A DNA stretch of 64,000 nucleotides from Bacilli bacterium (GTDB lineage: Bacteria; Bacillota_I; Bacilli_A; RFN20; CAG-826). Positions 1 through 64,000 of the stretch are shown here, one piece after another. Under the pieces are notes generated by a model. The model was not told where the DNA came from. It ran no database searches and worked only from the letters and a program-made list of their open reading frames with translations. How positions within the stretch are numbered: position 1 is the first letter of the stretch; every line of letters begins with the position of its first letter. The stretch spans positions 7,641-71,640 of the forward strand of contig JBGURM010000092.1 in assembly GCA_045132035.1 (NCBI GenBank). Reading direction: 5' to 3'. The position numbers were made by a program, and so were the translations under genes.

Positions 1-923
1 TTTCCAATAACACCTTTTGTTGAGAAATATCTATTTTTATATGCATTAGAGAATGTTCTCATTAATTCCATATAGTCGTCACTGACACCAGCGAATTTTC
101 CTTGAGCATCAGTTAAAGCAAAATCGATAGATCCTTGTAATGTTTGTTCATTAAGGCTTGTATATGGTAAACCATATTGTTCTGCAAGTGTAATGAATAA
201 GTTATCATCTGAATCATAGCCAACTAACGCCCAGTTGTCTTTATAGTCAGCACCTGGAGTTAAGATTTTCTTGTCTTCAGGTAATTTTGCGTCGTAGGCC
301 ATAATGGCTGGACATAATTTATTGAAGAGTTCATCCCAAGTTAAATGTTGGAGATAATCATCATCAAGTGGCTCGCCATCATTAATCTCATCATCAATAC
401 CAGAAAGGTCTAAGTCGATTAAGATTGTACGATTGTAATACATCGCTTCAGTTGATTTACAAAGTGGAAGTGAATATGTTCCAGGAATAAAGTAATCACT
501 ACCTTCAGCGAGGTATGCTTCTGGAATGTCATCAATATCTTCTTGAGTCCAGCCAATTTCTGGATCGTTCATATATTTAGACATATCAAGTGCTTTACCA
601 GCATAAATGAAGTCAGCAACTGAATCTGGATAAGCAACGATTGCATCTGGATAGTCACCAGCAGCGAATCCTTTAACTGCTAAATCGGCTAAGCCATCGT
701 AGCCCATACCTGTTTGTTTGGTATATTTAACAGTGTATTCAGGATGCAATTCTTTCATTTTGTTGATTGCTTTATCAACGATTGCACCATAGGTGTCATT
801 GAATGTTCCCCATACTTTAATGAGATATCCATTATCAGGGACTCCTTGTTGTCCACATCCAGCAAGAGCGGAAACACTCATGAGTGATGCAGCTGCAATT
901 AATAATTTTCTGAATTTTTTCAT
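1..923 (-). CDS. ABC transporter substrate-binding lipoprotein, sugar/CUT1 family. Only the N-terminal ~307 codons are in the window; the C-terminus lies beyond coordinate 1.
   Basis: Not in the ORF track because it runs off the window. Reverse-strand ATG at 921-923 with an AAGGAGAAT RBS. Translation MKKFRKLLIAAASLMSVSALAGCGQQ... has lipobox L-A-G-C. It is the last gene after the permease/permease/ATPase genes on the same strand. Confidence 0.65.
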   Translation of the reverse strand, partial: MKKFRKLLIAAASLMSVSALAGCGQQGVPDNGYLIKVWGTFNDTYGAIVDKAINKMKELHPEYTVKYTKQTGMGYDGLADLAVKGFAAGDYPDAIVAYPDSVADFIYAGKALDMSKYMNDPEIGWTQEDIDDIPEAYLAEGSDYFIPGTYSLPLCKSTEAMYYNRTILIDLDLSGIDDEINDGEPLDDDYLQHLTWDELFNKLCPAIMAYDAKLPEDKKILTPGADYKDNWALVGYDSDDNLFITLAEQYGLPYTSLNEQTLQGSIDFALTDAQGKFAGVSDDYMELMRTFSNAYKNRYFSTKGVIG

Positions 924-969
924 ATTAATTCTCCTTTTTATTATAAATGCATAAGCATTATAAACTTTT

Positions 970-1956
970 TTAACCCTTAATACCGGCTCTTCCAACACCA
1001 CGCATGATGTATTTACGGAAGAAGACGAATAATAAGAAGAGTGGGACTGTAACAAGAACTGTCGCTGCCATACGATATCCGTATTCAGTAATTCCTGTAT
1101 CAGCGTTTGTGAAGCTTGATCCACGTAAACCGTTTGAGATTAATTGGTAAGCTTCGTTTTTACAAACAAGTTGAGGCCACATATATGAATTCCAAGTTCC
1201 CATAAATTTGAGAATCGAAATTGAAATAAGTGTTGGAGCAGCAAGAGGAACCATGACTTTCCATAAGTAGTTCCAATCGCTCTTACCATCAACTTTGGCC
1301 GCTAAATATAATTCATTAGGGATTTGTTTGAAGTTTTGTCTTAATAAATAGATATAGAAGACACTAACCCAGAAAGGAACAATCATACATGCATAAGCTT
1401 GTAGTAATGTTTGACTGTCACTTTCAATCCATCCAAATGATGCGACGGTGATGTAGTTAGATAAGACCATCATTTCGCCAGGAATCATCATTGTCATAAG
1501 TAAGATTGCAAACACTGTTTCTCTACCTTTGAATTTAAGTCTAGAGAAGGCAAATGCCGCAAAGACTGTAGTAAGAAGTGTACCAATTGTTGAGAAGATA
1601 GCGACAACAACTGTGTTAACCATATAAGTTGAGAAATCAAATTTTTGGAAAACATACACATAGTTACTCCACATAACGATTTCTGGGAAGTAGGTTTGTC
1701 TACCACCAGTAGACATACCAGTGATTTCATCTAATGATTTAAGTGAGGTAATAATCATCCAATAGAATGGGAAGATTACGAGTAACGCTAATGCGACAAT
1801 AAACGCATAGGTAATGATTGTTGAAATAATCTTTGTAACTTTTTCAGCCTTTTTGATTGTTTCAACAGTTTTGCCGGCTTCTTTAATAGAAAGTGTAATA
1901 TTTTGGTTTAAATTTTGACCACGAAAGTTGTTATAAGTTTTTGCCATAAACAACAC
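970..1956 (-). CDS. ABC transporter permease (MalG/UgpE-like inner-membrane subunit)
   Basis: Polytopic membrane protein with the EAA-type loop AAKVDGKSDWNYLWKVMVPLAAP. Adjacent to a second permease and the ATPase. Confidence 0.8.
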   Translation of the reverse strand: MLFMAKTYNNFRGQNLNQNITLSIKEAGKTVETIKKAEKVTKIISTIITYAFIVALALLVIFPFYWMIITSLKSLDEITGMSTGGRQTYFPEIVMWSNYVYVFQKFDFSTYMVNTVVVAIFSTIGTLLTTVFAAFAFSRLKFKGRETVFAILLMTMMIPGEMMVLSNYITVASFGWIESDSQTLLQAYACMIVPFWVSVFYIYLLRQNFKQIPNELYLAAKVDGKSDWNYLWKVMVPLAAPTLISISILKFMGTWNSYMWPQLVCKNEAYQLISNGLRGSSFTNADTGITEYGYRMAATVLVTVPLFLLFVFFRKYIMRGVGRAGIKG

Positions 1957-1959
1957 CTC

Positions 1960-3093
1960 CTAGTAATAAACTCTACTCTTCGACACTTTAGATTGAATAA
2001 GTGTGAAGATAAGAATCGCAGCGAACAATAGGACTGCACCGGCAGCAGCGTATTGAATCATTGTTTGGCTATCATGTTCAAGAATATCGTAAACATAATA
2101 GACAACTGTTAATAAGTTCTTTTCAGTAGAGGCACCACCACTACCTGCGGTACTTGGAGCACCAAAGATAGAAATGATGGAGTTATATTCCTTAAACGCT
2201 CCGATAAATCCAGTAATCATTAAGTATAAGATTTGAGGAGAGAGCAATGGAACGGTGATTCTAAGGAGGACTTTTCCTTTAGAAGCACTATCGATTTGAG
2301 CGGCTTGATAATATTGTTTATCAACGCCTTGAAGACCTGATAATAAGATTAAAATCTTAAATGGAATGGAGTTCCAAACAATGTAGATACAAAGTGGCAC
2401 CATCGCGGTCCAGTGTTCAGCGTTTTGAATCCATGCGATATTTGTATGGAACAAATTGTTAATAATACCTTGTCTATCAAAGATAACTGCGAAGACCATA
2501 CCAATAGCGATACCATTAGTAACATAAGGTAAGAAGAACACTGTTTGTAAGAATTTTTGGAACCATTTAATGGAGTTAAGAGCAACTGCGATAATAAGAG
2601 CTAAGAAGATTGATAATGGAACAGTCACGAATGCGATAAGAACTGTGTTAGGGATCGCAAAGTTCACAAAGTTAGTTTCTGTCGCTCTTTGTCCACTAGC
2701 GTTGATATATTCTTTTAAGCCAAGAACAACGCCAAAGTTATCAAGTGTCAATCCAGTACCATATCCTTTAATATAGCTATACTCTTTCGCGAACGCGATA
2801 TAGATTGTATTAATTAAAGGATAGAGCAAGAAGATTGCCACCAAGATGATAACTGGTGCTAGATATAACCATGCTTTCCAGTTATTTTTGCTAGCAACAT
2901 CATCAATTCCACTGACACGATAGCTCTTTGTTGGTCTTTTTCCAACTAAGCGAACCACCACGTCTTTTTCAGAATCATACCCTTCAGAAATATCTGGGAT
3001 TCCAGTGTCAAATAAGGATTCCGCAGCTCCAGGTTGATCAGTAGAAGCTGATTTTTTGCTATTGAAAAGTTTTTTAATTTTTTCTAATAACAT
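1960..3093 (-). CDS. ABC transporter permease (MalF/UgpA-like) with an N-terminal extension
   Basis: EAA loop AAQIDSASKGKVLLRITVPLLSP and multiple TM helices. Sits 9 nt downstream of the ATPase gene. Confidence 0.8.
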   Translation of the reverse strand: MLLEKIKKLFNSKKSASTDQPGAAESLFDTGIPDISEGYDSEKDVVVRLVGKRPTKSYRVSGIDDVASKNNWKAWLYLAPVIILVAIFLLYPLINTIYIAFAKEYSYIKGYGTGLTLDNFGVVLGLKEYINASGQRATETNFVNFAIPNTVLIAFVTVPLSIFLALIIAVALNSIKWFQKFLQTVFFLPYVTNGIAIGMVFAVIFDRQGIINNLFHTNIAWIQNAEHWTAMVPLCIYIVWNSIPFKILILLSGLQGVDKQYYQAAQIDSASKGKVLLRITVPLLSPQILYLMITGFIGAFKEYNSIISIFGAPSTAGSGGASTEKNLLTVVYYVYDILEHDSQTMIQYAAAGAVLLFAAILIFTLIQSKVSKSRVYY

Positions 3094-3102
3094 ATGGCCT
3101 CC

Positions 3103-5013
3103 TTATTTTGTGTAAATTCTTTCTTCTGTTTCGCCATCAAAGATGAAGATTTTATGAGGTTTAACTTTAAATGCAACTGGTCCTGGAAGAACTGTGTCAT
3201 CAGCAGAAATAATTGCTTTGAAAGTTGGTTTTGTACAATTTTCGTTATTAGCAACAACACTAATATCACGACCCATAACTTGGATCATTTCACAATTAGC
3301 ATGTAAGACATCTTTGTCTTTATCACTTGCAAGAACAAATCCTTCTGGTCTAATAGCGACATAGACATCTTTATTACCAATTTCTTCATTTGCAGTATAA
3401 ACACAATCGTTACCAACAAAGACTTTCTTTCCTTCAACACGTCCATAGAAAACGTTGATTGGTGGAGTTCCTAAGAATTGAGCAACGAATAAGTTAGCTG
3501 GTGAATTGTAAACATCTTGTGGTTTACCCATTTGTTGCATTTCACCGAGTTTCATAACAACGATTTGATCGGAAATGGACATCGCTTCTTCTTGGTCATG
3601 GGTAACGAAGACAGAAGTAATACCTGTTTCTTGTTGAATACGTCTAATTTCTTCACGTGTTTGTAATCTTAAACGAGCGTCTAAGTTAGATAATGGTTCA
3701 TCTAATAACAAGACGCGTGGGTGTTTAACTAAAGCACGAGCAATAGCGACACGTTGTTGTTGACCACCAGAAAGTTGTGATGGTTTACGTTGTAAATATT
3801 CATCAACTTGAACGAGTTTTGCAGTTTCGTAAACGATATCGCGTCTTTCTTCTTTGGTGAGCTTACGGTGGCTGATTGCTTGAGAAACTGCAGTTTCAAC
3901 ATCAACAAGTTGGAATTTTTCCGCTAATTCTTTTAATAATTCAGCAGATTGTTCTTGTGATGTCTTTAATAACTTAAAGTAAATTTTAGTGTGTTCTTTA
4001 TCAAAGTAAATTTTGAAATCAGCAACGCCACATTTATGTTCCGCTAAGAATCTCTTAACGTTTTGAGTAAGTTCTCTATTGTTAACTGAAGATACTGTGA
4101 AATAAGGATTTTCATATGGATAAGAGGCTTTAACGGCTTCAAACCATTCATTAATTCTTAAGTGTTTGACACCTAAAACACGCGCCATGATTTCATAACC
4201 ATGTTGTGTCTTGGTGATAACTACTTCAGCTGGTTTTCCAAATTCACTAGAGGTTGAATTGAAGAGTTTGATTGTTTCATCAATCGAACTTGTTGAGAAG
4301 TTCTTTCCTAAACGGCCACGGAAAGAAGCATCGATTGTTTCATTTTCAGTGATTATTTCCACTGTCGCACGGAATGTTGTATCAAATAAAGCGTCACTTG
4401 ATTGAACTTCATCTTCGCTTTCAAGTTTAACATCAATAATCTTGTTAACATTATCTGCGAATAACGCTTTTGATGTTTTGGAAACATTAACTAATTCAAC
4501 TTTAATTTCTAAGTTGCGTTCTTTTTCTTGAACATCGAGCTTGAATTGTTTTCTTGAATAACCGGTTTTAGCCGCGAGTGATTGGAAAGCTTTTTTAATT
4601 CCATTAACATCATCGTCTTCCTTCATTTGATAGGAATAAGCAAGATGATATGTGAAGAATGTTTCAAGAGGAACTTCGACTTGTAAACTTGTTAATGGGA
4701 ATTCAATATTCTTATAAATTGTCATATGAGGATATAATGCGTAGTTTTGGAAAACTAAACCAATACCTCTTTTTTCTGGAGATAAGTTGGTAACTTCTTG
4801 ATCACCAAACCAAACTTCACCAGATGTTGGAACTTGTAATCCTGAAATCATATAAAGTGTAGTTGATTTACCACATCCTGATGGGCCAAGAAGACCGACA
4901 AGTGTGCCATCATCAACAACAAAATCCAAGTCCTTAACAGCGATGGTATCACGAATATTCTTTTTGGCATCGCCTGGGAAGATTTTTGTTAAACTCTTAA
5001 TCTTAATTTCCAT
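3103..5013 (-). CDS. ABC transporter ATP-binding protein (MalK/UgpC-like), 636 aa, with a ~280-aa insertion between the Q-loop and the ABC signature
   Basis: Walker A GPSGCGKST, Q-loop VFQNYALYPH, signature LSGGQQQRVAIARAL at residue ~414, Walker B LLLDEPLSNLDA, H-loop VTHDQ, and a C-terminal MalK-type regulatory domain. Confidence 0.85.
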   Translation of the reverse strand: MEIKIKSLTKIFPGDAKKNIRDTIAVKDLDFVVDDGTLVGLLGPSGCGKSTTLYMISGLQVPTSGEVWFGDQEVTNLSPEKRGIGLVFQNYALYPHMTIYKNIEFPLTSLQVEVPLETFFTYHLAYSYQMKEDDDVNGIKKAFQSLAAKTGYSRKQFKLDVQEKERNLEIKVELVNVSKTSKALFADNVNKIIDVKLESEDEVQSSDALFDTTFRATVEIITENETIDASFRGRLGKNFSTSSIDETIKLFNSTSSEFGKPAEVVITKTQHGYEIMARVLGVKHLRINEWFEAVKASYPYENPYFTVSSVNNRELTQNVKRFLAEHKCGVADFKIYFDKEHTKIYFKLLKTSQEQSAELLKELAEKFQLVDVETAVSQAISHRKLTKEERRDIVYETAKLVQVDEYLQRKPSQLSGGQQQRVAIARALVKHPRVLLLDEPLSNLDARLRLQTREEIRRIQQETGITSVFVTHDQEEAMSISDQIVVMKLGEMQQMGKPQDVYNSPANLFVAQFLGTPPINVFYGRVEGKKVFVGNDCVYTANEEIGNKDVYVAIRPEGFVLASDKDKDVLHANCEMIQVMGRDISVVANNENCTKPTFKAIISADDTVLPGPVAFKVKPHKIFIFDGETEERIYTK

Positions 5014-5033
5014 ATATTAACTCCTCTATGAAA

Positions 5034-7793
5034 TTATTTAGTGCCATCATCAACGGCATCTTCGTTAAGTTTTAATTTTTTGGCTTGTCTACGTTGTTTA
5101 TTCGATTTGAATTTGCCAACAATAAACTTGATAAAGTAGCCAATAATCACGATTGAAATAACACCAGGAACAACGATAAAGACGTCGATTGGGTTATGAA
5201 CCGCGACTGCATTACTAAATAGTCCTGCTCTAAAGATGATAAAGAGGACAGTAATTGAAATGATTAATAAACCGACATATCCAAGAACAGCGGTCTTGAC
5301 ATAAGCTTTTGGTTTCATTCTTCTAAATTCATCGTTCTTATATTTTTCTCTTAAAACAAAGAATAGGACTGTTGCTCCGATTGCATACGCTGCTAGAGCA
5401 ACTAACTCAAAAATAAGAACAAACATGAAGATATCGTAAACTTTTGCGTTTGCGTTTTCAGGCATGACATCAATCGCACCAAAGTGGATGGATAAATCAG
5501 TACGTCCAACTTTAGTTGATTGAGCAATATTCCATAAGTGAATATTAATAGTAAATCCAACGATTTCTAATTGTTTTAAATTCTCAATTGCGAAATCATT
5601 ATATTTCTTGCCGCCTTCTTCATAAGTAATATCACTATTATTTATTAAATAAGAAAGCTTGTTACCAGAATCTTTTTCAAGAACAACAACAGAGTTAGGT
5701 GTCTTGATTGGCGTGGTAACTGTCACAATCTTATTTAAAGATGGTGAGTAATATGTTAAACGGTAGAATGAGTTATTGATGTTATAGACTGCATAACGGA
5801 CAGAATAAGAACCATCGTTAATCTTGTCTTGAACAGAGTTTTTAACATCTTCACTGATTCCTTCAAACCAGTAGGATGGTAAAACCTTATCAACATTCAT
5901 TGAAATCATTGAATAGCCAAAGAATTTTGTTAAACCAGTGAATTTATATTTAACAACTGAATTGACATTAACTTCGTTCTTATAACGTTTGCTAGCAGAA
6001 GCAGTAAAGCTAACTTTGGTGTCTGGATAACGATAGGTGAGATATTTCTCCACTGCGTGTCCTTCTTCAACTGTTTTGGTTAAAATCTTAGTTGATCTTG
6101 CACGATAAATGTTATAAACATCAACAGAAGTAGCGTCAAACTCTTCGTGGTCCTCTAATAAAATATCAAATGAACGAGAAAGAGGTTGAGTTCTAACTGA
6201 ATCATAATAAGAAGTTGAAGTTGAAGTTGGTTCTTCAGATTGTAATGGGAATTCATACCACACTTTTCTAATAGAGTTGTCTCTTGTGTTTCTAATATCA
6301 TAAGAAACAACAAGTGGTTTTTGGAATTCTGGAGTTACATCTGGAAGAATAGTAACTGTATGTCCTTGTGGACACTTTCCTTCAACTAGGTCAGATAATT
6401 GGTAGATTTCATTACAGTGTTCACAGAAGAATGTATCGTGTTGAGTATATTTATATCCTAATATAAAGGTTGTATCTTCGTTTGCTAATCTGAACATTCT
6501 GTCAGTTGAAGTGACATTTGCGTTTCTCTTACTTTCATCAAAAGCAACGCCCCATTCAACTTTCGCTCCGCTTGAAACCCATGAATCAGACCAAAGAGCA
6601 GGTTTAGAAGTTGCTTCACATTTAAATGTTACTGAAGCAGGAACATCAGTGAACGCTTTTGATTCAATTTCTTCGATTCCTTTTGGAATGTAAATTTCAG
6701 AGATATTGCCAATATATTGTTCGTTATCATCGAATTGGTCGAAATCAAGTGCGTGTGAGGCAATTCTATTATTAGCGATAGTTAAATCACTGCCATATTG
6801 CATTGTTTCTGGAACATAAATTGTTGATGCATTATCAATTAATCTTAAAACATAACCTTCTAAGGCGTGAGGAGCGGATGAACCATCTCTTACTGGATTA
6901 TCAAAATCGCCAGTCCAATTAACATCGTCCACTACTGCGTAAACGTTATTAGTGCTGTTACCAGCAGAGTTAGATAATTTACCAAATGTTTTTTTAGCGG
7001 TACCAATTGATTGGTCGATTTGGTTTGTTTCATTACCTGTACTACGACCGGTTGTTTCTTTTCCGACTAGTTCATAACCCCATTCGATATTTGATGGATC
7101 GATATCACCAAACCAATCGTTAGCCCATCCAGCTGGTTTTGAAGCTTCGCAAATCTTCACTTTGACATTTGCAGGGACATTTTGGAATGCTTTAGACTCA
7201 ATCACTTCGATTCCACTAGGAATGATTAGTCTTTCAAATTTTGCTTCTTCCAGTCCTTTTTCAAAAACAAATGCATCAGAAAGGATTCTATTATTTTTAA
7301 TAGAGAATGTGTTTCCGTAACTTACTGTTTGAGGAATAACGAATTCTGTAATTTTTACTCTAGATTCTCCTGAGCCGTAATCCAAAGTAAATGTTGCAGC
7401 GTTTGTCATTTCAATTGTGTAACCATTGAATTGTGGATTTGTCTTATCACTCAAAGATGGTTGAGATTCAGAACCAGAATAATCTGGGTCATCAATAACA
7501 ATGTAAGCATTCTTCTTTGGAGTGCCCCATCCAGTAACGCTAACACTTGTAAAGGTGATGGTTGCTGATTTACTTGTTGGAGTACTTGTCAAAGATTGAA
7601 TATCTACCGTCAATTCATTCCTGCCTAGTTCAACCGAAGAATTAAAAGATGCTTCAGAATATGGAGCATCATTACCATCGCTTAAAGCGGAGGCTTTCTT
7701 GACAGAGATAGAAGAGAAATTGGCTGCAGAAACGGCCATAACAAAAGAAAAAATAGTCGTAATTGCAGCACCAAAGAATTTTTTATTATTCAT
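5034..7793 (-). CDS. Large surface protein: signal peptide, two duplicated BspA-like LRR (LRR_5-type) modules, a CxxC...CxxxH motif, and a C-terminal multi-TM anchor
   Basis: N-terminus MNNKKFFGAAITTIFSFVMAVSA. Internal duplication (...IIPSGIEVIESKAFQNVPANVKVKICEASKPAGWANDW... and ...IYIPKGIEEIESKAFTDVPASVTFKCEATSKPALWSDSW...). CEHCNEIYQLSDLVEGKCPQGH motif. Hydrophobic C-terminal segments. Confidence 0.5.
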   Translation of the reverse strand: MNNKKFFGAAITTIFSFVMAVSAANFSSISVKKASALSDGNDAPYSEASFNSSVELGRNELTVDIQSLTSTPTSKSATITFTSVSVTGWGTPKKNAYIVIDDPDYSGSESQPSLSDKTNPQFNGYTIEMTNAATFTLDYGSGESRVKITEFVIPQTVSYGNTFSIKNNRILSDAFVFEKGLEEAKFERLIIPSGIEVIESKAFQNVPANVKVKICEASKPAGWANDWFGDIDPSNIEWGYELVGKETTGRSTGNETNQIDQSIGTAKKTFGKLSNSAGNSTNNVYAVVDDVNWTGDFDNPVRDGSSAPHALEGYVLRLIDNASTIYVPETMQYGSDLTIANNRIASHALDFDQFDDNEQYIGNISEIYIPKGIEEIESKAFTDVPASVTFKCEATSKPALWSDSWVSSGAKVEWGVAFDESKRNANVTSTDRMFRLANEDTTFILGYKYTQHDTFFCEHCNEIYQLSDLVEGKCPQGHTVTILPDVTPEFQKPLVVSYDIRNTRDNSIRKVWYEFPLQSEEPTSTSTSYYDSVRTQPLSRSFDILLEDHEEFDATSVDVYNIYRARSTKILTKTVEEGHAVEKYLTYRYPDTKVSFTASASKRYKNEVNVNSVVKYKFTGLTKFFGYSMISMNVDKVLPSYWFEGISEDVKNSVQDKINDGSYSVRYAVYNINNSFYRLTYYSPSLNKIVTVTTPIKTPNSVVVLEKDSGNKLSYLINNSDITYEEGGKKYNDFAIENLKQLEIVGFTINIHLWNIAQSTKVGRTDLSIHFGAIDVMPENANAKVYDIFMFVLIFELVALAAYAIGATVLFFVLREKYKNDEFRRMKPKAYVKTAVLGYVGLLIISITVLFIIFRAGLFSNAVAVHNPIDVFIVVPGVISIVIIGYFIKFIVGKFKSNKQRRQAKKLKLNEDAVDDGTK

Positions 7794-7886
7794 ATGCAGT
7801 TCCTCAGGTAACTTTGTTCACGAATATTATACGTGAGTGTATGTATAGTAGTCAAACAATTAAATGTACGTATGTTAAAACTAACA

Positions 7887-8948
7887 CTACTCTTTATCTA
7901 TCAATTTGAACGGGATTGCTTCCTTGTGATCTAAGGAATATTCAACAGCGATTTCATATTTGCTGAAGTAGACTTTTTGCTTATTTGTGTCAATTTCAGT
8001 TAACCCAAGCATATAGTCTGGAAAACCTTGTTTCCTCTTTGAAAACACCATCATGGAAAATGAAATAATGAATGGTAAACCAAAGGAAAATAGGCTTAAT
8101 ACTAGCTCTCCAAAGAAGAAAATAGCCCATCTAGCCGTATATCTTCCAAATGAAGGATTAAGCACTTTAGAATCAACAAGTCCAATTTGCATAAGCCTCT
8201 TTCCAAAGGTTGATCTTCCTCTTCTAAAAATCAAAACAGGAGGGACAAAATAGATAATCACACCAGAAACAAACACTGCAGTTGGGATTTGAATAAAAAA
8301 CAAAATGTTGGATAAAGTTTTAAGCGCAGTTTGATATTCAGGGAAGAAAGAAATTAAAAAACCACCGCAATTGGTTAATGTGTATTCTCGATAAAAATGG
8401 GTGTAATAATATTCGTCTCCCGCTTTAGCGTTTGGGTTACGAACAATCTTCTCCACCATTACGCCTCCTTCTTCTACAGTTGTCTTAATGAAAAGGTTTC
8501 TACCTTCTGAATCTAAAACTTTAGAAGATAGTCTACTTTCATCATAATTCTTCACCAATTCGTCATATTGTTCGGTTGTGCCATTATTTTGAACATAGGT
8601 AATAAAGTTATCGATCGCTAATTGGCAACGATACACCCTAGTGTGATAAGCGGTATCGTTATTGTTGTCTAAATATGTTGAAATGTTCTCCCATGTTTTT
8701 CTTTTGGAAGAATATTCAAATAACCCAGAATCTTTTCTATAAGTCGCTACGACATTATCAGCAGCGCGATATTGAGGGGTTACTTCCGCTGTTTTTTGAA
8801 CAGCAATAAACATCGCAATAAAAGTTAAGAAAAGGAAAATGATATCAAGGAAATTACCAAAACATCTCTTGATGAATGGTGGTTGCTCATAAACAAGATT
8901 AATCGAATTTTCAGGAGCGTCTATTACTTCAAGGGATTCTTTTTCCAT
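7887..8948 (-). CDS. RDD-family-like integral membrane protein with a large extracytoplasmic insertion
   Basis: N-terminal IKRCFGNFLDIIFLF (R...D) and later FGKRLMQIGLVD resemble RDD-family motifs. Multiple TM segments. Confidence 0.4.
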   Translation of the reverse strand: MEKESLEVIDAPENSINLVYEQPPFIKRCFGNFLDIIFLFLTFIAMFIAVQKTAEVTPQYRAADNVVATYRKDSGLFEYSSKRKTWENISTYLDNNNDTAYHTRVYRCQLAIDNFITYVQNNGTTEQYDELVKNYDESRLSSKVLDSEGRNLFIKTTVEEGGVMVEKIVRNPNAKAGDEYYYTHFYREYTLTNCGGFLISFFPEYQTALKTLSNILFFIQIPTAVFVSGVIIYFVPPVLIFRRGRSTFGKRLMQIGLVDSKVLNPSFGRYTARWAIFFFGELVLSLFSFGLPFIISFSMMVFSKRKQGFPDYMLGLTEIDTNKQKVYFSKYEIAVEYSLDHKEAIPFKLIDKE

Positions 8949-10145
8949 TTACTTAATATCTCCTCTTTTTTTCGCTAATTCAAGTTCTTTCATCTCTTCT
9001 TTTGCTTTAATGATCCCATCTACTTCTTCTGAAGAAATCATAACTGTTTGACTAAGTAAATCAATCGCAGACCTATTAAATGAATGGAATAAGAGAATAA
9101 ATAATCCCGCTAATAGAGCAACAACAGAAATGACGCTTAATATTGGAAGCACAGGTAATCTCAAAGAATAGATAAATGTAGTATAACTTAATGGTATGAA
9201 CATAATAAATGGCAAATCAAACACCAAATAGTATAGCGAAGTTAAAAATGCTTCTGGTTTATTAATTGGTTGAAGATGTTTATAATTAAGCCTATCAATT
9301 TTCATAATTGATTGAGTTGGAGTGTGCAATGATCGATTGATCAAAGGATAAATGACATATACGATTAGCCATCCAATAACGTAAGAAATCGCACAACACA
9401 CCGATAAAGTCGCATAATATTTATTAGCGATACTAGTCATAATTGCCTGATTTTCATTAAATGAATTACCAAGCGAATCCTTTAAATCATTCTTATAAAT
9501 GTCTTGGATTACGCATCCAAATAAAGCAGAGAATAAATCGTTAATTTTTTCATAATACTCTCTTCCTTTTGAGCCTAAATTCTCTCCAGGCATAAAATAA
9601 ATTCTTACTTCCGCAATAACTTCTTCTTTTAAAGAAACGCTTGTAGAAGTAACAATAAATAAATTAGCTTCTTTATTATGATTCAAAAACAAATCATAGT
9701 AGGTTATAGAGTCTGAGCGGATATTATTGTAATAAGTCCAAATGACTTCATTTTCTAATTTATGTGAATATTCAGGGTATTCTGGATTTAAAGATGTTTC
9801 ATCTGGGAATGTATAATACGCAAGAAACCTATTAAATGTATACGCTAAATTACTATCGAAGTCATATTTCTTATAATTACCACTAGCGTTTTCATCGGTT
9901 TTATAAAAGAGCAACTGATGTTCATAAAGAATATTGTCTCTTTTTTTCTCAGCAGCGTAAGATCTTTCAGTTTCAGGTTTAACAAAAATTGAACAAATCG
10001 GCATAACCGCAATATTCATGATGATAATGCTAATAATGAAGTGAATGAAAAAGTCCCCGAGGAAAACGAGGATTCTTCTCCATTTTGAGATTGGATGTAT
10101 ATCTATTTCTATTACTTCTTTTTTCTTGATTTGATCAGAATACAT
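8949..10145 (-). CDS. RDD-family-like integral membrane protein, paralogous architecture to the downstream gene
   Basis: KWRRILVFLGDFFIHFII (R...D) at the N-terminus, a TM-rich C-terminus, and start/stop abutting the neighbouring gene. Confidence 0.35.
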   Translation of the reverse strand: MYSDQIKKKEVIEIDIHPISKWRRILVFLGDFFIHFIISIIIMNIAVMPICSIFVKPETERSYAAEKKRDNILYEHQLLFYKTDENASGNYKKYDFDSNLAYTFNRFLAYYTFPDETSLNPEYPEYSHKLENEVIWTYYNNIRSDSITYYDLFLNHNKEANLFIVTSTSVSLKEEVIAEVRIYFMPGENLGSKGREYYEKINDLFSALFGCVIQDIYKNDLKDSLGNSFNENQAIMTSIANKYYATLSVCCAISYVIGWLIVYVIYPLINRSLHTPTQSIMKIDRLNYKHLQPINKPEAFLTSLYYLVFDLPFIMFIPLSYTTFIYSLRLPVLPILSVISVVALLAGLFILLFHSFNRSAIDLLSQTVMISSEEVDGIIKAKEEMKELELAKKRGDIK

Positions 10146-10154
10146 TCAAACACC

Positions 10155-11378
10155 TTAATTAGTGTATTTTCTTTTTATTAATAACAAACTAACCCCTAAA
10201 ATCGATAATGTTGCTAAAATCGTACTCGTTGTTGCAATATTACCTCCACAGCCTCCAGTAGAAGCCGGGCTTTCTTTACCACTACCAACTGTTATTTCAC
10301 AAGACGCATATAAGCCGTCATTTGAATAAACACTAACAGTGGCTTTTCCGTCTTTTAATCCAGTAACTAAGCCACTACCATTAACAGATGCAACACTATT
10401 ATTGTCACTAATCCATGATAATGATGGGAGAACTGCACCAGTTGGAACTGGACTTGGAGTTAATTGGACTTTTCCACCTACTTCAATAGAGTAGGAACTA
10501 TAGTTAAGAGTAATACTTGTTGCTTTTGTTTCTGGATCAGGAGGAATAACAGAACCTGAGCAAGCAGCTTTTGTGGCCGCGTTATAATTACCCCAAATTC
10601 TACAAGCATATTCTGGGTGATCAATAAATGGATTTCTATTTCCTTGACCTCCACTTGCAGTTTGAATTGCTTCGTTTCTATTGAGTTCTGCTCTTCTAGC
10701 AATATCGTTAGCGCCAGTAAATGAGGTGTTATTTGGTTGATATTGTAAGTTCCACGCTAACATTTCACTTAGTGAACCCATACAGTTAGGGTGAGAACCA
10801 GCTCCATGATAATTAAGTGGATCATCAATAAGACTTAAACTTAAATCTGCCATTGCTGCATAGAAAATAATTCTAGAAGCAGAGCCACGGTAATATTCAA
10901 CATATTTACCTGGATCATATGAAGAAACACCATATCCTTTTGAACCTCTATCACTATTGGTAGAAGTCGCTGATGGTCTTACCATATGAGCGTCATCTTC
11001 TACTGCGTCTCCACCACGGATATTTGGCCAAACATGCTCTCTATTCCAAGTGTTTCCACTGTCCCAATTTGGTCCGACTAAAGCATTATCATAAAAGCTT
11101 AAAATTTTGCCTGAACCATTTGGATCAGCGTCACTAGTTTTAGCGAATGTTCTCATTCCAGCGTAACCAACTAATCTAGTTCTTTTAGTTGTATTTAATT
11201 TATTTAGTGCTTTGAGAAGATCTTCTCCAGTTAATGTATCACTAATAGATGCATAATAATCACCTGCTGCGGCAGTAACTGGTTCAGCTTTCCTTTCTCC
11301 ACTTACCACTCCAGTAGCGACAAGACCCATACTTAAAATCGCTAATCCTGCTAATAAAAAATGTTTGATGTTTTTCAT
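10155..11378 (-). CDS. Secreted endonuclease-I-family (EndA/Vvn-like) nuclease with a Big_2 Ig-like domain and C-terminal membrane anchor
   Basis: Signal peptide MKNIKHFLLAGLAILSMGLVATG. Motifs NREHVWP, DDAHMVRPSATSTNSDRGSKGYG and NRNPFIDHPEYACRIW match Endonuclease_1 family signatures. Big_2-like segment (KVQLTPSPVP...KATVSV). C-terminal hydrophobic tail. Confidence 0.7.
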   Translation of the reverse strand: MKNIKHFLLAGLAILSMGLVATGVVSGERKAEPVTAAAGDYYASISDTLTGEDLLKALNKLNTTKRTRLVGYAGMRTFAKTSDADPNGSGKILSFYDNALVGPNWDSGNTWNREHVWPNIRGGDAVEDDAHMVRPSATSTNSDRGSKGYGVSSYDPGKYVEYYRGSASRIIFYAAMADLSLSLIDDPLNYHGAGSHPNCMGSLSEMLAWNLQYQPNNTSFTGANDIARRAELNRNEAIQTASGGQGNRNPFIDHPEYACRIWGNYNAATKAACSGSVIPPDPETKATSITLNYSSYSIEVGGKVQLTPSPVPTGAVLPSLSWISDNNSVASVNGSGLVTGLKDGKATVSVYSNDGLYASCEITVGSGKESPASTGGCGGNIATTSTILATLSILGVSLLLIKRKYTN

Positions 11379-11433
11379 AATCTTATAAATCCTTTAAAAT
11401 CATTATAATATTTTAAATATAAAATATCGACCA

Positions 11434-12960
11434 TTAAATCTCGATGAGAGAATTTCTATTATGTTGAGGTAAACTAGAGGAAAAGTCATTTGGATTAAGC
11501 GCTAATCCATCTTTATATCCATTTGTCTTTAACCAATTTTTCAAAATAACACGATAATTATCATTTAAAACACCGATAGGAGTTCCACTAAATGAAGAGA
11601 AATAATCATAATATCTTCTAACATTCGTGTGGAACAAAAGGAAATCGATAGTCGCTATTTTATATTTTTTATTTGGGTCGATTCTTTTATCAAACGATGG
11701 ATTAAAGTAGACATTATTATAGTTAGTCACTTCATAATAAATATCTCTACCAGAAACCTCAGCAACAAAAGCGAAATTATCAAATGGGAATGACTCATAT
11801 AAATCAGAATAATCCCATTTTCCATATGGCAAGTAATGTCTAGCGGTGTTGCAATATGAAAGAATAATGTCATCATATCCTTCACTAACTGCTTCATCAT
11901 AGATTGCTTTACACATCAAATTGACTGCAGTTTCACTTTGAGCAAAATAACTTGTTACATTACTTGCAACCACTTCATTAGCAGCTTCTTCACAGTCGCT
12001 AGAGTATTCATTAATCAAAGCTTCAATATTCGTATCAATAGAAGTAATACGGCTATTAATGCTATTAGAATCGATGACTTCCACTGTAGTGTTTGTAACT
12101 TTTTTAGATTGTCTATCATATGTTAATTTAATATTTCCAATTAATTCTCCATATGCGCCAAATTGAACATATGTTAATCTTCCTTCACTTGACTGTTCAT
12201 ACCGATGAGTGTGACCACAAAGAACTAAATCAACATATTCTCCTAAAGAATTATTTTTAACATCATCTTGACCAGTATGAACAGACGCAATAACTAAATC
12301 ACATCCATTTCTTCTTAATTCAGTAGCTTCTTGCTTGATTATATCAATATGGTTTTTAAAACAAATGGTCTCTGTGTAATATGAAGTAATTGAAGTAATT
12401 TGATTCTCTCCAATAACTCCCACTATTCCAACTTTTAAACCGTTCTCTAAAGTATAAATAACGGACTTCCTACCGATATTTGATTGTTGTGTATTGCCAA
12501 CTGTGTGACTAGCAAAGTCATAATCATAGACATTTGCCGCTAAAACTGGAGTGACATAACCATCATATTCTCTAGCGGTGTTAGCCACTATTTTTTCTAT
12601 TCCCCAGTCAAAATCATGATTACCTACTGTTCTAGCGTCAACTCTCGCGTAAGCGTAAACATCATTAATTAATTGCCCATGGTTATAATTTGAATAAATT
12701 GAACCTTGCCAATCATCACCTTGAGAAATAACTAAAGTGTTTTCTTTTTCACCTTGTTCTTTAATATATGTTCCTAATCTTGCTAAACCAATTCTTCCAC
12801 TTTCAGGATAAATCGCTCCATGGAAATCATTAAAAGCGACGATATTGATTGTTTCTTCATCTTTAGTAGTTGTTCCTCCACCTTGTCCTCCAGTTGGACC
12901 ACAAGAAAAGATTGATAACACAGTCATCATAAAGAAAATGGAAACGATTCTTTTTCTCAT
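11434..12960 (-). CDS. 5'-nucleotidase / metallophosphoesterase family lipoprotein (UshA-like)
   Basis: Lipoprotein signal ...LSIFSCG. Calcineurin-like motifs NIVAFNDFHG, GDDWQGS, GNHDFDWG. C-terminal 5'-nucleotidase-like domain. Confidence 0.7.
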   Translation of the reverse strand: MRKRIVSIFFMMTVLSIFSCGPTGGQGGGTTTKDEETINIVAFNDFHGAIYPESGRIGLARLGTYIKEQGEKENTLVISQGDDWQGSIYSNYNHGQLINDVYAYARVDARTVGNHDFDWGIEKIVANTAREYDGYVTPVLAANVYDYDFASHTVGNTQQSNIGRKSVIYTLENGLKVGIVGVIGENQITSITSYYTETICFKNHIDIIKQEATELRRNGCDLVIASVHTGQDDVKNNSLGEYVDLVLCGHTHRYEQSSEGRLTYVQFGAYGELIGNIKLTYDRQSKKVTNTTVEVIDSNSINSRITSIDTNIEALINEYSSDCEEAANEVVASNVTSYFAQSETAVNLMCKAIYDEAVSEGYDDIILSYCNTARHYLPYGKWDYSDLYESFPFDNFAFVAEVSGRDIYYEVTNYNNVYFNPSFDKRIDPNKKYKIATIDFLLFHTNVRRYYDYFSSFSGTPIGVLNDNYRVILKNWLKTNGYKDGLALNPNDFSSSLPQHNRNSLIEI

Positions 12961-12963
12961 GTC

Positions 12964-14028
12964 TTATTTATCCTTAATGTAGTCAAGTATCATTGATGAT
13001 AAAACTTCTTTTAGGACTTTTCTTTCTTCCTTAGGAGTGTTTTTCCATTCAGCAGGGAGCTTTTTTAATGCTTCTTTTAAAGAGGCAAGATTCTTTTCTT
13101 TTGTAGAAAGTCCATCAAAATTAAGTCTTTCAAGTAAATTGAATAATGTCGCTGTAAATTCTTTTTTTGTCGCTAAATCATATTTTACCACTGTTGAGTT
13201 AAGAGTATTAACAATTCGAGTGGATCTTTTTGAAAAGTTTTTAACATATTCAAAGTGATTATCAATTATTAACCAACTAAATGTATCATGTTGCATTATT
13301 AACGAATTATTTGAATTCACAATATGATATTCAACTGGTTCAGTGATTAATCTTCCAATTATCGAATCAACAGGAGCGTAAAATTTAATAATTGGAGAAA
13401 TCTTTTCATATTCATTATCATAGAAACGCTTACTATAATTAGGAGAATCGAAAGCGTATATCCACATTAAGTTATCTTTTTTAGTTAAATATTTAGACGC
13501 CGTTATCGCTAGTCTTCCTCCTTTAGAGTGACCAACAACATATATTTTCTTTTTCTTATATTTATGAGCGATAAAAGATAAATATTCAATCGCTTCTATT
13601 TCACTAGGAGTAATATCTAAAAAAGACATATTAATATCTTCTTTAATACCTTCCACTGTTCCATCCGTTCCACAAAAAGAGACGACAATATAATCTTTAA
13701 ACGCGAAAGAAACGGCCTGGAACTGTTTTTCAAGCTCCGGATTGTTATTTCTTTGATAATTAATTAATTTCATGTTAGAGAAGCGATTTGAACCCGCTAC
13801 TCTAGATAATATACGAAGATATTCTCTTCTTCTTTTCATTAGATGAGAATCATCATAATATTTGAGGGCGTTTAAAATATCTGAATTGGAGTTATCTTTG
13901 TTAATTAAAAGGAAATCACCATAATGAGGATACGCTAAAGATGCGAAAATCATCGCATCAATTTCGTTAAAGGGTGATTCTATTAAACTTATATCTTGAT
14001 ATTTATCTAGATAATCATCCAAATACAT
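12964..14028 (-). CDS. Alpha/beta hydrolase, lipase-like (DUF2974/Mbeg1-like type)
   Basis: Nucleophile elbow VVGHSKGG with upstream VVSFCGTDGT. Confidence 0.5.
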   Translation of the reverse strand: MYLDDYLDKYQDISLIESPFNEIDAMIFASLAYPHYGDFLLINKDNSNSDILNALKYYDDSHLMKRRREYLRILSRVAGSNRFSNMKLINYQRNNNPELEKQFQAVSFAFKDYIVVSFCGTDGTVEGIKEDINMSFLDITPSEIEAIEYLSFIAHKYKKKKIYVVGHSKGGRLAITASKYLTKKDNLMWIYAFDSPNYSKRFYDNEYEKISPIIKFYAPVDSIIGRLITEPVEYHIVNSNNSLIMQHDTFSWLIIDNHFEYVKNFSKRSTRIVNTLNSTVVKYDLATKKEFTATLFNLLERLNFDGLSTKEKNLASLKEALKKLPAEWKNTPKEERKVLKEVLSSMILDYIKDK

Positions 14029-14033
14029 ATTAG

Positions 14034-14285
14034 TTATTCACCAATATATTTCATGAATTCTTCTTGATGAGTATCATCAGAATGTTCTTCGACAATTACT
14101 TTCTTTTTAATATTACGAATTTCAAAAGGAATCTTTCCTTCTCTAACAGATTGAGAAAGGAATAATGAGATTGCAGTTGATAAATCTAAACCAAAAGATT
14201 GGAATAGCTCCACTGCTTGTTTCTTTAATTCTGGATCTAAAGAAATATTTGTGTTAACTTTTTTTGCCATATTCATAAACCTCAT
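14034..14285 (-). CDS. RelB/DinJ-family ribbon-helix-helix protein (antitoxin-like). No cognate toxin gene is adjacent, so it may act as the operon regulator.
   Basis: MAKKVNTNISLDPELKKQAVELFQSFGLDLSTAISLFLSQSVREGKIPFEIR closely resembles DinJ. The likely true start is the 3rd ATG (MAKKV) with a GAGG RBS. A TTGACA-N17-TATATA-like promoter lies upstream at ~14300-14340. Confidence 0.6.
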   Translation of the reverse strand: MRFMNMAKKVNTNISLDPELKKQAVELFQSFGLDLSTAISLFLSQSVREGKIPFEIRNIKKKVIVEEHSDDTHQEEFMKYIGE

Positions 14286-14383
14286 ACTTATTGTATATAA
14301 AAATAATATGATATGTCAAGTTTATGCACATAACATACACATAAATCATATTTGTGACATATATAGCAAAGTTGTTTCAATAT

Positions 14384-14413
14384 CAAAAAAAGAAGACCCC
14401 TAAGGATCTTCTA
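14384..14413 (-). terminator. Rho-independent terminator downstream of tuf
   Basis: AGAAGA-loop-TCTTCT stem followed by a T7 run on the minus strand. Confidence 0.6.
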
Positions 14414-14435
14414 ATTTATCTAGTAAGTAACTAAA

Positions 14436-15620
14436 TTATTTAATGATTTCGTTGACTGTACCAGCACCGACAGTTCTACCACCTTCACGGATGGAGAATT
14501 TTGTACCCTTTTCAAGAGCGATTGGGTGAATTAATTCGACGGTGAGTTCAACGTTATCACCTGGCATAACCATGTCTGTTCCAGCTGGAAGAGTGATGAC
14601 ACCAGTAACGTCTGTTGTACGGAAGTAGAATTGTGGTCTGTAGTTGCTTAAGAAAGCTGTGTGACGGCCACCTTCTTCTTTTGTTAAAACGTAGACAGAA
14701 GCTTTGAATTTGGTGTGTGGAGTAACACTACCTGGTTTTGCTAAGACTTGACCACGTTGGACTTGATCACGGTTGATACCTCTTAAAAGGACACCAACGT
14801 TATCACCAGCTTGGACGAAGTCACAAGTTTTACGGAATGATTCAAGACCTGTAATAACGGATTTTTGTGTTTCTCTAATACCAACGATTTCAACTTCGTC
14901 ACCGAGTTTTGCTTGACCTCTTTCGACACGGCCAGTAACGACTGTACCACGTCCGGAAATGGTCATAACGTCTTCGATAGCGAGTAAGAATGGTTTGTCA
15001 GTTTCACGTGCTGGAGCTGGGATATAATTATCACATGCATCCATTAAATCCATAATGGTTTGTTCAGCTGCTGGATCACCATCAAGAGCGGCTCTTGCGG
15101 AACCACGGATGACTGGGACGTCATCACCTGGGAAACCATATGAATTTAAGAGTTCACGAACTTCCATTTCGACTAAGTCTAATAATTCTGGATCATCGAC
15201 TAAGTCTGTTTTGTTGATGTAGACAACGATGTAAGGAACACCGACTTGACGTGCAAGTAAGATGTGTTCACGTGTTTGTGGCATAACGCCATCAGTACCG
15301 GCAACAACTAAGATTGCACCATCCATTTGAGCAGCACCAGTAATCATGTTTTTGACATAGTCAGCGTGGCCTGGGCAGTCAACGTGGGCATAGTGTCTTT
15401 TTTCTGTTTGATACTCAATGTGGGCAGTATTAATTGTAATACCACGGGCTTTTTCTTCTGGTGCAGCATCGATTTGATCGTATGCTTTCTTTTCAGATAA
15501 GCCTTTCTTTGCTAAGACAGTTGTAATAGCGGCGGTTAATGTGGTCTTACCGTGGTCGACGTGACCAATGGTACCAATGTTAACGTGCTCTTTAGTTCTG
15601 TCAAATTTTTCCTTTGCCAT
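14436..15620 (-). CDS. tuf: Elongation factor Tu
   Basis: [10 protein letters not shown] and the rest of the sequence are canonical EF-Tu. The true start is MAKEKF at 15620 (AGGAGA RBS 10 nt upstream); the track ORF extends to 15674. Confidence 0.95.
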
Positions 15621-15722
15621 TGTTTGAATTTCTCCTTTCAAATAATTGAATCCAACATTTTTAATATATAGCAAGTTTAATTTATAATCAATACCAATTT
15701 AATTGGTTATTAATTATTGTTT

Positions 15723-17798
15723 TTAGCGAGCGCTCATTCCGCTCTTTTTAATGATCTCGTCTTGGACATAACGTGGGCATTCACCATAATGGTCGAATTG
15801 CATCGCGTAGTTTCCACGACCTTGAGTCATTGAACGTAAGTCAGTAACGTAACCAAACATTTCTGAGAGTGGTACTTCAGCTTCAATAGTTTTAGCGTTA
15901 TTTCTTTGAGATTCGCCAGTGACGAGTCCACGTCTACGAGCGATATCACCAAGAACATCACCATAATATTGTTCTGGGACAGTAACTTCAATCTTCATGA
16001 TTGGTTCAAGGATTACTGGATTACATTTCTTAGCCGCTTCTTTAAGAGCCATACTAGCAGCGATCTTATAAGCAGCTTCACTGGAGTCGACATCATGGTA
16101 GCTACCATCGAATAATGTAGCTTTGATATCCATGACTTGGAAGCCAGCAATCATACCTCTTCCTAAAGAATCGATAAGTCCATCTTGAGTTGGTTTAATG
16201 TATTCTCTTGGAACACTACCACCAACGATGGCGTCAACGAATTCAAATCCTTTGCCTGGGTTTGGTTCAAATTTGATCCAAACGTGACCGTATTGACCAC
16301 GACCACCAGATTGTTTGATGTATTTACCTTCACAATCAGCGGTACCTTTGATGGTTTCACGGTATTCAACTTGTGGAGCACCGACGTTGACTTGAACGTT
16401 GAATTCTCTTCTCATACGGTCAACGATGATGTCTAAGTGTAATTCACCAACACCAGCGATAATGGTTTGACCTGTTTCAGCGTTGGTTCTCACTCTGAAG
16501 GTTGGATCTTCTTCAGCAAGTTTTTGTAAAGCAATGGACATCTTTTCTTGGTCAGCTTTTGTCTTTGGTTCAACAGCTTCTTCAATAACTGGATCTGGGA
16601 ATTCCATCTTTTCAAGAACAACCTTGTGTTTCTCGTCACATAAGGTATCACCAGTTGTGGTGTTCTTAAGTCCGACGACCGCACCGATGTCACCAGCGTG
16701 GAGTTCTTCAACTTCTTGACGGTGATTACTGTGCATTAAGACAACACGGGCAATTCTTTCTTTAACACCTTTAGTGGAGTTAATGACATAAGATCCGGAT
16801 TTGAGTGTACCGCTATAAACACGGACATAAGCGAGACGACCAATGAATGGGTCGGTAGCAATTTTGAATGCTAACGCACCTAATGGTTCGTTATCATCTG
16901 GTTTGCATTCGATTTCATTGCCATCTTCATCTGTTCCTTTAGCAGCTGGAATATCAAGTGGGCTTGGAAGATAATCAATGACACCATCAAGGAGTAATTG
17001 AATATTCTTGTTCTTATAAGCACTACCGCAGAATACTGGGTGGAATTCACCTGTTAAAACAGCTTTACGGATAACAGTTTTGATTTCTTCGACAGTTGGT
17101 TCTTCACCATCTAAGACTTTCATCATGAAGTCATCGTCGAAGGAAGCAAGGGTTTCAACGAGGTCTGCTCTATGAGCTTCCATGTCATCAACTAATTCTT
17201 CTGGAACTGGGATTTCATGTGGTTCTTGAGCATCTTTTTCATAAACCCATGCTTTTCTTTCAATGATATCGACAGCGCCTCTTAAAGTGCTTTCAATACC
17301 GATTGGAAGTTGGACAGCTTTGGCGTTAGCGCCAAGTCTTTCCTTTAAGGAACGGACACACATTTCGAAGTCCGCACCGATAGCGTCAAGTTTGTTAACA
17401 AAGACAATTCTTGGAACGCCGTATTTAGATCCTTGTCTCCAGACAGTTTCTGTTTGTGGTTCGACACCATTTTTACCATCTAAGACAGTGACCGCACCAT
17501 CAAGAACACGGAGGGATCTTTCAACTTCAACGGTGAAGTCGACGTGCCCCGGAGTGTCGATGATGTTGATTCTATTACCCTTCCAGAATGCGGTTGTCGC
17601 AGCGGAAGTAATGGTAATACCTCTTTCTTGTTCTTGTTCCATCCAGTCCATGGTGGCCGCACCTTCGTGGACTTCACCAATTTTGTGGATTTTACCTGTG
17701 AAGAAGAGAATACGTTCTGTTGTGGTTGTTTTACCGGCATCGATATGAGCCATGATACCGATATTACGTGTATGGGCTAAATCATATTCACGTGCCAT
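15723..17798 (-). CDS. fusA: Elongation factor G
   Basis: [13 protein letters not shown] motif and a full-length 691-aa EF-G. Confidence 0.95.
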
Positions 17799-17816
17799 AT
17801 TCTAATCTCCTTGAGA

Positions 17817-18287
17817 TTACCAACGATAATGTGCGTAAGCTTTGTTGGCTTCAGCCATTTTGTGGGTATCTTCTCTTTTCTTAACGGAAGCACCGGTGCC
17901 ATTTGCAGCGTCGATGATTTCTCCTGCGAGTCTATCTTCCATTGTTTTTTCATTTCTGAGTCTGCTGTAGTTGACTAACCATCTTAAGCCTAATGTGACT
18001 TTTCTCTCTGGAGAGACTTCAGTTGGGACTTGATAGTTAGCAGCACCGATTCTACGAACCTTTAATTCGACTTCAGGCATGATGTTGTTAATCGCTGTTG
18101 CGAATACATCCATTGCTGGTTTTCCAGTTTTGGCTTCGATTTTGTTGAAGGCGGTATAGAGAATTGTTTGGGCAGTTCCCTTTTTGCCATCAATCATAAT
18201 TTTGTTAATTAAGCGTGTTACGAGTTTTGAATTATAAATTGGATCTGGTAACACATCACGTTTTGCAACGTTTCCTTTACGTGGCAT
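17817..18287 (-). CDS. rpsG: 30S ribosomal protein S7
   Basis: Canonical S7 sequence in the str operon order. Confidence 0.95.
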
Positions 18288-18305
18288 TATTCTATCCTCC
18301 TTCTA

Positions 18306-18725
18306 TTATTTGGCCGCTTTTGGTTTCTTAGAACCATATAAGCTACGTCCTTGACGACGAGCTTCAATTCCGGCGCAGTCAAGTGTTCCTCTAATAATGT
18401 GGTAACGAACACCTGGTAAGTCCTTAACACGTCCACCACGAATCATAACTGTGGAGTGTTCTTGTAAGTTATGGCCTTCACCACCAATATACGCTGTAAC
18501 TTCGTAACCATTGCTTAAGCGAACACGAGCGTATTTTCTTAAAGCAGAGTTTGGTTTTTTAGGAGTCATTGTACCGACACGGGTGCAAACGCCTCTTTTT
18601 TGGCTAGCAGCTTGGTTTGTTTCTTTTTTCTTTAAAGAGTTCCATCTTTTTCCAAGAGCAGGAGCTTTGGATTTAACAGTGGCTGTTCTACGGCCTTCAC
18701 GGACTAATTGATTAATTGTTGGCAT
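18306..18725 (-). CDS. rpsL: 30S ribosomal protein S12
   Basis: Canonical S12 sequence (PTINQLVR...[10 protein letters not shown]). Confidence 0.95.
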
Positions 18726-18954
18726 TTATATATTGCTCCTTTCAATTATTTCCTAATTCACTGTAATTTGTCCACGCAACCGGTCGTGTCCGTTTTTCCC
18801 TTAAAAAATGGACCATTTCGGTCTGCGGTGAACTAAATCACACGCCTATATAATATATACATCTAGTAAAATCCTGACAAGAAAAAAATAAAAAAATATT
18901 TCAAAAAGTTTAAAAACGGTATTTATAGAAGAAAAAAAGCAATCGATTGACTGC

Positions 18955-19311
18955 TTAAATTCCAACAGCGAGAAGAATAATTTTGATAACTGAAGCAACA
19001 AACAATGCGCCTAGTAATGAATCAAAGACGATTGAGGTGATTCTTATTTGTTTAAGCGTGCTTTTTCTATTATTTAAAGAGAAGAAGAATAAGATAAGAC
19101 TCACTACCGCAATCGCGACAAAGATAAATAAAACAAAGACGACTCCTAATCCCGCAAATAAAGCAACAATAGGCGCTGCTGCAGGATCAGTGTCACCAAC
19201 ATTAATTGTTGACCACCACACTGGGTAAAGCATGATAGCTAAAACAATATTAATTAATAGGAATACTCCAATTATAACTGTTGATGTAGTTCTTGGTTTG
19301 TCGTAATTCAT
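18955..19311 (-). CDS. Small integral membrane protein (3-4 TM), hypothetical
   Basis: 118-aa hydrophobic ORF with a hairpin plus T-run after the stop. Confidence 0.4.
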   Translation of the reverse strand: MNYDKPRTTSTVIIGVFLLINIVLAIMLYPVWWSTINVGDTDPAAAPIVALFAGLGVVFVLFIFVAIAVVSLILFFFSLNNRKSTLKQIRITSIVFDSLLGALFVASVIKIILLAVGI

Positions 19312-19461
19312 ATATCAATTATTGTATACCCCTTGTCATAAAATAATAAGATTTTTTTATTAACAAAGTTAATAACTTGATTCACGAGTAAATTTTTATA
19401 AATATTTTTTCAAAAAAATCGCATTTTCCTCCTCTTATTAAAAGTGAAGGAGGTTTTTAAA

Positions 19462-19773
19462 ATGTCGAAGAAAAATAGAAGCTTATTTACAATCAGAAAA
19501 AAGAAAAAAGAAAGGCATCCACAAATTATAGTTGGTGCTGATAGAACGTCTTTTAAATCAATAGGTTTAACACATTCTAAAAGAAGCGGTAAATCAATAA
19601 ATATCCCATTAAAAAACAATCCAAACAAGAACGATGATAGTCAGGCGTATGCAAAAAGAAGAATTGTCAAAGATTTTAAATTTAGATTTAGCAAAGCTTT
19701 TAAGAATTATCACTTATCCAACGAAGACATTGAAGAATTACAGCGCTTTCTAGAATCAAAGAAAAGAAAATGA
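19462..19773 (+). CDS. Lysine/arginine-rich basic protein, hypothetical (possibly nucleic-acid binding)
   Basis: ATG at 19462 preceded by AAGGAGG. Translation MSKKNRSLFTIRKKKKERH... The track ORF starts at an upstream in-frame ATG at 19444. Confidence 0.45.
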   Translation: MSKKNRSLFTIRKKKKERHPQIIVGADRTSFKSIGLTHSKRSGKSINIPLKNNPNKNDDSQAYAKRRIVKDFKFRFSKAFKNYHLSNEDIEELQRFLESKKRK

Positions 19774-19784
19774 TACTTGTAAAA

Positions 19785-20075
19785 TAAAAAAGAAGTAGCT
19801 CTAGGCGAGAGTCATTAGCTCCTGCGTCCTACTTCCTACATTCAATATATCAACGATTTGATCTAAACAAAAGTATTATTTGCCCTAGTAATTAAAAAGG
19901 AAGTAGCTCTAGGCTAGAGTCATTAGCTCCTACGTCCTACTTCCTATATTTAATATAACAATGTTTTGGCTTAAATAAAAGTATTATTTATTGTAGCAAT
20001 CAAAAAGGAAGTAGCGCTAGGCCAGAGTCATTAGCTCCTACGTCCTACTTCCTACATTTACTATAGCAATAATCA
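19785..20075. repeat. Three tandem ~108-117-bp direct repeats (~85% identical). Each contains a conserved 46-nt hairpin, GGAAGTAG...CTACTTCC.
   Basis: Hairpins at 19792-19836, 19909-19944 and 20017-20052. On the minus strand each hairpin is followed by TTTTT and preceded by a TGnTATA(T/G)T extended -10-like box. Confidence 0.8.
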
Positions 20076-20203
20076 AGCCTATCTTAAAGAAGTTTTATAT
20101 GCACAAATGGAACAATAATTACTTTTTTCTTTTATCATATTAAATATTAATATAAATTATCTATATCAATTCCTTTTGAAGATTGGACACTTAAGGAGAA
20201 GTT

Positions 20204-20668
20204 ATGAAAACATTAATCATGCTAAGCGCTGTCCCAGCAGCGGGTAAATCTACTTGGGCAAAAAAATATCAAGAAACTCACCCAAATACTTATATCGTAA
20301 GTAGCGATGACGTGAGAATTGAAGTCTGCGGTAATTATCGTGACCACTCTAGACAAGCTGAAGTATGGGCGCTATTTGAAAAAAGAATCCACGAATATGG
20401 AGCTATTGATAACGCGACTGTTATTCTTGATGCACTTAATGACGTCAACCCTGTGAGACTTAAATATCTCACCACCACTCCAGAATTTGATAAAAAAATC
20501 TTAGTGCTCTTCCCTTCAACTTTAGAAAAAAGTCAAAAATATAACGGGCAAAGAGATGAAGATGTTCAAGTTCCTCCAGACATCTTAATTGGCTTATATA
20601 ATAAGTTTGAAGCACCAAGCCAAGAAGTCTTAGACCTAGTTGATGAAGTCATCGAAGTAAAATGGTAA
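20204..20668 (+). CDS. P-loop kinase, polynucleotide-kinase-like (AAA_33-type)
   Basis: MLSAVPAAGKSTWAKKY Walker A followed by ...SSDDVR..., resembling the T4 Pnk kinase domain pattern. GGAGAAG RBS. Confidence 0.55.
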   Translation: MKTLIMLSAVPAAGKSTWAKKYQETHPNTYIVSSDDVRIEVCGNYRDHSRQAEVWALFEKRIHEYGAIDNATVILDALNDVNPVRLKYLTTTPEFDKKILVLFPSTLEKSQKYNGQRDEDVQVPPDILIGLYNKFEAPSQEVLDLVDEVIEVKW

Positions 20669-20675
20669 TAATTAA

Positions 20676-20708
20676 ATCATCTATTCAAATCGGATAGATG
20701 ATTTTTTA
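20676..20708 (+). terminator. Rho-independent terminator of the kinase gene
   Basis: ATCATCTAT-loop-ATAGATGAT followed by TTTTTT. Confidence 0.6.
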
Positions 20709-20715
20709 TATAATA

Positions 20716-20743
20716 AAAACCTCCACTTAGTAGTAGAGGTTTT
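20716..20743 (-). terminator. Rho-independent terminator after rpoC
   Basis: AAAACCTC-loop-GAGGTTTT with a T-run on the minus strand. Confidence 0.55.
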
Positions 20744-20756
20744 AGTCATAGTTTAA

Positions 20757-23700
20757 TTAATGAGATTCTCCAGATTTTTGTTCAATCTTTTCGTGAATTT
20801 CATTAATGACACGGTCATGGTCTTCGACGTATCTATCTTTAACTTCATGCATTGTCTTTTCAACACTGAAATCCTTGAGGAGTTCGTTGTTTTCTGCTTC
20901 AGAGAGTAATCCTCTACCAGCAGGAATTAAGTGACCTGTGATGACGTTTTCTTTTAAGCCGTGTAAGTAATCGGTCTTACCTTTAATTGCAGCGTCAGTA
21001 AGAACTCTTGTAGTTTCTTGGAATGATGCGGCAGAAAGGAAGCTATCGGTTTCAAGAGCGGCTTTAGTAATACCTAAGATAAGAGGTGAGAAGACAGCAG
21101 GACGTTTACCGTTAATGATTGCTTCATTATTTTTCGCGGTAAATGTATTTAAGCTGACACGTGTACCGGCAATCATGTCGGTGTCACCACCATCGATAAC
21201 GAAGACTTTTCTTAACATTTGTCTAACGATAACTTCGATGTGTTTATCAGAAATACCGATAGATTGAGAAGAATAGACTTTTTGAACTTCTTTAACGATG
21301 TATCTTTCAACAGTCTTGACGTCACTAACTTCGAGTAATTTCTTAGGATCAATAGCACCTTCAGTGATTTTACCACCACTGACAACTTTATCGCCCTTCT
21401 TGACACGGAGTCTAGCGCCAAAGGCGGTTGTGTAAACTTTTGGTTCAGTTTCAATATCGTTTTCAATAGTAACTAAGTAGCAACCATTTCTTTCTTCAAT
21501 CTTAGTGACTTCACCACTAATTTCAGAAATGAGGGCTTCTCCTTTAGGAGTTCTAGCTTCAAAGAGTTCTTGAACACGAGGTAAACCTTGAGTAATATCG
21601 CTACCAGCAACACCACCAGTGTGGAAGGTTCTCATTGTTAATTGAGTACCTGGTTCACCGATGGATTGAGCAGCCATAATACCAACAGCTTCACCAACTT
21701 GAACTGTTCTACCTGTAGCAAGGTTACGTCCATAACAGTGGACACAGACACCATCTTTAGTTTCACAACCAAATAAGCTTCTGATTTCCACTTCAGTAAT
21801 TCCACAGTCAACGATTTCTTTTGCAGATTCTTCGTTAATCATGGTGTTACCTTGAACGATAACTTCACCAGTATTTGGATTAATGATATCGTTAAGGGCA
21901 AATCTACCGACTAAGCGGTCGAATAATTTGACAATAACAGCGTTTTTAGAGGTATCTCTAATTTCTCTAACAACAAAGCCGTGGTCTGTTCCACAATCGA
22001 CTTCTCTAACGATAACGTCTTGAGAAACGTCAACAAGTCTTCTTGTTAAGTAACCAGAGTCAGCGGTCTTCAAAGCAGTATCAGTACCACCTTTACGAGC
22101 ACCGTGGGTCGCAATAAAGAATTCAGAAACGGTCATACCTTCACGGAAACAACGTTTAACTGGTAATTCAATTTCACCACCAGAGGTGTTACCCATAAGA
22201 CCTCTCATACCTGCTAATTGGGTAATATTGGAGATGTTACCACGAGCACCACTATCACTCATCATGAAGATTGGGTTACGTGTATCTCTTTGTACTTGTT
22301 CAGAAAGACGATCTCTAACGAGTCTAGTAACGTTATTCCAAACAGCAACAACGCTATTATGTCTTTCTTTATCAGTTAACATACCAAGTTCGTACATTTC
22401 TTCGATTTCAGCAACTTTCTTGTCACCGTCTTCTAAGATTTGTTCCTTACCTTCAACCATGTGGATGTCATCTAAGGAGATGGTAAATCCAGCAACAGTC
22501 GCGTATTTGAAGCCTTGGTCTTTCATCTTATCAAGAACTGCACTGGTCTTTGGATTACCTTTACGGTCATAACGTTGGAAGATTTCATTAATAATCTTTC
22601 CTAAGTCACTCTTCTTGATAGGAGCTCTAACTGGTTGAGAAGCAATATAACTTCTCACATCTGTTCCAACTGGAACAAAGTATTCCGCTAAGTCACCCGC
22701 AATATTTTGTGAGTTAACAGCGTTTAAATATGGGAAATCACTTGGGAAGATTTGGTTGAAGATCATCTTACCAACAGAGGTAATGAGATAGCTTCTATTC
22801 ATTTCTTCAGTGAATCCCTTCTTCATAAGCGCACGGCCTAAGATGGCAATACGGTTATGTAAGTGGATTTGTTTTGTTTGATAAGCAAGTAAAACATCAT
22901 CAACACTTCTGAAGACTTTACCTTCACTAGCGGCGTAGAGTTCTAACTCTTCAGCGTATTCTGGATTTTCTTTTCTGATTGCATCAGCTTTCTTTAAGAA
23001 ATCTTCTTTAGTGTTTTCAAGTGTTAAGTAGTAGTTACCAATAACCATGTCTTGAGATGGAGTAACGATTGGTTTTCCATCTTTTGGACCTAAGATGTTA
23101 TTACTAGCAAGCATTAAGTGTAAAGCTTCTTCTTGAGCGGCTTTACTTAGTGGCACGTGAACCGCCATTTGGTCACCATCGAAGTCAGCGTTAAATCCGG
23201 TACAGACAAGTGGGTGTAAACGGATGGCACGACCATCAACTAAGCATGGTTGGAAGGCTTGGATACCAAGTCTATGTAATGTTGGAGCACGGTTAAGTAA
23301 CACTGGGTGTTTACCAATGATTTCTTCGACGATATCAAGAACTTCTGGTTCATATCTATCGATAATCTTGTCGGCTTGCTTATGCGCGTTCGCGATACCT
23401 CTTTTTAATAATTCACAGGCGATAAATGGTCTGAGGAGTTGGACTGCCATTTCTCTTGGTAAACCACATTGATACATCTTTAAGAATGGACCAACCGCGA
23501 TAACGGAACGACCAGAATAGTCGACACGTTTACCTAGTAAGTTTTGTCTAAATCTACCTTGTTTACCTTTTAAGCCACTGGATAATGATTTAAGAGGTCT
23601 TCCTCCTGGGCCAGTAACTGGTTTATTTCTTCTACCATTATCAATTAAAGCGTCAACTGCTTCTTGAAGCATACGTTTTTCATTGAAAAGAAGAACAGCA

Positions 23701-24662
23701 GGAGAATTCATATCGATTAATTTCTTTAAACGGTTGTTACGAGAAATAACACGACGATATAAATCATTTAAATCGGAGGTAGCAAATCTACCGCCATCGA
23801 GTTGAAGCATTGGTCTTAAATCTGGTGGAATAACTGGAATAACATCGAGTACCATCCATTCAGGTTTGTTGTCACTATGACGGAAAGCTTCAATAACTTC
23901 AAGTCTCTTAGTGAGTTTAGTTCTATTTAAAGCAGAGGTGCCTTTCATCTTTTTATTGATTTCTTCGGCTTCTTTGTCTAAATCGATGTCAGCGAGTAAT
24001 TTCTTAATCGCTGCTGCACCTTCGGAGAACTCTGCTCCGGTGTGCTTTTTAATGAAATTGTAGTTGGTTTCAAAGTCAAAGACTTCACTACGATTTTCAA
24101 GTCTAGCAATGAGTTCATCCGCTTTTAAATAGTCATCGCTACCTTCTTCTAATCTACCCTTAATCTCATTAAGGACAGGGATGAAAGCTTCACGACCATT
24201 CTTTTCGTTGATGAATTCAGATTTATAAAGAATTTCACTATCACCTGGGTTTAAGCAGATGTGAGCAGCGTAATAAGCAACTTCTTCTAAGTGTTTTGGA
24301 GAAACATCAAGAAGTAAGCCGATTCTTGAAGGAATACCTTTTAAATACCAAATATGTGTACATGGAGAAGCGAGTTCAATATGACCCATTCTTTCTCTAC
24401 GGACTTCTTTGGAGATAACTTCAACGCCACACTTTTCACAGACGACACCAGAATATCTAATTTTCTTGTATCTTCCACAGTGACATTCATAGTCCTTACT
24501 AGGACCAAAGATTTTTTCGCAGTATAAACCTTGCATTTCAGGTTTTTGGCTACGATAGTTAATGGTTTCTGGTTTTAAAACTTCACCATGAGACCATTTT
24601 CTAATTGTTTCTGGGGAGGCTAAGCCAACTTTAATCGCAGATAACTTTTTTACGTCAAACAT
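20757..24662 (-). CDS. rpoC: DNA-directed RNA polymerase subunit beta'
   Basis: 1301 aa with the NADFDGD catalytic motif and zinc-binding Cys clusters. Confidence 0.97.
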
Positions 24663-24675
24663 TGTTTAATCCTCC

Positions 24676-27600
24676 TTATTCTTTACTATCGACAACAGGA
24701 GTCATAGAGACTTCTTCGTCAATACCAGTTTGGACAGTTCCACTTTCTTCACCAACAAGGTTACGTAAAGAAGTATTGATTCTTCTTTCTTCCTTATCAG
24801 CTTCTTTTGCAAGAGCGTCCATATCAATGCTATTACCTTCGTTATCAAGGAGTTGAACATCCATTGATAAGGATTGTAATTCTTTAACTAAAACCTTGAA
24901 GGCTTCTGGAATACCAGCTTTTGGAAGTGGTTGATTCTTAATAATTGCCTCGTAGGTCTTTCTTCTACCGACACGGTCATCAGATTTAACAGTGATAATT
25001 TCTTGTAAGATGTGGGCAGCGCCATAAGCTTCAAGAGCCCAAACTTCCATTTCACCAAATCTTTGACCACCATTTTGGGCCTTACCACCAAGAGGTTGTT
25101 GTGTAACAAGTGAATATGGACCTGTCGCACGGGCGTGTAATTTGTCATCGACCATGTGGACAAGTTTAATCATGTACATAACGCCAACAGTGATTCTTTC
25201 ATCAAATGGATCACCAGTACGGCCATCATATAAGATGGTCTTACCATCTTTAGCCATGCCAGCTTTTTCCATCATCTCGAAGATTTCTTCGTTAGTAATG
25301 CCATCAAATACTGGGGTAGCAATCTTATAGCCAAGTTTCTTTAAAGCCATACCTAAGTGGACTTCAAGAATTTGACCGATGTTCATACGGGAAGGAACAC
25401 CGAGTGGGTTGAGCATGATGTCAACAGGTGTGCCATCTGGTAAGAATGGCATATCGGCTTCTGGTAAGATACGGGAAATAACACCCTTATTACCGTGACG
25501 ACCAGACATCTTGTCACCTTCAGAGATCTTTCTCTTTTGAACAATATAAACGGTAACGATTTCATTAACTCCTGGTGGGAGAATGTTATCTTTAGCCTTT
25601 TCTTCTCTTTTACGAATCTTCACATCGAGAACAATACCTGCTCCACCATGTGGGACACGTAAGGAGGCATCTTTACCTTCGTTGGTCTTTTCTCCGAAGA
25701 TCGCCATTAAGAGTTTTTCTTCAGGAGTTGGTTCTGTTTGTCCTCTTGGAGTGACTTTACCAACTAAGATATCGCCTTCTTTAACTTCAGTACCAACAAC
25801 GACGATACCGCGACTATCTAAGCGAGCCTTAGCTTCAGTTGAAACATTTGGTACATCAGCGGTGATTTCTTCATCACCTAATTTTGGAATGCTTCTACAT
25901 TCGCAATCATATTTTTCAATATGAATAGTTGTATAGACGTCATCTTTCACGAGTCTTTCACTCATGATGACCGCGTCTTCATAGTTATATCCGTTCCAGG
26001 ACATGAAGGCAATGGTCACGTTTTGACCTAAAGCAAGGTCTCCGTTTTCCATAGCAGGACCATCAGCGATGATTTGTCCTTTCTTCACTTTGTCACCAAC
26101 TTTGACGATGGAGACTTGGTTGATACATGTTCCTTGGTTAGAACGTTCAAATTTTTGTAAATGATATGTGACTGGTTCACTCTTACCTTTTTCTAAGATT
26201 TCGATTGTTTTGCAATCAGTGTAAGTGACAACACCATCATTAGCAGCAACAACCGCTAAACCTGAGTCACGAGCAACTTGGTGTTCAAGTCCAGTTCCCA
26301 CTAAAGGAGCGTGTGGTCTAAGTAATGGAAGGGCTTGACGTTGCATGTTGGAACCCATAAGAGCACGCATAGTATCATCGTTTTCAAGGAATGGAATGCT
26401 ACCAGCGGCAATCGAAACAATTTGTTTTGGGCTGACGTCGACAAAGTCGACATCTTCTTTCTTAGCTAAGATGTTTTCGCCATGATGTCTAGCAACAACC
26501 ACTTCATCAAGAATTTCGCCATTCTCTCCTAAGTTGATGTTTGCTTCAGCGATAATATAATCCCATTCTTCATCCGCGGTTAAATAAACACTATCTTCAG
26601 CTTTTGAGAGAACTGTACATGTTTTCTTGTCAACTGGACGATATGGAGTCTCTATAAATCCATATTTATTTACTTTCGCGTATGAGGCTAAGTTGTTAAT
26701 AAGACCGATGTTTTGACCTTCAGGTGTTTCAATTGGACAAATACGTCCATAGTGAGAAACGTGAACGTCACGAACTTCAGTACTCGCGCGGTCTCTAGTT
26801 AATCCACCAGGACCTAAGGCTGATAATCTTCTCTTATTGGTAAGTTCAGAAAGTGGATTGGTTTGATCCATGAATTGAGATAATTGTGAACTTGCGAAGA
26901 ATTCTCTAATTGAGGCAACAAGAGGACGTGGGTTGATTAAGGCTTTTGGTTTGACATTACCTAAATCAGAAATTGACATCTTTTGTTGGACAGTTTTGAG
27001 CATCTTAGCTAAACCAACACGGAATTGGTTTTGGATAAGTTCTCCAACACATCTCACTCTTCTATTACCTAAGTGGTCGATATCATCAGTGTCACCGAAA
27101 CCATCCATGACGTTAAGGAAGTATGAAAATACTGCGATAATATCACAAATGTTTACATAAGTAGATGTATTGTGTAAGTCAGTACCGATAATAACGGAAA
27201 CTTTCTTATCTTTATCGTTGTTATAAACTTTAACAATATTGACTCTGCCATTATCGTTAAGTCTTTCGTTGATTTTAACTTTCTTGAGGTGAGCGCCTTG
27301 TTCGAAGAATTCTTCATTTCTTAAAGCTTCAACATCTTCAACAGATAATTGATGTCCTTTAGGGAATCTCACTTCTCCTTCAGCAGAGATTAAGTTTTCA
27401 GCAAGAGTTCTACCTGGTAAACGATTGTAGATACCAAGTTTCTTGATGAATTTATATCTACCTGCTCTACCAAGGTCATATCTCTTCTCATCAAAGAATC
27501 TTTGGACTAAGAAGTTGATTGTACCTTCTTCTGTAACTGGTTCGCCTGGTTTCATCTTTTTGAAGATATCCACTAAAGCGGCCTTGCAGGATTTGACTTT

Positions 27601-28278
27601 GGCTTCTTCTTTCTCAAGAGTGTTGTGTAAAGCGAAATTGCTACCAAAGAGTTTTTCAATATCTTCACTTGTTTCTAAGCCTAACGCTCTTAAAAGTGTT
27701 GTTGCGTGGATTTTTCTTTGTCTATCAATACGGACAGATAATAAATCTTTTGCATCACTTTCAAATTGTAACCATGTACCTCTTCCTGGAATTAAGTCAG
27801 CTTCATAAATATATTTGCCGGCTTTAAATTCTTTAGAAAGGTAAGCACCTGGAGATCTAACAAGTTGAGAAACGATAACTCTTTCCGCTCCGTTAACGAT
27901 GAATGTTCCACTATTTGTCATAAGTGGGAGATCACCCATGAAAACTTCGCTTTCTTGGATTTCGCCTGTTTCTTTATGAATTAAACGTACGGTGATGTAC
28001 ATTGGTACGTTATATGTTAAGTCTTTTTCTTTGCATTCAAGATAGGAATGCTTTGGTTCACCTAATCTAATTGAAATGTATTCGATAGTTAATGTACCGA
28101 TATAGTTTTCAATAGGGAATGATTCTCTGAAGACTTCATCTAATCCTTTTTCTAAGAATTCAGCGTAACTCTTAGTTTGGATTTCCACTAAATTTGGAAG
28201 AGGAAGATCACCAGAAATCTTGGAGTAATCATAACGGTGATTATTGATTTGTCTAAGATCAGTAATATTTCTTGACAT
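24676..28278 (-). CDS. rpoB: DNA-directed RNA polymerase subunit beta
   Basis: 1200 aa, canonical beta subunit. Confidence 0.97.
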
Positions 28279-28308
28279 TCTAATGGCTCCTTTTTCTATA
28301 AAAATGTT

Positions 28309-28917
28309 CTAGTTCACTTTTGTGGCTTTAATTATCCAATAGCCTTTTTCTTTATGAAGCACGGAAACGTTTTCAAATACTGTTTCGAGATATTTGAAAG
28401 CGCTCTCTGCTCCTTGCTTTTTTCTAATGACCACATATAGCGAACCGCCATCAATTAAGTATTGTCTGCTCCCGGAATACATTGAGTAGGTAACAACTTT
28501 ACCAGCTCGTATTGGAGGATTGACAACAATTGAATCATATGGTCCTTCAATCTTTTCGAAGATGTCACTATGAAGGAAGGTGACTCGATTATTTAAATTC
28601 AGACGTTCCCCGCTCTTTGACGCTAGAGCGAGTGCGCGCGAATTAATATCAGCGAGATCAACTCTCGCTTCTTTCGATTCTTGAGCAATAGTTAGACCAA
28701 TCGGTCCATAACCACACCCTAAATCAAGGATTCTTCCGGATAAACCAAGGGGAAGTAATGCCTTCAAAAAGATAAAACTCCCCTCATCAATCCGTGATTT
28801 TGAAAATACTCCATTGTCGGTGTAATAGGTATACGTTTTACCGAAAAGTGTGAAACTAATTTCCCTAATATGAGAAGTAATTTCTGGATTCTCGTCAAAA
28901 TAATGACTCATTGACAC
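28309..28917 (-). CDS. Class I SAM-dependent methyltransferase (RsmC/RlmG-like, NPPI motif)
   Basis: LDLGCGYGPIG SAM motif and VVNPPI. It occupies the rplL-rpoB position held by ybxB-type methyltransferases in Firmicutes. Confidence 0.7.
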   Translation of the reverse strand: MSMSHYFDENPEITSHIREISFTLFGKTYTYYTDNGVFSKSRIDEGSFIFLKALLPLGLSGRILDLGCGYGPIGLTIAQESKEARVDLADINSRALALASKSGERLNLNNRVTFLHSDIFEKIEGPYDSIVVNPPIRAGKVVTYSMYSGSRQYLIDGGSLYVVIRKKQGAESAFKYLETVFENVSVLHKEKGYWIIKATKVN

Positions 28918-28946
28918 CTCAGAGTATATAAGATAGGAACGCTAAC

Positions 28947-29321
28947 TTATTTAATTTCGCATTCAGCGCCAGCGGCTTCAAGAGCTTTCTTGTGTTCTTC
29001 AGCTTCAACTGGTGAAATGTGTTCTTTAACAGCAACTGGAGCAGCGTCGACTAATTTCTTTGCATCCATTAAGCCTAAGCCAGTAATTGCTTGAACTGCT
29101 TTGATAACTTGGACTTTGGAAGCACCAACAGACTTAATGAATAAGCTGACTTCGCTTGGTCCTTTTGCTTCTTCTTCTTCAGCTGGGGCAGCAGCGACTG
29201 CAACAGGTGCAGCAGCAGTGACACCAAATTCTTCTTCAATAGCTTTGACTAATTCGTTTAATTCGAGAACAGTCATTTCTTTTAAGCTAGCAATGATTTC
29301 TTCATTTGTTAATTTAGCCAT
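28947..29321 (-). CDS. rplL: 50S ribosomal protein L7/L12
   Basis: Canonical sequence with an alanine-rich hinge. Confidence 0.95.
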
Positions 29322-29345
29322 TTTTAATTTCCTCCTTAATTGGCA

Positions 29346-29831
29346 TTATTTATCCGCAACAGCCTTAACTGTACAGGCAAATTGACGGACAGGTGCTTGT
29401 AAGCACGATAGTAACATGGCAAGCATGCCCTCTTTGTTTGGAAGTTTGGAAACTTCTAAGACTGCGTTTTTATCAGCATATTTTCCTTCGAAGACACCAC
29501 CCTTAATTTTCAAAGAGTCACCATATCTTTTTGCGTATTTAGCGAGAACTTTAGCTCCACCACTAACATCTTCAGAGAAGAAGATAGCGTTAGGACCTTC
29601 AAGAATTTGCTTTAAGTCTGTATAACCAAGTTCATCAGCTGCTCTTTCAACTAAAGAATTCTTGTAAACGTTCATAGTAGCGTGTTCGGCTGCTAAAGCA
29701 CGTCTTAATTCTTGAGTCTTAGCAACGGTTAATCCGCGGTATTCTGCAACGATAATTCCAGAACTTGCTTGAGCTTTGCTAACGATCTCTTTAACGACTT
29801 CTTGTTTTGCGCTTAAGACATCTTTGTTCAT
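29346..29831 (-). CDS. rplJ: 50S ribosomal protein L10
   Basis: Canonical L10. Confidence 0.95.
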   Translation of the reverse strand: MNKDVLSAKQEVVKEIVSKAQASSGIIVAEYRGLTVAKTQELRRALAAEHATMNVYKNSLVERAADELGYTDLKQILEGPNAIFFSEDVSGGAKVLAKYAKRYGDSLKIKGGVFEGKYADKNAVLEVSKLPNKEGMLAMLLSCLQAPVRQFACTVKAVADK

Positions 29832-29974
29832 GTTTTCTTGACCTCCTTTTCAATTTGTTTGGTTTTTTGAGGCTCCAATATACAGTGAGAATAAAATGTA
29901 TTTTTCTTCACCTAGGTAACATTATTAAGACTCAAACGTCCGTTACTGTCTTTGGTATATTGAAATCTTTTTAA
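29832..29974 (-). promoter_or_regulatory. Putative L10 (rplJ) leader. A 143-nt structured intergenic region sits in the position of the autoregulatory L10-leader.
   Basis: Position between rplA and rplJ. Called on position only; motifs were not verified. Confidence 0.3.
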
Positions 29975-30655
29975 TTAACGACCATTAAATGTGAAGTGGA
30001 TGGCTGGACCCATGGTCGTATGGATGACAGCGTTTTTAATGTAAGTACCTTTAACTGCAGCTGGTCTTGCCTTGATAATAGCGTCAACTAAGGCGTGTAA
30101 GTTTTCTGCAATCTTGGTTTCATCAAAGCTCACTCTGGCAATAGAAACGTGCATATTTGCTTCTTTGTCAGTACGGTATTCCACTTTACCGGCTTTGATA
30201 TCTTTAATCGCACGAGCGATATCAGGATTGACTGTACCTGTCTTTGGGTTTGGCATTAAGCCTTTAGGACCGAGAAGACGAGCAACTTTACCTAATAAAG
30301 GCATCATGTTTGGAGTAGCAACAACAGCTTCGAAGTCAAACCACCCACCGGCGATTTTTTCGATCATTTCTGCTCCACCAACAAGATCTGCTCCTGCGTT
30401 AGTAGCTTCTTCAACTTTATCAGTAATGGCTAAGACTTTCTTTGTTTTACCATTTCCGTGTGGAAGGACGAGAGTTCCTCTGACTTGTTGATTGGCTTGT
30501 TTTGGGTCGACATTGAGTTTGAATGAGACATCGACTGTCGCATCAAATTTAACTGTAGAAGTTTCTTTGACGAGTTTGACAGCTTCTTCGATGCTATAGA
30601 GTTTGGTTGAGTCTACTTTTTGTAAAGCAGCAACGTATTTCTTACCTTTTTTCAT
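29975..30655 (-). CDS. rplA: 50S ribosomal protein L1
   Basis: Canonical L1. The true start is ATG at 30653-30655 (MKKGKKY) after a GAGGTG RBS; the track start is an upstream GTG. Confidence 0.95.
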
Positions 30656-30666
30656 AAGCACCTCGA

Positions 30667-31080
30667 TTAGTCGTCAACGACGATTCCCATATTACGAGCA
30701 CTACCTTCAACGATTTTCATAGCCGCTTCAATGTCATTAGCGTTTAAATCAGGTAATTTGTACTCAGCAATTTCTTTGAGTTGCGCTCTAGTGATGTGTC
30801 CGACGACACTCTTAGAACCAGTAGCGGAACCCTTTTGAATTCCAGCAGCTTTGAGAAGTAATGGAGCAACTGGAGAAGTTTTGATGACAAAGTCGCAGGA
30901 CTTGTCTTCATAAGCCGTAATGATGACTGGGACGATTTCCCCACGTCTATCCGCTGTCTTAGCGTTGAAGTCTGTACAGAACTTCGCCATGTTAATACCA
31001 GCAGATGCGAGTTTTGGTCCTGGTTTTGCTTCACCACCAGGAAGTTCCATCTTTAGGACTTTCGCGATTTTTTTACTCAC
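30667..31080 (-). CDS. rplK: 50S ribosomal protein L11
   Basis: Canonical L11. Confidence 0.95.
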   Translation of the reverse strand: MSKKIAKVLKMELPGGEAKPGPKLASAGINMAKFCTDFNAKTADRRGEIVPVIITAYEDKSCDFVIKTSPVAPLLLKAAGIQKGSATGSKSVVGHITRAQLKEIAEYKLPDLNANDIEAAMKIVEGSARNMGIVVDD

Positions 31081-31634
31081 GTGACTTTCCTCCTATATTT
31101 AGATTTGTCCGTGCTGTGGTACGGGTGAATCACCACTCTTCCACAGAACATTACATGTGTGCGATACACTCTCTCGTATGCGTAAAGCCACATGCTTGAA
31201 TAGAATATCAAATACGCATACACGATTGCAAGACAATTTTTAAGAAAATTTCATGAGTGTGTATATGTAAAAAAGTTATTAATAATATTAATAATTTAAT
31301 AGTTGGAAAAGATTAAAAAAGATGATTCTGCCAATCGAGTTTCCTCGCATTGTCGGCACAGGAGGACTAGGCTCCAACAAATCATCTACAGTTATTTAAG
31401 CATTATAATAAAGAGATTGCAACTAATAAAATGGTGTTTAACTTACATTTTAATATGATATATGAATAATAGTTGATGGATACATTCAAGTATTGGAACA
31501 CTTCTACTTATGGTCTCAAAGTACAAAATAGGTGGTTTATTGACATAAAACATTAAGTGTTGTATTGATAAGATGTTTTTAATCACAAAAAGGATGAGTA
31601 AAATTTAACTGTATTTTTGATACACTACAAATAA

Positions 31635-31663
31635 TAAAAAAGCGTTGCCGATTTGACAACGCT
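31635..31663 (-). terminator. Rho-independent terminator of the LRR/fibre operon
   Basis: AGCGTTG-loop-CAACGCT followed by TTTTTTATTATTT on the minus strand. Confidence 0.6.
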
Positions 31664-31683
31664 ATTTGATTAGAAAAATATTT

Positions 31684-34600
31684 TTAAATTGGTGCGTGTA
31701 ATCCTGTTGAATCTAACGTATATCCATTAGAGAAAGTAACTAGATTTCCACCAGAATATGACGCAACTGTTCCTAATAATATCGCATTACCACTAGCGTC
31801 TTCATGCCAGAAAAGTAATGTTCCTTTAGCGACTGTATCTGTTCCAGTTACAACGCCTGTAGAGGTAAGATCACTCAACGTTTCAACATAGAAATAAATA
31901 TCATCAATTTGTAATTGAGCTTCGTATTTTCTCCACTCACTTGTCATACTCAAACTTGTACTGTATTTATTGTAAGTAAAGATTTTTAACGCCGAGTCAT
32001 TCTTAACCATGTAGTTATTACTGCTAGTGTTATACGAATTATTTCCTAGATTAAAGCCATTTGCTCCTCCAGGAAGCTGTAATTCCACCAAACTTGGACA
32101 ATTGTTAAATACACCATTATTATAGGCTGTCCATCGGCAACTTGGATTTGTCACTCTAAACGCTTCTAAATCAGAACAAGAAGCAAAAGCTGAGGCACCA
32201 AGACTAATCTGACTTGATGTTATTTTCATCGTCACAATATCAGAGCCGGAGAATGCACTACCACCAATACTCGTTACACTAGAAGGTAAAACAATATTGC
32301 CACTTGAGTCAATCACTCCAGTGTTTGCAAAGGCCGATCCTTTAATTGAAGTTAAAGATGTAAATTTGCTAAATTCAAATTGTTCTAGTTTTCCACATCC
32401 AGAGAACGCACTTGCCTCAATAGAAGTAATACCAATCGACGCTCCGTCAACTGTAACATGTTCTAAGTTGGTGCATCCTTCAAATGTTGATTCTCCTAAT
32501 TTGTCATAAAGAGTGGAAGGAAGACTAACATCTACCAAACTTGTGCAGCCACTAAATGCTCCAGTTTTAACTATATGGACTTGGCATAATGCTGAAGTTG
32601 GCCAAAGAATATTGGTAAGGCCAGTAGAAGCAAACGCTCCATCTTCGATTACAAGAGTTCCGGTGACATTTCTAAAATCTAACGTTGTTAAATTAGAACA
32701 TCCATTGAATGCATTGGAGTTTATTGTTACTGTTCCAGTAACATTACCAAAGCTAACTGTTGCTAAACTATCACAACCAGTAAAAGCACTTGATCCGATT
32801 GTCAAAGATCCTGATAACGAGCCAAAATTCACACTTGCCAAATCTCCACAAGACTCAAATGCACTGGAGCCGATTGTCAAGTCGGTTGATACAGGAGTAA
32901 AACTAATTGATGCTAGATTTTCACAATCCTTAAACGCTGAAGCTCCGACAGTAAAACTAGAATTATTAGCGGCAGTAAATGATTCGATAGATGGGTTGTT
33001 TTTAAAAGCCTCATCACCAATACCAGCATATTGGGAATTAGTTAAATTCAAAGCGTGAGCAACAGGTGTATCGCCTGTCACGTAATATGTTAAATCAGTG
33101 TTTTCAACACTATCGAAGACACCTTTTGGAATTATATCTCCAGGAGAAACAGGGAATTCAACGTTTGCAAGTTCTTCGCACCCTTTCATCGCATATTCAG
33201 GAAGATTAAGAACGTTACCAGCGATGGTGTCTAAGTTGCACTTAAATGCTGTTCTATCGTAACTTAAAACAATCTTACCTAAGTAAACATAACTATCCGT
33301 ATCAAACTCCATCGTTCCACTTCTAGATGATTTAGTGCCGATTGGAGAAAATAATGGTTGAGGAATTGTGTTAACACCAGATTGAGTTGGATTGCCACAA
33401 ATTAATGATCTAATCCATACACCCATCTTGAATGCACCAAACATATATGGGTTTGTTTTATATAATCCATTAAACTTAATGCCATTTTTTGGTGATCCAA
33501 CAGCGGATGTATCAGCAGCACCTTCTGCTGTATAATCAGCAGCATCTCTATTTAAAACCAGCAATAATCTATCTTTATTGAATGAAATACCAGCGTCGTT
33601 TGTTGAATATAACGCACATGTATATAAAGGTGTTCCTGCAGTGGCAGAAGTATAAGTTGTGACAGTGTAATAATTAGAACTTCCACCAGCAAAAGTGATT
33701 TGTCTAAGATTTAATGCGTTAGCGAAGATGGATTGAATTTTATCTTCTGGAGAAGCAACCACCAGCTTGCTTGGATCTTCGATTGATCCGCTTGGAACTG
33801 TAACTGAATTTTCAAAGAATTTACACGTGCTTGGAATATTTAAAATAGCTTTAACACCACAGAACAAGAAAGCACTCTTGCCAATATATTCAAGGGATGA
33901 TGGCATTCCTTCTACAGGCGTATTATTTCCGCTATACGACTTAATAGTCGTAACACCGTACGTTCGAATAAACGCATAATCTCCAATGGATTTAATTGTG
34001 TTAGGCAAGACAATCGTTGTTAAATCATCAAAGCTACCTACCGCCTTAGTAGGACTTGTATCCTGACCATCACAGAAGCAGCAAGAGAAAGCTGCATCTC
34101 CAATTTTATTAACGGTACAAGTTCTATTTGTTCCGTTGATTTTGGCAGTAACAGTTTCTTTAACTGTAGCGGTTGTTAAGCTAGCAGAATTGTCATAAAG
34201 ACTATACATATAGTTCGACATTGTAGCGACATAGTTTTCACCAACTTTGCCACAAACATAAGAGCATTTATCTTCTATAACTAATTCACGACTTGTTTCA
34301 CTAGAAACGCCAACTTCAACATTAATACCATCAATAGTTTCTTTATAATGGACATTATCATATACTGGTGTTTCTTGGTTGATTTCAAAAGTATTTACTG
34401 ATTCATCGCTAGAATAATCAGACGTATAGCTTGAGCCAAAAATAAATCCAAAGTGCTTTGTTGAGGCTTCTTTTGTTGCAAAATATGCTTCATTGCCAAC
34501 TGTTTTCCATTGGGTAGCCAATGATAATGCTTTATTCTCAAAGCTTAAGTTTGTCCAGTGCCCGTCTTTTTTGTCACTATACATATTAGTGCCATATGTG

Positions 34601-36780
34601 CCTGACAAGTATATGGCCGCCCTTCCATTACCATGGAAAGCAAAACGTTGCATTCTAAGATTTGTCGATATATTTGGCAAAATAAGAGTTTGCAAAAATG
34701 GTTCTCCTCTAAAGTCATTACAATCATTACCTGCGCTACCACCACTACCAGCGTTAGATCCAATTGATTCTTGACCATAAAAATTATCACGAGTCACACC
34801 ATCTTGTGTATGGAATGTAATAGTGTGATTCTCTCTTTCTTCGAAAATAATGGTTTGAAGAGATTCGTTAAAAACGAAAGTTTGAACAGGAATAATTAAA
34901 TCAACGGTTTCGCTTTCAGAGCCTCCTCTAAAAATTACCTTCCCTAGTAAGGAGCATCCAGCAAAAGCGTGAGCGGGTCTATCTTTTTTAGTAGCTTGAC
35001 CAGTTCCAAAGTCAAATCCATATGTATTTTTATATCTATTCTTATCATCAGAAAGAGTAGCAAAATATTTAAATTTTCTTGGGAAGATGAAAGTTGATGC
35101 AGTGTGAGCTTTCCAAGTGGCGTTTCCTTTAATTTGAGTGGTTCCACCTGCAGTTCTTCCTAGAGCATAAAAGGCGTCCGTTCCGATTGTCTCGAGTCTA
35201 GAACCTCCGTTTTCTGGGGCTCTATCGTCATATGCCCATGTAAAGACAGTAACTTCAGGAAGCATTCTTTGTTCAAATACGCCAAAAGCTTCGTCACCAA
35301 TAGCTCTGATTCTCGCTGGTAAATGGAGCTCTTTAATTTTAGATTTATTATCATTGCCACCAATGCCAGAAAAGGCACGATAACCAATAAATTCAAGGTC
35401 ATCCATTTGAGATAAATCAATTCTTCCAATAATATCGGCTTCACGACCTGTCGAAGCAAGCGAATAATCACCATCGCAGGCATCAAGAGTGTCAACAACA
35501 TATAAGTTAATGTAATTTTTACCTCTAAACATTTCGTTTTCGATAGCAGTCAATGTTGGTGGCAAATATAGTCTTTTTAAGTTGGTTTTATTAATACTAT
35601 CAAAAGTATTTCTTTCAACACGAACAACCCTATTACCAGCCGGTTCAGGCATATGTTCAGGAACAGCAATAAAGCCTTTAGCGGCTGTAGGCGCTGAACC
35701 TTTATATTTTGTGATGGTTACATCACCATTTGGTTTACATGTATATTCCCATTCGGAAGTATTAAAGAAATCGGCGTTAATAATCGAATCATAATTGTGT
35801 TTATCGGTAGCAGGATTGCCACTATCGTTATACCATCCCCAGTTTGGGTGGGCAGTTATCCAATTATTAATATCAGTAGAATCGCCACAAAAAGTAATTT
35901 TAAGTCGAGTATCTCCTTCGTGATTGCAATAATTAAATGCGTGTGGTTCAATTCCAATTCCAGAAGCGTCACCAACTCCATTAGCGTCAGTAAACATTGA
36001 TCTAGAGATGTAGATGGTCCTCAAAGAAGTACATCCTTGAAATGCTCGAGAGCGAATCGTTTCAATCTTTTGAAAATAAATATTACTAGACAAAGCAGAA
36101 CAACCATTAAACGCTTCCTCGGCAATTTCTTGAATCGAAGTAGGAAGTGACAAGGTTGTTAAAGAATTACATTTAAAAAAGCAGAAAGAAGGGATTCTTG
36201 TTAATGTAGAATATTGAGTACCTTCGCTGTCTGGCAAAACTTCACAGTTACAATCCAATGCTTTAGAGGAACTGTCTTGGTTGCTATTAATAAAATTAAC
36301 AGTTGTTAAGTTAGAACAACTATAAAATGCGGCGTCTCCGATTTCGGAAACAGTATATGGTATAGCAATTGAAGTAATTCTGCTATACATGAACGCTTCA
36401 AAGTCAATGGTAGTAACGTTAGTATCACTTCTAAAAGTAATATTTGAAGCGATATTCCCATGGAATGCATTATGCATGATTCCAGTCACTCTCTTGCCAT
36501 CTGTTGGATTGACGGAAGGGATAACAATGTTAGCGCTATGTGTTTTCTTTACACTATCTTTTAAAGAAATACCATAGGTATCTCCTGGAAGAAGATAATA
36601 ATCAAAAATGCCATCTGTACGAGCGTATGTACCATCTAAAATATAGTTAGGTTTGATGTCCGGACCTTTTGGAAAATCAGGAACATATCTAATGTTTGAA
36701 AAAGTTAAAACAAGAGTAAACAAAAGAAAAGCGGAATCGAATATTAATCGTTTTTTAGTTAATAATTTCTTAAAAATCAT
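31684..36780 (-). CDS. BspA-type leucine-rich-repeat (LRR_5) giant surface protein, 1698 aa
   Basis: N-terminal signal/anchor. Dozens of ~23-aa repeats of the form F..C..L..V.F....LTIG..AF (for example SISFTPVSTDLTIGSSAFESCGDLASVNF). Confidence 0.7.
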   Translation of the reverse strand: MIFKKLLTKKRLIFDSAFLLFTLVLTFSNIRYVPDFPKGPDIKPNYILDGTYARTDGIFDYYLLPGDTYGISLKDSVKKTHSANIVIPSVNPTDGKRVTGIMHNAFHGNIASNITFRSDTNVTTIDFEAFMYSRITSIAIPYTVSEIGDAAFYSCSNLTTVNFINSNQDSSSKALDCNCEVLPDSEGTQYSTLTRIPSFCFFKCNSLTTLSLPTSIQEIAEEAFNGCSALSSNIYFQKIETIRSRAFQGCTSLRTIYISRSMFTDANGVGDASGIGIEPHAFNYCNHEGDTRLKITFCGDSTDINNWITAHPNWGWYNDSGNPATDKHNYDSIINADFFNTSEWEYTCKPNGDVTITKYKGSAPTAAKGFIAVPEHMPEPAGNRVVRVERNTFDSINKTNLKRLYLPPTLTAIENEMFRGKNYINLYVVDTLDACDGDYSLASTGREADIIGRIDLSQMDDLEFIGYRAFSGIGGNDNKSKIKELHLPARIRAIGDEAFGVFEQRMLPEVTVFTWAYDDRAPENGGSRLETIGTDAFYALGRTAGGTTQIKGNATWKAHTASTFIFPRKFKYFATLSDDKNRYKNTYGFDFGTGQATKKDRPAHAFAGCSLLGKVIFRGGSESETVDLIIPVQTFVFNESLQTIIFEERENHTITFHTQDGVTRDNFYGQESIGSNAGSGGSAGNDCNDFRGEPFLQTLILPNISTNLRMQRFAFHGNGRAAIYLSGTYGTNMYSDKKDGHWTNLSFENKALSLATQWKTVGNEAYFATKEASTKHFGFIFGSSYTSDYSSDESVNTFEINQETPVYDNVHYKETIDGINVEVGVSSETSRELVIEDKCSYVCGKVGENYVATMSNYMYSLYDNSASLTTATVKETVTAKINGTNRTCTVNKIGDAAFSCCFCDGQDTSPTKAVGSFDDLTTIVLPNTIKSIGDYAFIRTYGVTTIKSYSGNNTPVEGMPSSLEYIGKSAFLFCGVKAILNIPSTCKFFENSVTVPSGSIEDPSKLVVASPEDKIQSIFANALNLRQITFAGGSSNYYTVTTYTSATAGTPLYTCALYSTNDAGISFNKDRLLLVLNRDAADYTAEGAADTSAVGSPKNGIKFNGLYKTNPYMFGAFKMGVWIRSLICGNPTQSGVNTIPQPLFSPIGTKSSRSGTMEFDTDSYVYLGKIVLSYDRTAFKCNLDTIAGNVLNLPEYAMKGCEELANVEFPVSPGDIIPKGVFDSVENTDLTYYVTGDTPVAHALNLTNSQYAGIGDEAFKNNPSIESFTAANNSSFTVGASAFKDCENLASISFTPVSTDLTIGSSAFESCGDLASVNFGSLSGSLTIGSSAFTGCDSLATVSFGNVTGTVTINSNAFNGCSNLTTLDFRNVTGTLVIEDGAFASTGLTNILWPTSALCQVHIVKTGAFSGCTSLVDVSLPSTLYDKLGESTFEGCTNLEHVTVDGASIGITSIEASAFSGCGKLEQFEFSKFTSLTSIKGSAFANTGVIDSSGNIVLPSSVTSIGGSAFSGSDIVTMKITSSQISLGASAFASCSDLEAFRVTNPSCRWTAYNNGVFNNCPSLVELQLPGGANGFNLGNNSYNTSSNNYMVKNDSALKIFTYNKYSTSLSMTSEWRKYEAQLQIDDIYFYVETLSDLTSTGVVTGTDTVAKGTLLFWHEDASGNAILLGTVASYSGGNLVTFSNGYTLDSTGLHAPI

Positions 36781-36798
36781 ATAGCTTTCCTCTCCTTT

Positions 36799-39700
36799 CT
36801 AAATTTCCGGATAAACAATCTTATCGTCGGTACTATCGCCTTCATTGAATAATGTAACTGTGGCGTTTGATAACCCAGTAACTGGGTGACTATGGGCGTA
36901 ATTTGATACAGCTATGTATGTAACTGCTGAGATATAATCTGTCGATATTACAAACTTATTTGTGGCTTGATTATATACAAAGCTGACATTAGCGGGAGCA
37001 GCATCGAATGTAGATCTATCAGAGTTGACTAATGCAACATAGCATCTTTGATTATCTACTCTACTGTCGCTTGGATTATATACAGTAACAGGGTGTTCTT
37101 TATCTAATGTAATATTAGTAGTTACCACACCTGTGCCTGGATTGTATGAGTAACATTCCTTTTTAACAAAGTCGACATTCTTGACTTCGTCTCTACTAGC
37201 AAACGCATTATCTTCGAAGGTGATTTGTCCATCAGTTTGTCCTTGAGCACAGACATAGAATAATTTTGCAATACCCTCTTTTCCACTATCTCTATTAACA
37301 CCTGAAGCAGAACCTATACAATATCTACCTGGTTCAAGTTTAAATGTGTGGGCATACAATCTTGTTTTTCCAGAAGAATAACCATATTCAGTTGTTCCGT
37401 AAGTGTTCGGGATAGTTGCATTAGTATGAATTGTGGCAGGCGTAAACGTTGAACCATCAGAATTATAGACACCAATTTGACCAACGTTTTGGTTATCAAC
37501 TTTATAATCAAAATAAGCTAGGTGGTCGTCTTTCGGCATAAAAAACGCAAAGTCAGGATCCTCAAATGTGCGGTTGACATATGGTTTTCCAAGATACTCA
37601 TCTCTTTCATCACCAATTTTATAAATACCGACAGCGGCTGGTTTTGTTCGATCGACTAGACCAGCAACAATCGTTACATTAGCTGTGTTTGTTTTGATTT
37701 CAAAATTAATCATATTTGCTACTGGCTTTTCATAATCATCATTATCGATACAATACATTTTCATACCCGTGCCAGATAAATCTGGAGTAGCGAAACTTGA
37801 AGCAAAGTAGCGAATTTCTTGTCCTAAGCTATTTCTTAACATGACACCACTCTTACCACTATTAGCAGAGGCAGGGATAGTGTGTCCGTCCTTATCGACA
37901 AGAACACTTTCAAAATACTTAGACATAAATGAACCACCGACAGTGTTTTTATCTACATCTGAAAAATAGAATCCTTTGCCTGTTCTATAGTTGTAGTCCA
38001 TTTTAAAACGTACAATATAGTTTTGGTGCCAATTACGTTGCTCGAAACTTTCAACGGTTATTTGGTCATAATTAGGGAAGTGATATCCTGGATGGAATGA
38101 AGATGGGGTGTTGGAGTTAAGAGCGTTTCTAAATTTATCAAATGTTGGGCCCTTATCTTTTTGATATTCACCAGTTGCATAATAAATATAATAGTTCGAA
38201 TCAACAGAAACATCTTCATTTCTAATAACTGATTTTTCTAAGTCGTTACTTGCTTCATAGTCCATACCCGAACCAGATTCGTTTGTAGCAATAGTAAAAA
38301 TACCTAAATCAGTATTAGAAATGATTTTCTGAGGTCTAAATGAAACGGAATCTCTTTCTAAAGTTACATGTTGGCCACTACCATTTATTCTTAAGAAATC
38401 ACGATATTTTAGTGACGAAGAAGGTGTATAAGAAACGCCACCACCAGGTAACGAGGTAGAAGTGTCAAATGAATGAGAGTCAATAATTTCATTATAAACA
38501 GATGTAAAGTCAAGAACACCAATGTCTTTACCAGTAGTTGTTGCTGCATCGCTTTCTTCAGCAGCGATGTTGTGAACGGTACCACCAATAAGACCGATTA
38601 ATCCATAATTTGAACCGTTTTCCATCGCATGATATGTAGAAAGTCCAGTAATTGTGTTACCGTTATTCATTTCAAATCTACCATTATAGACATAACAATC
38701 ACTAACCGAACCATCACAGTGACCAATAAGAAGACCTATATTGTTTGTGTGTTCAGAACCTAGGTGAGCGTTCATTGTTAAAATAGATGAATCTTTCGCA
38801 TTCAAAGCAAAATCAAAATCTAAGCTCATAACAACTTTTGAATGGTCTAGACCATAGTTATCAGTTGTACTAGCAATCAAAGAAACCGACGAAGAAGCAC
38901 GAAGTGGGAATGTGGTGGCTTCAGTTTTTTCTTTTTTAAAAAATCTATAAACTTCTTCTATATCGACAGAAACTTCGCTGTTTCCATCTGTATATGTTAG
39001 AAAATCACCAGAAATAAGGAATTTATACTTATAGTTTGTGTTTGTTGAGGTAAAGGAAACAACTGGTACATCGTAATCAATTGATGGCATTGGATCACCA
39101 CTTGATTCATCCCATTCGAAAAAATCTTCAGCGTCGAATTCAAGGAATTTGAATTTTCCAGTGTCTGTATTAATAAAAGTATCTGATTCAGAGCCTTCAA
39201 TATCATACACAAATGACGTTCCTACTGCTACAGGAGCGGATGGTCCATATAGTCCAGCAAATGAATCAGTATATCCAAGAGAGTTAATTGTGACATTACT
39301 CAAAAATAAATCATGAATACTAGAACCATGCGCTGTATAACCAAATAAACCAGCGTCTTGTGGATCAGCATAAACAGTTAAATTCTTAATCTCTAATCCT
39401 TGACCATCAAACTCTCCATAAAAAGGAACTGCTTCAGAGCCAATTGCGTTGATAGGTTCATAATCGTAGTCAGAATCGCTCATATCAAGGAAAGGAACAG
39501 TCGTTGTTGACGTATCATCAAGGTAACACAATGGTTTGCCAGTTAAGTCGCCCGCCAAGCCTTCCAAACCAAGCTGGAAATAAGTGCTTTCTTTAAAAAC
39601 TCCCAATCCTTGCAAACGAGACAAGTTATACATATGGCGTGGTCTAGTGATAACATATGGATCGCCAGGATCGCTTGGGCCATTAGTTCCTTTCGGCCTT

Positions 39701-39861
39701 CCAGTACCACGTTCAAAGTAAGAACGAAGAGAAACCTCGCCATAAAAGCCATCACTTTCAGCATCCTTGATATATGCGGATAAAGTGAAAGGAACGATCA
39801 TACTCACAAAAAGAAGAGTACAAATTCCAATATATGCTATTAAAACTTTTTTCGATTTCAT
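36799..39861 (-). CDS. Large secreted protein (1020 aa) with a TasA/camelysin-like N-terminal region
   Basis: Signal anchor then LSAYIKDAESDGFYGEVSL (compare camelysin AYFSDKEVSNNTFAAGTLDL). Beta-rich D/G/T-rich body. Confidence 0.45.
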   Translation of the reverse strand: MKSKKVLIAYIGICTLLFVSMIVPFTLSAYIKDAESDGFYGEVSLRSYFERGTGRPKGTNGPSDPGDPYVITRPRHMYNLSRLQGLGVFKESTYFQLGLEGLAGDLTGKPLCYLDDTSTTTVPFLDMSDSDYDYEPINAIGSEAVPFYGEFDGQGLEIKNLTVYADPQDAGLFGYTAHGSSIHDLFLSNVTINSLGYTDSFAGLYGPSAPVAVGTSFVYDIEGSESDTFINTDTGKFKFLEFDAEDFFEWDESSGDPMPSIDYDVPVVSFTSTNTNYKYKFLISGDFLTYTDGNSEVSVDIEEVYRFFKKEKTEATTFPLRASSSVSLIASTTDNYGLDHSKVVMSLDFDFALNAKDSSILTMNAHLGSEHTNNIGLLIGHCDGSVSDCYVYNGRFEMNNGNTITGLSTYHAMENGSNYGLIGLIGGTVHNIAAEESDAATTTGKDIGVLDFTSVYNEIIDSHSFDTSTSLPGGGVSYTPSSSLKYRDFLRINGSGQHVTLERDSVSFRPQKIISNTDLGIFTIATNESGSGMDYEASNDLEKSVIRNEDVSVDSNYYIYYATGEYQKDKGPTFDKFRNALNSNTPSSFHPGYHFPNYDQITVESFEQRNWHQNYIVRFKMDYNYRTGKGFYFSDVDKNTVGGSFMSKYFESVLVDKDGHTIPASANSGKSGVMLRNSLGQEIRYFASSFATPDLSGTGMKMYCIDNDDYEKPVANMINFEIKTNTANVTIVAGLVDRTKPAAVGIYKIGDERDEYLGKPYVNRTFEDPDFAFFMPKDDHLAYFDYKVDNQNVGQIGVYNSDGSTFTPATIHTNATIPNTYGTTEYGYSSGKTRLYAHTFKLEPGRYCIGSASGVNRDSGKEGIAKLFYVCAQGQTDGQITFEDNAFASRDEVKNVDFVKKECYSYNPGTGVVTTNITLDKEHPVTVYNPSDSRVDNQRCYVALVNSDRSTFDAAPANVSFVYNQATNKFVISTDYISAVTYIAVSNYAHSHPVTGLSNATVTLFNEGDSTDDKIVYPEI

Positions 39862-41423
39862 CAGAATCTCACCTCCTTTAATGGAGATGGAGCTGGTGCC
39901 AATTCAATATGTTCCTCAGCACTAAAGTAAAAATAGAAATCACGGTCTAGAAGATACGTTTTACCAACACGTTCTTGATTGGTGAAAAATTGCATATATT
40001 CGTAATCGTAGTCAATTGCGATATAACAGTGATAAGTTACTGGAGTATTTGACTCAGGAATCAAAGTTGAATCAGTATTTTCTTTAACATGTATATCACA
40101 TTCCACTGATGTATCTAACTCGGTATCGTTTTGGAATTTGTTATATGGATCAGCACGATCAACAATTCTATTTTTTCCAGCAACTATCTCGTAATCGGTT
40201 TGATATGGATGAGGCATTGCTCTAAAAGCATCCCACGCCGCTGTTGGAGTTGCGTATGGAACGGCAGTAAACATGGTATAGAAAGCATAAAAATCACTTG
40301 CGTTAAGTGGATTACGATGTGAACTGTCGACATAACCACGGTATGTATATGCATTTGTAGTAGCATATTTTCCTGTGTAGTTATAAATATAAGGCACTGA
40401 CGTTAAATCTGGATTTCTTATGATTTTTAATCCAGTTTCAACTTCATTTTTGTTTTGATAACTTAATTCAACATCTAACACAACTTGAGTGTTTTGTTCA
40501 TAAATTGCGTAAGGTAAATAGTCATTGATTGACTCGTAAGTTGCCGCAGCAGTGCCACGGTAATCAATGGTAATCTTAGTTGGATCAATTAAGTTATTAC
40601 CAATAATCGCATTGTCATTTCTTGAAGTGAGAATGATATCTAAGTAATGAGTTCCACCAGCGTCAACGCGATATTGGAATGTGTAAATACCAGCTTTTAA
40701 ACATTTAATACTCTTACCATCTTCAGAAGTAAATCTAGCATTACCACTTGGTGAAGTTGATGGTGAATTATATGTATAGTAATCACATGTTGGGCCAGAA
40801 ATTGTTCCAGCGTTAAAAAGAATAAACTCTGCTCCAATAGAAACAACAACATTATCAACAGTTACTGGTTCACCCACTACTGGAGCATCTTTTCTAGCAA
40901 ACGCTGTTGCGGTTAAAGTTGACCATTCATTTGTAGAAACTCCAGTAAATGTCGAATCACCCATCAAATAATAATGGAAATCCTGAGAGTCTTCATAATA
41001 AATGTTTGTGGCACTATTTGAAGAGCTGGTTGTTGTATATGAATGTGCACTTCCATTTATGCCTAAAGTAAATGTCACTGTGTTCGCTAAATTACTTGGG
41101 GTATTAACCGAAGCATCTTCAACAACATAACTCTTAACTTGGCCAACACCATCATAATCAACGAATTCTGTAGAGTTGTTATGATATGGGTAAATGTATT
41201 TATATGCAGAGACTTTTTCAATTGTGACACCTAAGTCACCAGAGAAAGTCGCCATTTGAGCGCCACCATTGTTAGAAAGATAGAACCATGCAAAAGTTGC
41301 ACTAGACAAAGCAAAAGCACTTCCAATCGTAAGAGCCACCATCGCAATAATGGTTTTCTTACTCTTGAGGCCATTTCCTTTGACCTTATTAGCTAAATTT
41401 GTGAATACCTTTCCTATTTTCAT
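39861..41423 (-). CDS. Secreted protein with a SipW-cognate-type signal peptide, TasA/camelysin (M73)-like, 520 aa
   Basis: ...ALSSATFAWFYLSNNGGAQMATFSGDLGVTI parallels TasA GGGTWAAFNDIKSKDATFASGTLDL. Shares a 1-nt overlap with the downstream gene. Confidence 0.5.
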   Translation of the reverse strand: MKIGKVFTNLANKVKGNGLKSKKTIIAMVALTIGSAFALSSATFAWFYLSNNGGAQMATFSGDLGVTIEKVSAYKYIYPYHNNSTEFVDYDGVGQVKSYVVEDASVNTPSNLANTVTFTLGINGSAHSYTTTSSSNSATNIYYEDSQDFHYYLMGDSTFTGVSTNEWSTLTATAFARKDAPVVGEPVTVDNVVVSIGAEFILFNAGTISGPTCDYYTYNSPSTSPSGNARFTSEDGKSIKCLKAGIYTFQYRVDAGGTHYLDIILTSRNDNAIIGNNLIDPTKITIDYRGTAAATYESINDYLPYAIYEQNTQVVLDVELSYQNKNEVETGLKIIRNPDLTSVPYIYNYTGKYATTNAYTYRGYVDSSHRNPLNASDFYAFYTMFTAVPYATPTAAWDAFRAMPHPYQTDYEIVAGKNRIVDRADPYNKFQNDTELDTSVECDIHVKENTDSTLIPESNTPVTYHCYIAIDYDYEYMQFFTNQERVGKTYLLDRDFYFYFSAEEHIELAPAPSPLKEVRF

Positions 41424-41425
41424 AA

Positions 41426-42295
41426 CTATGCAATCGAGAGTGTTAAGCTTGAAAGAGTTAATCCTTCATAGCAATTACTATTAAAACCAGTTAAATCACC
41501 ACTTGTGTAGTGTTCATAATAACCAGTAGTTTTATTGAGTTTATAGAATGTTCCTTCATCATTAGAGAATTCAATTGTGAAGAAAACGATTGTACGATAT
41601 CCATCTAAATTATCATCAACATCACTAACGACGACAACTTCTTCAACTGGGTTAGAAGCAGGATCGTCCTCTGAATAATCAAAAACATCAGTAATTGGAG
41701 ATGGATTAGCTCTTAAATCAGCGTAGTAACTTTGATATCCAGTTGCGATATCGGCTTCATCGTCACCAGAATCAAGCACACTATAAGATGCTCCATAAAT
41801 ATCAATTGCCCAAGAAAGATGAACTGGGGCGTCTTCTCCCACTGAAGCAGAACCTGTAACTTCACTCCAATCAGTGATTGATAATTTGCTCATTGCTTTA
41901 GAGCCTTTGATGATAAATGCATATGTCAATTTATGAGCTGGCCATAAATGTTCAATATTTGTTGGATCTGGATCATCAGTGACTACTCCATCTTCGTAAT
42001 TGATTTTGGTAAACGAAGCATCTTCATATTCAACTTGGTAGCCAGAAAAAATATCGGTAATTGAATTTTGGTTTCCATCATGAGATTCTGACTCATCGTC
42101 AGTGAAAGAATCTAAGTAATACATCTCATATTCAATTTGTTCTGGGGTCATAACTTTGAAAGAGCCACCGCCAACAGAAACAGATTGATTTGTAGAGAAC
42201 CAAGCATATGTTCCAGATATAGCGGCAAACAAAGAAAAGACCGCCGTCAACGTGGCAGCAACTATTTTTATTCTTGTTAATGTCTTTCTTTTCAT
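41426..42295 (-). CDS. Secreted protein with a SipW-cognate-type signal peptide, TasA/camelysin-like, 289 aa. First gene of the operon.
   Basis: MKRKTLTRIKIVAATLTAVFSLFAAISGTYAWFSTNQSVSVGGGSFKV. GAGGGG RBS. Confidence 0.5.
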   Translation of the reverse strand: MKRKTLTRIKIVAATLTAVFSLFAAISGTYAWFSTNQSVSVGGGSFKVMTPEQIEYEMYYLDSFTDDESESHDGNQNSITDIFSGYQVEYEDASFTKINYEDGVVTDDPDPTNIEHLWPAHKLTYAFIIKGSKAMSKLSITDWSEVTGSASVGEDAPVHLSWAIDIYGASYSVLDSGDDEADIATGYQSYYADLRANPSPITDVFDYSEDDPASNPVEEVVVVSDVDDNLDGYRTIVFFTIEFSNDEGTFYKLNKTTGYYEHYTSGDLTGFNSNCYEGLTLSSLTLSIA

Positions 42296-42313
42296 TTTGC
42301 CCCTCTACTATTT

Positions 42314-42352
42314 AAAAAGCCAGTCGCCTTATTAGTAGTTAGGCAGCTGGCT
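42314..42352 (-). promoter_or_regulatory. Terminator-like hairpin plus U-run inside the 5' leader of the fibre operon, immediately upstream of the RBS. Possible attenuator.
   Basis: Minus strand AGCCAGCUGCC-loop-GGCGACUGGCU (10/11 bp) then UUUUUAAAUAGUAGAGGGGCAAAAUG. Confidence 0.45.
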
Positions 42353-42611
42353 ATCTTAATTAATATCAAGACCCTTTAGTTTTGCGTCGCCGAATCACTC
42401 CGGTTTTGCTTTTATCATAACTTTTTTGTGCACTTATTATATAATACGAAATTTTTTGTTGTAAACATTTTTTTGCGAGCACGCATTATGTGCATAAGAA
42501 ACGACAAGAAAAAAATGTAGAACCAATCAATAAAAGTGCAACATTTATGTTGCCAGTTTTCCTATAAGTTGATTTTTTTAGTGTGGAGTGTATAATACAA
42601 ACAGTTTCATT

Positions 42612-43994
42612 ATGAAAACCAAAAAGAAAGCTAATAGAGGCACTTCCCCATATCTACTCGTTATCTTGTCATTCATTGTAGTGATATTTTTAGGTGCTTC
42701 TCTTTTAACCTTACCAGGAGCACATAAAGACGCTCAGTGGGGAAATTTCCTTGATTCTCTTTTCATTGCTACTTCCGCGACATGTGTGACAGGTTTATCA
42801 ACTTACGCTAACGGAATCGGTGGAGAATTAACTCTTTTTGGCCAAATCGTTGTCTTAGTGATGATTCAAATTGGTGGACTTGGATTTATTACCATCTTCA
42901 CATTCTTTATCTCACTATTCATGAAAAAGTTACAATTTAGAGATCGTTTATTCCTCTCTCAAGCAGTTAACAGTAACACTATTTCTGGTGTTTCTCGTTT
43001 TGTTAAGAGAGTGATTACTATCGTTCTTATTTCCGAACTACTCGGATTCGCATTAGGTTTACCAGTATTTTTGAACGTTAAGGAATACTCAGTTCCAGAG
43101 GCGCTTTGGGCATCATTATTTACATCAATCTCAGCATTTAATAATGCTGGATTTGATATTTTTGGCCCATATTCTTTACTAAGAATTGCAGAAAATCCTA
43201 TCATGTATAATTTACCTACATGGGCGTATTATTACTTATGTTCTTATATAATGATTCTTATTGTATTAGGTGGCATTTCTTTTATCACAATTATTGAAAT
43301 TGTTATCTTAAGAAAGAAGCCAAGACAATGGAATGCATTTGTAAGAATTGTCTTAATCGCGACTGGTTCTTTACTCGTTGGTGGATTCGTTTTATTCTGC
43401 TTAACTGATGTTCTTAATGGCACTATGACTCCTTTTGAAGCCTTATTCCAAAGTGTCACCTTAAGAACTGCAGGATTCGCTAGTTTTGATCAAAATAACT
43501 TATCAGTTGCAGGTAAAACAATTAGCTGCTTATTTATGTTTATTGGTGGCTCACCAATTTCCACTGCCGGTGGTATTAAAACCACTACTATCTTCATTAT
43601 TGTTTTATGCTTAGTTAGATTCTTACAAGGAAAGAGTATTGTTGCTTTTAAAAGAGAATTCACAAGAACTAGTATTCTTAAAGCAATGACCTTAGTCTTC
43701 CTTTCACTTTTAAATGTTGTTGTCGCCTTTGTTGTTGTTTCTTCTTTTGAACAAGGTAAACCACTTGCGACAACTCAAAACGTCTTCTTTGAAGTGTTCT
43801 CTGCCTTTGGCACTGTTGGATTATCAACAGGTTTAACACCTTCTTTAGAAGTTGGTAGTAAAATCATCCTCATCCTATTGATGTTCTTTGGTCGACTTGG
43901 TCCAATCACCTTGTTCCAACTCTTCCAAGCAAATATGGATGGAGAAGAAAATATTCATTATAAACGCGTAAGCGCAGATGTTATTATTGGTTAA
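42612..43994 (+). CDS. TrkH/KtrB-family K+ uptake membrane subunit
   Basis: Repeated pore-loop GxG motifs (TGLST, GGLGF, TAGF, TAGGIKT). TTGATT-N16-TGTATAAT promoter at 42569-42597. The track ORF starts at GTG 42588. Confidence 0.8.
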   Translation: MKTKKKANRGTSPYLLVILSFIVVIFLGASLLTLPGAHKDAQWGNFLDSLFIATSATCVTGLSTYANGIGGELTLFGQIVVLVMIQIGGLGFITIFTFFISLFMKKLQFRDRLFLSQAVNSNTISGVSRFVKRVITIVLISELLGFALGLPVFLNVKEYSVPEALWASLFTSISAFNNAGFDIFGPYSLLRIAENPIMYNLPTWAYYYLCSYIMILIVLGGISFITIIEIVILRKKPRQWNAFVRIVLIATGSLLVGGFVLFCLTDVLNGTMTPFEALFQSVTLRTAGFASFDQNNLSVAGKTISCLFMFIGGSPISTAGGIKTTTIFIIVLCLVRFLQGKSIVAFKREFTRTSILKAMTLVFLSLLNVVVAFVVVSSFEQGKPLATTQNVFFEVFSAFGTVGLSTGLTPSLEVGSKIILILLMFFGRLGPITLFQLFQANMDGEENIHYKRVSADVIIG

Positions 43995-44011
43995 TAGGAG
44001 GAATATCTAAT

Positions 44012-44683
44012 ATGGCCCACAAATCATTTGCAGTAATCGGACTCGGACAATTTGGTCGATCAATCGTTAAAGAATTAGTGGATAACGGAATGGACGTTAT
44101 CGCGATTGATAACAACGAAGAAACAGCTAGAGAAGTCGCTAACGACTTACCTACTACATTCATCGCTGATTCCACTGATGAAAAAGCATTAAAAGAATTA
44201 GGCATTAGTGATGTTGACGCGGCGATTGTCGCCTTTGGCGATAACCAAGAAGCCAGTGTTTTAACCACTGTTATTTTAAGAGAATTAGGCGTTAAAAATA
44301 TCATTGTTCGTGTTGATGATGATTACTATGTCCCAATCATGAAGAAATTAGGCGCTACTGAAGTTATCACTCCTCAAAAAGCTGCTGGTACTGCTTTAGC
44401 GAACCGTATCGGTAATGAAGACTTCCAAGACTACTATAAGCTTGACGCAAAATATTCAGTTGTTTCTATCATCATTAATCCAGGATTCTTCCCACAAACA
44501 TTAAAAGATATGAATCCTAAAAATGTTTATGGTGTTAACGTTGTCTTAATTAAAAGAGGCGCTAAATCATTTGTCCCAGGTGGTACTGATTCACTCCTCC
44601 CAGATGACACTGTATATGTTGTTGGTACATCTAAAGAAATCAACGCCTTTAGAGAAGCAATTAACGGAAAGAAAAAGAAATAG
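44012..44683 (+). CDS. KtrA/TrkA-N-type K+ uptake regulatory subunit (RCK, NAD-binding)
   Basis: FAVIGLGQFGRSIVKEL Rossmann motif. 223 aa. Immediately downstream of the membrane subunit. Confidence 0.8.
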   Translation: MAHKSFAVIGLGQFGRSIVKELVDNGMDVIAIDNNEETAREVANDLPTTFIADSTDEKALKELGISDVDAAIVAFGDNQEASVLTTVILRELGVKNIIVRVDDDYYVPIMKKLGATEVITPQKAAGTALANRIGNEDFQDYYKLDAKYSVVSIIINPGFFPQTLKDMNPKNVYGVNVVLIKRGAKSFVPGGTDSLLPDDTVYVVGTSKEINAFREAINGKKKK

Positions 44684-44755
44684 TAAAAATAAAATGCACG
44701 TAGTGATTGAAACACAATGTGCATTTTTTATAATCAAAAATGGAGAATAGATTCC

Positions 44756-45001
44756 ATGAAGTGCGTAAAATATGAAGAATTTGTAAAAAATGCCGAATAT
44801 TATCTCGGTCTTTTAGAAGTTGAAGAAAAGATTTACGTCATTAAAGATGGTGGAACTTTTGCTATATTAGAAAATCCAAGAAAAATCGCATATGAAGAAT
44901 TCATAAAATTAAGAGGCTGCTTAAAAGATTTGGACGACGGTAGAGATTATAAAGAAATCATTGGCGACGCCATCTTAGAGGCAAACGGAATCAAAGCATA
45001 A
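44756..45001 (+). CDS. Small hypothetical protein with a weak Phd/YefM-like antitoxin pattern
   Basis: GGAGA RBS before ATG 44756 (the track starts at 44717). ...IYVIKDGGTFAIL... No partner toxin. Confidence 0.3.
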   Translation: MKCVKYEEFVKNAEYYLGLLEVEEKIYVIKDGGTFAILENPRKIAYEEFIKLRGCLKDLDDGRDYKEIIGDAILEANGIKA

Positions 45002-45004
45002 GAA

Positions 45005-45041
45005 TCAAAAAAGCAACGTTTTTGTGAAGCGTTGCTTTTTG
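45005..45041. terminator. Bidirectional rho-independent terminator between the convergent 44756 gene and nusG
   Basis: AAAAAAGCAACG-loop-CGTTGCTTTTT. Confidence 0.65.
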
Positions 45042-45056
45042 TTTGCTTTAACAAAG

Positions 45057-45695
45057 TTAAATCTTCTCAATTTCAGAGAAATCAACTTCAACTTTAGTTG
45101 TTCTACCAAAGAAGATGGTTTCGATTTCCACTGCACCAGTATCTTTATTAATAGAAAGGATTCTTCCTTCTGTTCCTTCAAGAGTACCGTGAATGACTTT
45201 GACATAGTCACCAACTGCGTATCTGTCATACATGCTTTCGTCGACCATGCCCATTCTCTTAAGGACTGGTTCGATTTGTTCTCTTGGAACTGGGAATGGT
45301 TTTGTACCTTTACCAGCAGATCCAACGAATCCGGTAACACCTGGAGTGTTTCTAACAATATACCAAGCATAGTCAGTCATAATCATTTCCACAAAGACAT
45401 AACCTGGATATAAGTTCTTCATTCTGGTTTTACCTGTTGGTAAACCATCTTTCATAACTTGAACTTCTTGTTCGACAACAACAATACGGAAGATGAGATC
45501 ATCTAATCCCATTGATTCAACACGTTTTTGTAAGTTGTATGCGGCTTTTCTTTCGTGAGTGGAATATGTTGAAACAACATACCACGCTTTTTCACCTAAT
45601 TTTTGTTCAGCTTTATTTTGTTCTTCTTCAGTAATATCAGTATTAGTGTCTGAGAACGCTGTTTTTAAATTATTATTATCAACCATTTTGTTCAC
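45057..45695 (-). CDS. nusG: Transcription termination/antitermination factor NusG, with a ~35-aa N-terminal extension
   Basis: NGN domain (KAWYVVSTYSTHE...) and KOW motif (VGDYVKVIHGTLEGTEGRI). Confidence 0.9.
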   Translation of the reverse strand: MNKMVDNNNLKTAFSDTNTDITEEEQNKAEQKLGEKAWYVVSTYSTHERKAAYNLQKRVESMGLDDLIFRIVVVEQEVQVMKDGLPTGKTRMKNLYPGYVFVEMIMTDYAWYIVRNTPGVTGFVGSAGKGTKPFPVPREQIEPVLKRMGMVDESMYDRYAVGDYVKVIHGTLEGTEGRILSINKDTGAVEIETIFFGRTTKVEVDFSEIEKI

Positions 45696-45700
45696 TCTCC

Positions 45701-45898
45701 TTATTTCATGCCTTTGAATGCGTCTGAAAGAATTTCAATTAATCTTCTACCAGCAACATCTTCTCCGAAAAGTAGTAATCCTGTGATTCCCGCAATAATG
45801 ATAACGACGATGATTGAAGGAATGAGAACTTCTCTTTTTGGCCAACGTACACGTTTGCCTTCTTTAATAACACCTTTTGCGAATTTTCCTAATCCCAT
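45701..45898 (-). CDS. secE: Preprotein translocase subunit SecE
   Basis: 65 aa with a single TM. Sits between rpmG and nusG. Confidence 0.85.
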   Translation of the reverse strand: MGLGKFAKGVIKEGKRVRWPKREVLIPSIIVVIIIAGITGLLLFGEDVAGRRLIEILSDAFKGMK

Positions 45899-45907
45899 AT
45901 GTGCCTC

Positions 45908-46054
45908 CTATTTACTTGCCTTATGAAGTGTTTGTTTATTGCAGTGTTTGCAATATTTCATAAGTTCTAATTTTTTATTACTTTCTTTATTTACTGATGT
46001 AACGTAGTTTCGAGATAGACACTCGGAGCAAATCAAAAGAACTTTAACTCTCAT
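45908..46054 (-). CDS. rpmG: 50S ribosomal protein L33. Not in the ORF track.
   Basis: Reverse translation [48 protein letters not shown] with a C4 zinc ribbon. GGGAGG RBS. Confidence 0.8.
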
Positions 46055-46219
46055 CTTGACCTCCCTATGTAATTCTCAGTGTAAACAATCTACCACTATC
46101 GCTAGACTTTATCAATCATTAATTTCATATTTTTGAAAAATAATGAAAGAGATTGAATTTGGAAAATAATATCTGCTAAAATGAGATTGACCAAGTAGAC
46201 CAGACCAAGGAGGTTAGAT

Positions 46220-46462
46220 ATGGAAATTAATATCTATGAAGCAAAAACAAACTTATCAAAATTAGCACAATTATTGGTTGATGAAAAAGAAGATGAAATC
46301 ATTATTTGCAAAAATGGAAATCCAATTGTAAAAATGACAAAAATTCAAAAAGACAAAAAAACGAAAAGAATCGGTGCCGCCAAAGAAGAAATGAAAGGTT
46401 ACAACATTTCTCTTGAAGAATTCAATTCAATATCAGTAATTGATGATTTTTACGGTGATTGA
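46220..46462 (+). CDS. Type II antitoxin (Phd/prevent-host-death family) paired with VapC
   Basis: MEINIYEAKTNLSKLAQLLVDEKEDEIIICKNGNPIVKM... ends in ...DDFYGD. Its stop overlaps the toxin start (TGATATG). Confidence 0.7.
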   Translation: MEINIYEAKTNLSKLAQLLVDEKEDEIIICKNGNPIVKMTKIQKDKKTKRIGAAKEEMKGYNISLEEFNSISVIDDFYGD

Positions 46463-46463
46463 T

Positions 46464-46856
46464 ATGAGATATTTATTAGACACTCACACACTTATTTGGG
46501 CTCTAGAAGATAACCCAAATTTACCTGAATCTGTAAGGGACATCATTACTAATGAGAACAATGATATCTTTGTATCTGGTGTTTCAATTTGGGAAATATC
46601 AATTAAACACAAGAAAAATCCAAATTCGTTACCATATTCAGGAAAAGAAATAGTTCACTTTTCGCAAAGAGCAGGATATAGATTTTTATCCGTATCAATT
46701 GAAGATGTTCTAACTGTGGAAGATTTTGATCATAAAGACCATAAAGATCCGTTTGACATTATGTTAATTTCTCAATGTATAAACGCAAAAATGAGAATAA
46801 TTACACATGATTCTATGCTGAAAGAAATTAACGAAAAAGCTGTATTATACTTTTAA
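46464..46856 (+). CDS. vapC: VapC-family PIN-domain toxin
   Basis: MRYLLDTHTLIWALED...SGVSIWEISIK... is a PIN signature. ATG overlaps the antitoxin stop. Confidence 0.75.
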   Translation: MRYLLDTHTLIWALEDNPNLPESVRDIITNENNDIFVSGVSIWEISIKHKKNPNSLPYSGKEIVHFSQRAGYRFLSVSIEDVLTVEDFDHKDHKDPFDIMLISQCINAKMRIITHDSMLKEINEKAVLYF

Positions 46857-46869
46857 TTTAGAAGGTTAA

Positions 46870-47346
46870 TTATTCAATATATTTGTTATTTTTTAAGATA
46901 AAGAGAACGCTGATTGCTGACATTCCCACTATTGAAACAACAGATGCAATAATGATGGTTGTCGTTTGATCAAGCTTCTTTTTATTATTAATCGCACTAT
47001 TAGGAGAAATATAAAACATTCTCACTAATTCTTTCATCGCATCTTCGATTTTAAACTTATCACCATTAGGTGACTGTCTTTCAATTTGATTGACTACCGC
47101 TCGATCTTCATTAGAAAGATTAGAGTAAATAGTAATGATTTCGTTATATTCTTCTCTAGTTGCGTCGCAAATTGATTTAGTAGAAAATAATTCATCAAAT
47201 TTATTTAAGAATTCTTCAGTAGTCGCATTTAATGCGTAAGTAGCAACATAGTTATTACTATTAGAGTTAATAAAAGTAACACTTAAAGGAGCGGCCACTA
47301 CCGCTAATAAGAGGAATAAAGATTTAAGAATTAATTTCATTTTCAT
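46870..47346 (-). CDS. Secreted protein with signal peptide and C-terminal TM anchor, hypothetical
   Basis: MKMKLILKSLFLLLAVVAAPLSVT... with a hydrophobic C-terminus. Confidence 0.4.
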   Translation of the reverse strand: MKMKLILKSLFLLLAVVAAPLSVTFINSNSNNYVATYALNATTEEFLNKFDELFSTKSICDATREEYNEIITIYSNLSNEDRAVVNQIERQSPNGDKFKIEDAMKELVRMFYISPNSAINNKKKLDQTTTIIIASVVSIVGMSAISVLFILKNNKYIE

Positions 47347-47363
47347 AAGAATTTGTAGTTTAA

Positions 47364-48578
47364 CTATTTGTGATATTCATCACTTACTAAACAAGCGAAG
47401 ATATTTGAACCAGCAATAACAATCGCTGATTCTGGATGTTCGTTTTTAATTTGATTAATTAAAGCTTTATAGTCACTATTATATTCATATTCATTTAAGA
47501 ATAGGAAATAATCGAATTCATCTCTTGCTCTACTATGATTAAAAGTTGTGATATATGTTTTTCCAAGTAACCCAATCTCAGGAAGCATTGAGGTAATATT
47601 CTTATCTTTGAATGTTGCAAAAATCACAAAGATCTCTTTTCCTAAGCCTAATAAATCAACATCGTTTCTAAGTTTCTTAATTGCCTCAGGATTATGCGCT
47701 CCATCGATAATAAGAAGTGGTTCTCCTTGAATAACTTCAAATTTACCTTTAGGTAAAGGAAGTTTTAATCCTTCTTTTAAAGCACTTTCTTCAACTTTAA
47801 ATTTATTCATCAATAAATCAACCGCATCAATCACTAAACAAGCGTTTTTAACGTTGATATTTGCGAAGTTAGATATTTCTAAACCAACATATGTTTTATA
47901 GTCAAAAGAGATACCTTCTTTAGTAAAAGAAACATTATGGGTTTCACCGATTCTTGTAATCTTAGAATCTTTTCTTTTTGCGTAGTCCACGATGACATCT
48001 AAAGCATCACCATCAATCTCTCCAATTAAAGTAGGAACATTATCTTTAATGATTCCAGCTTTATGTAAAGCAATCTCTGATAAAGACACTCCTAAATATT
48101 CAGTGTGTTCAATCGACACATTAGTGATGATTGATAAGATTGGGGTAAATATATTAGTGGAATCAAATTCTCCACCCATCCCACATTCAATTACTGCGAT
48201 ATCAACTTTCTCTTTTTGAAAATAAGAAAAAGCGATAAAAGTAATGATATCAAATGGAGATAATTCATATTTTTTAAAGAGCTTTTGATTTGAATTATAT
48301 AAAGCTTCTAATTCACTATTAGAGATAGGAAGTCCATTAATTTGAATCATTTGAGTAACATCTTTTTTGTAATTAGAAGAGATAAATAAACCAACTTTAT
48401 ATCCACTACTACGGTAGATATTGCTTAACATTGTAGCGACCACACTTTTTCCGTTAGTCCCCGCTATATGGATAGAAGGAATAGAATAAGAAAAAGACAC
48501 TTTCCTAAGAAAATCATCAAGATTGTCTTTATTCATCTCAACAAATTCATGAGAATAAATAGTCTCACTAATGCTCAT
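47364..48578 (-). CDS. folC: Folylpolyglutamate synthase / dihydrofolate synthase (Mur ligase family)
   Basis: HIAGTNGKSVV P-loop of the FolC type. Confidence 0.8.
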   Translation of the reverse strand: MSISETIYSHEFVEMNKDNLDDFLRKVSFSYSIPSIHIAGTNGKSVVATMLSNIYRSSGYKVGLFISSNYKKDVTQMIQINGLPISNSELEALYNSNQKLFKKYELSPFDIITFIAFSYFQKEKVDIAVIECGMGGEFDSTNIFTPILSIITNVSIEHTEYLGVSLSEIALHKAGIIKDNVPTLIGEIDGDALDVIVDYAKRKDSKITRIGETHNVSFTKEGISFDYKTYVGLEISNFANINVKNACLVIDAVDLLMNKFKVEESALKEGLKLPLPKGKFEVIQGEPLLIIDGAHNPEAIKKLRNDVDLLGLGKEIFVIFATFKDKNITSMLPEIGLLGKTYITTFNHSRARDEFDYFLFLNEYEYNSDYKALINQIKNEHPESAIVIAGSNIFACLVSDEYHK

Positions 48579-49033
48579 TATTCATCTCCTCCTTCTTTAA
48601 TACTTCTTTTTAAATCTCTTTGTTTAATTGTTTCTCTTTTATCGTAGAGTTTCTTACCTTTTGCTAAAGCAATCTCCACTTTAGCCTTTCCTCTTACTAA
48701 ATATATTTTAGTAGGGACAACAGTAAATCCACCTTGTTTGATTTTGATTTCAAACCATTCGATTTCTTTTTTGTGCAAAAGAAGTTTTCTATTTCTTAAT
48801 GGATCATGATTAAAAATGTTTCCTTGTTCATAAGGCTTAATATACATATTAATGATTTCAGCCTCACCATTTCTAATTACAATATAAGAATCGCCAATTG
48901 TCGCTCCATTACGACGCATTGATTTGATTTCTGTTCCTTTTAATTCGATTCCACATTCTGTAAAGTCACTTAAAAAATAATTGAAGTGAGCCTTTTTATT
49001 TTGCGCAATAATCTTGTTACCACTAGATTTCAT
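48578..49033 (-). CDS. smpB: SsrA-binding protein
   Basis: Canonical SmpB (AQNKKAHFNYF...LLLHKKEI). Confidence 0.9.
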   Translation of the reverse strand: MKSSGNKIIAQNKKAHFNYFLSDFTECGIELKGTEIKSMRRNGATIGDSYIVIRNGEAEIINMYIKPYEQGNIFNHDPLRNRKLLLHKKEIEWFEIKIKQGGFTVVPTKIYLVRGKAKVEIALAKGKKLYDKRETIKQRDLKRSIKEGGDE

Positions 49034-51107
49034 AACTCTCCTCCAATCGATCTCTAATCACATCAATCTTCATTAAACTTGCGTCAAATTCATCAATATA
49101 ATGAGCAATGCTCATCGTATCTTTAAATGGAGCAATAAATGAAGAAGCATAATAGACAATTATGGCTGTGATGCCAGTTAAAAGATAAGTTAATAAAGAA
49201 TCTGGAATCATGTATGATTTAGCAAACCATAATCCAGTAAATAATAGTCCAGACCCAATTAATGAACCTAAAGAAGTTTTAAAAGCAACAAAAGTATTTA
49301 AATATAATTTAAAGCTTCCACCCTTCATAACTGAATAAATGATTAATTCACCTAGGATAATAAAGGAAATCGCTATTGGAGTAGCCCAAGCAAATCCTTC
49401 AATTGGTTTTCCATACCATATCACCATAGATAAACCAATAGAGGCTCCTGCTATAAGTAAAACAAAAATCATAAAATGAACAATATACTTGTAGATATCG
49501 CCATCTTTTGCCCATAAAGCATTTAAATATGGGAAAGTTAAAAGTAATATTCCAAGTATCGCTTCAGCGTTAATTAAAGTCCATAAAATAGTTGGATTAT
49601 TTCTACATTCATCAAAAGCAAAAAACATCGTAGTAATCGCCATAATCGAAAGAATAAATCTTCCTGCTCCTCTCACCATTAATTTACTATTAAGTAAAGC
49701 AGGATAGGAATGTTCTTCCACTACTGAATCACCAATAGTCTTATTTCTTAAGTGAGAATATTTGTTAATTACTGGTAGATAGAATAACGCTCCAATTAAT
49801 ATTCCTTGAGCGCTACTATTAAAGGCAATCAAAGATTCAGTACAGCTTAAAGCAAAATAGGCTAAGCCAACTACTAAGAATATCAAAGAGAATCTCTTAT
49901 GTTCTTTAAATAGTCTAATTAGTGAATAGAAATAAATAACAACAAATGTTGCAAAGCACGCTAAACCGATAACACCAAAGTTAAGTAAGATTTGTAAATA
50001 TCCGTTATGGCAGCTAATACGATGATCTTCAACATTCATCATTCCACCAGTAATATATTCAGAATTTCTAAAGCCATACCCAAATAGTAATGAGAAGATA
50101 TCTCTATTACTCGCTTGAATTGTATATTCCCAAATCATCGTGCGGTTAGAGAAGTTCGCATAGTTTGAATTTGATAATTCTTTATATAAGAAACGACAGA
50201 AACTTGATAAATGAGGAACATCAAATGTCTGACATAAAGCAAACATTAAAGTGATTGAAACATATATTGCAATCATTAAGCCAAGCTTAAACATTGCAAG
50301 AACAAAGTTCTTTTTAAATGTAATGATAATTTCAAATAGGAAATAAACGAAGATAATCGCTAAAGTAATTAAGATACAAGTTAAAGAACAAACGAAGATT
50401 TGAACAATTCCAAATCCAATGATTGTGATATAAGAAAGCGGATTCTTTTTAAAATAGTTAAGTCCAATTGCTGCGCATATTCCCATTAAAATGAATCCCG
50501 CAAACATGTTGGAATTTAAGAACAAAGACTTAATTGATTGGCTGGTAACCGTTTCACTATCCGCGTTAGCGATAATCTCATATTTAACGTATTCAGTAAC
50601 GATTGAATAAATAACAAAGAAATATGTCACCGCTATAACAATTAAGAATAGATATCTAAGTCTTCTAATAGAAGGATGGTTCTTAGTGAAATAAAACATT
50701 GTGGAATAGATTGTTAAAACAAACAAAATAAAAGATAAAGTATGTTTAATCTTGTTCCAATCATCAATTACAATTGGTTCGGCGCCATTAGAAAATTCCA
50801 TTCCATTAAATAGCCATATTCCAACTATTCCGCTTGCTAGTAAAATAAGACACACTACTAAAGCAATAACATTAACTTTTGCCTTGTTAAATATCGTTTC
50901 ATAAACAATGAGTAAAACAAAACATAAAGCAGAAATAGCAAAAAACATAAAGAAATATGGGTCTTGCATTCCTGGCACCATAAAATCAGGTGAGTCAACC
51001 TTTTCAAAAAATGTGATATTTTCAAAAACAAGGACTGCTGCTATTACAGCGACCCAAAATAGAATATTAGTGAATGTAAATTTAAATTTACCCATTTGAA
51101 TACTCAT
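49023..51107 (-). CDS. O-antigen-ligase (Wzy_C)-like polytopic membrane protein, 694 aa
   Basis: Many TM helices. HNGYLQILLNFGVIGL matches the Wzy_C conserved H-N-x-y-L...G-x-x-G motif. Confidence 0.5.
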   Translation of the reverse strand: MSIQMGKFKFTFTNILFWVAVIAAVLVFENITFFEKVDSPDFMVPGMQDPYFFMFFAISALCFVLLIVYETIFNKAKVNVIALVVCLILLASGIVGIWLFNGMEFSNGAEPIVIDDWNKIKHTLSFILFVLTIYSTMFYFTKNHPSIRRLRYLFLIVIAVTYFFVIYSIVTEYVKYEIIANADSETVTSQSIKSLFLNSNMFAGFILMGICAAIGLNYFKKNPLSYITIIGFGIVQIFVCSLTCILITLAIIFVYFLFEIIITFKKNFVLAMFKLGLMIAIYVSITLMFALCQTFDVPHLSSFCRFLYKELSNSNYANFSNRTMIWEYTIQASNRDIFSLLFGYGFRNSEYITGGMMNVEDHRISCHNGYLQILLNFGVIGLACFATFVVIYFYSLIRLFKEHKRFSLIFLVVGLAYFALSCTESLIAFNSSAQGILIGALFYLPVINKYSHLRNKTIGDSVVEEHSYPALLNSKLMVRGAGRFILSIMAITTMFFAFDECRNNPTILWTLINAEAILGILLLTFPYLNALWAKDGDIYKYIVHFMIFVLLIAGASIGLSMVIWYGKPIEGFAWATPIAISFIILGELIIYSVMKGGSFKLYLNTFVAFKTSLGSLIGSGLLFTGLWFAKSYMIPDSLLTYLLTGITAIIVYYASSFIAPFKDTMSIAHYIDEFDASLMKIDVIRDRLEESYEI

Positions 51108-51218
51108 TATAAGTGAGTGAGTGCTATTTGTCTAACTATAAAAAATTGCAAAAAATAAATTTTGCAATCGAACTATAGGATAAAGGATATATTTAGCCGG
51201 TTTCTTATATTGTTTTAC

Positions 51219-51246
51219 CAAAAACAAAAAAGGCTAACTTTAGCCT
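51219..51246 (-). terminator. Rho-independent terminator after the orphan yefM-like gene
   Basis: AGGCT-loop-AGCCT followed by TTTTTTGTTTTT on the minus strand. Confidence 0.5.
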
Positions 51247-51303
51247 TAATTGTTGCCAAAGTGAGACCACATTGATGCAACCAACACGATTTTCTCTTTG
51301 TTA

Positions 51304-51555
51304 TTAATTTTGTAAATCGTCTATGTTAGTTGCGTTCTTATATGGGGTTTTGCCTTCTCTAATAATAGAATCAGCTAACCCATCAATAGAATTTAAGTAT
51401 AATGTTTCCAATATGGCATTGAAGTCTTCTTCACCAATCAAATAGCAATTTTTGCCATTTTTATTAGTGATAAGCAAAGGAGACGACGTTTTGTTAACTT
51501 CCTCTATCAATTTGTATAGATTGGCTCTTGCTTCTGTAACATTTATTGTATGCAT
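51304..51555 (-). CDS. Phd/YefM-family antitoxin, orphan
   Basis: MHTINVTEARANLYKLIEEVNKTSSPLLITNKNGKNCYLIGEEDFNAILETLYL is a textbook YefM. Palindrome ATACAttttaTGTAT 28 nt upstream. No yoeB downstream. Confidence 0.75.
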   Translation of the reverse strand: MHTINVTEARANLYKLIEEVNKTSSPLLITNKNGKNCYLIGEEDFNAILETLYLNSIDGLADSIIREGKTPYKNATNIDDLQN

Positions 51556-51655
51556 GACAATATCTCCTTCGAATAAAATATATCATACATTTTATGTATC
51601 TCAACATTTATCAATTATATTTTTATTTTCTTCCTAAATATAAGATAATTGTTAT

Positions 51656-52309
51656 ATGCAAAAGAAAAGACTCATCATTTTTGATTTAGACGGAACATTA
51701 ATTAACACTGTTAAAGATTTAAATATCGCTGTTAATTACGCTTTAAGTCAATATAACTATCCTAATAGAACAATTGAACAAACTACCGCTGATATAGGTA
51801 ATGGAGTGGCTAAATTAATTGAAAGAAGTATTCCAGGTGGACTTAATAATCCAAACTATACCGATTGTTTAGCGACTTTTAAAACCTACTACAAAGCCCA
51901 CTATTTTGAGAATTCTTTTCCATATCAAAACGTGAAAGAAACGCTCAATAACCTTAAAGAAACCGGCTATTTGCTTGCTGTTGTCTCTAATAAATTTGAC
52001 GAAGGAGCGAAGAAATTAATTAACTTCTATCTACCAAATATTTTTGATCGTATCCAAGGAAGTATTCCTGAACTTAATTACAAACCATCAAGTGATTTAG
52101 TAAATAAAGTCTTAAAAGAATTAGATGTAAATACTAATGAAGCTCTTTATGTTGGAGACACTAATGTTGATTATGAAACAGCAGTTAATTCTAATTTAGA
52201 CTGTGTTTTAGTAAGCTATGGTTATCGTGATGAAGAATATTTAAAAGAGCATACAAAAAACTCGCCAATCATTTCTGATTTAAGCGAGCTCTTGATTCTT
52301 CTCAAATAA
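51656..52309 (+). CDS. HAD-IA family hydrolase (phosphatase)
   Basis: Motif I IIFDLDGTL, motif II VVSNK, motif III/IV VGDTNVDYETAVNSN. Confidence 0.75.
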   Translation: MQKKRLIIFDLDGTLINTVKDLNIAVNYALSQYNYPNRTIEQTTADIGNGVAKLIERSIPGGLNNPNYTDCLATFKTYYKAHYFENSFPYQNVKETLNNLKETGYLLAVVSNKFDEGAKKLINFYLPNIFDRIQGSIPELNYKPSSDLVNKVLKELDVNTNEALYVGDTNVDYETAVNSNLDCVLVSYGYRDEEYLKEHTKNSPIISDLSELLILLK

Positions 52310-52783
52310 TTCTTTAATTTTATCTTCTACTTTATCTCGATCAACGTTAAACGATATAGCAAATTCATCAAATAATATCGCTTCAGCGTCTTTTAACATT
52401 TGTAAGTCTGTTGGACCAAGCTTCACTACTTGTCCATTCGCATTATAGTAATTAAAGAAATATAGTTGACGTGAGAGATACGCTAAGTCGAAGACATTAC
52501 CTGAAAGTAGTCTTTTTCTATATTTATCTCTTCTTTGTTTGGTGTTATTAATGAACTCAGCCTCTACTGTTTTCATATATTTAACAACTTCACAAGATTC
52601 TTCATATGTCATGATTGGACGAATGATGTTTTCAGTTCTAGAAACCATGACGTAGATATTTTCTTTTGCCCCTTTATCTGAAACAACGACAAAATAGTCA
52701 TTACCTCCGATATTGGTAATATCTTTAATGGTGGATAATCCTTCTCTAGAATGAACTACTCTCTCTCCAACACTATACTTCAT
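52280..52783 (-). CDS. CarD/CdnL-family RNAP-interacting regulator-like protein
   Basis: N-terminal YSVGERVVHSREGLSTIKDI matches the CarD_CdnL_TRCF N-domain pattern. Start likely MKYSV at 52783; the track starts at 52810. Confidence 0.45.
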   Translation of the reverse strand: MKYSVGERVVHSREGLSTIKDITNIGGNDYFVVVSDKGAKENIYVMVSRTENIIRPIMTYEESCEVVKYMKTVEAEFINNTKQRRDKYRKRLLSGNVFDLAYLSRQLYFFNYYNANGQVVKLGPTDLQMLKDAEAILFDEFAISFNVDRDKVEDKIKELFEKNQELA

Positions 52784-52797
52784 ACTATAATTATCGC

Positions 52798-52838
52798 AAA
52801 AAAAAGGCAATTCGACAAACGCAAATTGCCATTTTTAT
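52798..52838 (-). terminator. Rho-independent terminator after the dUTPase-like gene
   Basis: GGCAATT-loop-AATTGCC flanked by an A-run and a T-run. Confidence 0.6.
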
Positions 52839-52877
52839 ATTACTTTTTGGTAAACAAGAACGACTTTATTAACAAAG

Positions 52878-53369
52878 TTAATAATTAGTTTCTTGTCTTA
52901 CATGATTTTCTTTTAATTTGAGGTAATAAGCCTCTTTAGCCTCTAACCAGCTATATCCGAGTTTGAAAAGGGCACGTAAGTAGCTTTTAAAGGCTAATAT
53001 ATAGTTAGATTCAGTCTGACTTTGATAGAAAATAGAGGTTAATTCATAAGTCTTTAAGAGGTTATCTGTTAGACTCATTTCATCGTCAAATACTTCTATC
53101 TCATCTACGATGTAATTTTGATCAATACCAAGTGAGAGAAGGAAATGTAACCCATCAGCGAATTCATCAAGAACTCTTTCTTTAGATTCTGGACCTTTAT
53201 TAGACCAGTATTTAAATGTCCTTGTCGCGTTAGCGAATTCTCCTAACTCAACAAGTAGAGAAAGTGTTCTCTTATTTCTTGTTGATTCATAAGTGACATT
53301 ATGATTTTTAGCGATTTCTTCGTCGAGCTCTCTTTGCTTGATATATAAATCTTTTAAATCACAAATCAT
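52878..53369 (-). CDS. All-alpha NTP pyrophosphohydrolase, dimeric-dUTPase (dUTPase_2)-like
   Basis: LVELGEFANATRTFKYWSNK...VLDEFADGLHFLLSLGI and C-terminal AYYLKLKENHVRQ. ATG overlaps the glgP stop (TAATG). Confidence 0.5.
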   Translation of the reverse strand: MICDLKDLYIKQRELDEEIAKNHNVTYESTRNKRTLSLLVELGEFANATRTFKYWSNKGPESKERVLDEFADGLHFLLSLGIDQNYIVDEIEVFDDEMSLTDNLLKTYELTSIFYQSQTESNYILAFKSYLRALFKLGYSWLEAKEAYYLKLKENHVRQETNY

Positions 53370-55771
53370 TAACTGATTTTCTCCAACTTCCAAATATCTC
53401 TAACGTATTCTTCGATTGTTCTATCACTTGAGAAGTAACCACTATTAGCGATATTCATTAAGCACATTTGAGCCCATTTCTTCTTATCTTGATATAAGGT
53501 AGAAGCTTTCTCTTGTGCTTCGATATAACTTGGTAAATCTTTTAAGATGAAATATTGGTCATTTCCATTAAAGATTTCATCGAAAATCATTCTGAATTTG
53601 TCTTTACGATAATTTGTCCACTCTCCATCAAATAAGGACTCCATAATCGCGTGTATACGCGCATCATTGTTATACATATCCCATGGAGAATATGTTCCAT
53701 TACGGACCATTTCTTCAACTTCATTATCTCTTAAACCAAAGATGATGGCGTTTTCTTCTCCAGCGTTAGCGACGATTTCAATATTCGCACCATCCATTGT
53801 GCCTAAAGTAATCGCTCCATTCATCATGAACTTCATATTTGAAGTACCACTAGCTTCTTTACCAGCAGTAGAGATTTGTTCAGAGATATCCGCAGCAGGA
53901 ATGATTAATTCCGCTAAAGAGACCCCATAGTTTTCAATAAAGACAACTTTTAAGAATGGAGAGATCTCTGGGTCATTATTCACTACTTCAGCAACCGCTA
54001 AGATTAATTCAATAATCTTCTTTGCATAGACATAACTTGGAGCGGCTTTCGCACCAAAGATATATGTATGAGGATAGATTCTAAAGTTAGGATCACTCTT
54101 CATTCTTTGATATAAGTAGATGATGTGGAAGACATTCATTAATTGACGTTTATAAGCGTGTAAACGTTTAATTTGAACATCAAAGATTGAATTAACATCA
54201 ACATCAATTCCATTATGTTCTTTAATATATGCAGCAAGTTTCTTTTTGTTTTCAAGTTTGATTGCTTGAAGTTCATCTAAGACTTTGTCATCATTCTTAT
54301 ATTTTTCAAAAGCCTTAATCTTGCTCATGTCAGTAATCCAAGATGTGCCAATTTTGCTACTGATGAGTTTAGTTAATTCTGGATTACAGTTCACTAACCA
54401 TCTTCTATGAGTAACACCATTCGTCTTGTTATTGAATTTTTCAGGCATATATTTATAGAATTCTTTGAAAGTAATATTCTTTAAGATTTCTGTATGTAAT
54501 GCCGCAACACCATTAACTGAGAAAGCTGTATAAATAGCTAAGTTAGTCATATGAATTTGACCATCTTTAATGATGTTCATTTGATGTCTTTCCCATTCAG
54601 GAATGTTATTAGCGGTCATTTCTAAATTAAATCTACGATTAATTTCTTCAATGATCATATAACAACGTGGAATGAGGTGTTGGACATAATTGATTGGCCA
54701 TTTTTCAAGAGCTTCCACCATAACAGTGTGATTGGTGTAGGCCATACATTTAGTAACTTCATTCCATGCGTCTTCCCATTCCATGTCATATTCATCAAGC
54801 ATGATTCTCATCATTTCAGGAATAGCTAAAATTGGGTGAGTGTCATTGAGTTGGAAGACATAATCATCGTGAATTCCAATTAAAGTATTATGGTGACGAT
54901 AGAAACTATTTAAAGCACTTTGCAAACCAGCAGAAACTAAGAAATATTGTTGTCTTAATCTTAAGATTCTTCCGGCTTCAGTAGAATCATCAGGATATAA
55001 GCCATGGCATAATTCCTCTAAAGCAATACAGTAATCATTAAATGAAACTGATTTTGGAAGAGGTTTACTACTTGGTTCAGCGTTCCAAAGTCTTAAAGTA
55101 TTGGTAACGTGGTTTTGATAGCCGATAACAGGCATATCATAAGGAACCGCTCTAACAATTAAAGCGTCAGCGGTTTTAATTCCATATGTGCCGTCTTTCT
55201 TTTGATAGCTTTCTGGATGTCCGTAGAATTTAACTTCAACCGCATATTTCGCTCTTCTAACTTCCCAAACGTTACCGTTAGTTAACCATTGGTCTGGTAA
55301 TTCTTTTTGCTTTCCATCAGCAATCTTTTGACGGAAGAAACCATATTCATAACGGATACAGTTACCGTGACCGATATAACCTAAAGACGCGATAGAATCT
55401 AAGAAACAGGCTGCTAGTCTTCCTAAACCACCATTACCAAGTCCAGCGTCACTCTCTTCATTTTCAAGAGTGTTTAAGTCGATTCCTAAATCATCTAAGC
55501 CTTCTTTGATAATTTGGTATAAACCAAGGTTTTGGATATTGTTTGATAGCAAACGTCCGATTAAGAACTCCATTGAGAAGTAGATTAAGCTTCTTTTTCC
55601 TTGTGTAGATTCAAGGTGGGTTTTACTCCAGTCCACGTTTGCGTAGTCTCTAATCATTTCTCCTAAGATTGTGTATTGTTCGTTCGCACAGCTATTAGCA
55701 ACATCGACACCATATCTTTGGAGTAAACGAGATTGAAATTCGTTTTTAAAATCTTTTTTCGATGCAAACAT
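53369..55771 (-). CDS. glgP: Glycogen/maltodextrin phosphorylase (GT35)
   Basis: PLP site EASGTSNMKFMMNGA. 800 aa. Confidence 0.92.
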   Translation of the reverse strand: MFASKKDFKNEFQSRLLQRYGVDVANSCANEQYTILGEMIRDYANVDWSKTHLESTQGKRSLIYFSMEFLIGRLLSNNIQNLGLYQIIKEGLDDLGIDLNTLENEESDAGLGNGGLGRLAACFLDSIASLGYIGHGNCIRYEYGFFRQKIADGKQKELPDQWLTNGNVWEVRRAKYAVEVKFYGHPESYQKKDGTYGIKTADALIVRAVPYDMPVIGYQNHVTNTLRLWNAEPSSKPLPKSVSFNDYCIALEELCHGLYPDDSTEAGRILRLRQQYFLVSAGLQSALNSFYRHHNTLIGIHDDYVFQLNDTHPILAIPEMMRIMLDEYDMEWEDAWNEVTKCMAYTNHTVMVEALEKWPINYVQHLIPRCYMIIEEINRRFNLEMTANNIPEWERHQMNIIKDGQIHMTNLAIYTAFSVNGVAALHTEILKNITFKEFYKYMPEKFNNKTNGVTHRRWLVNCNPELTKLISSKIGTSWITDMSKIKAFEKYKNDDKVLDELQAIKLENKKKLAAYIKEHNGIDVDVNSIFDVQIKRLHAYKRQLMNVFHIIYLYQRMKSDPNFRIYPHTYIFGAKAAPSYVYAKKIIELILAVAEVVNNDPEISPFLKVVFIENYGVSLAELIIPAADISEQISTAGKEASGTSNMKFMMNGAITLGTMDGANIEIVANAGEENAIIFGLRDNEVEEMVRNGTYSPWDMYNNDARIHAIMESLFDGEWTNYRKDKFRMIFDEIFNGNDQYFILKDLPSYIEAQEKASTLYQDKKKWAQMCLMNIANSGYFSSDRTIEEYVRDIWKLEKIS

Positions 55772-55820
55772 AAAATTCCCCCTATGTATGTAAAAGATTT
55801 ATTAATTAAATATAAAAGAT

Positions 55821-57665
55821 TTATTTCTTTTTAGTTGTTTTTTTTGGCTCTTCTTTTGGTGGTTCTTCAAGTTTGAAGATCATCGCTCCTAAGGAGGCTA
55901 ATTTGATGGTGATATATCCACCATAACTTCCTAAAGGTGCCCCGTTATATTGGTTTGCGCCACCATAGATATCTTTATCACTATTAAAGATTTCAACATA
56001 TCTTCCTTCTTTTTCCACTGGAATACCAAAGTTCTCGTAGAAGTTAGGAGTCATGTTATAAACAAAGATTAATGTTTCACCATCAACTCTTCTAGTGAAA
56101 GCGAAAACACTATCATTACTATTATCAACGATTAACCATTTAAATCTTTCAGGATTATGTTCCTCAAAATACATCGCTGGATGCGCTCTATAGATGAGGT
56201 TTAAATCATGGTAGAGTCTAGAAATGGAATCATGAGCAGGGAATTGTTTTAATTCCCATGGTAATGATTTAGCTTCATTCCATTCGTCAAATGAACCGAA
56301 TTCGTTACCCATGAAGTTGAGTTTCTTTCCTGGGTGACCGTATTGGTAAGTGATTAAGTTTCTGAGTAAAGCGAATTTTTGATAATAATCGCCCCACATC
56401 TTATTTAATAATGTTCCTTTACCGTGTACGACTTCGTCGTGAGAGAATGGTAATAAGAAATTATCACTATAGAAATATGCCATTGAGAAAGTTAATTTAT
56501 TATGGTCATATTTCTTATAAACTGGATCTAATGCGTAATATTTAAGAGTGTCATTCATCCAGCCTAAATCCCACTTGTAATCGAATCCAAGACCGATATC
56601 AGTTGGTTTAGTAACTCCTGGATAATCACTACTATCTTCCGCAATCATCATCACTGAATCATGAGCTATATGAATCTTACCGTTAAGACGTTTAACGAAT
56701 TCAATAGCGCCATCATTAGTGCCATTTCTCTTATCTCCGTTATAGAAGATGATATTGCTAACCGCGTCGATTCTAATACCGTCCGCGTGATATTTATCAA
56801 TATAGAAATTAATCGCGCTCATTAAGAAGCTTCTAATTGGATCTTTTCCTAAGTCAAATTGATAACTTCCCCAAGGAGACACTCTCCATTTGTTGTTATA
56901 TTCAAATAAGCGTGTTCCATCATATTCCACTAAAGCCCATGGGTCGTTAGCGAAGTGAACAGGAGCAAAGTCAATGATAACTCCAATACCTGCTTGGTGT
57001 AATCTATCAATTAATGACATGAGTTGGAAAGGATTGCCATATCTTGGGTCACAACTATAGAATCCAGTTGCTTGATATCCCCAGCTTCCTAAAAATGGGT
57101 GCATCATGATTGGCATAAATTCCACGTGAGTGTAGCCCATGCCTGTCACATAAGGAATTAATTCATCCGCTAATTCTTCATAAGAAGAGAATCTTCCTTC
57201 GTGCTTTTTAAGCCAGCTACCAGCGTGCATCTCATAAATTGACATTGGTTTGTCAAAGTTACGAGTTCTTTCTTTTAAGAATTTTTCATCATGCCAAATA
57301 AAGTCTCTAATGTCGAAAAGTCTCGAACAAGTGCCAGGTGCAACTTCACTAAAGAACGCATATGGGTCAATTTTATCTACATATACTCCTTTCGCATTCT
57401 TGAAGTGATATTTGTAGGCTTGATAACTTTGAAGTCCAGGAATGAATGTTTCCCAAACACCACAGTCATCGATCTTGTTCATTTTGTGGGCGTACATACT
57501 CCAATTATTGAAATCACCAATAACTGAAACATCACTTGCCATTGGAGCGTATAATCTAAAAACTACTCCGTTTTGGTCTCCTCTTTTCTCAAAGTGAGCT
57601 CCGAAGTAATTATAGGCTTCAATGGTTTGGCCCATTAAATAATCATAAAGTAATCCGAATGCCAT
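55821..57665 (-). CDS. glgB: 1,4-alpha-glucan branching enzyme (GH13)
   Basis: GH13 catalytic regions (GVIIDFAPVHF, ADGIRIDAV, FMGNEFG). Confidence 0.85.
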   Translation of the reverse strand: MAFGLLYDYLMGQTIEAYNYFGAHFEKRGDQNGVVFRLYAPMASDVSVIGDFNNWSMYAHKMNKIDDCGVWETFIPGLQSYQAYKYHFKNAKGVYVDKIDPYAFFSEVAPGTCSRLFDIRDFIWHDEKFLKERTRNFDKPMSIYEMHAGSWLKKHEGRFSSYEELADELIPYVTGMGYTHVEFMPIMMHPFLGSWGYQATGFYSCDPRYGNPFQLMSLIDRLHQAGIGVIIDFAPVHFANDPWALVEYDGTRLFEYNNKWRVSPWGSYQFDLGKDPIRSFLMSAINFYIDKYHADGIRIDAVSNIIFYNGDKRNGTNDGAIEFVKRLNGKIHIAHDSVMMIAEDSSDYPGVTKPTDIGLGFDYKWDLGWMNDTLKYYALDPVYKKYDHNKLTFSMAYFYSDNFLLPFSHDEVVHGKGTLLNKMWGDYYQKFALLRNLITYQYGHPGKKLNFMGNEFGSFDEWNEAKSLPWELKQFPAHDSISRLYHDLNLIYRAHPAMYFEEHNPERFKWLIVDNSNDSVFAFTRRVDGETLIFVYNMTPNFYENFGIPVEKEGRYVEIFNSDKDIYGGANQYNGAPLGSYGGYITIKLASLGAMIFKLEEPPKEEPKKTTKKK

Positions 57666-57772
57666 ACAACATTATTATAAATAATGATTAAAACTATGTG
57701 AATAACAAACAAAAAAATATTCTATATTTCTTTGTTAATTTATATAGTTATATCTCCCAATAATTTTTACCT

Positions 57773-57808
57773 ATTTTAAAATAGGCTATTTCTAAATAGG
57801 CTAATTAT
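57773..57808 (-). promoter_or_regulatory. 36-bp promoter/operator module upstream of glgB: two adjacent 14-bp palindromes overlapping a TTTAGA -35 box
   Basis: CTATTTTAAAATAG-G-CTATTTCTAAATAG-GCTAATT. It is 35/36 identical to the copy at 59192-59227. Confidence 0.6.
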
Positions 57809-59168
57809 ACAAATCTGTTAATGTTATTAAAATAGAATCAGTATTTGATTTTAAATCATCTTTAAAACCACTTTTTGATGCAAAAGCGTATTTGGCAACA
57901 GTAAAAGGCAAATCCTTCCACTGTGTTTTTTCTTCGTTATAATCACTAATACCAACTTTGGAGTCAGTGTATTTACATTCAATAGGAATTAATCCTTCTT
58001 TAGTGGATAAGACAACATCAAATTCGCGATTAATGTTTCCACTATTATAGTAAAGTCGACCAATTGAATCGAAAAGTGGGAGTTTAATAGAATTAACTCT
58101 TATCGCATATTCTTTAACCACTTCTTCAAATTTGGTTGGTAAATAACTTTCATATAATTCTTTTTTTACATAATTTTGGAAAAAGACCTCAGTCGGCATG
58201 CTTGATCTCACTCTTTGATATTTGAAAATAAAAGAATAATAAAACGACATAAGATTATCTTTAATTTGATATAGAGCTTTTCTTTCAGATTTAGCGTTAA
58301 CTTGATAAGATTTATCAATTAAATCCATCTCTTCTAATTTTCTTAAATATCGAGTAATGTTGTCTTTAGAAGGATCACCCATTCTTTCATTCAAATCGGT
58401 ATATTTTCTTATACCTCTAGCGATTAATTCAAATATAGAATTAATATTTGCTTCTTTTTCAAGCTCTCCAACAATTGTCGCTACTGCTTCTTTTTCAAAG
58501 AAAGAATCAGCTTTAATAAACTCATTTAATAAATTCTCTTCAAAAGGAATTGAATAATCAATATGTTTTAAATTAAAGGCAGTTCCACCAAAGACAGCAT
58601 AATATTTAAATTTTTCATCTTCACTAATATTTCCCATGAATTTAGAAGCTTCATAATAATTAAATGTTCTTAACATTATCTCTTCATTAAATCTTCCATA
58701 TAATGGAGATTTTTTATCGATAATTCTTTTCATGGTTTCAATATAAGAACCGCATAAAATAATCGTTATCTTCGCGTTATTTTTATGTAGCTCAATTGCT
58801 TTTTGTAAATAAGAATCAATTGAGTCGTTAGACTTCTTTAAAAATGAATATTCATCAATAAATAATACAAAGGGATTAGTTTTACTATATTCAAATAAAG
58901 ACGCATAGAATTCATAGAAATCTCTTGGATGGAAAGATACATTATTCATAAATCTTCCGGCTTCAAAAGAAAACTCTTCTAAGTTAATACTTTCATTTAC
59001 TTCTCTCGCTAATAACGGTAACACTCTAACGTTTTCTAACTCTATTGCTTTATTAATTAATTCTGTTTTTCCAATTCTTCTTCTTCCATATACAAGCACA
59101 GCTTGAAATGAATCTAGTTTTAATCTTCTTCTAATTTTATTTAATTCATTTTCGCGTCCAATAAACAT
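57801..59168 (-). CDS. AAA+ ATPase of the PF01637/DUF234 type ('ATP-binding protein'), function unknown
   Basis: Walker A GRRRIGKTEL, Walker B LFIDEYSFL, C-terminal DUF234-like region. GAGG RBS. Confidence 0.6.
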   Translation of the reverse strand: MFIGRENELNKIRRRLKLDSFQAVLVYGRRRIGKTELINKAIELENVRVLPLLAREVNESINLEEFSFEAGRFMNNVSFHPRDFYEFYASLFEYSKTNPFVLFIDEYSFLKKSNDSIDSYLQKAIELHKNNAKITIILCGSYIETMKRIIDKKSPLYGRFNEEIMLRTFNYYEASKFMGNISEDEKFKYYAVFGGTAFNLKHIDYSIPFEENLLNEFIKADSFFEKEAVATIVGELEKEANINSIFELIARGIRKYTDLNERMGDPSKDNITRYLRKLEEMDLIDKSYQVNAKSERKALYQIKDNLMSFYYSFIFKYQRVRSSMPTEVFFQNYVKKELYESYLPTKFEEVVKEYAIRVNSIKLPLFDSIGRLYYNSGNINREFDVVLSTKEGLIPIECKYTDSKVGISDYNEEKTQWKDLPFTVAKYAFASKSGFKDDLKSNTDSILITLTDLYN

Positions 59169-59191
59169 AAAATATATCCTCGTATATTAGT

Positions 59192-59227
59192 CTATTTTAA
59201 AATAGGCTATTTGTAAATAGGCTAATT
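59192..59227 (-). promoter_or_regulatory. Second copy of the 36-bp palindromic promoter/operator module, upstream of the AAA ATPase gene
   Basis: CTATTTTAAAATAGGCTATTTGTAAATAGGCTAATT with -35 TTTACA, a 17-nt spacer, -10 TAGACT, GAGG RBS, then ATG. Confidence 0.6.
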
Positions 59228-59249
59228 TTTTTAAAATATTTTTATATAC

Positions 59250-59277
59250 AAAAAGACCCTTTCAATTAAGAAAGAGT
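59250..59277 (-). terminator. Rho-independent terminator after malQ
   Basis: GACCCTTTC-loop-GAAAGAGTC with a T-run on the minus strand. Confidence 0.55.
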
Positions 59278-59290
59278 CATATTGTTAATT

Positions 59291-60721
59291 TTAATTAAAC
59301 CATTTAGGATCTGGGTATTTGACTTCGTTAATAAATGAGAAGTCTTTTAATTTCCAAGTCCAGTTTGGTTCTCCTACTGTTCCAGGCCAATTCATTCTTC
59401 CGGAGTTATCAAGTTTAATAACATCTTGAAGTTGGAAGATAGTCATCATTGAAGGCATTGTGAAGATATATTTAACAATTGCATCATATAATCCTTCATC
59501 ATAATTAACACCTAATCTATTAGCGATAAATCTTCTTTGATCATCATTAAGATTTAAATACCAACCATATAATGTTTCATTATCATGAGTTCCTGGATAG
59601 ACAATTTGTCTATTAGTGGATTCTTGCTTCAAATCAAAGATTGTGAATTCACAAATGAACATACCAGGAAGATTATAATGGTCTCTTAATTCAAGAACTT
59701 CAGGTCTAAGATCACCTAAATCTTCCGCAATTAAATTGATCTTTGGATATTTCTCGTAGAGTTTATCAAAGAAGTCTTCTCTAGGACCAATCTTCCACAC
59801 TCCATTTTTAGCGGTTTCTTCTCCAGCTGGAATGACATAATATGTATCGAACGCTCTAAAGTGGTCAATACGTAAATAGTCACACATACTAGCGAGATAT
59901 CCAATACGATCAATGAATAACTTATATCCATTTTTCTTCATTCTTTCAAAGTTATATATTGGAGATCCCCATAATTGACCAACATCACTAAAAGCATCTG
60001 GCCCTACTCCGCCAACTTCAAAAAGTTTGTTGTCTGGTCCAATTTGGAATTGATTTCTATTTAGCCAGCATTCCACTCCATCAAAGCCAACATAGAAAGG
60101 CATATCACAAATGATTTTAATACCTTTTTTAGCAGCGTATCTTCTAACTTTATTCCACTGTTTAAACGCTAAATATTGTAAGAAGATAATGAAGTTAACT
60201 TGGTCTTTATATCTTCTTGGTGGCTTATTATGGTATTCATAATAATCAAGATATTCTTCATCCCATTCATTCCACTGCTTGTTATCATTCATTTCTTTGA
60301 ATACTTCAAATGTCGCGTATTCTTTAACCCAAGGGTTAAGGGTTTTAAATTTATGAAGAACCTCACTATGGTTTTTCATAAACTTGCGAAACGCTAAACC
60401 TAGCTCTCTTTTTTTGAATTCTCCAACATCATAATAATCAACTTTAATGCAGTCTGGATTATGAGCAGGTACCTTTGGTAATAAACCCATCTTACTCACA
60501 TAATCTAGTGAGATATATCTATATTCCAAAGCCTTGGAACAAGTAGACATATATGGTGAATATCCAGGTCCAAGAGGATTAAGAGGAAGGGTCTGCCAAT
60601 ATTCATAATGATTGTCGCTTAGCCAATCAATAAATTTGTAGCATGGATCACCAAAATCTCCGATTCCATGGTTTCCTGGTAAGGAAGAAACGGCAAGTAA
60701 AATACCTAAATGTTTTTTCAT
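59291..60721 (-). CDS. malQ: 4-alpha-glucanotransferase (amylomaltase, GH77)
   Basis: N-terminal GILLAVSSLPGNHGIGDFG typical of GH77. Confidence 0.85.
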   Translation of the reverse strand: MKKHLGILLAVSSLPGNHGIGDFGDPCYKFIDWLSDNHYEYWQTLPLNPLGPGYSPYMSTCSKALEYRYISLDYVSKMGLLPKVPAHNPDCIKVDYYDVGEFKKRELGLAFRKFMKNHSEVLHKFKTLNPWVKEYATFEVFKEMNDNKQWNEWDEEYLDYYEYHNKPPRRYKDQVNFIIFLQYLAFKQWNKVRRYAAKKGIKIICDMPFYVGFDGVECWLNRNQFQIGPDNKLFEVGGVGPDAFSDVGQLWGSPIYNFERMKKNGYKLFIDRIGYLASMCDYLRIDHFRAFDTYYVIPAGEETAKNGVWKIGPREDFFDKLYEKYPKINLIAEDLGDLRPEVLELRDHYNLPGMFICEFTIFDLKQESTNRQIVYPGTHDNETLYGWYLNLNDDQRRFIANRLGVNYDEGLYDAIVKYIFTMPSMMTIFQLQDVIKLDNSGRMNWPGTVGEPNWTWKLKDFSFINEVKYPDPKWFN

Positions 60722-60814
60722 ATTATTTTATGTCCTTTAAAAGTACAACTTAATGATAGAACACCATTATTTTATTTTCAATAATTCCTTTATTTATTTG
60801 GGAAACTTCCCATA

Positions 60815-60839
60815 AGAAAAGAGGAGAATGAACTCCTCT
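60815..60839 (-). terminator. Rho-independent terminator after the 60858-62012 gene
   Basis: GAGGAG-loop-CTCCTC then TTTTCTTAT on the minus strand. Confidence 0.5.
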
Positions 60840-60857
60840 ATATCTTATTTAATATTA

Positions 60858-62012
60858 TTATTTAGAAATCTTTTTCTTTTTGAAGAAGAAGAATCCACCG
60901 ATAGCAGTAGCCGCAACAAGTGAGACAAGAACAATTGTCATTGTGTTGTTGTTGCTATTGTTATTTTCAGCAACGAACCCAATATTTGCTCTACCATTTG
61001 GAGTAAATGTTCCTGCTGAAGGATTAAATGTTTCTCCATTAGCAAGAGCCCATTTGCCTAATCTTTCAATTGCATCTGGGAAGCTTTCGTTTAGTTGTGC
61101 TAGCGCATAAGAGTTTGCATAAATTGCAGTATAGCCTTGTTTGGCTGCGTTATACAACGATTTACAACCATCAGAATCTCTTCCTTCGCCAGCGGCTTTA
61201 GAGGTGGTTCTGAAGTCCATAAGATTTTGACTGAAATTATGAGCCCAAACATAGTTAATGTTACTCCACCAAGTATTTTTCCCATCTAAAACTGTTTCAT
61301 TGTTAGCGAGAACATAACAGTTATTATTTCCACCATTTGTTGGTCTTGAAATTGTATCTGTCTTATTTGCATCCCCACCAACATTAAAAATGAACCTATT
61401 ATAAGCGTTTAGTAAATCAGCATAATAAACTCTTCCATTTCCGGCGCTTTCTGCTGTAACACCCATATTAACGCCAGACCACTGAGTGCTATATGCTGTG
61501 TCCCCTTGCTCGTTCCACGCATGTACTTTGACCTCACCATTGCCAAACTTATTGTCATAATCATACAAATATATTCTTAATGTCTCAGGTTCCATTGTTT
61601 TCCATCCATTATTATAAAAATAATGTGTAGAAGATGTAGGCGCGGATAAATTGTCAGATTGCATTCCATGATTATCATTATGGAATTGAATATTAGAATA
61701 AAGTGGCTGATCATTAGTTGGATGCCAAGCAAAAACAGCTTGTCCAAATTCATTATCATATGCCCACTTCATTTGCCATGCGGAAGCCCAAGTAGTTCCT
61801 GGCGTTCCATTGCCATCCCATGTATGAATTCTAACTACATTGTCACCCCAATCAGATGGTCTGGTGAAATAAATATAAAGGCTTGTGTCAGTACTAGCTG
61901 CTTCTGCTTCTTCAACTTTTGCTTCTTTAACAGCGCTAGCACCAGTAAAAGCACCGACACCTAAAAGAGTTACAAAAGCAGCAGTTAAAAACAATTTGCT
62001 TATCTTTTTCAT
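60858..62012 (-). CDS. Cell-surface protein with signal peptide, two CBM25/26-like starch-binding-type repeats and a C-terminal TM/K-rich anchor
   Basis: LYIYFTRPSDWGDNVVRIHTWDG...TTW and LRIYLYDYDNKFGNGEVKVHAWN repeats. C-terminal AIGGFFFFKKKKISK. Confidence 0.5.
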   Translation of the reverse strand: MKKISKLFLTAAFVTLLGVGAFTGASAVKEAKVEEAEAASTDTSLYIYFTRPSDWGDNVVRIHTWDGNGTPGTTWASAWQMKWAYDNEFGQAVFAWHPTNDQPLYSNIQFHNDNHGMQSDNLSAPTSSTHYFYNNGWKTMEPETLRIYLYDYDNKFGNGEVKVHAWNEQGDTAYSTQWSGVNMGVTAESAGNGRVYYADLLNAYNRFIFNVGGDANKTDTISRPTNGGNNNCYVLANNETVLDGKNTWWSNINYVWAHNFSQNLMDFRTTSKAAGEGRDSDGCKSLYNAAKQGYTAIYANSYALAQLNESFPDAIERLGKWALANGETFNPSAGTFTPNGRANIGFVAENNNSNNNTMTIVLVSLVAATAIGGFFFFKKKKISK

Positions 62013-62125
62013 AAATTTTACCTCCCGAAAGTGAAATATATGAAATTATATTTAGGATACAATATTACCAAGATTCAATCAATATTTTTTAATTAATTAA
62101 AATACTTATAAAGTAAACAATATAA

Positions 62126-62145
62126 TAAAAAGCGCCATAGGCGCT
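62126..62145 (-). terminator. Rho-independent terminator after the 62211-63293 gene
   Basis: AGCGCC-ata-GGCGCT followed by TTTTTATTATAT on the minus strand. Confidence 0.55.
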
Positions 62146-62210
62146 TTCTGTATACAAATTTCTACAAATAATTATAACTTTCGGGAGTTAGTAGAAATAT
62201 GTAACCTTAA

Positions 62211-63293
62211 TTATTTTGTTAGTCTTTTCTTTTTAAAGAAGAAGAATCCACCAACAGCTAATGCTGATACTGTAGCAATTATTGCAATTGAAGAATAGCT
62301 ACTTGTTTCAACTTCGAACGGAACAACAACTGCAGCTCCATCAACAACTTCTGGATTTGGATTGCGTCCTAATGCGGCTGCCCAATCACAATACCTCTTG
62401 TATGCCGCAGCAAACATATCATTCGTGCTTAATTCAGCATAAACTTCTTGAGTAAGATTCTCTTTCGCTGGTCCAAAATAAGTGTTGCATTGTCCTGGCA
62501 CATTTGAATCCATATGCATATATGTGTCAATCCAAGATTGAACTTTAACATCAAGAAGCGATTCCCAACTATAACCATATGAGTTCCATGCTTGACCATT
62601 ATATCCGCAAACATCGTTTGCTTGTTGTTGATGCGAATCACTATAATCGTTTGATGTAAATTTTAGTCTATTATACTTGCATGGAATAGCAGGAGTTTTG
62701 TAAACTTTTCCTCCAGTATTTTCAACAACTGTCATTTCATATCCAGGCCATGCAATTGGATAAGAGCTGTCATTATTGTTGTCTGCAAAAACATGAAGAT
62801 TTGTAGAAGAAATAACTTCGGTTTTATTTAAATAAATATAATATTCTCTTGTTAAATCTTCAAATGTCCAATTACCGGAAATGCCGCTTGAATTAACAAC
62901 ATAGGCTGTATGCTCCGTTAGAGAATTATAGTCAAAATCAATAGCTGATGTTTGTGAAGCACCTTCTTTAATATTGTTGTTAAATATAACTTTATTTGGA
63001 ATAAAGTCTAATGAAAATTCAAAATGATAAACTCCTTGAGAATGTTCGTTAGTATATTCAAAAACTCCAGCCTTTCCTGGCCAAGTTGTAGTTTTGTTGC
63101 TACTGTCATTAACATCCCAGAGATGAACAGCTAGTTGATTCCAACCAGTAGCATTTGTAACGTGAAACTTGAAATTATAGGTTGCTGCTTCTGCCTTCTC
63201 AACTTTTGCATCTCTACCAGCGTTAACACCAGCAAACACACCGACGCCAAGAAGAGCGGCCATGCAGGTTGTTAATAATAATCCTTTTTTCAT
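62211..63293 (-). CDS. Paralogous cell-surface protein: signal peptide, CBM-like N-domain, C-terminal GGFFFFKKKRLTK anchor
   Basis: The N-terminus MKKGLLLTTCMAALLGVGVFAGVNAGRDAKVEKAEAAT parallels the neighbouring gene's MKKISKLFLTAAFVTLLGVGAFTGASAVKEAKVEEAEAAS. YNFKFHVTNATGWNQLAVHLWDV CBM-like segment. AAGGAG RBS. Confidence 0.5.
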   Translation of the reverse strand: MKKGLLLTTCMAALLGVGVFAGVNAGRDAKVEKAEAATYNFKFHVTNATGWNQLAVHLWDVNDSSNKTTTWPGKAGVFEYTNEHSQGVYHFEFSLDFIPNKVIFNNNIKEGASQTSAIDFDYNSLTEHTAYVVNSSGISGNWTFEDLTREYYIYLNKTEVISSTNLHVFADNNNDSSYPIAWPGYEMTVVENTGGKVYKTPAIPCKYNRLKFTSNDYSDSHQQQANDVCGYNGQAWNSYGYSWESLLDVKVQSWIDTYMHMDSNVPGQCNTYFGPAKENLTQEVYAELSTNDMFAAAYKRYCDWAAALGRNPNPEVVDGAAVVVPFEVETSSYSSIAIIATVSALAVGGFFFFKKKRLTK

Positions 63294-63383
63294 AATTTTT
63301 GTCTCCTTCCAATTTTTAGGAGATACAAACGATACTCCTTAAAATTTTTAGATATCTTCAGGGAATTCATTCCCTAAGTGTAT

Positions 63384-63421
63384 TGAATTTAATATACCCC
63401 CCCCCCGTACCCTTTTGTAAA
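63384..63421 (-). promoter_or_regulatory. Promoter of the 62211-63293 gene with a G10 (plus-strand C10, 63397-63406) homopolymer in the -35/-10 spacer. Candidate phase-variation switch.
   Basis: Minus strand TTTACA-aaagggtacGGGGGGGGGG-TATATT, spacer 19 nt at the current tract length. Palindrome GGGAATGAATTCCC just downstream (63361-63374). Confidence 0.55.
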
Positions 63422-63532
63422 GATAAAAATTTCTAATTTTATCCTTACATTTTTTTAACCTAACAAAAAAGAGCAATCTACTTGACCACTCATAACTGTA
63501 AGTTTTAATCAAAAACAATATAAGAAACCCAC

Positions 63533-63985
63533 TCAATTTGCTTTTGAGGAGGTTTTGTCATACACGAAAGGATAGATAATGAACGAGACAAAAATAAATG
63601 TTAAAAGATACATCGCATTCATTAAGTCATGCCATATGACATATCCAAATTCAACATATAAAGGTAGATTTAATCCCGCTACTTGAAGAGTGGAATACAC
63701 TGCTATAAATAGGAATATAGTCGATAAAACAATAAAACCAATTCTCTTTCCTTTATATGGATTCTTATCTTCATCTAAAACAACATTCTCAATAAAGAAA
63801 GAACCAAATCTAGTCGCTCTAAAGAACAAATAGAAAAGAATTCCACAGGCAATTAAATGAAGGAATAAATAACCAAGCTCTAAGAAATGAGAACCAGTAC
63901 TTCCTTCATCAACAGGGCCATAAACAAAGCACACGATAAGAGAATATCCCGCTAAAAGGAAAGATACTACTGTAGCGGCACACAA
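63533..63985 (-). CDS. Integral membrane protein, hypothetical
   Basis: 150-aa hydrophobic ORF with 4-5 predicted TM segments. Confidence 0.35.
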   Translation of the reverse strand: MCAATVVSFLLAGYSLIVCFVYGPVDEGSTGSHFLELGYLFLHLIACGILFYLFFRATRFGSFFIENVVLDEDKNPYKGKRIGFIVLSTIFLFIAVYSTLQVAGLNLPLYVEFGYVIWHDLMNAMYLLTFIFVSFIIYPFVYDKTSSKAN

Positions 63986-64000
63986 CCCTATAAATAACGC

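Follow-up and report, generated by a model that had tools for sequence, protein, structure and literature searches.

In TasA, the fiber is built through a donor strand made up of residues 28 to 38, which follow the cleavage site and include F29, and TapA uses the same donor-strand device (PMC9674648, PMC10151520). The sipW gene lies in cis in both the tapA-sipW-tasA and the sipW-bsaABC operons (PMC9674648, PMC11580942). The Clostridium perfringens operon, sipW-bsaA-bsaB-bsaC, encodes two remote TasA-like matrix proteins and a large accessory protein with an adhesion domain, and BsaA oligomerizes via its N-terminal segment; a riboswitch is not mentioned in that paper (0 occurrences) (PMC11580942).

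The locus described here is a cassette of four genes, P1 to P4, within a 64-kb stretch of DNA from a Bacilli bacterium (the window). Like the Bacillus subtilis tapA-sipW-tasA and B. cereus sipW-tasA-calY operons, it encodes several exported proteins with a T-x-A|x-F junction, and, like TasA, it has a jelly-roll beta-sandwich subunit in the predicted models of P1 and P2. Unlike the Bacillus operons, the cassette has no sipW in cis, has W-F in place of x-F-x-D, and adds an unknown protein of 1020 amino acids and a leucine-rich repeat (LRR) protein of 1698 amino acids. The distance from the junction to the L-x-P-G strand is about 85 residues in P1 versus about 30 in TasA, and the place of SinR in Bacillus would be taken by a c-di-GMP riboswitch. 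The cassette has a four-gene operon in common with C. perfringens sipW-bsaABC, in which all of the matrix and accessory proteins bear a special signal. However, in C. perfringens sipW comes first, the accessory protein carries a von Willebrand A domain instead of LRRs, and BsaA is locked by isopeptide bonds.

In Firmicutes, c-di-GMP riboswitches govern adhesin and pilus genes, such as Clostridioides difficile pilA1 and CD2831 and the gene for the Bacillus thuringiensis collagen-adhesion protein. In these examples a GEMM-type riboswitch in the leader of a surface-adhesion gene acts as an ON switch at high c-di-GMP. The cassette shares the GEMM-type riboswitch leading putative surface-adhesion genes. 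However, the proteins regulated in the Firmicutes examples belong to known families, being type IV pilins or sortase-anchored adhesins, whereas here three families without models are joined by an LRR lipoprotein, and an entire set of operons for T-x-A-W-F proteins is marked by the riboswitch. Literature searches found nothing specific on the T-x-A-W-F motif or on a link between a c-di-GMP riboswitch and TasA-like genes or these lineages.

Transcription unit, riboswitch, and conservation of the cassette

The four open reading frames (ORFs) lie on the minus strand in the order P1 (41426-42295; 289 amino acids), P2 (39861-41423; 520 amino acids), P3 (36799-39861; 1020 amino acids), and P4 (31684-36780; 1698 amino acids). 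A 2-nt gap separates P1 from P2, P2 and P3 overlap by 1 nt, and an 18-nt gap precedes P4. The top score of the region in a consensus scan for promoters was TTTACA-18 nt-TATAAT (42436..42465, minus strand; 11/12 matches), which lies 5' of the riboswitch and, read from its position alone, would serve as the promoter. A Shine-Dalgarno-like GAGGGG, read from the sequence (42300..42305, minus strand), stands 4 nt before the P1 ATG at 42295. An intrinsic terminator (31641..31663, minus strand), with a 9-bp stem containing 5 G-C pairs and followed by TTTTTATTAT, lies 21 nt past the P4 stop codon. Promoter, leader, four genes, and terminator make up a single transcription unit. The initial annotation had proposed one transcript for the four packed genes (31684-42295), and the ORFs, their spacing, the promoter, and the terminator agree with this. 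A phage or defense origin was considered and rejected, as there were no relevant PHROG matches and the composition was not atypical.

The most informative feature of the locus, absent from the initial annotation, is a c-di-GMP-I (GEMM-I) riboswitch aptamer in the operon 5' leader (42339..42420, minus strand), 43 nt 5' of P1 and on the same strand. The match to Rfam RF01051 scored 55.8 bits (gathering score, 35) and covered model positions 1-87, the full length. A c-di-GMP-I riboswitch is found directly 5' of the cassette in 37 of the 39 related loci with upstream sequence; the 37 are the window, 19 loci from genomes or assemblies, and 17 metagenome loci. The riboswitch is kept even where the P1 relative is only ~23% identical (loci L022 and L025), and none was detected at the two most distant cassettes, L019 and L020. 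More c-di-GMP-I riboswitches stand before other operons that have a P1-like first gene or T-x-A-W-F proteins inside (L005, L021, L007, L014, L001, L034, and L038). GGC-variant riboswitch copies occur in L005 and L042. ORFs with GGDEF and HD...GYP motifs, recognized by regular expression only, adjoin the cassette in L006 and L016.

In minimum-free-energy folds, a terminator-like hairpin (UUAAGAUAGCCAGCUGCC...GGCGACUGGCUUUUUAA; 42312..42359, minus strand) forms a putative expression platform. The fold of the leader has a minimum free energy of -35.2 kcal/mol (z = -3.4), and the hairpin alone has -18.3 kcal/mol (z = -3.7). The 5' arm of the hairpin is the 3' strand of the second helix of the aptamer, as paired in the cmscan alignment. 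Aptamer and hairpin would therefore be mutually exclusive, which suggests an ON switch: the 3' strand of the aptamer would make the terminator in the unliganded state, and at high c-di-GMP the operon would be on. Thus, from the leader sequence we infer that the operon is switched on by c-di-GMP.

The order P1-P2-P3-LRR was the same at all loci examined except L016 and L024, and the four genes, with overlapping or near-abutting frames, are kept across relatives down to ~23% identity. Such strict order of near-abutting genes argues for a physical or functional complex. Unlike the gene order, the neighborhoods of the cassette differ between loci. For example, a comparison of the nusG-rplK intergenic content, proposed in the initial annotation, indicated that the cassette is not a fixed insert there: rplK, rplA, nusG, and ktrAB were within 10 kb at 0 of 25 other loci. 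The metagenome-assembled genomes (MAGs) that carry the relatives are labeled 'Bacilli', 'Erysipelotrichaceae', or 'Bacillales bacterium'.

Protein families and export signals

Scans of P1 to P4 against Pfam, NCBIfam, and PHROGs yielded LRR_5 and LRR_8 in P4 only, and nothing relevant emerged when 58 distant relatives of P1 and 36 of P3 were scanned. A P1-type protein heads every cassette, and its family is without an existing model. None of 95 close P1 homologues has a Pfam domain or a functional name (two are named 'hypothetical protein' and come from Bacilli bacterium MAGs), and a profile of the family recovered 420 cluster representatives. P3 is the most conserved protein of the cassette, with at least 218 homologues and 45-68% identity among those listed. 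It shows no recognizable domain or fold and has no Pfam, NCBIfam, or PDB-sequence match, and Pfam domains are absent from its homologues as well. GLUG-like beta-helix repeats (GLFGY..., IGHCDGS..DCYVYNG) had been seen in P3 by eye, but Pfam gave no support for them. Profiles A1 to A4 found no meaningful match among PDB sequences, TasA included. By these sequence searches, P1 to P3 are three undescribed protein families.

P1 starts with a putative signal peptide ending in T-Y-A|W-F, after which its AlphaFold2 model (pLDDT 87) shows a jelly-roll beta-sandwich, and P1 and P2 can both be confidently predicted to have this fold. In fold searches against the PDB, the jelly-roll models matched TasA and carbohydrate-binding modules (CBM32 and others) equally well. 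P2 also had a SusE/SusF-like match of 108-117 aligned residues, one domain's worth, at 10-13% identity, which we take to be an extra domain inserted in P2. The likeness to the Bacteroides thetaiotaomicron starch-binding lipoproteins SusE and SusF is limited to this single modeled domain, which points to starch or some other glycan as a possible ligand. Very weak scores were obtained for archaeal donor-strand filaments (AbpA of the Pyrobaculum bundling pili, and Sulfolobus threads), which have no sequence relationship to the cassette proteins.

P4 bears out the giant BspA-type LRR adhesin gene of the initial annotation, at least in its repeats: Pfam LRR_5 (PF13306) matched in seven stretches with 274 bits against a gathering score of 27.7 (E = 1.7e-82), and LRR_8 matched with E = 3.9e-20. 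The P4 orthologue in every cassette matches LRR_5. The P4 N terminus is a hydrophobic anchor in the window and a lipoprotein signal in most relatives; at least 15 orthologues have the lipobox Cys, which Ser replaces in the window. P4 thus resembles BspA-type LRR surface proteins (LRR_5; NCBIfam HupY/LrrG) in its LRRs and its predicted surface tether. However, it is far larger than the characterized members and is always the fourth gene of a cassette, and its weak HupY/LrrG match (55.9 bits) is far under the HupY equivalog cut-off of 1250 bits.

All four products bear predicted N-terminal export signals. The motif strings quoted in the initial annotation are all present: SGTYAWFSTN and GGGSFKV in P1, SATFAWFYLSN and ATFSGDLGV in P2, and LSAYIKD and FYGEVSL in P3. 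All 52 P1 relatives have A(-1), W(+1), and F(+2). In P2 relatives (n = 49) A and F are invariant and W is found in 48. Position -3 is Thr in 50 of the 52 P1 relatives; among the 49 P2 relatives, 47 have either Thr or Ser there. The homologues in these alignments are 37-67% identical overall to the query, and the conservation of the motif in P1 and P2 is far beyond chance. Alternating V/A residues follow at +8 and +10 after the junction. P3 itself, as encoded in the window, is only a loose fit to the motif, and the consensus of its family is T-x-A-L-Y-x-K. Thus, the special signal that had been proposed for all three proteins holds for P1 and P2, with a weaker version in P3. Prepilin, lipoprotein, and sortase signals were rejected for P1 to P3, which have no G|FTLIE, no lipobox Cys, and no C-terminal LPXTG. 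I11, F20, and L22 are conserved inside the hydrophobic segment of P1; a signal peptide that is discarded would not usually conserve residues such as F20 and L22.

The T-x-A|x-F core of P1 and P2 is in register with the G-T-W-A|A-F cleavage site of TasA and with its donor-strand anchor F29 (PMC9674648). The class-typical Asp at +4 is absent from the P1 and P2 families. P1 to P3 had no match to PF12389 (Peptidase_M73) at E <= 1, and neither did any of 58 distant P1 relatives at E <= 0.01 (0/62 proteins scanned overall); TasA, the positive control, scored 129 bits. Against TIGR04088 (34 positions; cut-off, 19 bits), the P1 N terminus scored 10.6 bits (E = 0.5), P2 and P3 scored nothing, and 2 of the 58 distant P1 relatives matched at E of about 0.04, versus 38 bits for the TasA control. 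Alignment of profiles A1, A2, and A4 with TasA by hhalign gave E values of 0.19, 0.11, and 0.16, with probability below 1%. What stands of the TasA-like signature claimed for these proteins is therefore the junction in register, and not PF12389, TIGR04088, or profile homology. No test run placed the cassette proteins in the TasA/camelysin family, and at best they would work like TasA-type components.

Signal peptidase genes were sought with a regular expression for the S26 motif and with phmmer searches using SipW and SipS sequences (E <= 10). Both were empty for the window, as the initial annotation had said of sipW. Nor did phmmer find a match in about 45 loci read with flanks of up to 10 kb, and the sole S26-motif match was an SM.PT-type string inside a P2 homologue (L017).

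Candidate assembly mechanisms

The reading that we favor, by a modest degree of confidence, is that the locus is a self-contained unit that makes a c-di-GMP-induced surface adhesion apparatus in an uncultured bacterium of the Bacilli from the rumen. The proposal in the initial annotation of a surface fiber or adhesin locus is retained to the extent that the proteins are putatively exported to the surface, and the riboswitch strengthens the idea of adhesion; membership in the TasA/camelysin family is not retained. Sec would export P1 to P3, and cleavage would follow the invariant Ala, so that mature P1 would start at W32 and mature P2 at W46; this cleavage is predicted because essentially every member obeys the -3/-1 rule. 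The new W-F N terminus and the alternating-hydrophobic segment after it, W32-F33...V39-V41 in P1, would then serve as a donor strand, as A28-F29...F39 does in TasA. Low pLDDT past the junction, in P1 residues 28-42 and P2 residues 38-62, is as expected of a free donor strand. P1, which is small, encoded first, and found in every paralogous module, would polymerize or dock. P2 and P3 would join via the same N-terminal device, and P4 would tether the assembly to the membrane, bind substrate, or both. The SusE/SusF-like module of P2 might bind starch or other glycans on feed particles. The module is possibly a TasA-like donor-strand fiber.

An alternative that we regard as unlikely, but that accounts for several of the observations, is a membrane-anchored hetero-complex that forms no fiber. 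P1 to P3 would keep their signals as uncleaved anchors and form, with the LRR lipoprotein, a c-di-GMP-induced adhesin complex, and A-W-F would be a membrane-interface or helix-packing motif that joins P1 to P3 to one another or to a common membrane partner. Uncharged residues run for a median of 21 positions up to the Ala in P1-family proteins and distant relatives, long enough for an uncleaved anchor, and W and F would also suit a membrane-interface belt. However, in P1 and P2 the actual hydrophobic core spans just ~16 residues. The conserved I11, F20, and L22 would fit packing within the membrane, and hhalign finds P1 and P2 homologous across the whole transmembrane-plus-motif region. AlphaFold2 draws one continuous P1 helix, residues 4-35, through the motif, but it renders signal peptides as helices too, and the 10-20 residues past the motif are low confidence and strand-like rather than a helix cap. 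For anchoring, other surface proteins in the window rely on C-terminal transmembrane helices instead of LPXTG, and there is no dedicated peptidase nearby. Against these points, ~100% of members have a small polar c-region (S/G-T-x-A) that obeys the -3/-1 rule, and an anchor needs no such region.

It is improbable that P1 to P3 are divergent TasA, CalY, or camelysin proteins that are cleaved by a SipW of the archaeal type encoded elsewhere in the genome and form a TasA-type biofilm fiber. The register of the junction is matched, but every match to these families was below threshold or not significant (E = 0.11-0.5), PF12389 and the Asp at +4 are missing, and sipW, which characterized operons have in cis, is absent from about 45 loci. 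In addition, hhalign detected no P1-P2 homology outside the signal. We give very little credence to independent secreted glycan-binding proteins or enzymes for capture or degradation of feed particles or starch, coregulated by c-di-GMP with no common structure, because even though the jelly-roll matches to carbohydrate-binding modules, the SusE/SusF-like domain, and the CBM26 and starch-metabolism genes of the organism speak for them, the scans detected neither a glycoside hydrolase nor any other catalytic domain, the gene order is strict, and the invariant mature N terminus would be left unexplained.

Implications for rumen and gut Bacilli

Beyond the favored reading of the cassette as an inducible adhesion apparatus, a wider interpretation can be put forward, though only tentatively: T-x-A-W-F may define a new class of protein export and assembly among genome-reduced Bacilli of the gut and rumen, and the whole c-di-GMP riboswitch regulon of this class may produce sipW-independent TasA-like donor-strand fibers. 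It is similarly speculative that the P1-type jelly-roll is the universal polymerizing subunit, with all of the fibers tethered by the LRR lipoprotein. No firmer is the suggestion that interchangeable large cargo (P2 with its starch-binding-type module, P3, and the proteins of 1200-1350 amino acids from the sister modules) might join via the N-terminal strand. If true, this would be a new kind of modular adhesion fiber for colonizing feed particles.

Rumen and gut communities contain these bacteria in abundance; they are uncultured and have small genomes, and to our knowledge almost nothing is known of their surface biology. The cassette contributes three conserved 'dark' families covered by no Pfam or NCBIfam model, and the invariant N-terminal motif gives a means of finding all of the client proteins. 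If the donor-strand idea is true, TasA-type assembly reaches a lineage and a family that are invisible to sequence searches, without an in-operon peptidase. If it is false, the motif would still be a new membrane-anchoring or sorting signal. The SusE/SusF-like module of P2 hints that c-di-GMP may be tied to attachment to starch or plant particles. The riboswitch tells when the cassette proteins would be made, and the cassette is thus a concrete, testable candidate output of c-di-GMP signaling in this lineage.

Organization of the operon and its riboswitch

The four genes designated P1 (41426-42295, 289 aa), P2 (39861-41423, 520 aa), P3 (36799-39861, 1020 aa), and P4 (31684-36780, 1698 aa) are all on the minus strand, with spacings of 2 nt between P1 and P2, -1 nt (an overlap) between P2 and P3, and 18 nt between P3 and P4. 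These coordinates agreed with the initial annotation, and every N-terminal motif that it quoted was present. All four products begin with basic residues and then a hydrophobic segment, in agreement with the N-terminal signal anchors that it noted in P1 to P3. P4 was the leucine-rich repeat (LRR) protein that it had described (Pfam LRR_5, PF13306, 1.7e-82). An Rfam scan of the window revealed a feature that had not been mentioned, a c-di-GMP-I riboswitch (42339-42420, minus strand; 55.8 bits versus a gathering score of 35, full model covered) whose 3' end is 43 nt from the P1 start codon. The top-scoring promoter-like site of the region (TTTACA-18-TATAAT, 42465-42436, minus strand) is upstream of the riboswitch, and a clean intrinsic terminator (31663-31641, minus strand) begins 21 nt past the P4 stop. 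Therefore, the four genes form one self-contained transcription unit, as the proposal of a single transcript required.

The minimum-energy fold predicted without ligand uses the 3' strand of the second aptamer helix (GAUAGCCAGCUGCC) as the 5' arm of a competing hairpin (-18.3 kcal/mol) that ends in a run of U. Because aptamer and terminator are mutually exclusive, we infer from this predicted fold that bound c-di-GMP would prevent termination, making the riboswitch an ON switch. In the leaders of seven related loci (L005, L007, L010, L011, L014, L018, and L021), the expression platform separating the aptamer from the P1 start is longer: after a strong first terminator (AACCUCAA...UUGAGGUUUU), the aptamer 3' strand occurs a second time (GACAGCCAGUUGCC), as part of another hairpin.

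Downstream of the operon are rplK-rplA-rplJ-rplL-rpoB, and upstream are a divergent TrkH/TrkA-type potassium transporter pair and then nusG and secE (the latter two read by eye), the flanking genes that the initial annotation had implied. The base composition of the region is not out of the ordinary. The approximately 560 nt between the operon terminator and rplK (31081-31640) have no open reading frame and no Rfam match and are unusually long for a ribosomal-protein leader. A ribosomal protein L10 leader (RF00557, 29882-29973, minus strand, 50.5 bits) precedes rplJ-rplL, as expected. Small open reading frames at 44717-45001 and 46440-46856 (both plus strand) flank nusG-secE, and the second resembles, by eye, a PIN-domain (VapC-type) toxin.

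Conservation of the cassette and sister modules

Homologues of P1, P2, and P3 (approximately 100 to 200 each) all came from metagenomes or MAGs, and all lacked both Pfam domains and functional names. Among the few with a label, which came mostly from rumen samples, the names were 'Bacilli', 'Erysipelotrichaceae', or 'Bacillales bacterium'. A P1 profile search recovered 420 cluster representatives among 1.84 billion proteins. The gene order P1-P2-P3-LRR protein was kept in approximately 45 loci from genomes, assemblies, and metagenomes, save for L016, in which P1 is located elsewhere, and L024, in which the order is rearranged. The architecture matches even in L022 and L025, whose P1-like proteins share only about 23% identity with P1: the P1-like gene comes first, followed by a smaller gene, a P3-like gene, and lastly one with LRR_5; the second gene of L022, on a 1.18-Mb contig, encodes the T-x-A-W-F junction motif discussed below.

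Of the 39 loci with upstream sequence, 37 had the riboswitch immediately ahead of the cassette; the two exceptions, L019 and L020, are the most distant. No rplK, nusG, or transporter gene was near the cassette in any of 25 other loci checked. The neighborhood is different at every locus; thus, the nusG-rplK site is specific to this genome, and cassette and riboswitch move together as one unit. This evidence shows that the four exported proteins are encoded by a riboswitch-led operon and always travel as a set.

Sister operons in L005, L021, L034, L038, L007, L014, and L001 are preceded by additional c-di-GMP-I riboswitches. Such operons typically encode a P1-like protein of 250 to 320 aa and then a T-x-A-W-F protein of 1200 to 1350 aa, or other T-x-A-W-F proteins. 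Just upstream of the main cassette, L005 (2874-7305), L021 (2224-6740), L034 (2082-6873), and L038 (409-5423) each have a riboswitch, a P1-like protein in that size range, and a T-x-A-W-F protein of 1224 to 1351 aa. Neither L005 sister-module protein had a Pfam or NCBIfam match. The leaders at L005 2772-2846 and L042 161-238 best matched the c-di-GMP-I-GGC variant (RF03167) rather than the standard class (60.5 and 60.1 bits, respectively, versus a gathering score of 59), prompting the question of whether a different ligand might control some modules. A GGDEF-motif gene and an HD...GYP-motif gene, recognized with regular expressions, adjoin the cassette in L006 (18458-21952) and L016 (3932-8143). 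The L006 GGDEF-motif gene is behind its own c-di-GMP-I riboswitch (20012-20092, minus strand), which suggests feedback.

The N-terminal junction and the relationship to TasA

Across 52 P1 sequences (37 to 64% identical to the query), the Ala (-1), Trp (+1), and Phe (+2) of T-x-A-W-F were invariant, with Thr at -3 in all but two. In the P2 alignment (49 sequences) Ala and Phe were invariant, 48 sequences had Trp, and 47 had Thr or Ser at -3. Distant P1 relatives (n = 54) followed the pattern T/S-x-A-W-F/Y. Homology between P1 and P2 was detectable only over the signal region, for which hhalign gave a probability of 90% (E = 1.5e-6, 34 columns). In the P3 family, T-x-A-L-Y-x-K occupies the corresponding place, so that the earlier reading of P3 as a weaker third example holds at the family level. 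P3 residues ~119 to 214 weakly matched an uncharacterized phage protein family (phrog_30905, E = 0.0011); a by-eye reading of its repeated G-L-x-G-...-C-Y motifs as GLUG-like was without Pfam support.

The n-region is followed by a hydrophobic core (~16 residues) and by a small, polar c-region with Ala at its end, a layout that makes a signal-peptidase I site plausible. Taken whole, the uncharged run (median, 21 residues across the P1 family plus distant relatives) could alternatively span a membrane. The main rival explanation, which we regard as unlikely, is that the proteins form a hetero-complex anchored in the membrane without cleavage, with A-W-F serving as an interface or packing motif. 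No signal peptidase homologue was found in the window, in which the initial annotation had also seen no sipW, or in any fetched locus.

P4 lacks the T-x-A-W-F motif. At least 15 of its orthologues have a lipobox Cys (for example, L007 ...ATGCGS and L014 ...GAACSG). In the P4 of the window, Ser (...LVLTFSNIRY, about 36700-36780) takes the place of that Cys, so that this protein probably keeps its N-terminal signal as an anchor instead of being a lipoprotein.

SipW removes the TasA signal peptide, and residues 28 to 38 of TasA then constitute a donor strand, with hydrophobic anchors F29, I32, and F39; TapA has the same device (PMC9674648, PMC10151520). The nearest four-gene analogue is sipW-bsaA-bsaB-bsaC of C. 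perfringens (PMC11580942). The TasA/camelysin signature initially assigned to P1 to P3 stood as far as the motifs, which are present and conserved, but not as family membership. PF12389 did not match P1 to P3 or 58 distant relatives, and TIGR04088 (cut-off, 19) gave 10.6 bits (E = 0.5) for P1 and nothing for P2 and P3. The B. subtilis TasA sequence that served as a control was validated by PF12389 (2.4e-37), NCBIfam TasA (9e-155), and TIGR04088 (38 bits). Comparison of three family profiles with TasA in hhalign was not significant, the short alignments being in the expected register (G-T-x-A-W-F/G-T-W-A-A-F, S-G-D-L-x-V/S-G-T-L-D-L, and L-x-P-G-x-R-x-T-F/L-K-P-G-D-K-L-T). Confident AlphaFold models of P1 (pLDDT 87) and P2 (pLDDT 81) were jelly-roll beta-sandwiches, with low confidence in the 10 to 20 residues past the junction, and the top Foldseek match of P1, a weak one, was the TasA fiber 8aur (E = 9e-3). 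Thus, TasA family membership is not shown for P1 to P3, several defining features fail, and the TasA link of the cassette is weak. A TasA-like way of working is a reasonable, if unproven, hypothesis.

A putative c-di-GMP-controlled adhesion module

The window encodes additional surface proteins. Two adjacent ones (60858-63293, minus strand), each with a signal at the N terminus and, at the C terminus, a transmembrane helix and KKK tail, adjoin genes read by eye as 4-alpha-glucanotransferase, branching enzyme, and glycogen phosphorylase; one has two CBM26 starch-binding modules (6.9e-12). Others on the minus strand are a 919-aa protein weakly similar to LRR_5 that has membrane helices at its C terminus (5034-7793), an endonuclease I plus Big_2 protein whose anchor is a C-terminal transmembrane helix rather than LPXTG (10155-11378), and a 5'-nucleotidase with an N-terminal Cys, by eye a lipoprotein (11434-12960). 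A surface set of this kind, nuclease plus nucleotidase, is typical of Bacilli that have reduced genomes and possibly no wall.

The cassette is likely to be a c-di-GMP-controlled surface adhesion module. High c-di-GMP would stabilize the aptamer and block the terminator, turning the operon on. Past regulation, we infer that P1 to P3 would be exported and then cut after the invariant Ala, and that the W-F N terminus, with the adjacent V/A-x-V/A segment, might dock as a beta-strand into a neighboring subunit. P1 may be the repeating or docking subunit because it is small, is encoded first, and is common to all sister modules, and P2 and P3 would join via the same N-terminal device. That the products build a donor-strand fiber is possible, if rather doubtful. 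P4, a lipoprotein in most relatives, would hold the assembly on the cell and/or bind a target. The SusE/F-like module of P2 suggests that this target could be glycan or starch on feed particles, which fits the CBM26 surface protein and the starch and glycogen genes of the window.

c-di-GMP riboswitches ahead of adhesin or pilus genes, TasA-type fibers, and BspA-type LRR adhesins are known kinds. A literature search found no paper describing this system. What is new is the combination of these elements, and the proteins themselves, in an uncultured small-genome rumen lineage: three conserved families (P1, P2, and P3) without a Pfam or NCBIfam model, no cis-encoded peptidase, and an invariant T-x-A-W-F junction; the client proteins that this junction defines are tightly coupled to c-di-GMP riboswitches.

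Follow-up and report, generated by a model that had tools for sequence, protein, structure and literature searches.

The locus poses a simple question: why is an ATPase gene that lies among glycogen genes bracketed by two near-identical palindromic boxes? Within the window, by which we mean the entire 64-kb stretch of DNA analyzed here, Pfam searches confirmed the minus-strand gene order malQ (59291-60721, with a Glyco_hydro_77 domain), the ATPase gene (57801-59168), glgB (55821-57665), and glgP (53369-55771). The initial annotation offered two answers: either the ATPase gene had inserted together with a copy of its promoter, the repeats being the junctions, or glgB and the ATPase gene are co-regulated through a shared operator. 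We compared the boxes, the gene, and the surrounding locus with those of related and distant genomes to choose between these and other explanations.

Architecture of the two boxes

Read on the plus strand, the 36-mer CTATTTTAAAATAGGCTATTT(C/G)TAAATAGGCTAATT occurs at 57771-57806 and at 59192-59227, and the two copies are identical at 35/36 positions. The bracketing described at the outset was thus confirmed, with the first copy lying 2 nt to the left of the 57773-57808 originally assigned to it. Each copy is built from a pair of 14-bp palindromes, CTATTTnnAAATAG, whose starts are 15 bp apart, and GCTAATT follows the pair. The word CTATTTNNAAATAG is found four times in the 64-kb window, always within the two 36-bp copies, compared with a chance level of 0.02 +/- 0.14 (100 dinucleotide-preserving shuffles). 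Similarly, the 36-mer with ≤3 mismatches was found twice in the window against an expectation of 0.00, and the 64 kb contain no further box or ATPase paralog.

In the direction of the gene (minus strand), the upstream box (59192-59227) reads AATTAG-CCTATTTACAAATAG-CCTATTTTAAAATAG, comprises the two 14-bp palindromes at 15-bp spacing, and ends 23 nt before the ATPase start codon. The downstream box (57771-57806, minus strand) reads AATTAG-CCTATTTAGAAATAG-CCTATTTTAAAATAG. Its AATTAG flank is made up of the last Asn codon (AAT) and the TAG stop codon of the ATPase gene (57803-57801); the gene ends ...TAT AAT TAG, and the downstream box starts inside the stop codon.

The sole C/G mismatch between the copies affects the second palindrome at its central dinucleotide, and differences among canonical box copies in general cluster at the two middle bases. 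This is the pattern expected of a symmetric (two-fold) protein site, and the original proposal of an operator for a symmetric DNA-binding protein remains the best reading. An Rfam scan of 57-60 kb returned nothing beyond a chance miRNA match (E=0.95), indicating that the boxes represent no known RNA family. We also considered the downstream box as a terminator and rejected it based on its folding energy (-12 kcal/mol, z = -1.15) and the absence of a U-run.

A promoter-like site, TTTACA-17-TAGACT (59189-59217, minus strand; 9/12, a consensus match only), lies almost wholly within the upstream box and would be masked by any protein occupying the box. It is followed by a Shine-Dalgarno-like GAGGA (59177-59181, minus strand), read from the sequence, 8 nt 5' of the ATG at 59168. 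At three other loci (L001, L005, and L007), a -35 hexamer TTCAAA is located in unit 2 of the box, with TATAAT/CATAAT 16 nt further down. On the far side of the upstream box, an intrinsic-terminator-like hairpin with a T-run follows malQ (59255-59278, minus strand; 9-bp stem, 4 GC pairs, TTTTTGT tail), suggesting that the ATPase gene is not co-transcribed with malQ and marking the upstream limit of the module.

Each copy of the box had been credited with a promoter. This holds for the upstream copy, at the level of the 9/12 match, and fails for the downstream copy, whose -10-like TAGGTA does not pass the promoter scan. The top-scoring site in that region is instead TTCACA-17-TATAAT (57674-57702, minus strand; 11/12), which is 8 nt before the glgB ATG and has its -35 hexamer 69 nt downstream of the box.

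The ATPase module is an insertion into the glucan locus

In relatives whose malQ is 80-84% identical to that of the window, a four-gene ABC-transporter block is found between malQ and glgB, and neither the ATPase gene nor the box is present. GC content is 25-29% across the ATPase gene, compared with 33-39% on both sides. Based on the box-less relatives and this dip in GC content, we conclude that the ATPase module was inserted into the glucan locus. The simplest form of the empty site, malQ directly adjoining glgB, had been proposed as a comparison and occurs in no relative examined; the ABC block occupies that position.

The same relatives clarify how glgB is served. Sequence upstream of glgB at loci L016-L022 is unrelated to that of the window except for the -10 element, and no match to CTATTTnnAAATAG with ≤2 mismatches is found near glgB at any of them. 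Box-less relatives carry TGTATAAT just ahead of the glgB ATG, at the same place as TTCACA-17-TATAAT in the window. Both the higher score of 57702-57674 and this shared position argue against 57771-57806 as the glgB promoter, as had been claimed; glgB has a promoter-like site of its own. Any co-regulation of glgB through the box would be at most a side effect. This removes a false lead for the window, in that the glycogen genes are not under a novel palindromic operator.

The gene encodes a member of a candidate defense family

The ATPase gene (minus strand, low GC) encodes a 455-amino-acid protein composed of an ATPase_2 domain (AAA+/STAND-like), a winged helix, and a DUF234 domain of the PD-(D/E)XK type. 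The matches to ATPase_2 (PF01637; E=2.9e-15, 57 bits, cutoff 33) and DUF234 (PF03008; E=1.5e-10, 41.8 bits, cutoff 22.5) are well above threshold, and the PADLOC PDC-S27 profile PDLC04984 covers residues 2-419 (E=4e-40). In alignments of 24 and 30 sequences, the Walker motif residues G33/K34 and D105/E106 are invariant, as are E397 and K399 of the DUF234 motif, and D384 is present in ≥90% of sequences. Judged by its sequence, the window protein is a member of the candidate defense family PDC-S27 (COG1672). NCBIfam assigned it to no family and no exact copy was found in public assemblies; a 99% identical protein (P0001) served as a stand-in.

The AlphaFold2 model of the protein has a pLDDT of 91.4 and places the winged helix at about residues 236-300; MarR_2 and HTH_24 matches were obtained in archaeal homologs. 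In fold searches, the ATPase and winged-helix body resembles Orc1/Cdc6 bound to origin DNA. Whole-chain matches cover the ATPase and winged helix only, and none extends over the C-terminal domain.

Published work classes DUF234 as a PD-(D/E)XK nuclease domain (PMC3424549) and describes PDC-S27 as an ATPase fused to PD-(D/E)XK, a single-gene defense candidate without validation, with thousands of members each in bacteria and archaea (PMC12988326). PDC-S27/DUF234 ATPases count among the commonest unvalidated defense candidates; two recent surveys report them to be very common in archaea, and one survey finds them in about 71% of haloarchaeal genomes (10.1101/2025.11.08.687337). The earlier remark that DUF234-type ATPases have no assigned function is thus outdated as regards domain class and candidate role. 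Neighbors of the homologs include AbiEii together with a Schlafen-like ATPase and, elsewhere, Wadjet JetABCD.

The canonical box accompanies the ATPase gene in other genomes

We scanned one genome from each of 185,579 species for the exact pattern CTATTTNNAAATAGGCTATTTNNAAATAG and recovered nine loci, one per genome. At six of the nine, the box is 20-70 nt 5' of an ATPase_2+DUF234 gene. Four of these are bacterial (Holdemanella, an Acholeplasmatales MAG, Bacteroides uniformis, and a Lachnospiraceae MAG), with proteins 51-56% identical to the window protein, and two are haloarchaeal (a Natrialbaceae archaeon and Halorubrum), with 26% identity and a locus GC content of 53-58%. The box is at a contig end at two further loci, and at the remaining one, from Haloterrigena, it is directly followed by an IS605-type TnpB. 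A finished Natronorubrum plasmid carries three canonical units ahead of its ATPase homolog, so the archaeal matches cannot be explained by contamination.

Double boxes are present upstream of homologs at L001, L003, L005, L007, L006, L009, L107, L010, L012, L014, L109, and L112. With no other copy in the 64 kb and one locus in each of the nine genomes that gave a match, the box is linked to the ATPase gene family and not to the glycogen locus. A search of 2.9 million viral contigs yielded no match to the box, lending no support to the idea that it mimics phage sequence.

Subfamily-specific repeats share a 15-bp register

The canonical box was absent from all 80 distant homolog loci (metagenomes, 26-36% identity), and this absence led to a search that revealed subfamily-specific boxes. 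Nearly all 80 of these loci have other palindromic or tandem motifs at the same upstream position. When the best tandem period between 10 and 30 bp was determined for the 120 nt upstream of the gene at 93 loci, it was exactly 15 bp in 60 of them. The same period was best in 13/465 shuffles (3%), 10/91 downstream regions, and 7/72 regions 500 nt further upstream. Palindromes or tandem repeats scoring beyond 95% of shuffles were detected in 66/86 upstream regions, compared with 8/90 coding controls; many of the loci are closely related, so these counts are not independent, and more than 10 distinct motif types are still involved.

The sequence of the repeat differs by protein cluster (ACTCGG..CCGAGT, TTAGTAA, TCAATTTGAA, ACTCGTAAG, and others). 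Because it varies in this way, the ATPase gene is the sole gene consistently linked to the site, and because the gene always lies next to the site, we infer that its product is the obvious binder. The initial annotation had listed the ATPase among candidate regulators, and the comparative data, in which the box co-occurs with homologs and changes with the subfamily, favor it as the probable binder. In several subfamilies the boxes are in the 5' untranslated region or over the ribosome-binding site, where a role at the RNA level is possible.

One exception is awkward for a simple model in which one helix co-evolves with one site. Haloarchaea have the identical box, yet their proteins are not the nearest relatives of the window protein. 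Their winged helices are 23-25% identical to that of the window protein, and a test for greater winged-helix likeness between haloarchaeal and bacterial box-bearing proteins was negative; throughout, including the winged helix, they are closer to subfamilies with other boxes.

The downstream box is old in its clade

A box-gene-box arrangement in which the second box starts in the stop codon is found, besides the window, with homologs of 99%, 67%, and 63% identity. The context is the same as in the window for the 99% identical pair (L010/L011), whereas the unit is beside genes for an RDD protein and a sugar ABC transporter for the 67% identical pair (L012/L013) and beside addAB, an IS, and a DUF4143 ATPase for the 63% identical pair (L014/L015). 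The presence of the pair in unrelated contexts indicates that it arrived as part of the ATPase module. The proposal of an insertion that brought a promoter copy with it is thus partly borne out: the gene did insert, and the repeats are not junctions made by this insertion, given that box-gene-box pre-exists in homologs of 63-69% identity in other contexts.

The second box keeps both palindromes in the lineages with 63-69% identity, where the adjoining non-coding DNA has no remaining similarity. At the 99% identical loci, the 105-nt spacer beside the second box has three changes and the box has none. Other clade members show its decay or displacement. At L112 (85% identical to L014), only the first half-site is left, a truncated remnant followed by a Wadjet operon, and at L109 the second box is now 2 kb away, with abiEi/abiEii inserted along with a ~190-nt duplication. 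The second box is absent at L108, L113, and L003 as well as from the group with 51-56% identity (L001, L005, and L007), and it is therefore dispensable. From this distribution across sequenced lineages, we conclude that the second box is old in the clade, having been kept in several lineages and lost in others.

Repeats flanking the gene also occur with unrelated boxes. At L044, a member of an unrelated subfamily, a 44-nt direct repeat of the upstream region begins downstream at the stop codon; L040 (45 nt) and L098 (28 nt) have similar downstream repeats of the upstream region. At L088, a 76-nt repeat precedes what remains of a second ATPase N terminus (85% identity), L025 has a C-terminal ATPase remnant upstream, and the flanking repeat at L006b includes the first ~14 codons of its gene. 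Other modules in these islands are likewise found between long direct repeats, as at L058 and at L109 (the ~190 nt around abiEi/Eii). The recurrence of flanking repeats suggests that such pairs have arisen repeatedly, through duplication or through single-crossover integration at the box. Based on its conservation, we favor the view that the second box of the window has been kept for a function, possibly as a looping partner or roadblock, rather than being a slowly decaying scar.

A proposed self-regulated module and its alternatives

We propose that the 1.46-kb segment 57771-59227 is probably a horizontally acquired, self-regulated ATPase-nuclease module with two cognate sites that has nothing specific to do with glycogen metabolism. 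In this view, one gene with a copy of its own cognate DNA site on either side was dropped between malQ and glgB, and its product has a nuclease-type PD-(D/E)XK (DUF234) domain fused to a winged helix and to an ATPase resembling both Orc1/Cdc6 and STAND proteins. Protein dimers may bind each palindrome via the winged helix and oligomerize along the 15-bp-spaced units. Occupancy of the upstream site would cover TTTACA-17-TAGACT, such that the gene would repress itself and confine its potentially toxic ATPase-nuclease product to a low, preset level. The downstream site would most likely cooperate with the upstream site by bridging or looping across the gene; alternatively, the bound site could be a roadblock insulating the neighbors.

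A more ambitious version, which we consider doubtful, would have the boxes be the DNA that the family is built to recognize, with assembly on 15-bp-spaced iterons, action between two cognate sites in the manner of two-site NTP-dependent nucleases, and the copy at its own promoter acting as a sensor. If the sensor reading were true, sites on invading DNA would draw the repressor away and so derepress the gene. If the protein acted between two sites, looping, excision, or cassette-like movement of the bracketed gene could follow, which would account for both the recurrent box-gene-box arrangement and the insertions at box edges.

Several alternatives must be weighed against the self-regulated module. 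The downstream copy could be a neutral recombination scar, with only the upstream copy functional. A box-gene unit could have been duplicated in tandem, or a circle bearing box and gene could have integrated into a box already present by a Campbell-type single crossover, with the second gene subsequently lost. Such a history is consistent with the upstream-region repeats that recur downstream at L040, L044, L098, and L088 with unrelated box sequences, with the gene remnant at L025 and the codon-containing repeat at L006b, with other island modules between long direct repeats (L058 and L109), and with the loss of the second box from some clade members. It sits poorly with the retention of both palindromes at 63-69% protein identity after adjacent non-coding similarity has been lost, and with zero changes in the box against three in the 105-nt spacer. 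Moreover, no remnant of a second ATPase gene follows the box in the window, and two unrelated subfamilies both have the repeat edge at the stop codon, a coincidence not expected if duplication end-points were random. We therefore treat the scar as a genuine but lesser possibility. That the box is a shared operator/promoter for glgB-glgP and the ATPase gene, with the ATPase recruited to control glucan genes as a MalT-like STAND regulator, appears quite improbable. Relatives regulate glgB without box or ATPase from the same -10 position, the box-gene-box unit is also found beside unrelated genes, homologs are located in defense islands, TAGGTA in the downstream box fails the promoter scan, and the single box locus per genome in the species scan reveals no regulon. 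The co-regulation of glgB and the ATPase gene suggested by the initial annotation is not supported on these grounds.

Mobility offers another reading of the same geometry, in which the boxes are the ends or recombination sites of a self-mobilizing cassette and the ATPase-nuclease would cut at the boxes or pair them, thereby excising or moving the gene. In three different contexts the limits of the conserved unit coincide exactly with the two boxes, a TnsC/Orc-like ATPase and a TnsA-type (PD-(D/E)XK) nuclease domain are joined in a single protein (PMC3424549), and other elements have their insertion points precisely at the edges of boxes (IS605 in L004, abiE in L109, and jet after the truncated box in L112). 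Nevertheless, there is one copy per genome, most homologs have the upstream box only, the relatives include no empty site marked by a single box, and the box is missing from the 2.9 million viral contigs. Pfam detected no DDE, serine, or tyrosine recombinase in the module, leaving it without a strand-transfer enzyme or integrase, and the sequence just outside the boxes shows no target-site duplication. Taken together, these observations make a self-mobilizing cassette very improbable. Finally, the boxes might be iterons of a replication-origin-like element bound by the adjacent Orc1/Cdc6-like initiator, given that the fold resembles Orc1/Cdc6 on origin DNA and that repeated sites adjoin an initiator-like gene, as at archaeal origins. 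We find this hardly credible because cumulative GC skew falls monotonically across 53-63 kb with no inflection, no AT-rich unwinding element is present between inverted sites, and the family is multi-copy per haloarchaeal genome and also present in bacteria that use DnaA; the nuclease domain would be left unexplained as well.

The conserved, subfamily-specific site with its fixed 15-bp spacing offers a concrete candidate DNA ligand, open to testing, for a very common defense-candidate family. In one case Bacillota and haloarchaea carry an identical site, and the 15-bp spacing suggests how the proteins may assemble on DNA. In practice, the box can be used as an annotation marker for the module and its boundaries.

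Comparison with known systems

The window protein shares with PDC-S27, as described, the same Pfam pair, the same ATPase and PD-(D/E)XK make-up, and AbiE/Wadjet neighbors. However, the conserved upstream box, the 15-bp iterons, and the gene-flanking sites are not mentioned in the published accounts of PDC-S27 that were found, and full-text searches outside subscription journals turned up no account of a conserved element upstream of DUF234/PDC-S27 genes.

In regulatory layout there is a likeness to the C-boxes of restriction-modification controller (C) proteins, with which the upstream box shares the form of a tandem palindromic self-operator of ~35 bp. C-boxes are tandem palindromic operators of ~35 bp on the regulator's own promoter; they are subfamily specific and set the level of a dangerous nuclease. 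C proteins are Xre-type HTH proteins of ~80 amino acids that regulate a separate nuclease gene, whereas the putative binder here is a 455-amino-acid fusion of ATPase, winged helix, and nuclease, with fixed 15-bp spacing and a second site after the gene. The placement of sites beside an initiator-like gene also recalls archaeal Orc1/Cdc6 and its origin recognition boxes (ORB). In contrast to that system, the locus has no origin signature, the protein has an extra C-terminal nuclease-type domain, and the family is found in bacteria and is multi-copy and patchy in the manner of defense genes.

A third likeness is to McrBC and other two-site NTP-dependent restriction enzymes, in which DNA binding directed by sequence is likewise combined with a PD-(D/E)XK nuclease and an AAA+ motor. 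The two sites on which McrBC acts can be as much as a few kilobases apart, and by analogy this two-site action might serve as a model for a protein with two cognate sites 1.4 kb apart. Yet McrB and McrC are separate proteins that recognize methylated DNA and have no sites around their own genes, and neither sequence nor fold points to a specific relationship. The arrangement of boxes described here works like C-boxes and like Orc1/Cdc6-ORB and is a member of neither. What appears to be new is a putative self-operator with a fixed 15-bp iteron register, conserved across domains and accompanied by a second site that brackets the gene.

Insertions at the edges of the boxes

Foreign DNA meets the 36-bp box, a site of two 14-bp palindromic units at 15-bp spacing, at a precise boundary in one clade member. 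At this locus (L109, positions 7378-9480), two ∼190-nt direct repeats bracket abiEi/abiEii, and the displaced downstream box of the ATPase gene comes after the second repeat. The box flank (AAAATTAG) starts at the end of the first repeat, which places the insertion exactly at the box edge. A TCCAAGG...GTTTTTAG-like stretch opens the foreign DNA both here (7595-7640) and at L112 (1684-1720), a clade member with a Wadjet operon; these are the sites of the displaced and the truncated downstream box, respectively. The shared stretch could be a common end of inserted defense modules, or it could have arisen by chance. At another homologue locus (L058, 2870-5560), a 75- to 100-nt direct repeat brackets the ATPase homologue and a 313-aa gene. 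This repeat is the stretch upstream of a neighboring Sua5/TsaC-like gene, the next one along, and the arrangement looks like an insertion that duplicated the promoter region of its target.

Box surroundings and unit variants

In the window, a 21-nt inverted repeat (GTATAT...ATATAC; 59182-59202 and 59229-59249, arms 81% complementary) surrounds the upstream box only and accounts for the RNA/DNA fold z-score of −3.2 of that region; the downstream box is without inverted-repeat arms of this kind.

Boxes also occur in haloarchaea. Haloterrigena sp. H1 (L004, 3050-3420) carries an orphan canonical box of four 15-bp units, directly followed by an IS200/IS605-type element with its hairpin end and a TnpB gene, and no ATPase gene remains across the 8-kb locus. 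Upstream units of a Halorubrum sp. PV6 plasmid (L105, 1380-1491) read ATATTCTAGAATAT at ∼15-bp spacing, differing at two positions from the canonical CTATTTnnAAATAG; the encoded protein belongs to the same haloarchaeal clade, and the variant may capture a drift in specificity under way. Upstream of a second haloarchaeal subfamily, with an MTFYDR N terminus, the motif is a different one, GTCATTATCG..ATAATCATTA (L006, 2930-5120; L103, L104, and L106, near 1400-1500). At L006, a direct repeat flanks the MTFYDR paralogue and takes in the first ∼14 codons of that paralogue.

The glucan locus

The −10 element of glgB (TATAAT/TGTATAAT) lies only ∼5 to 8 nt 5′ of the ATG in the window (57665-57702) and in two box-less relatives (L016, 12440-12471; L019, 12370-12399), with no Shine-Dalgarno sequence visible in these three loci. 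Translation of glgB in this lineage may start from a leaderless or near-leaderless mRNA. The minus strand of the window also encodes two paralogous secreted proteins (60858-62012 and 62211-63293) with similar signal peptides, each with a hydrophobic anchor, GGFFFFKKK(K/R), at the C terminus; one of the two proteins contains a CBM26 starch-binding module. Both probably belong to the glucan locus as starch-binding proteins of the cell surface.

Follow-up and report, generated by a model that had tools for sequence, protein, structure and literature searches.

A candidate phase-variable G tract in the promoter spacer of a CBM26 surface-protein gene from an uncultured rumen Bacilli bacterium

The CBM26 gene and the G10 tract upstream of it

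The 64-kb stretch of DNA that was analysed (hereafter the window) belongs to an uncultured rumen Bacilli/Erysipelotrichaceae-like bacterium. Its nearest MalQ relatives (92-71% identity) came from MAGs of uncultured bacteria (rumen, horse faeces and reindeer) that carry the label Erysipelotrichaceae, Bacilli or Bacillales. The locus under study comprises a gene for a 360-aa protein, which is the first of two tandem paralogues located upstream of malQ (GH77). The gene preceding it encodes a small membrane protein and runs off the window end. The relevant features are listed below.

60858-62012, minus strand: neighbouring paralogue of 384 aa, whose own upstream region lacks a tract.
62127-62149, minus strand: intrinsic-terminator-like hairpin 3' of the putatively regulated gene, with a 10-bp stem (5 G-C pairs) and then a T-run.
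62211-63293, minus strand: putatively regulated gene of 360 aa, with an N-terminal signal-like segment, CBM26 and a C-terminal membrane anchor (…GGFFFFKKKRLTK).
63303-63310, minus strand: Shine-Dalgarno sequence GGAAGGAG, 9 nt ahead of the ATG, as read from the sequence.
63356-63378, minus strand: leader hairpin/palindrome CTTAGGGAAT-GA-ATTCCCTGAAG, found by folding and spanning roughly +7 to +29 in the predicted mRNA.
63384, minus strand: predicted transcription start, about 7 nt past the -10 box, placed according to sigma-70/sigma-A promoter geometry.
63391-63396, minus strand: -10 hexamer TATATT, as read from the sequence.
63397-63406, minus strand: G10 homopolymer (C10 on the plus strand), directly adjoining the -10 box; the proposed slippage-prone element.
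63397-63415, minus strand: 19-nt spacer, consisting of AAAGGGTAC (63415-63407, 9 non-G nt) and then G10.
63416-63421, minus strand: -35-like hexamer TTTACA, with 5/6 matches to TTGACA.
63465-63491, minus strand: terminator-like hairpin with T-run at the end of the upstream membrane-protein gene; the 8-bp stem (63491-63471) is followed by TTTTTTGTTA.

The 360-aa protein matched Pfam PF16738 (CBM26) at residues 44-118, with 45.8 bits against a cut-off of 28.1 and an E-value of 6.9e-12. Together with the signal-like N-terminus and, at the C-terminus, a hydrophobic segment and then KKKR, this match bore out the original prediction of an anchored CBM-like surface protein, and the product would be surface-exposed. 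The protein carries LTTC, a poor lipobox, its anchor being the C-terminal transmembrane segment instead, and Cys is absent from the signal region in most family members. The NCBIfam search gave no match for six family members, including the 360-aa protein, which had 5 database relatives only. The surface proteins of this lineage evolve very fast. The window also contains a third ORF of 407 aa with a signal-like N-terminus, a C-terminal hydrophobic anchor and a basic tail (10155-11378, minus strand); it lies away from the malQ array and has no G tract nearby.

The tract had first been singled out as an exceptional homopolymer, and this was confirmed, C10 at 63397-63406 being the only G/C run in the window to exceed 5 nt. 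Under iid and first-order models, about 0.002-0.003 C runs and fewer than 0.001 G runs of at least 10 nt would be expected in 64 kb (about 0.003 for the run observed). Two accompanying figures needed correction: the GC content of the window is 35.3% and not about 30%, and the longest other run is a C5 at 55778-55782 rather than a run of 4, which is the maximum for G. A G-quadruplex was ruled out, as a lone G10 run cannot provide four G-runs with loops. A poly-G read artefact of two-colour chemistry was likewise ruled out, the tract being internal, with conserved flanks, and recurring in independent assemblies. Elsewhere in the window, a tandem repeat at 19785-20070 has a 108-bp unit in 2.6 copies, with 87% matches and nested TCCTACG heptamer repeats.

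Read on the minus strand, the sequence runs ATCT TTTACA AAAGGGTAC GGGGGGGGGG TATATT AAATTCAATACA CTTAGGGAAT-GA-ATTCCCTGAAG … GGAAGGAG ACAAAAATT ATG, with 97 nt between the -10 box and the ATG of the 360-aa ORF. The tract thus lies, as had been proposed, inside a 19-nt spacer between TTTACA and TATATT (63421-63391), and the region upstream of the neighbouring paralogue contains none, again in line with the original prediction. Since the upstream gene ends in a terminator hairpin, the promoter of the 360-aa gene should be located within the ~170 nt that separate this hairpin from the ATG. When -35/-10 pairs with spacings of 15-21 nt were compared over this interval, TTTACA-19-TATATT came first with 10/12 matches. 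A standard scan for spacings of 16-18 nt did not pick up this promoter because its spacer is 19 nt. Given the strong terminator-like hairpin that follows the 360-aa gene, the G-tract promoter probably drives that gene alone.

Recurrence of the layout and the 5' module in related DNA

Independent copies of the window locus were sought through exact-protein look-ups with the 360-aa protein, its 350-aa database twin, the 384-aa paralogue and MalQ. These returned one Logan contig only and no independent allele. That contig, the sole other one covering the locus, is 100% identical over 5,384 nt, also carries G10 and probably derives from the same sample. In the closest species (L003; MalQ 92% and upstream membrane protein 81% identical), the 360-aa CBM26 gene and the G-tract promoter were both absent from positions 8310-8640, where just a terminator-like remnant was found. 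The gene was thus gained or lost between close species.

We have surveyed 520,347 nt of related DNA from 40 loci. Because the 360-aa protein has few relatives, homologues of a related tract-bearing gene were used for fetching further loci. Many of the tract loci were fetched through proteins (MalQ, a distant homologue or homologues of the tract-bearing gene) and not through the tract itself, whereas three of the 40 (L083, L109 and L155) were found with a pattern that requires the tract and therefore lend the association no independent support. The G/C run lengths were bimodal: 58 runs had length 5 and five had length 6, length 7 was missing, and 17 runs measured 8-11 nt. TATATT followed every one of the 17 long G tracts, immediately in 16 and after one extra T in L018. 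A -35-like hexamer was present 16-20 nt from TATATT at all of them except the contig-truncated L206, and each tract was located 33-184 nt upstream of a gene encoding a signal peptide or a membrane-like N-terminus. No G/C run of 7 or more was found outside this promoter layout in the 520 kb. Several species of the lineage present a -35 box, G8-11 and TATATT ahead of membrane- or surface-protein genes.

The loci fetched via MalQ or the distant homologue carried G10 (L002 and L020) and G9 (L018), all on the coding strand. In L002 and L020, the tract is preceded by TTGACA and abutted by TATATT, and in L018 the -35 box is weak (TTCAAA). Those fetched through homologues of the tract-bearing gene carried G9 (L196), G9-G11 (L198-L202) and G10-G11 (L203-L206, including L206, which starts inside the tract). 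At the place equivalent to TTTACA of the window, the homologous modules of relatives have a perfect TTGACA. The spacers fell into two groups, one with a total of 16-18 nt and a non-G part of 7 nt, the other with a total of 17-20 nt and a non-G part of 9-10 nt; the window, with 19 nt, belongs to the second. In the modules with the 7-nt non-G part, an 8-bp palindrome, CATTATAC-AAA-GTATAATG, was observed just upstream of the -35 box (L002 at about 4745-4765, L083, L155 and L198), with a two-sided change in L083 (CATTATGC-TTT-GCATAATG). This palindrome is absent from the window.

The leader hairpin was also tied to the G-tract promoters. A regular expression for the leader motif, CTT(T)WGG(G)AAT-N-ATTCC(C)TRAAG, gave 11 matches on both strands of the 520 kb, all 11 within 70 nt downstream of a G-tract promoter. 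The hairpin is present in L002, L083 (CTTTAGGAAT-AAA-ATTCCTGAAG), L155, L194/195 and L198-202, that of the window having one extra G-C pair, and a 5'-proximal hairpin folded in all module variants. Overall, leader identity between the window and relatives is low (58-65%), and the G-tract/TATATTAAAT junction and the leader hairpin are common to the window and the modules that differ in tract length. The hairpin could possibly act as an mRNA 5' stabiliser or as an operator. Rfam gave no RNA family at the window leader. Its matches in the window included a c-di-GMP-I riboswitch aptamer (42339-42420, minus strand, RF01051, 55.8 bits) and a ribosomal protein L10 leader (29882-29973, minus strand, RF00557, 50.5 bits).

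These data bear on where transcription of the 360-aa gene starts, the start at 63384 being a prediction. A weaker candidate pair, TTGTTA-19-TAAAAT (63466-63436, 9/12 matches), lies upstream, and if it were the real promoter, or if the promoter were located elsewhere, the tract would be part of the 5' UTR, and any effect of it could come from RNA polymerase slippage or RNA structure. We consider this very improbable. The upstream candidate overlaps the terminator T-run and its spacing is also 19 nt, the tracts of relatives lie between a perfect TTGACA, at 16-18 nt, and an invariant TATATT, and the leader has no Rfam match. Transcriptional slippage on a transcribed tract was also held unlikely when considered by itself, TTGACA and TATATT being conserved around the tract.

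The comparison of tract loci with each other revealed that the promoter is shared independently of the protein it precedes. A block of ~250-450 bp (about -200 to +240 relative to the tract) contains the promoter, the tract, the leader and the signal peptide. It shows 88-100% identity in the pairs L020/L196, L002/L198 and L083/L155, while the mature-protein parts of the same pairs are only 25-34% identical. Conversely, gene bodies that are 68-72% identical (L198/L203, L155/L196 and L194/L196) were found behind different modules. The promoter therefore moves as a module that recombines onto different surface-protein bodies, and the limits of the block point to a recombination point just after the signal peptide. 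Only some members of the surface-protein arrays carry the tract.

Tract-length differences and the proposed switch

Tract length was compared between contigs that are otherwise nearly identical. All lengths given here are consensus values from short-read metagenome assemblies, in which sequencing or assembly error can affect G runs of 10-11 nt. The identical 513-aa protein P0019 was present in five assemblies, with tracts of G10, G9, G11, G11 and G11. Over the 2,379 nt common to the five contigs, the tract and 2 SNPs made up all the variation. The A/T haplotype was associated with G10, G11 and G11 and the G/C haplotype with G9 and G11, and this incongruence between tract length and SNP haplotype implies recurrent change. 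For P0031, contigs from four sibling runs were available: L203 with G11, L204 with G10, L205 with G11, and L206, which begins inside the tract. One G was the sole difference between L203 and L204 over 10,397 aligned nt, and L205 agreed with L203. In the same P0019 and P0031 alignments, A/T runs of 7 were invariant.

Orthologous promoters from different contigs also differed at the tract, with a 20-nt spacer in L020 and an 18-nt spacer in L196. In one species, the promoter orthologous to that of L002/L155 has an interrupted tract, GGGGGGAGGGC, with an 18-nt spacer (L194 at 9847-9857 and L195 at 4295-4305), and to judge from its sequence this may be a locked, possibly locked-ON, allele.

The G9/G10/G11 differences could reflect sequencing or assembly noise at a tract that is neutral or a relic and has no meaningful switching rate. 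Illumina indel error goes up at long G runs, the Logan contig L206 breaks inside the tract, and the alignments contain no other homopolymer of 10-11 nt that could serve as a control. Nevertheless, five assemblies made with different pipelines (scaffolds, k141, k87 and Logan) gave three consensus lengths, and the histogram of run lengths, empty at 7 and with five runs of 6, does not fit this reading. In addition, the tract was kept at its promoter position in species whose flanking genes share only ~25-35% amino-acid identity, which argues for selection rather than neutrality. We thus regard noise at a neutral tract as improbable.

Alternatively, the tract could be a fixed structural or regulatory element, such as a rigid G:C spacer or a protein-binding site by the -10 box, with ordinary divergence accounting for the interspecies differences in length. 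This would be compatible with the narrow range of 8-11 at all lineage loci, with the G-rich character that the interrupted allele retains, with the position of the tract always right against the -10 box, and with the lack of variation at the window locus, where one other contig, 100% identical and probably from the same sample, was compared. Yet length differed among contigs otherwise identical over 2-10 kb, and did so incongruently with the SNP haplotypes. Moreover, total spacers ranging from 16 to 20 nt across homologous modules are hard to fit to a fixed geometry. A fixed element is therefore unlikely, although it is the least unlikely of the alternatives considered.

The reading that we prefer is that G10 would be the variable part of a sigma-A-type promoter spacer, TTTACA-19-TATATT. 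The promoter would drive a monocistronic gene for a membrane-anchored CBM26 starch-binding surface protein. Slipped-strand mispairing at replication would add or remove G residues, altering the separation of the -35 and -10 boxes by one base per step. As the tract abuts the -10 box, the spacing would shift with both hexamers unchanged, and promoter strength would be expected to change stepwise with tract length. G8, which corresponds to 17 nt, is predicted to be the strongest allele and G7 and G9 to be intermediate, this 17-nt optimum being taken from other systems and the helical geometry being one that G:C tracts may alter here. Among loci with a non-G part of 9-10 nt (window, L020 and L203-205), the alleles have spacers of 19-20 nt and none is clearly ON, except for the 18-nt allele of L196. 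By analogy, the 19-nt allele of the window is probably low or weak, or OFF.

In this proposal, the promoter would be part of a lineage-wide 5' module in which terminator, -35 box, G tract and TATATT precede a hairpin leader and signal peptide. This module would stand ahead of some members of the tandem carbohydrate-binding arrays beside malQ-glgB-glgP and would be swapped between unrelated gene bodies. The benefit may be bet-hedging in surface display, for instance against phage or predators or against the cost of starch attachment.

The recurring layout, the tract-length differences at homologous modules and the common leader hairpin all supported the original prediction of a phase-variable homopolymer in the promoter spacer. 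We estimate at about 0.72 the probability of the explanation as a whole, that is, of a spacer switch, a CBM26 gene under its control and an exchanged module. The sequence comparisons make it likely that the tract of the window is a functional length switch. From them we infer that TTTACA/TATATT is the active promoter and that the tract of the window itself switches, as well as the direction of the effect on expression.

Wider occurrence and comparison with known systems

We have scanned metagenomes with the pattern TTKACA-N5-14-G>=8-TATATT and obtained at least 120 loci in at least 70 sequence clusters, from many taxa and with GC contents from 25% to 66%. Among the matches listed, 48 of the 62 clusters with enough downstream sequence have an ORF start within 300 nt, and many of the downstream ORFs have signal or lipoprotein N-termini. 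This hints at a wide occurrence, in gut and environmental bacteria, of G-tract/TATATT promoters ahead of secreted-protein or lipoprotein genes.

One human-gut cluster, from many samples of an unrelated bacterium, comprises 42 contigs (a subset of L079-L193; e.g., L116 at 2382-2411) with a GC content of ~0.55-0.58. It presents TTGACA-aaataatacc-G8/G9/G10-TATATT at one promoter, and the 274-aa protein encoded downstream has a Tat-like RRQFLKG motif and an LAGC lipobox. Judging from the contig sequences, this looks like another length-polymorphic promoter tract. Two further metagenome contigs (L140 and L169, GC ~0.40) have homologous promoters with G12 (21-nt spacer) and G8 (16-nt spacer), respectively.

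For uncultured rumen Bacilli, the data suggest a contingency-locus system in which a portable 5' module of ~250-450 bp (G9-11) is recombined onto surface carbohydrate-binding bodies beside malQ-glgB-glgP. We put this forward tentatively, with the odds slightly against it. If true, it would provide a combinatorial, stochastically switched repertoire of nutrient-capture or adhesion proteins. It would also mean that phase variation based on simple sequence repeats acts on glycan-binding proteins of a Gram-positive-type gut commensal, and not on pathogen antigens, which would bring nutrient capture and attachment in gut Firmicute-type bacteria into the range of contingency loci. The signature TTGACA, N7-10, G8-11, TATATT would then serve to search metagenomes for such switches, with the warning that a metagenome-assembled consensus may hide functionally relevant ON/OFF heterogeneity.

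Homopolymer switches in promoter spacers are textbook cases of antigen control in Neisseria, Treponema, Bordetella and mycoplasmas. The locus described here differs from these cases in its starch-binding protein, in the conserved and recombining module of promoter, leader and signal peptide, and in the use of this module across a surface-protein family. Our literature search found no report of such a promoter switch for this lineage.

In Neisseria meningitidis porA and Treponema pallidum tp0126, the promoter spacer holds poly-G, slippage alters its length, and expression has its optimum at or near 17 nt (as summarised in PMC7864442). The present locus resembles both in that a surface- or outer-membrane-protein gene has a G run of ~8-11 nt in the stretch separating its -35 and -10 boxes. 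Unlike these porins and antigens of Gram-negative or spirochaete pathogens, it belongs to an uncultured rumen Firmicute-type commensal, its target is a CBM26 starch-binding protein in a glucan-utilisation locus, and its tract always abuts the -10 box. The promoters of T. pallidum tprE, G, J and tprL have poly-G tracts of 7-12 nt that vary within isolates, shorter tracts being permissive (PMC7864442). The likeness with subfamily II tpr (tprE, G and J) and tprL lies in poly-G being found in the promoters of a paralogous surface-protein family. In tprL, however, the spacing model is inapplicable because the tract is located 4 nt from the transcription start and overlaps the -10 region, whereas the present tract is cleanly inside the spacer.

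The vlp genes, whose bodies diverge, have in common a highly conserved 5' region and the signal peptide. This is also the arrangement found here, with 5' modules 88-100% identical and mature proteins 25-34% identical. As in Mycoplasma hyorhinis vlp, M. arthritidis maa2 and M. mycoides vmm, in which spacer indels turn transcription ON or OFF (PMC2268961), surface-protein genes are arrayed as paralogues, some of which have spacer tracts. The repeats differ, vlp having poly(A) and vmm TA repeats where the present promoters have poly(G), and, unlike in vlp, only some array members bear a tract here. Moreover, the vlp, maa2 and vmm products are lipoproteins with in-frame repeat size variation, whereas the proteins described here mostly have no lipobox and carry a C-terminal transmembrane anchor. 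The 360-aa protein does not belong to the Vlp lipoproteins, as it has no proper lipobox and its tract is poly(G) instead of poly(A).

In the promoter of M. agalactiae vpma, which serves a surface protein, a homopolymer also directly precedes the -10 box, and this T-tract was experimentally shown not to generate variation (PMC2268961). A homopolymer beside the -10 box is thus not in itself proof of switching, vpma being a cautionary counter-example. Unlike the vpma T-tract, the tracts homologous to that of the window differ between near-identical contigs. The mechanism proposed is one already known, of the porA, tp0126 or vlp type, and what is new is the host lineage, the starch-binding cargo and the modular 5' cassette.
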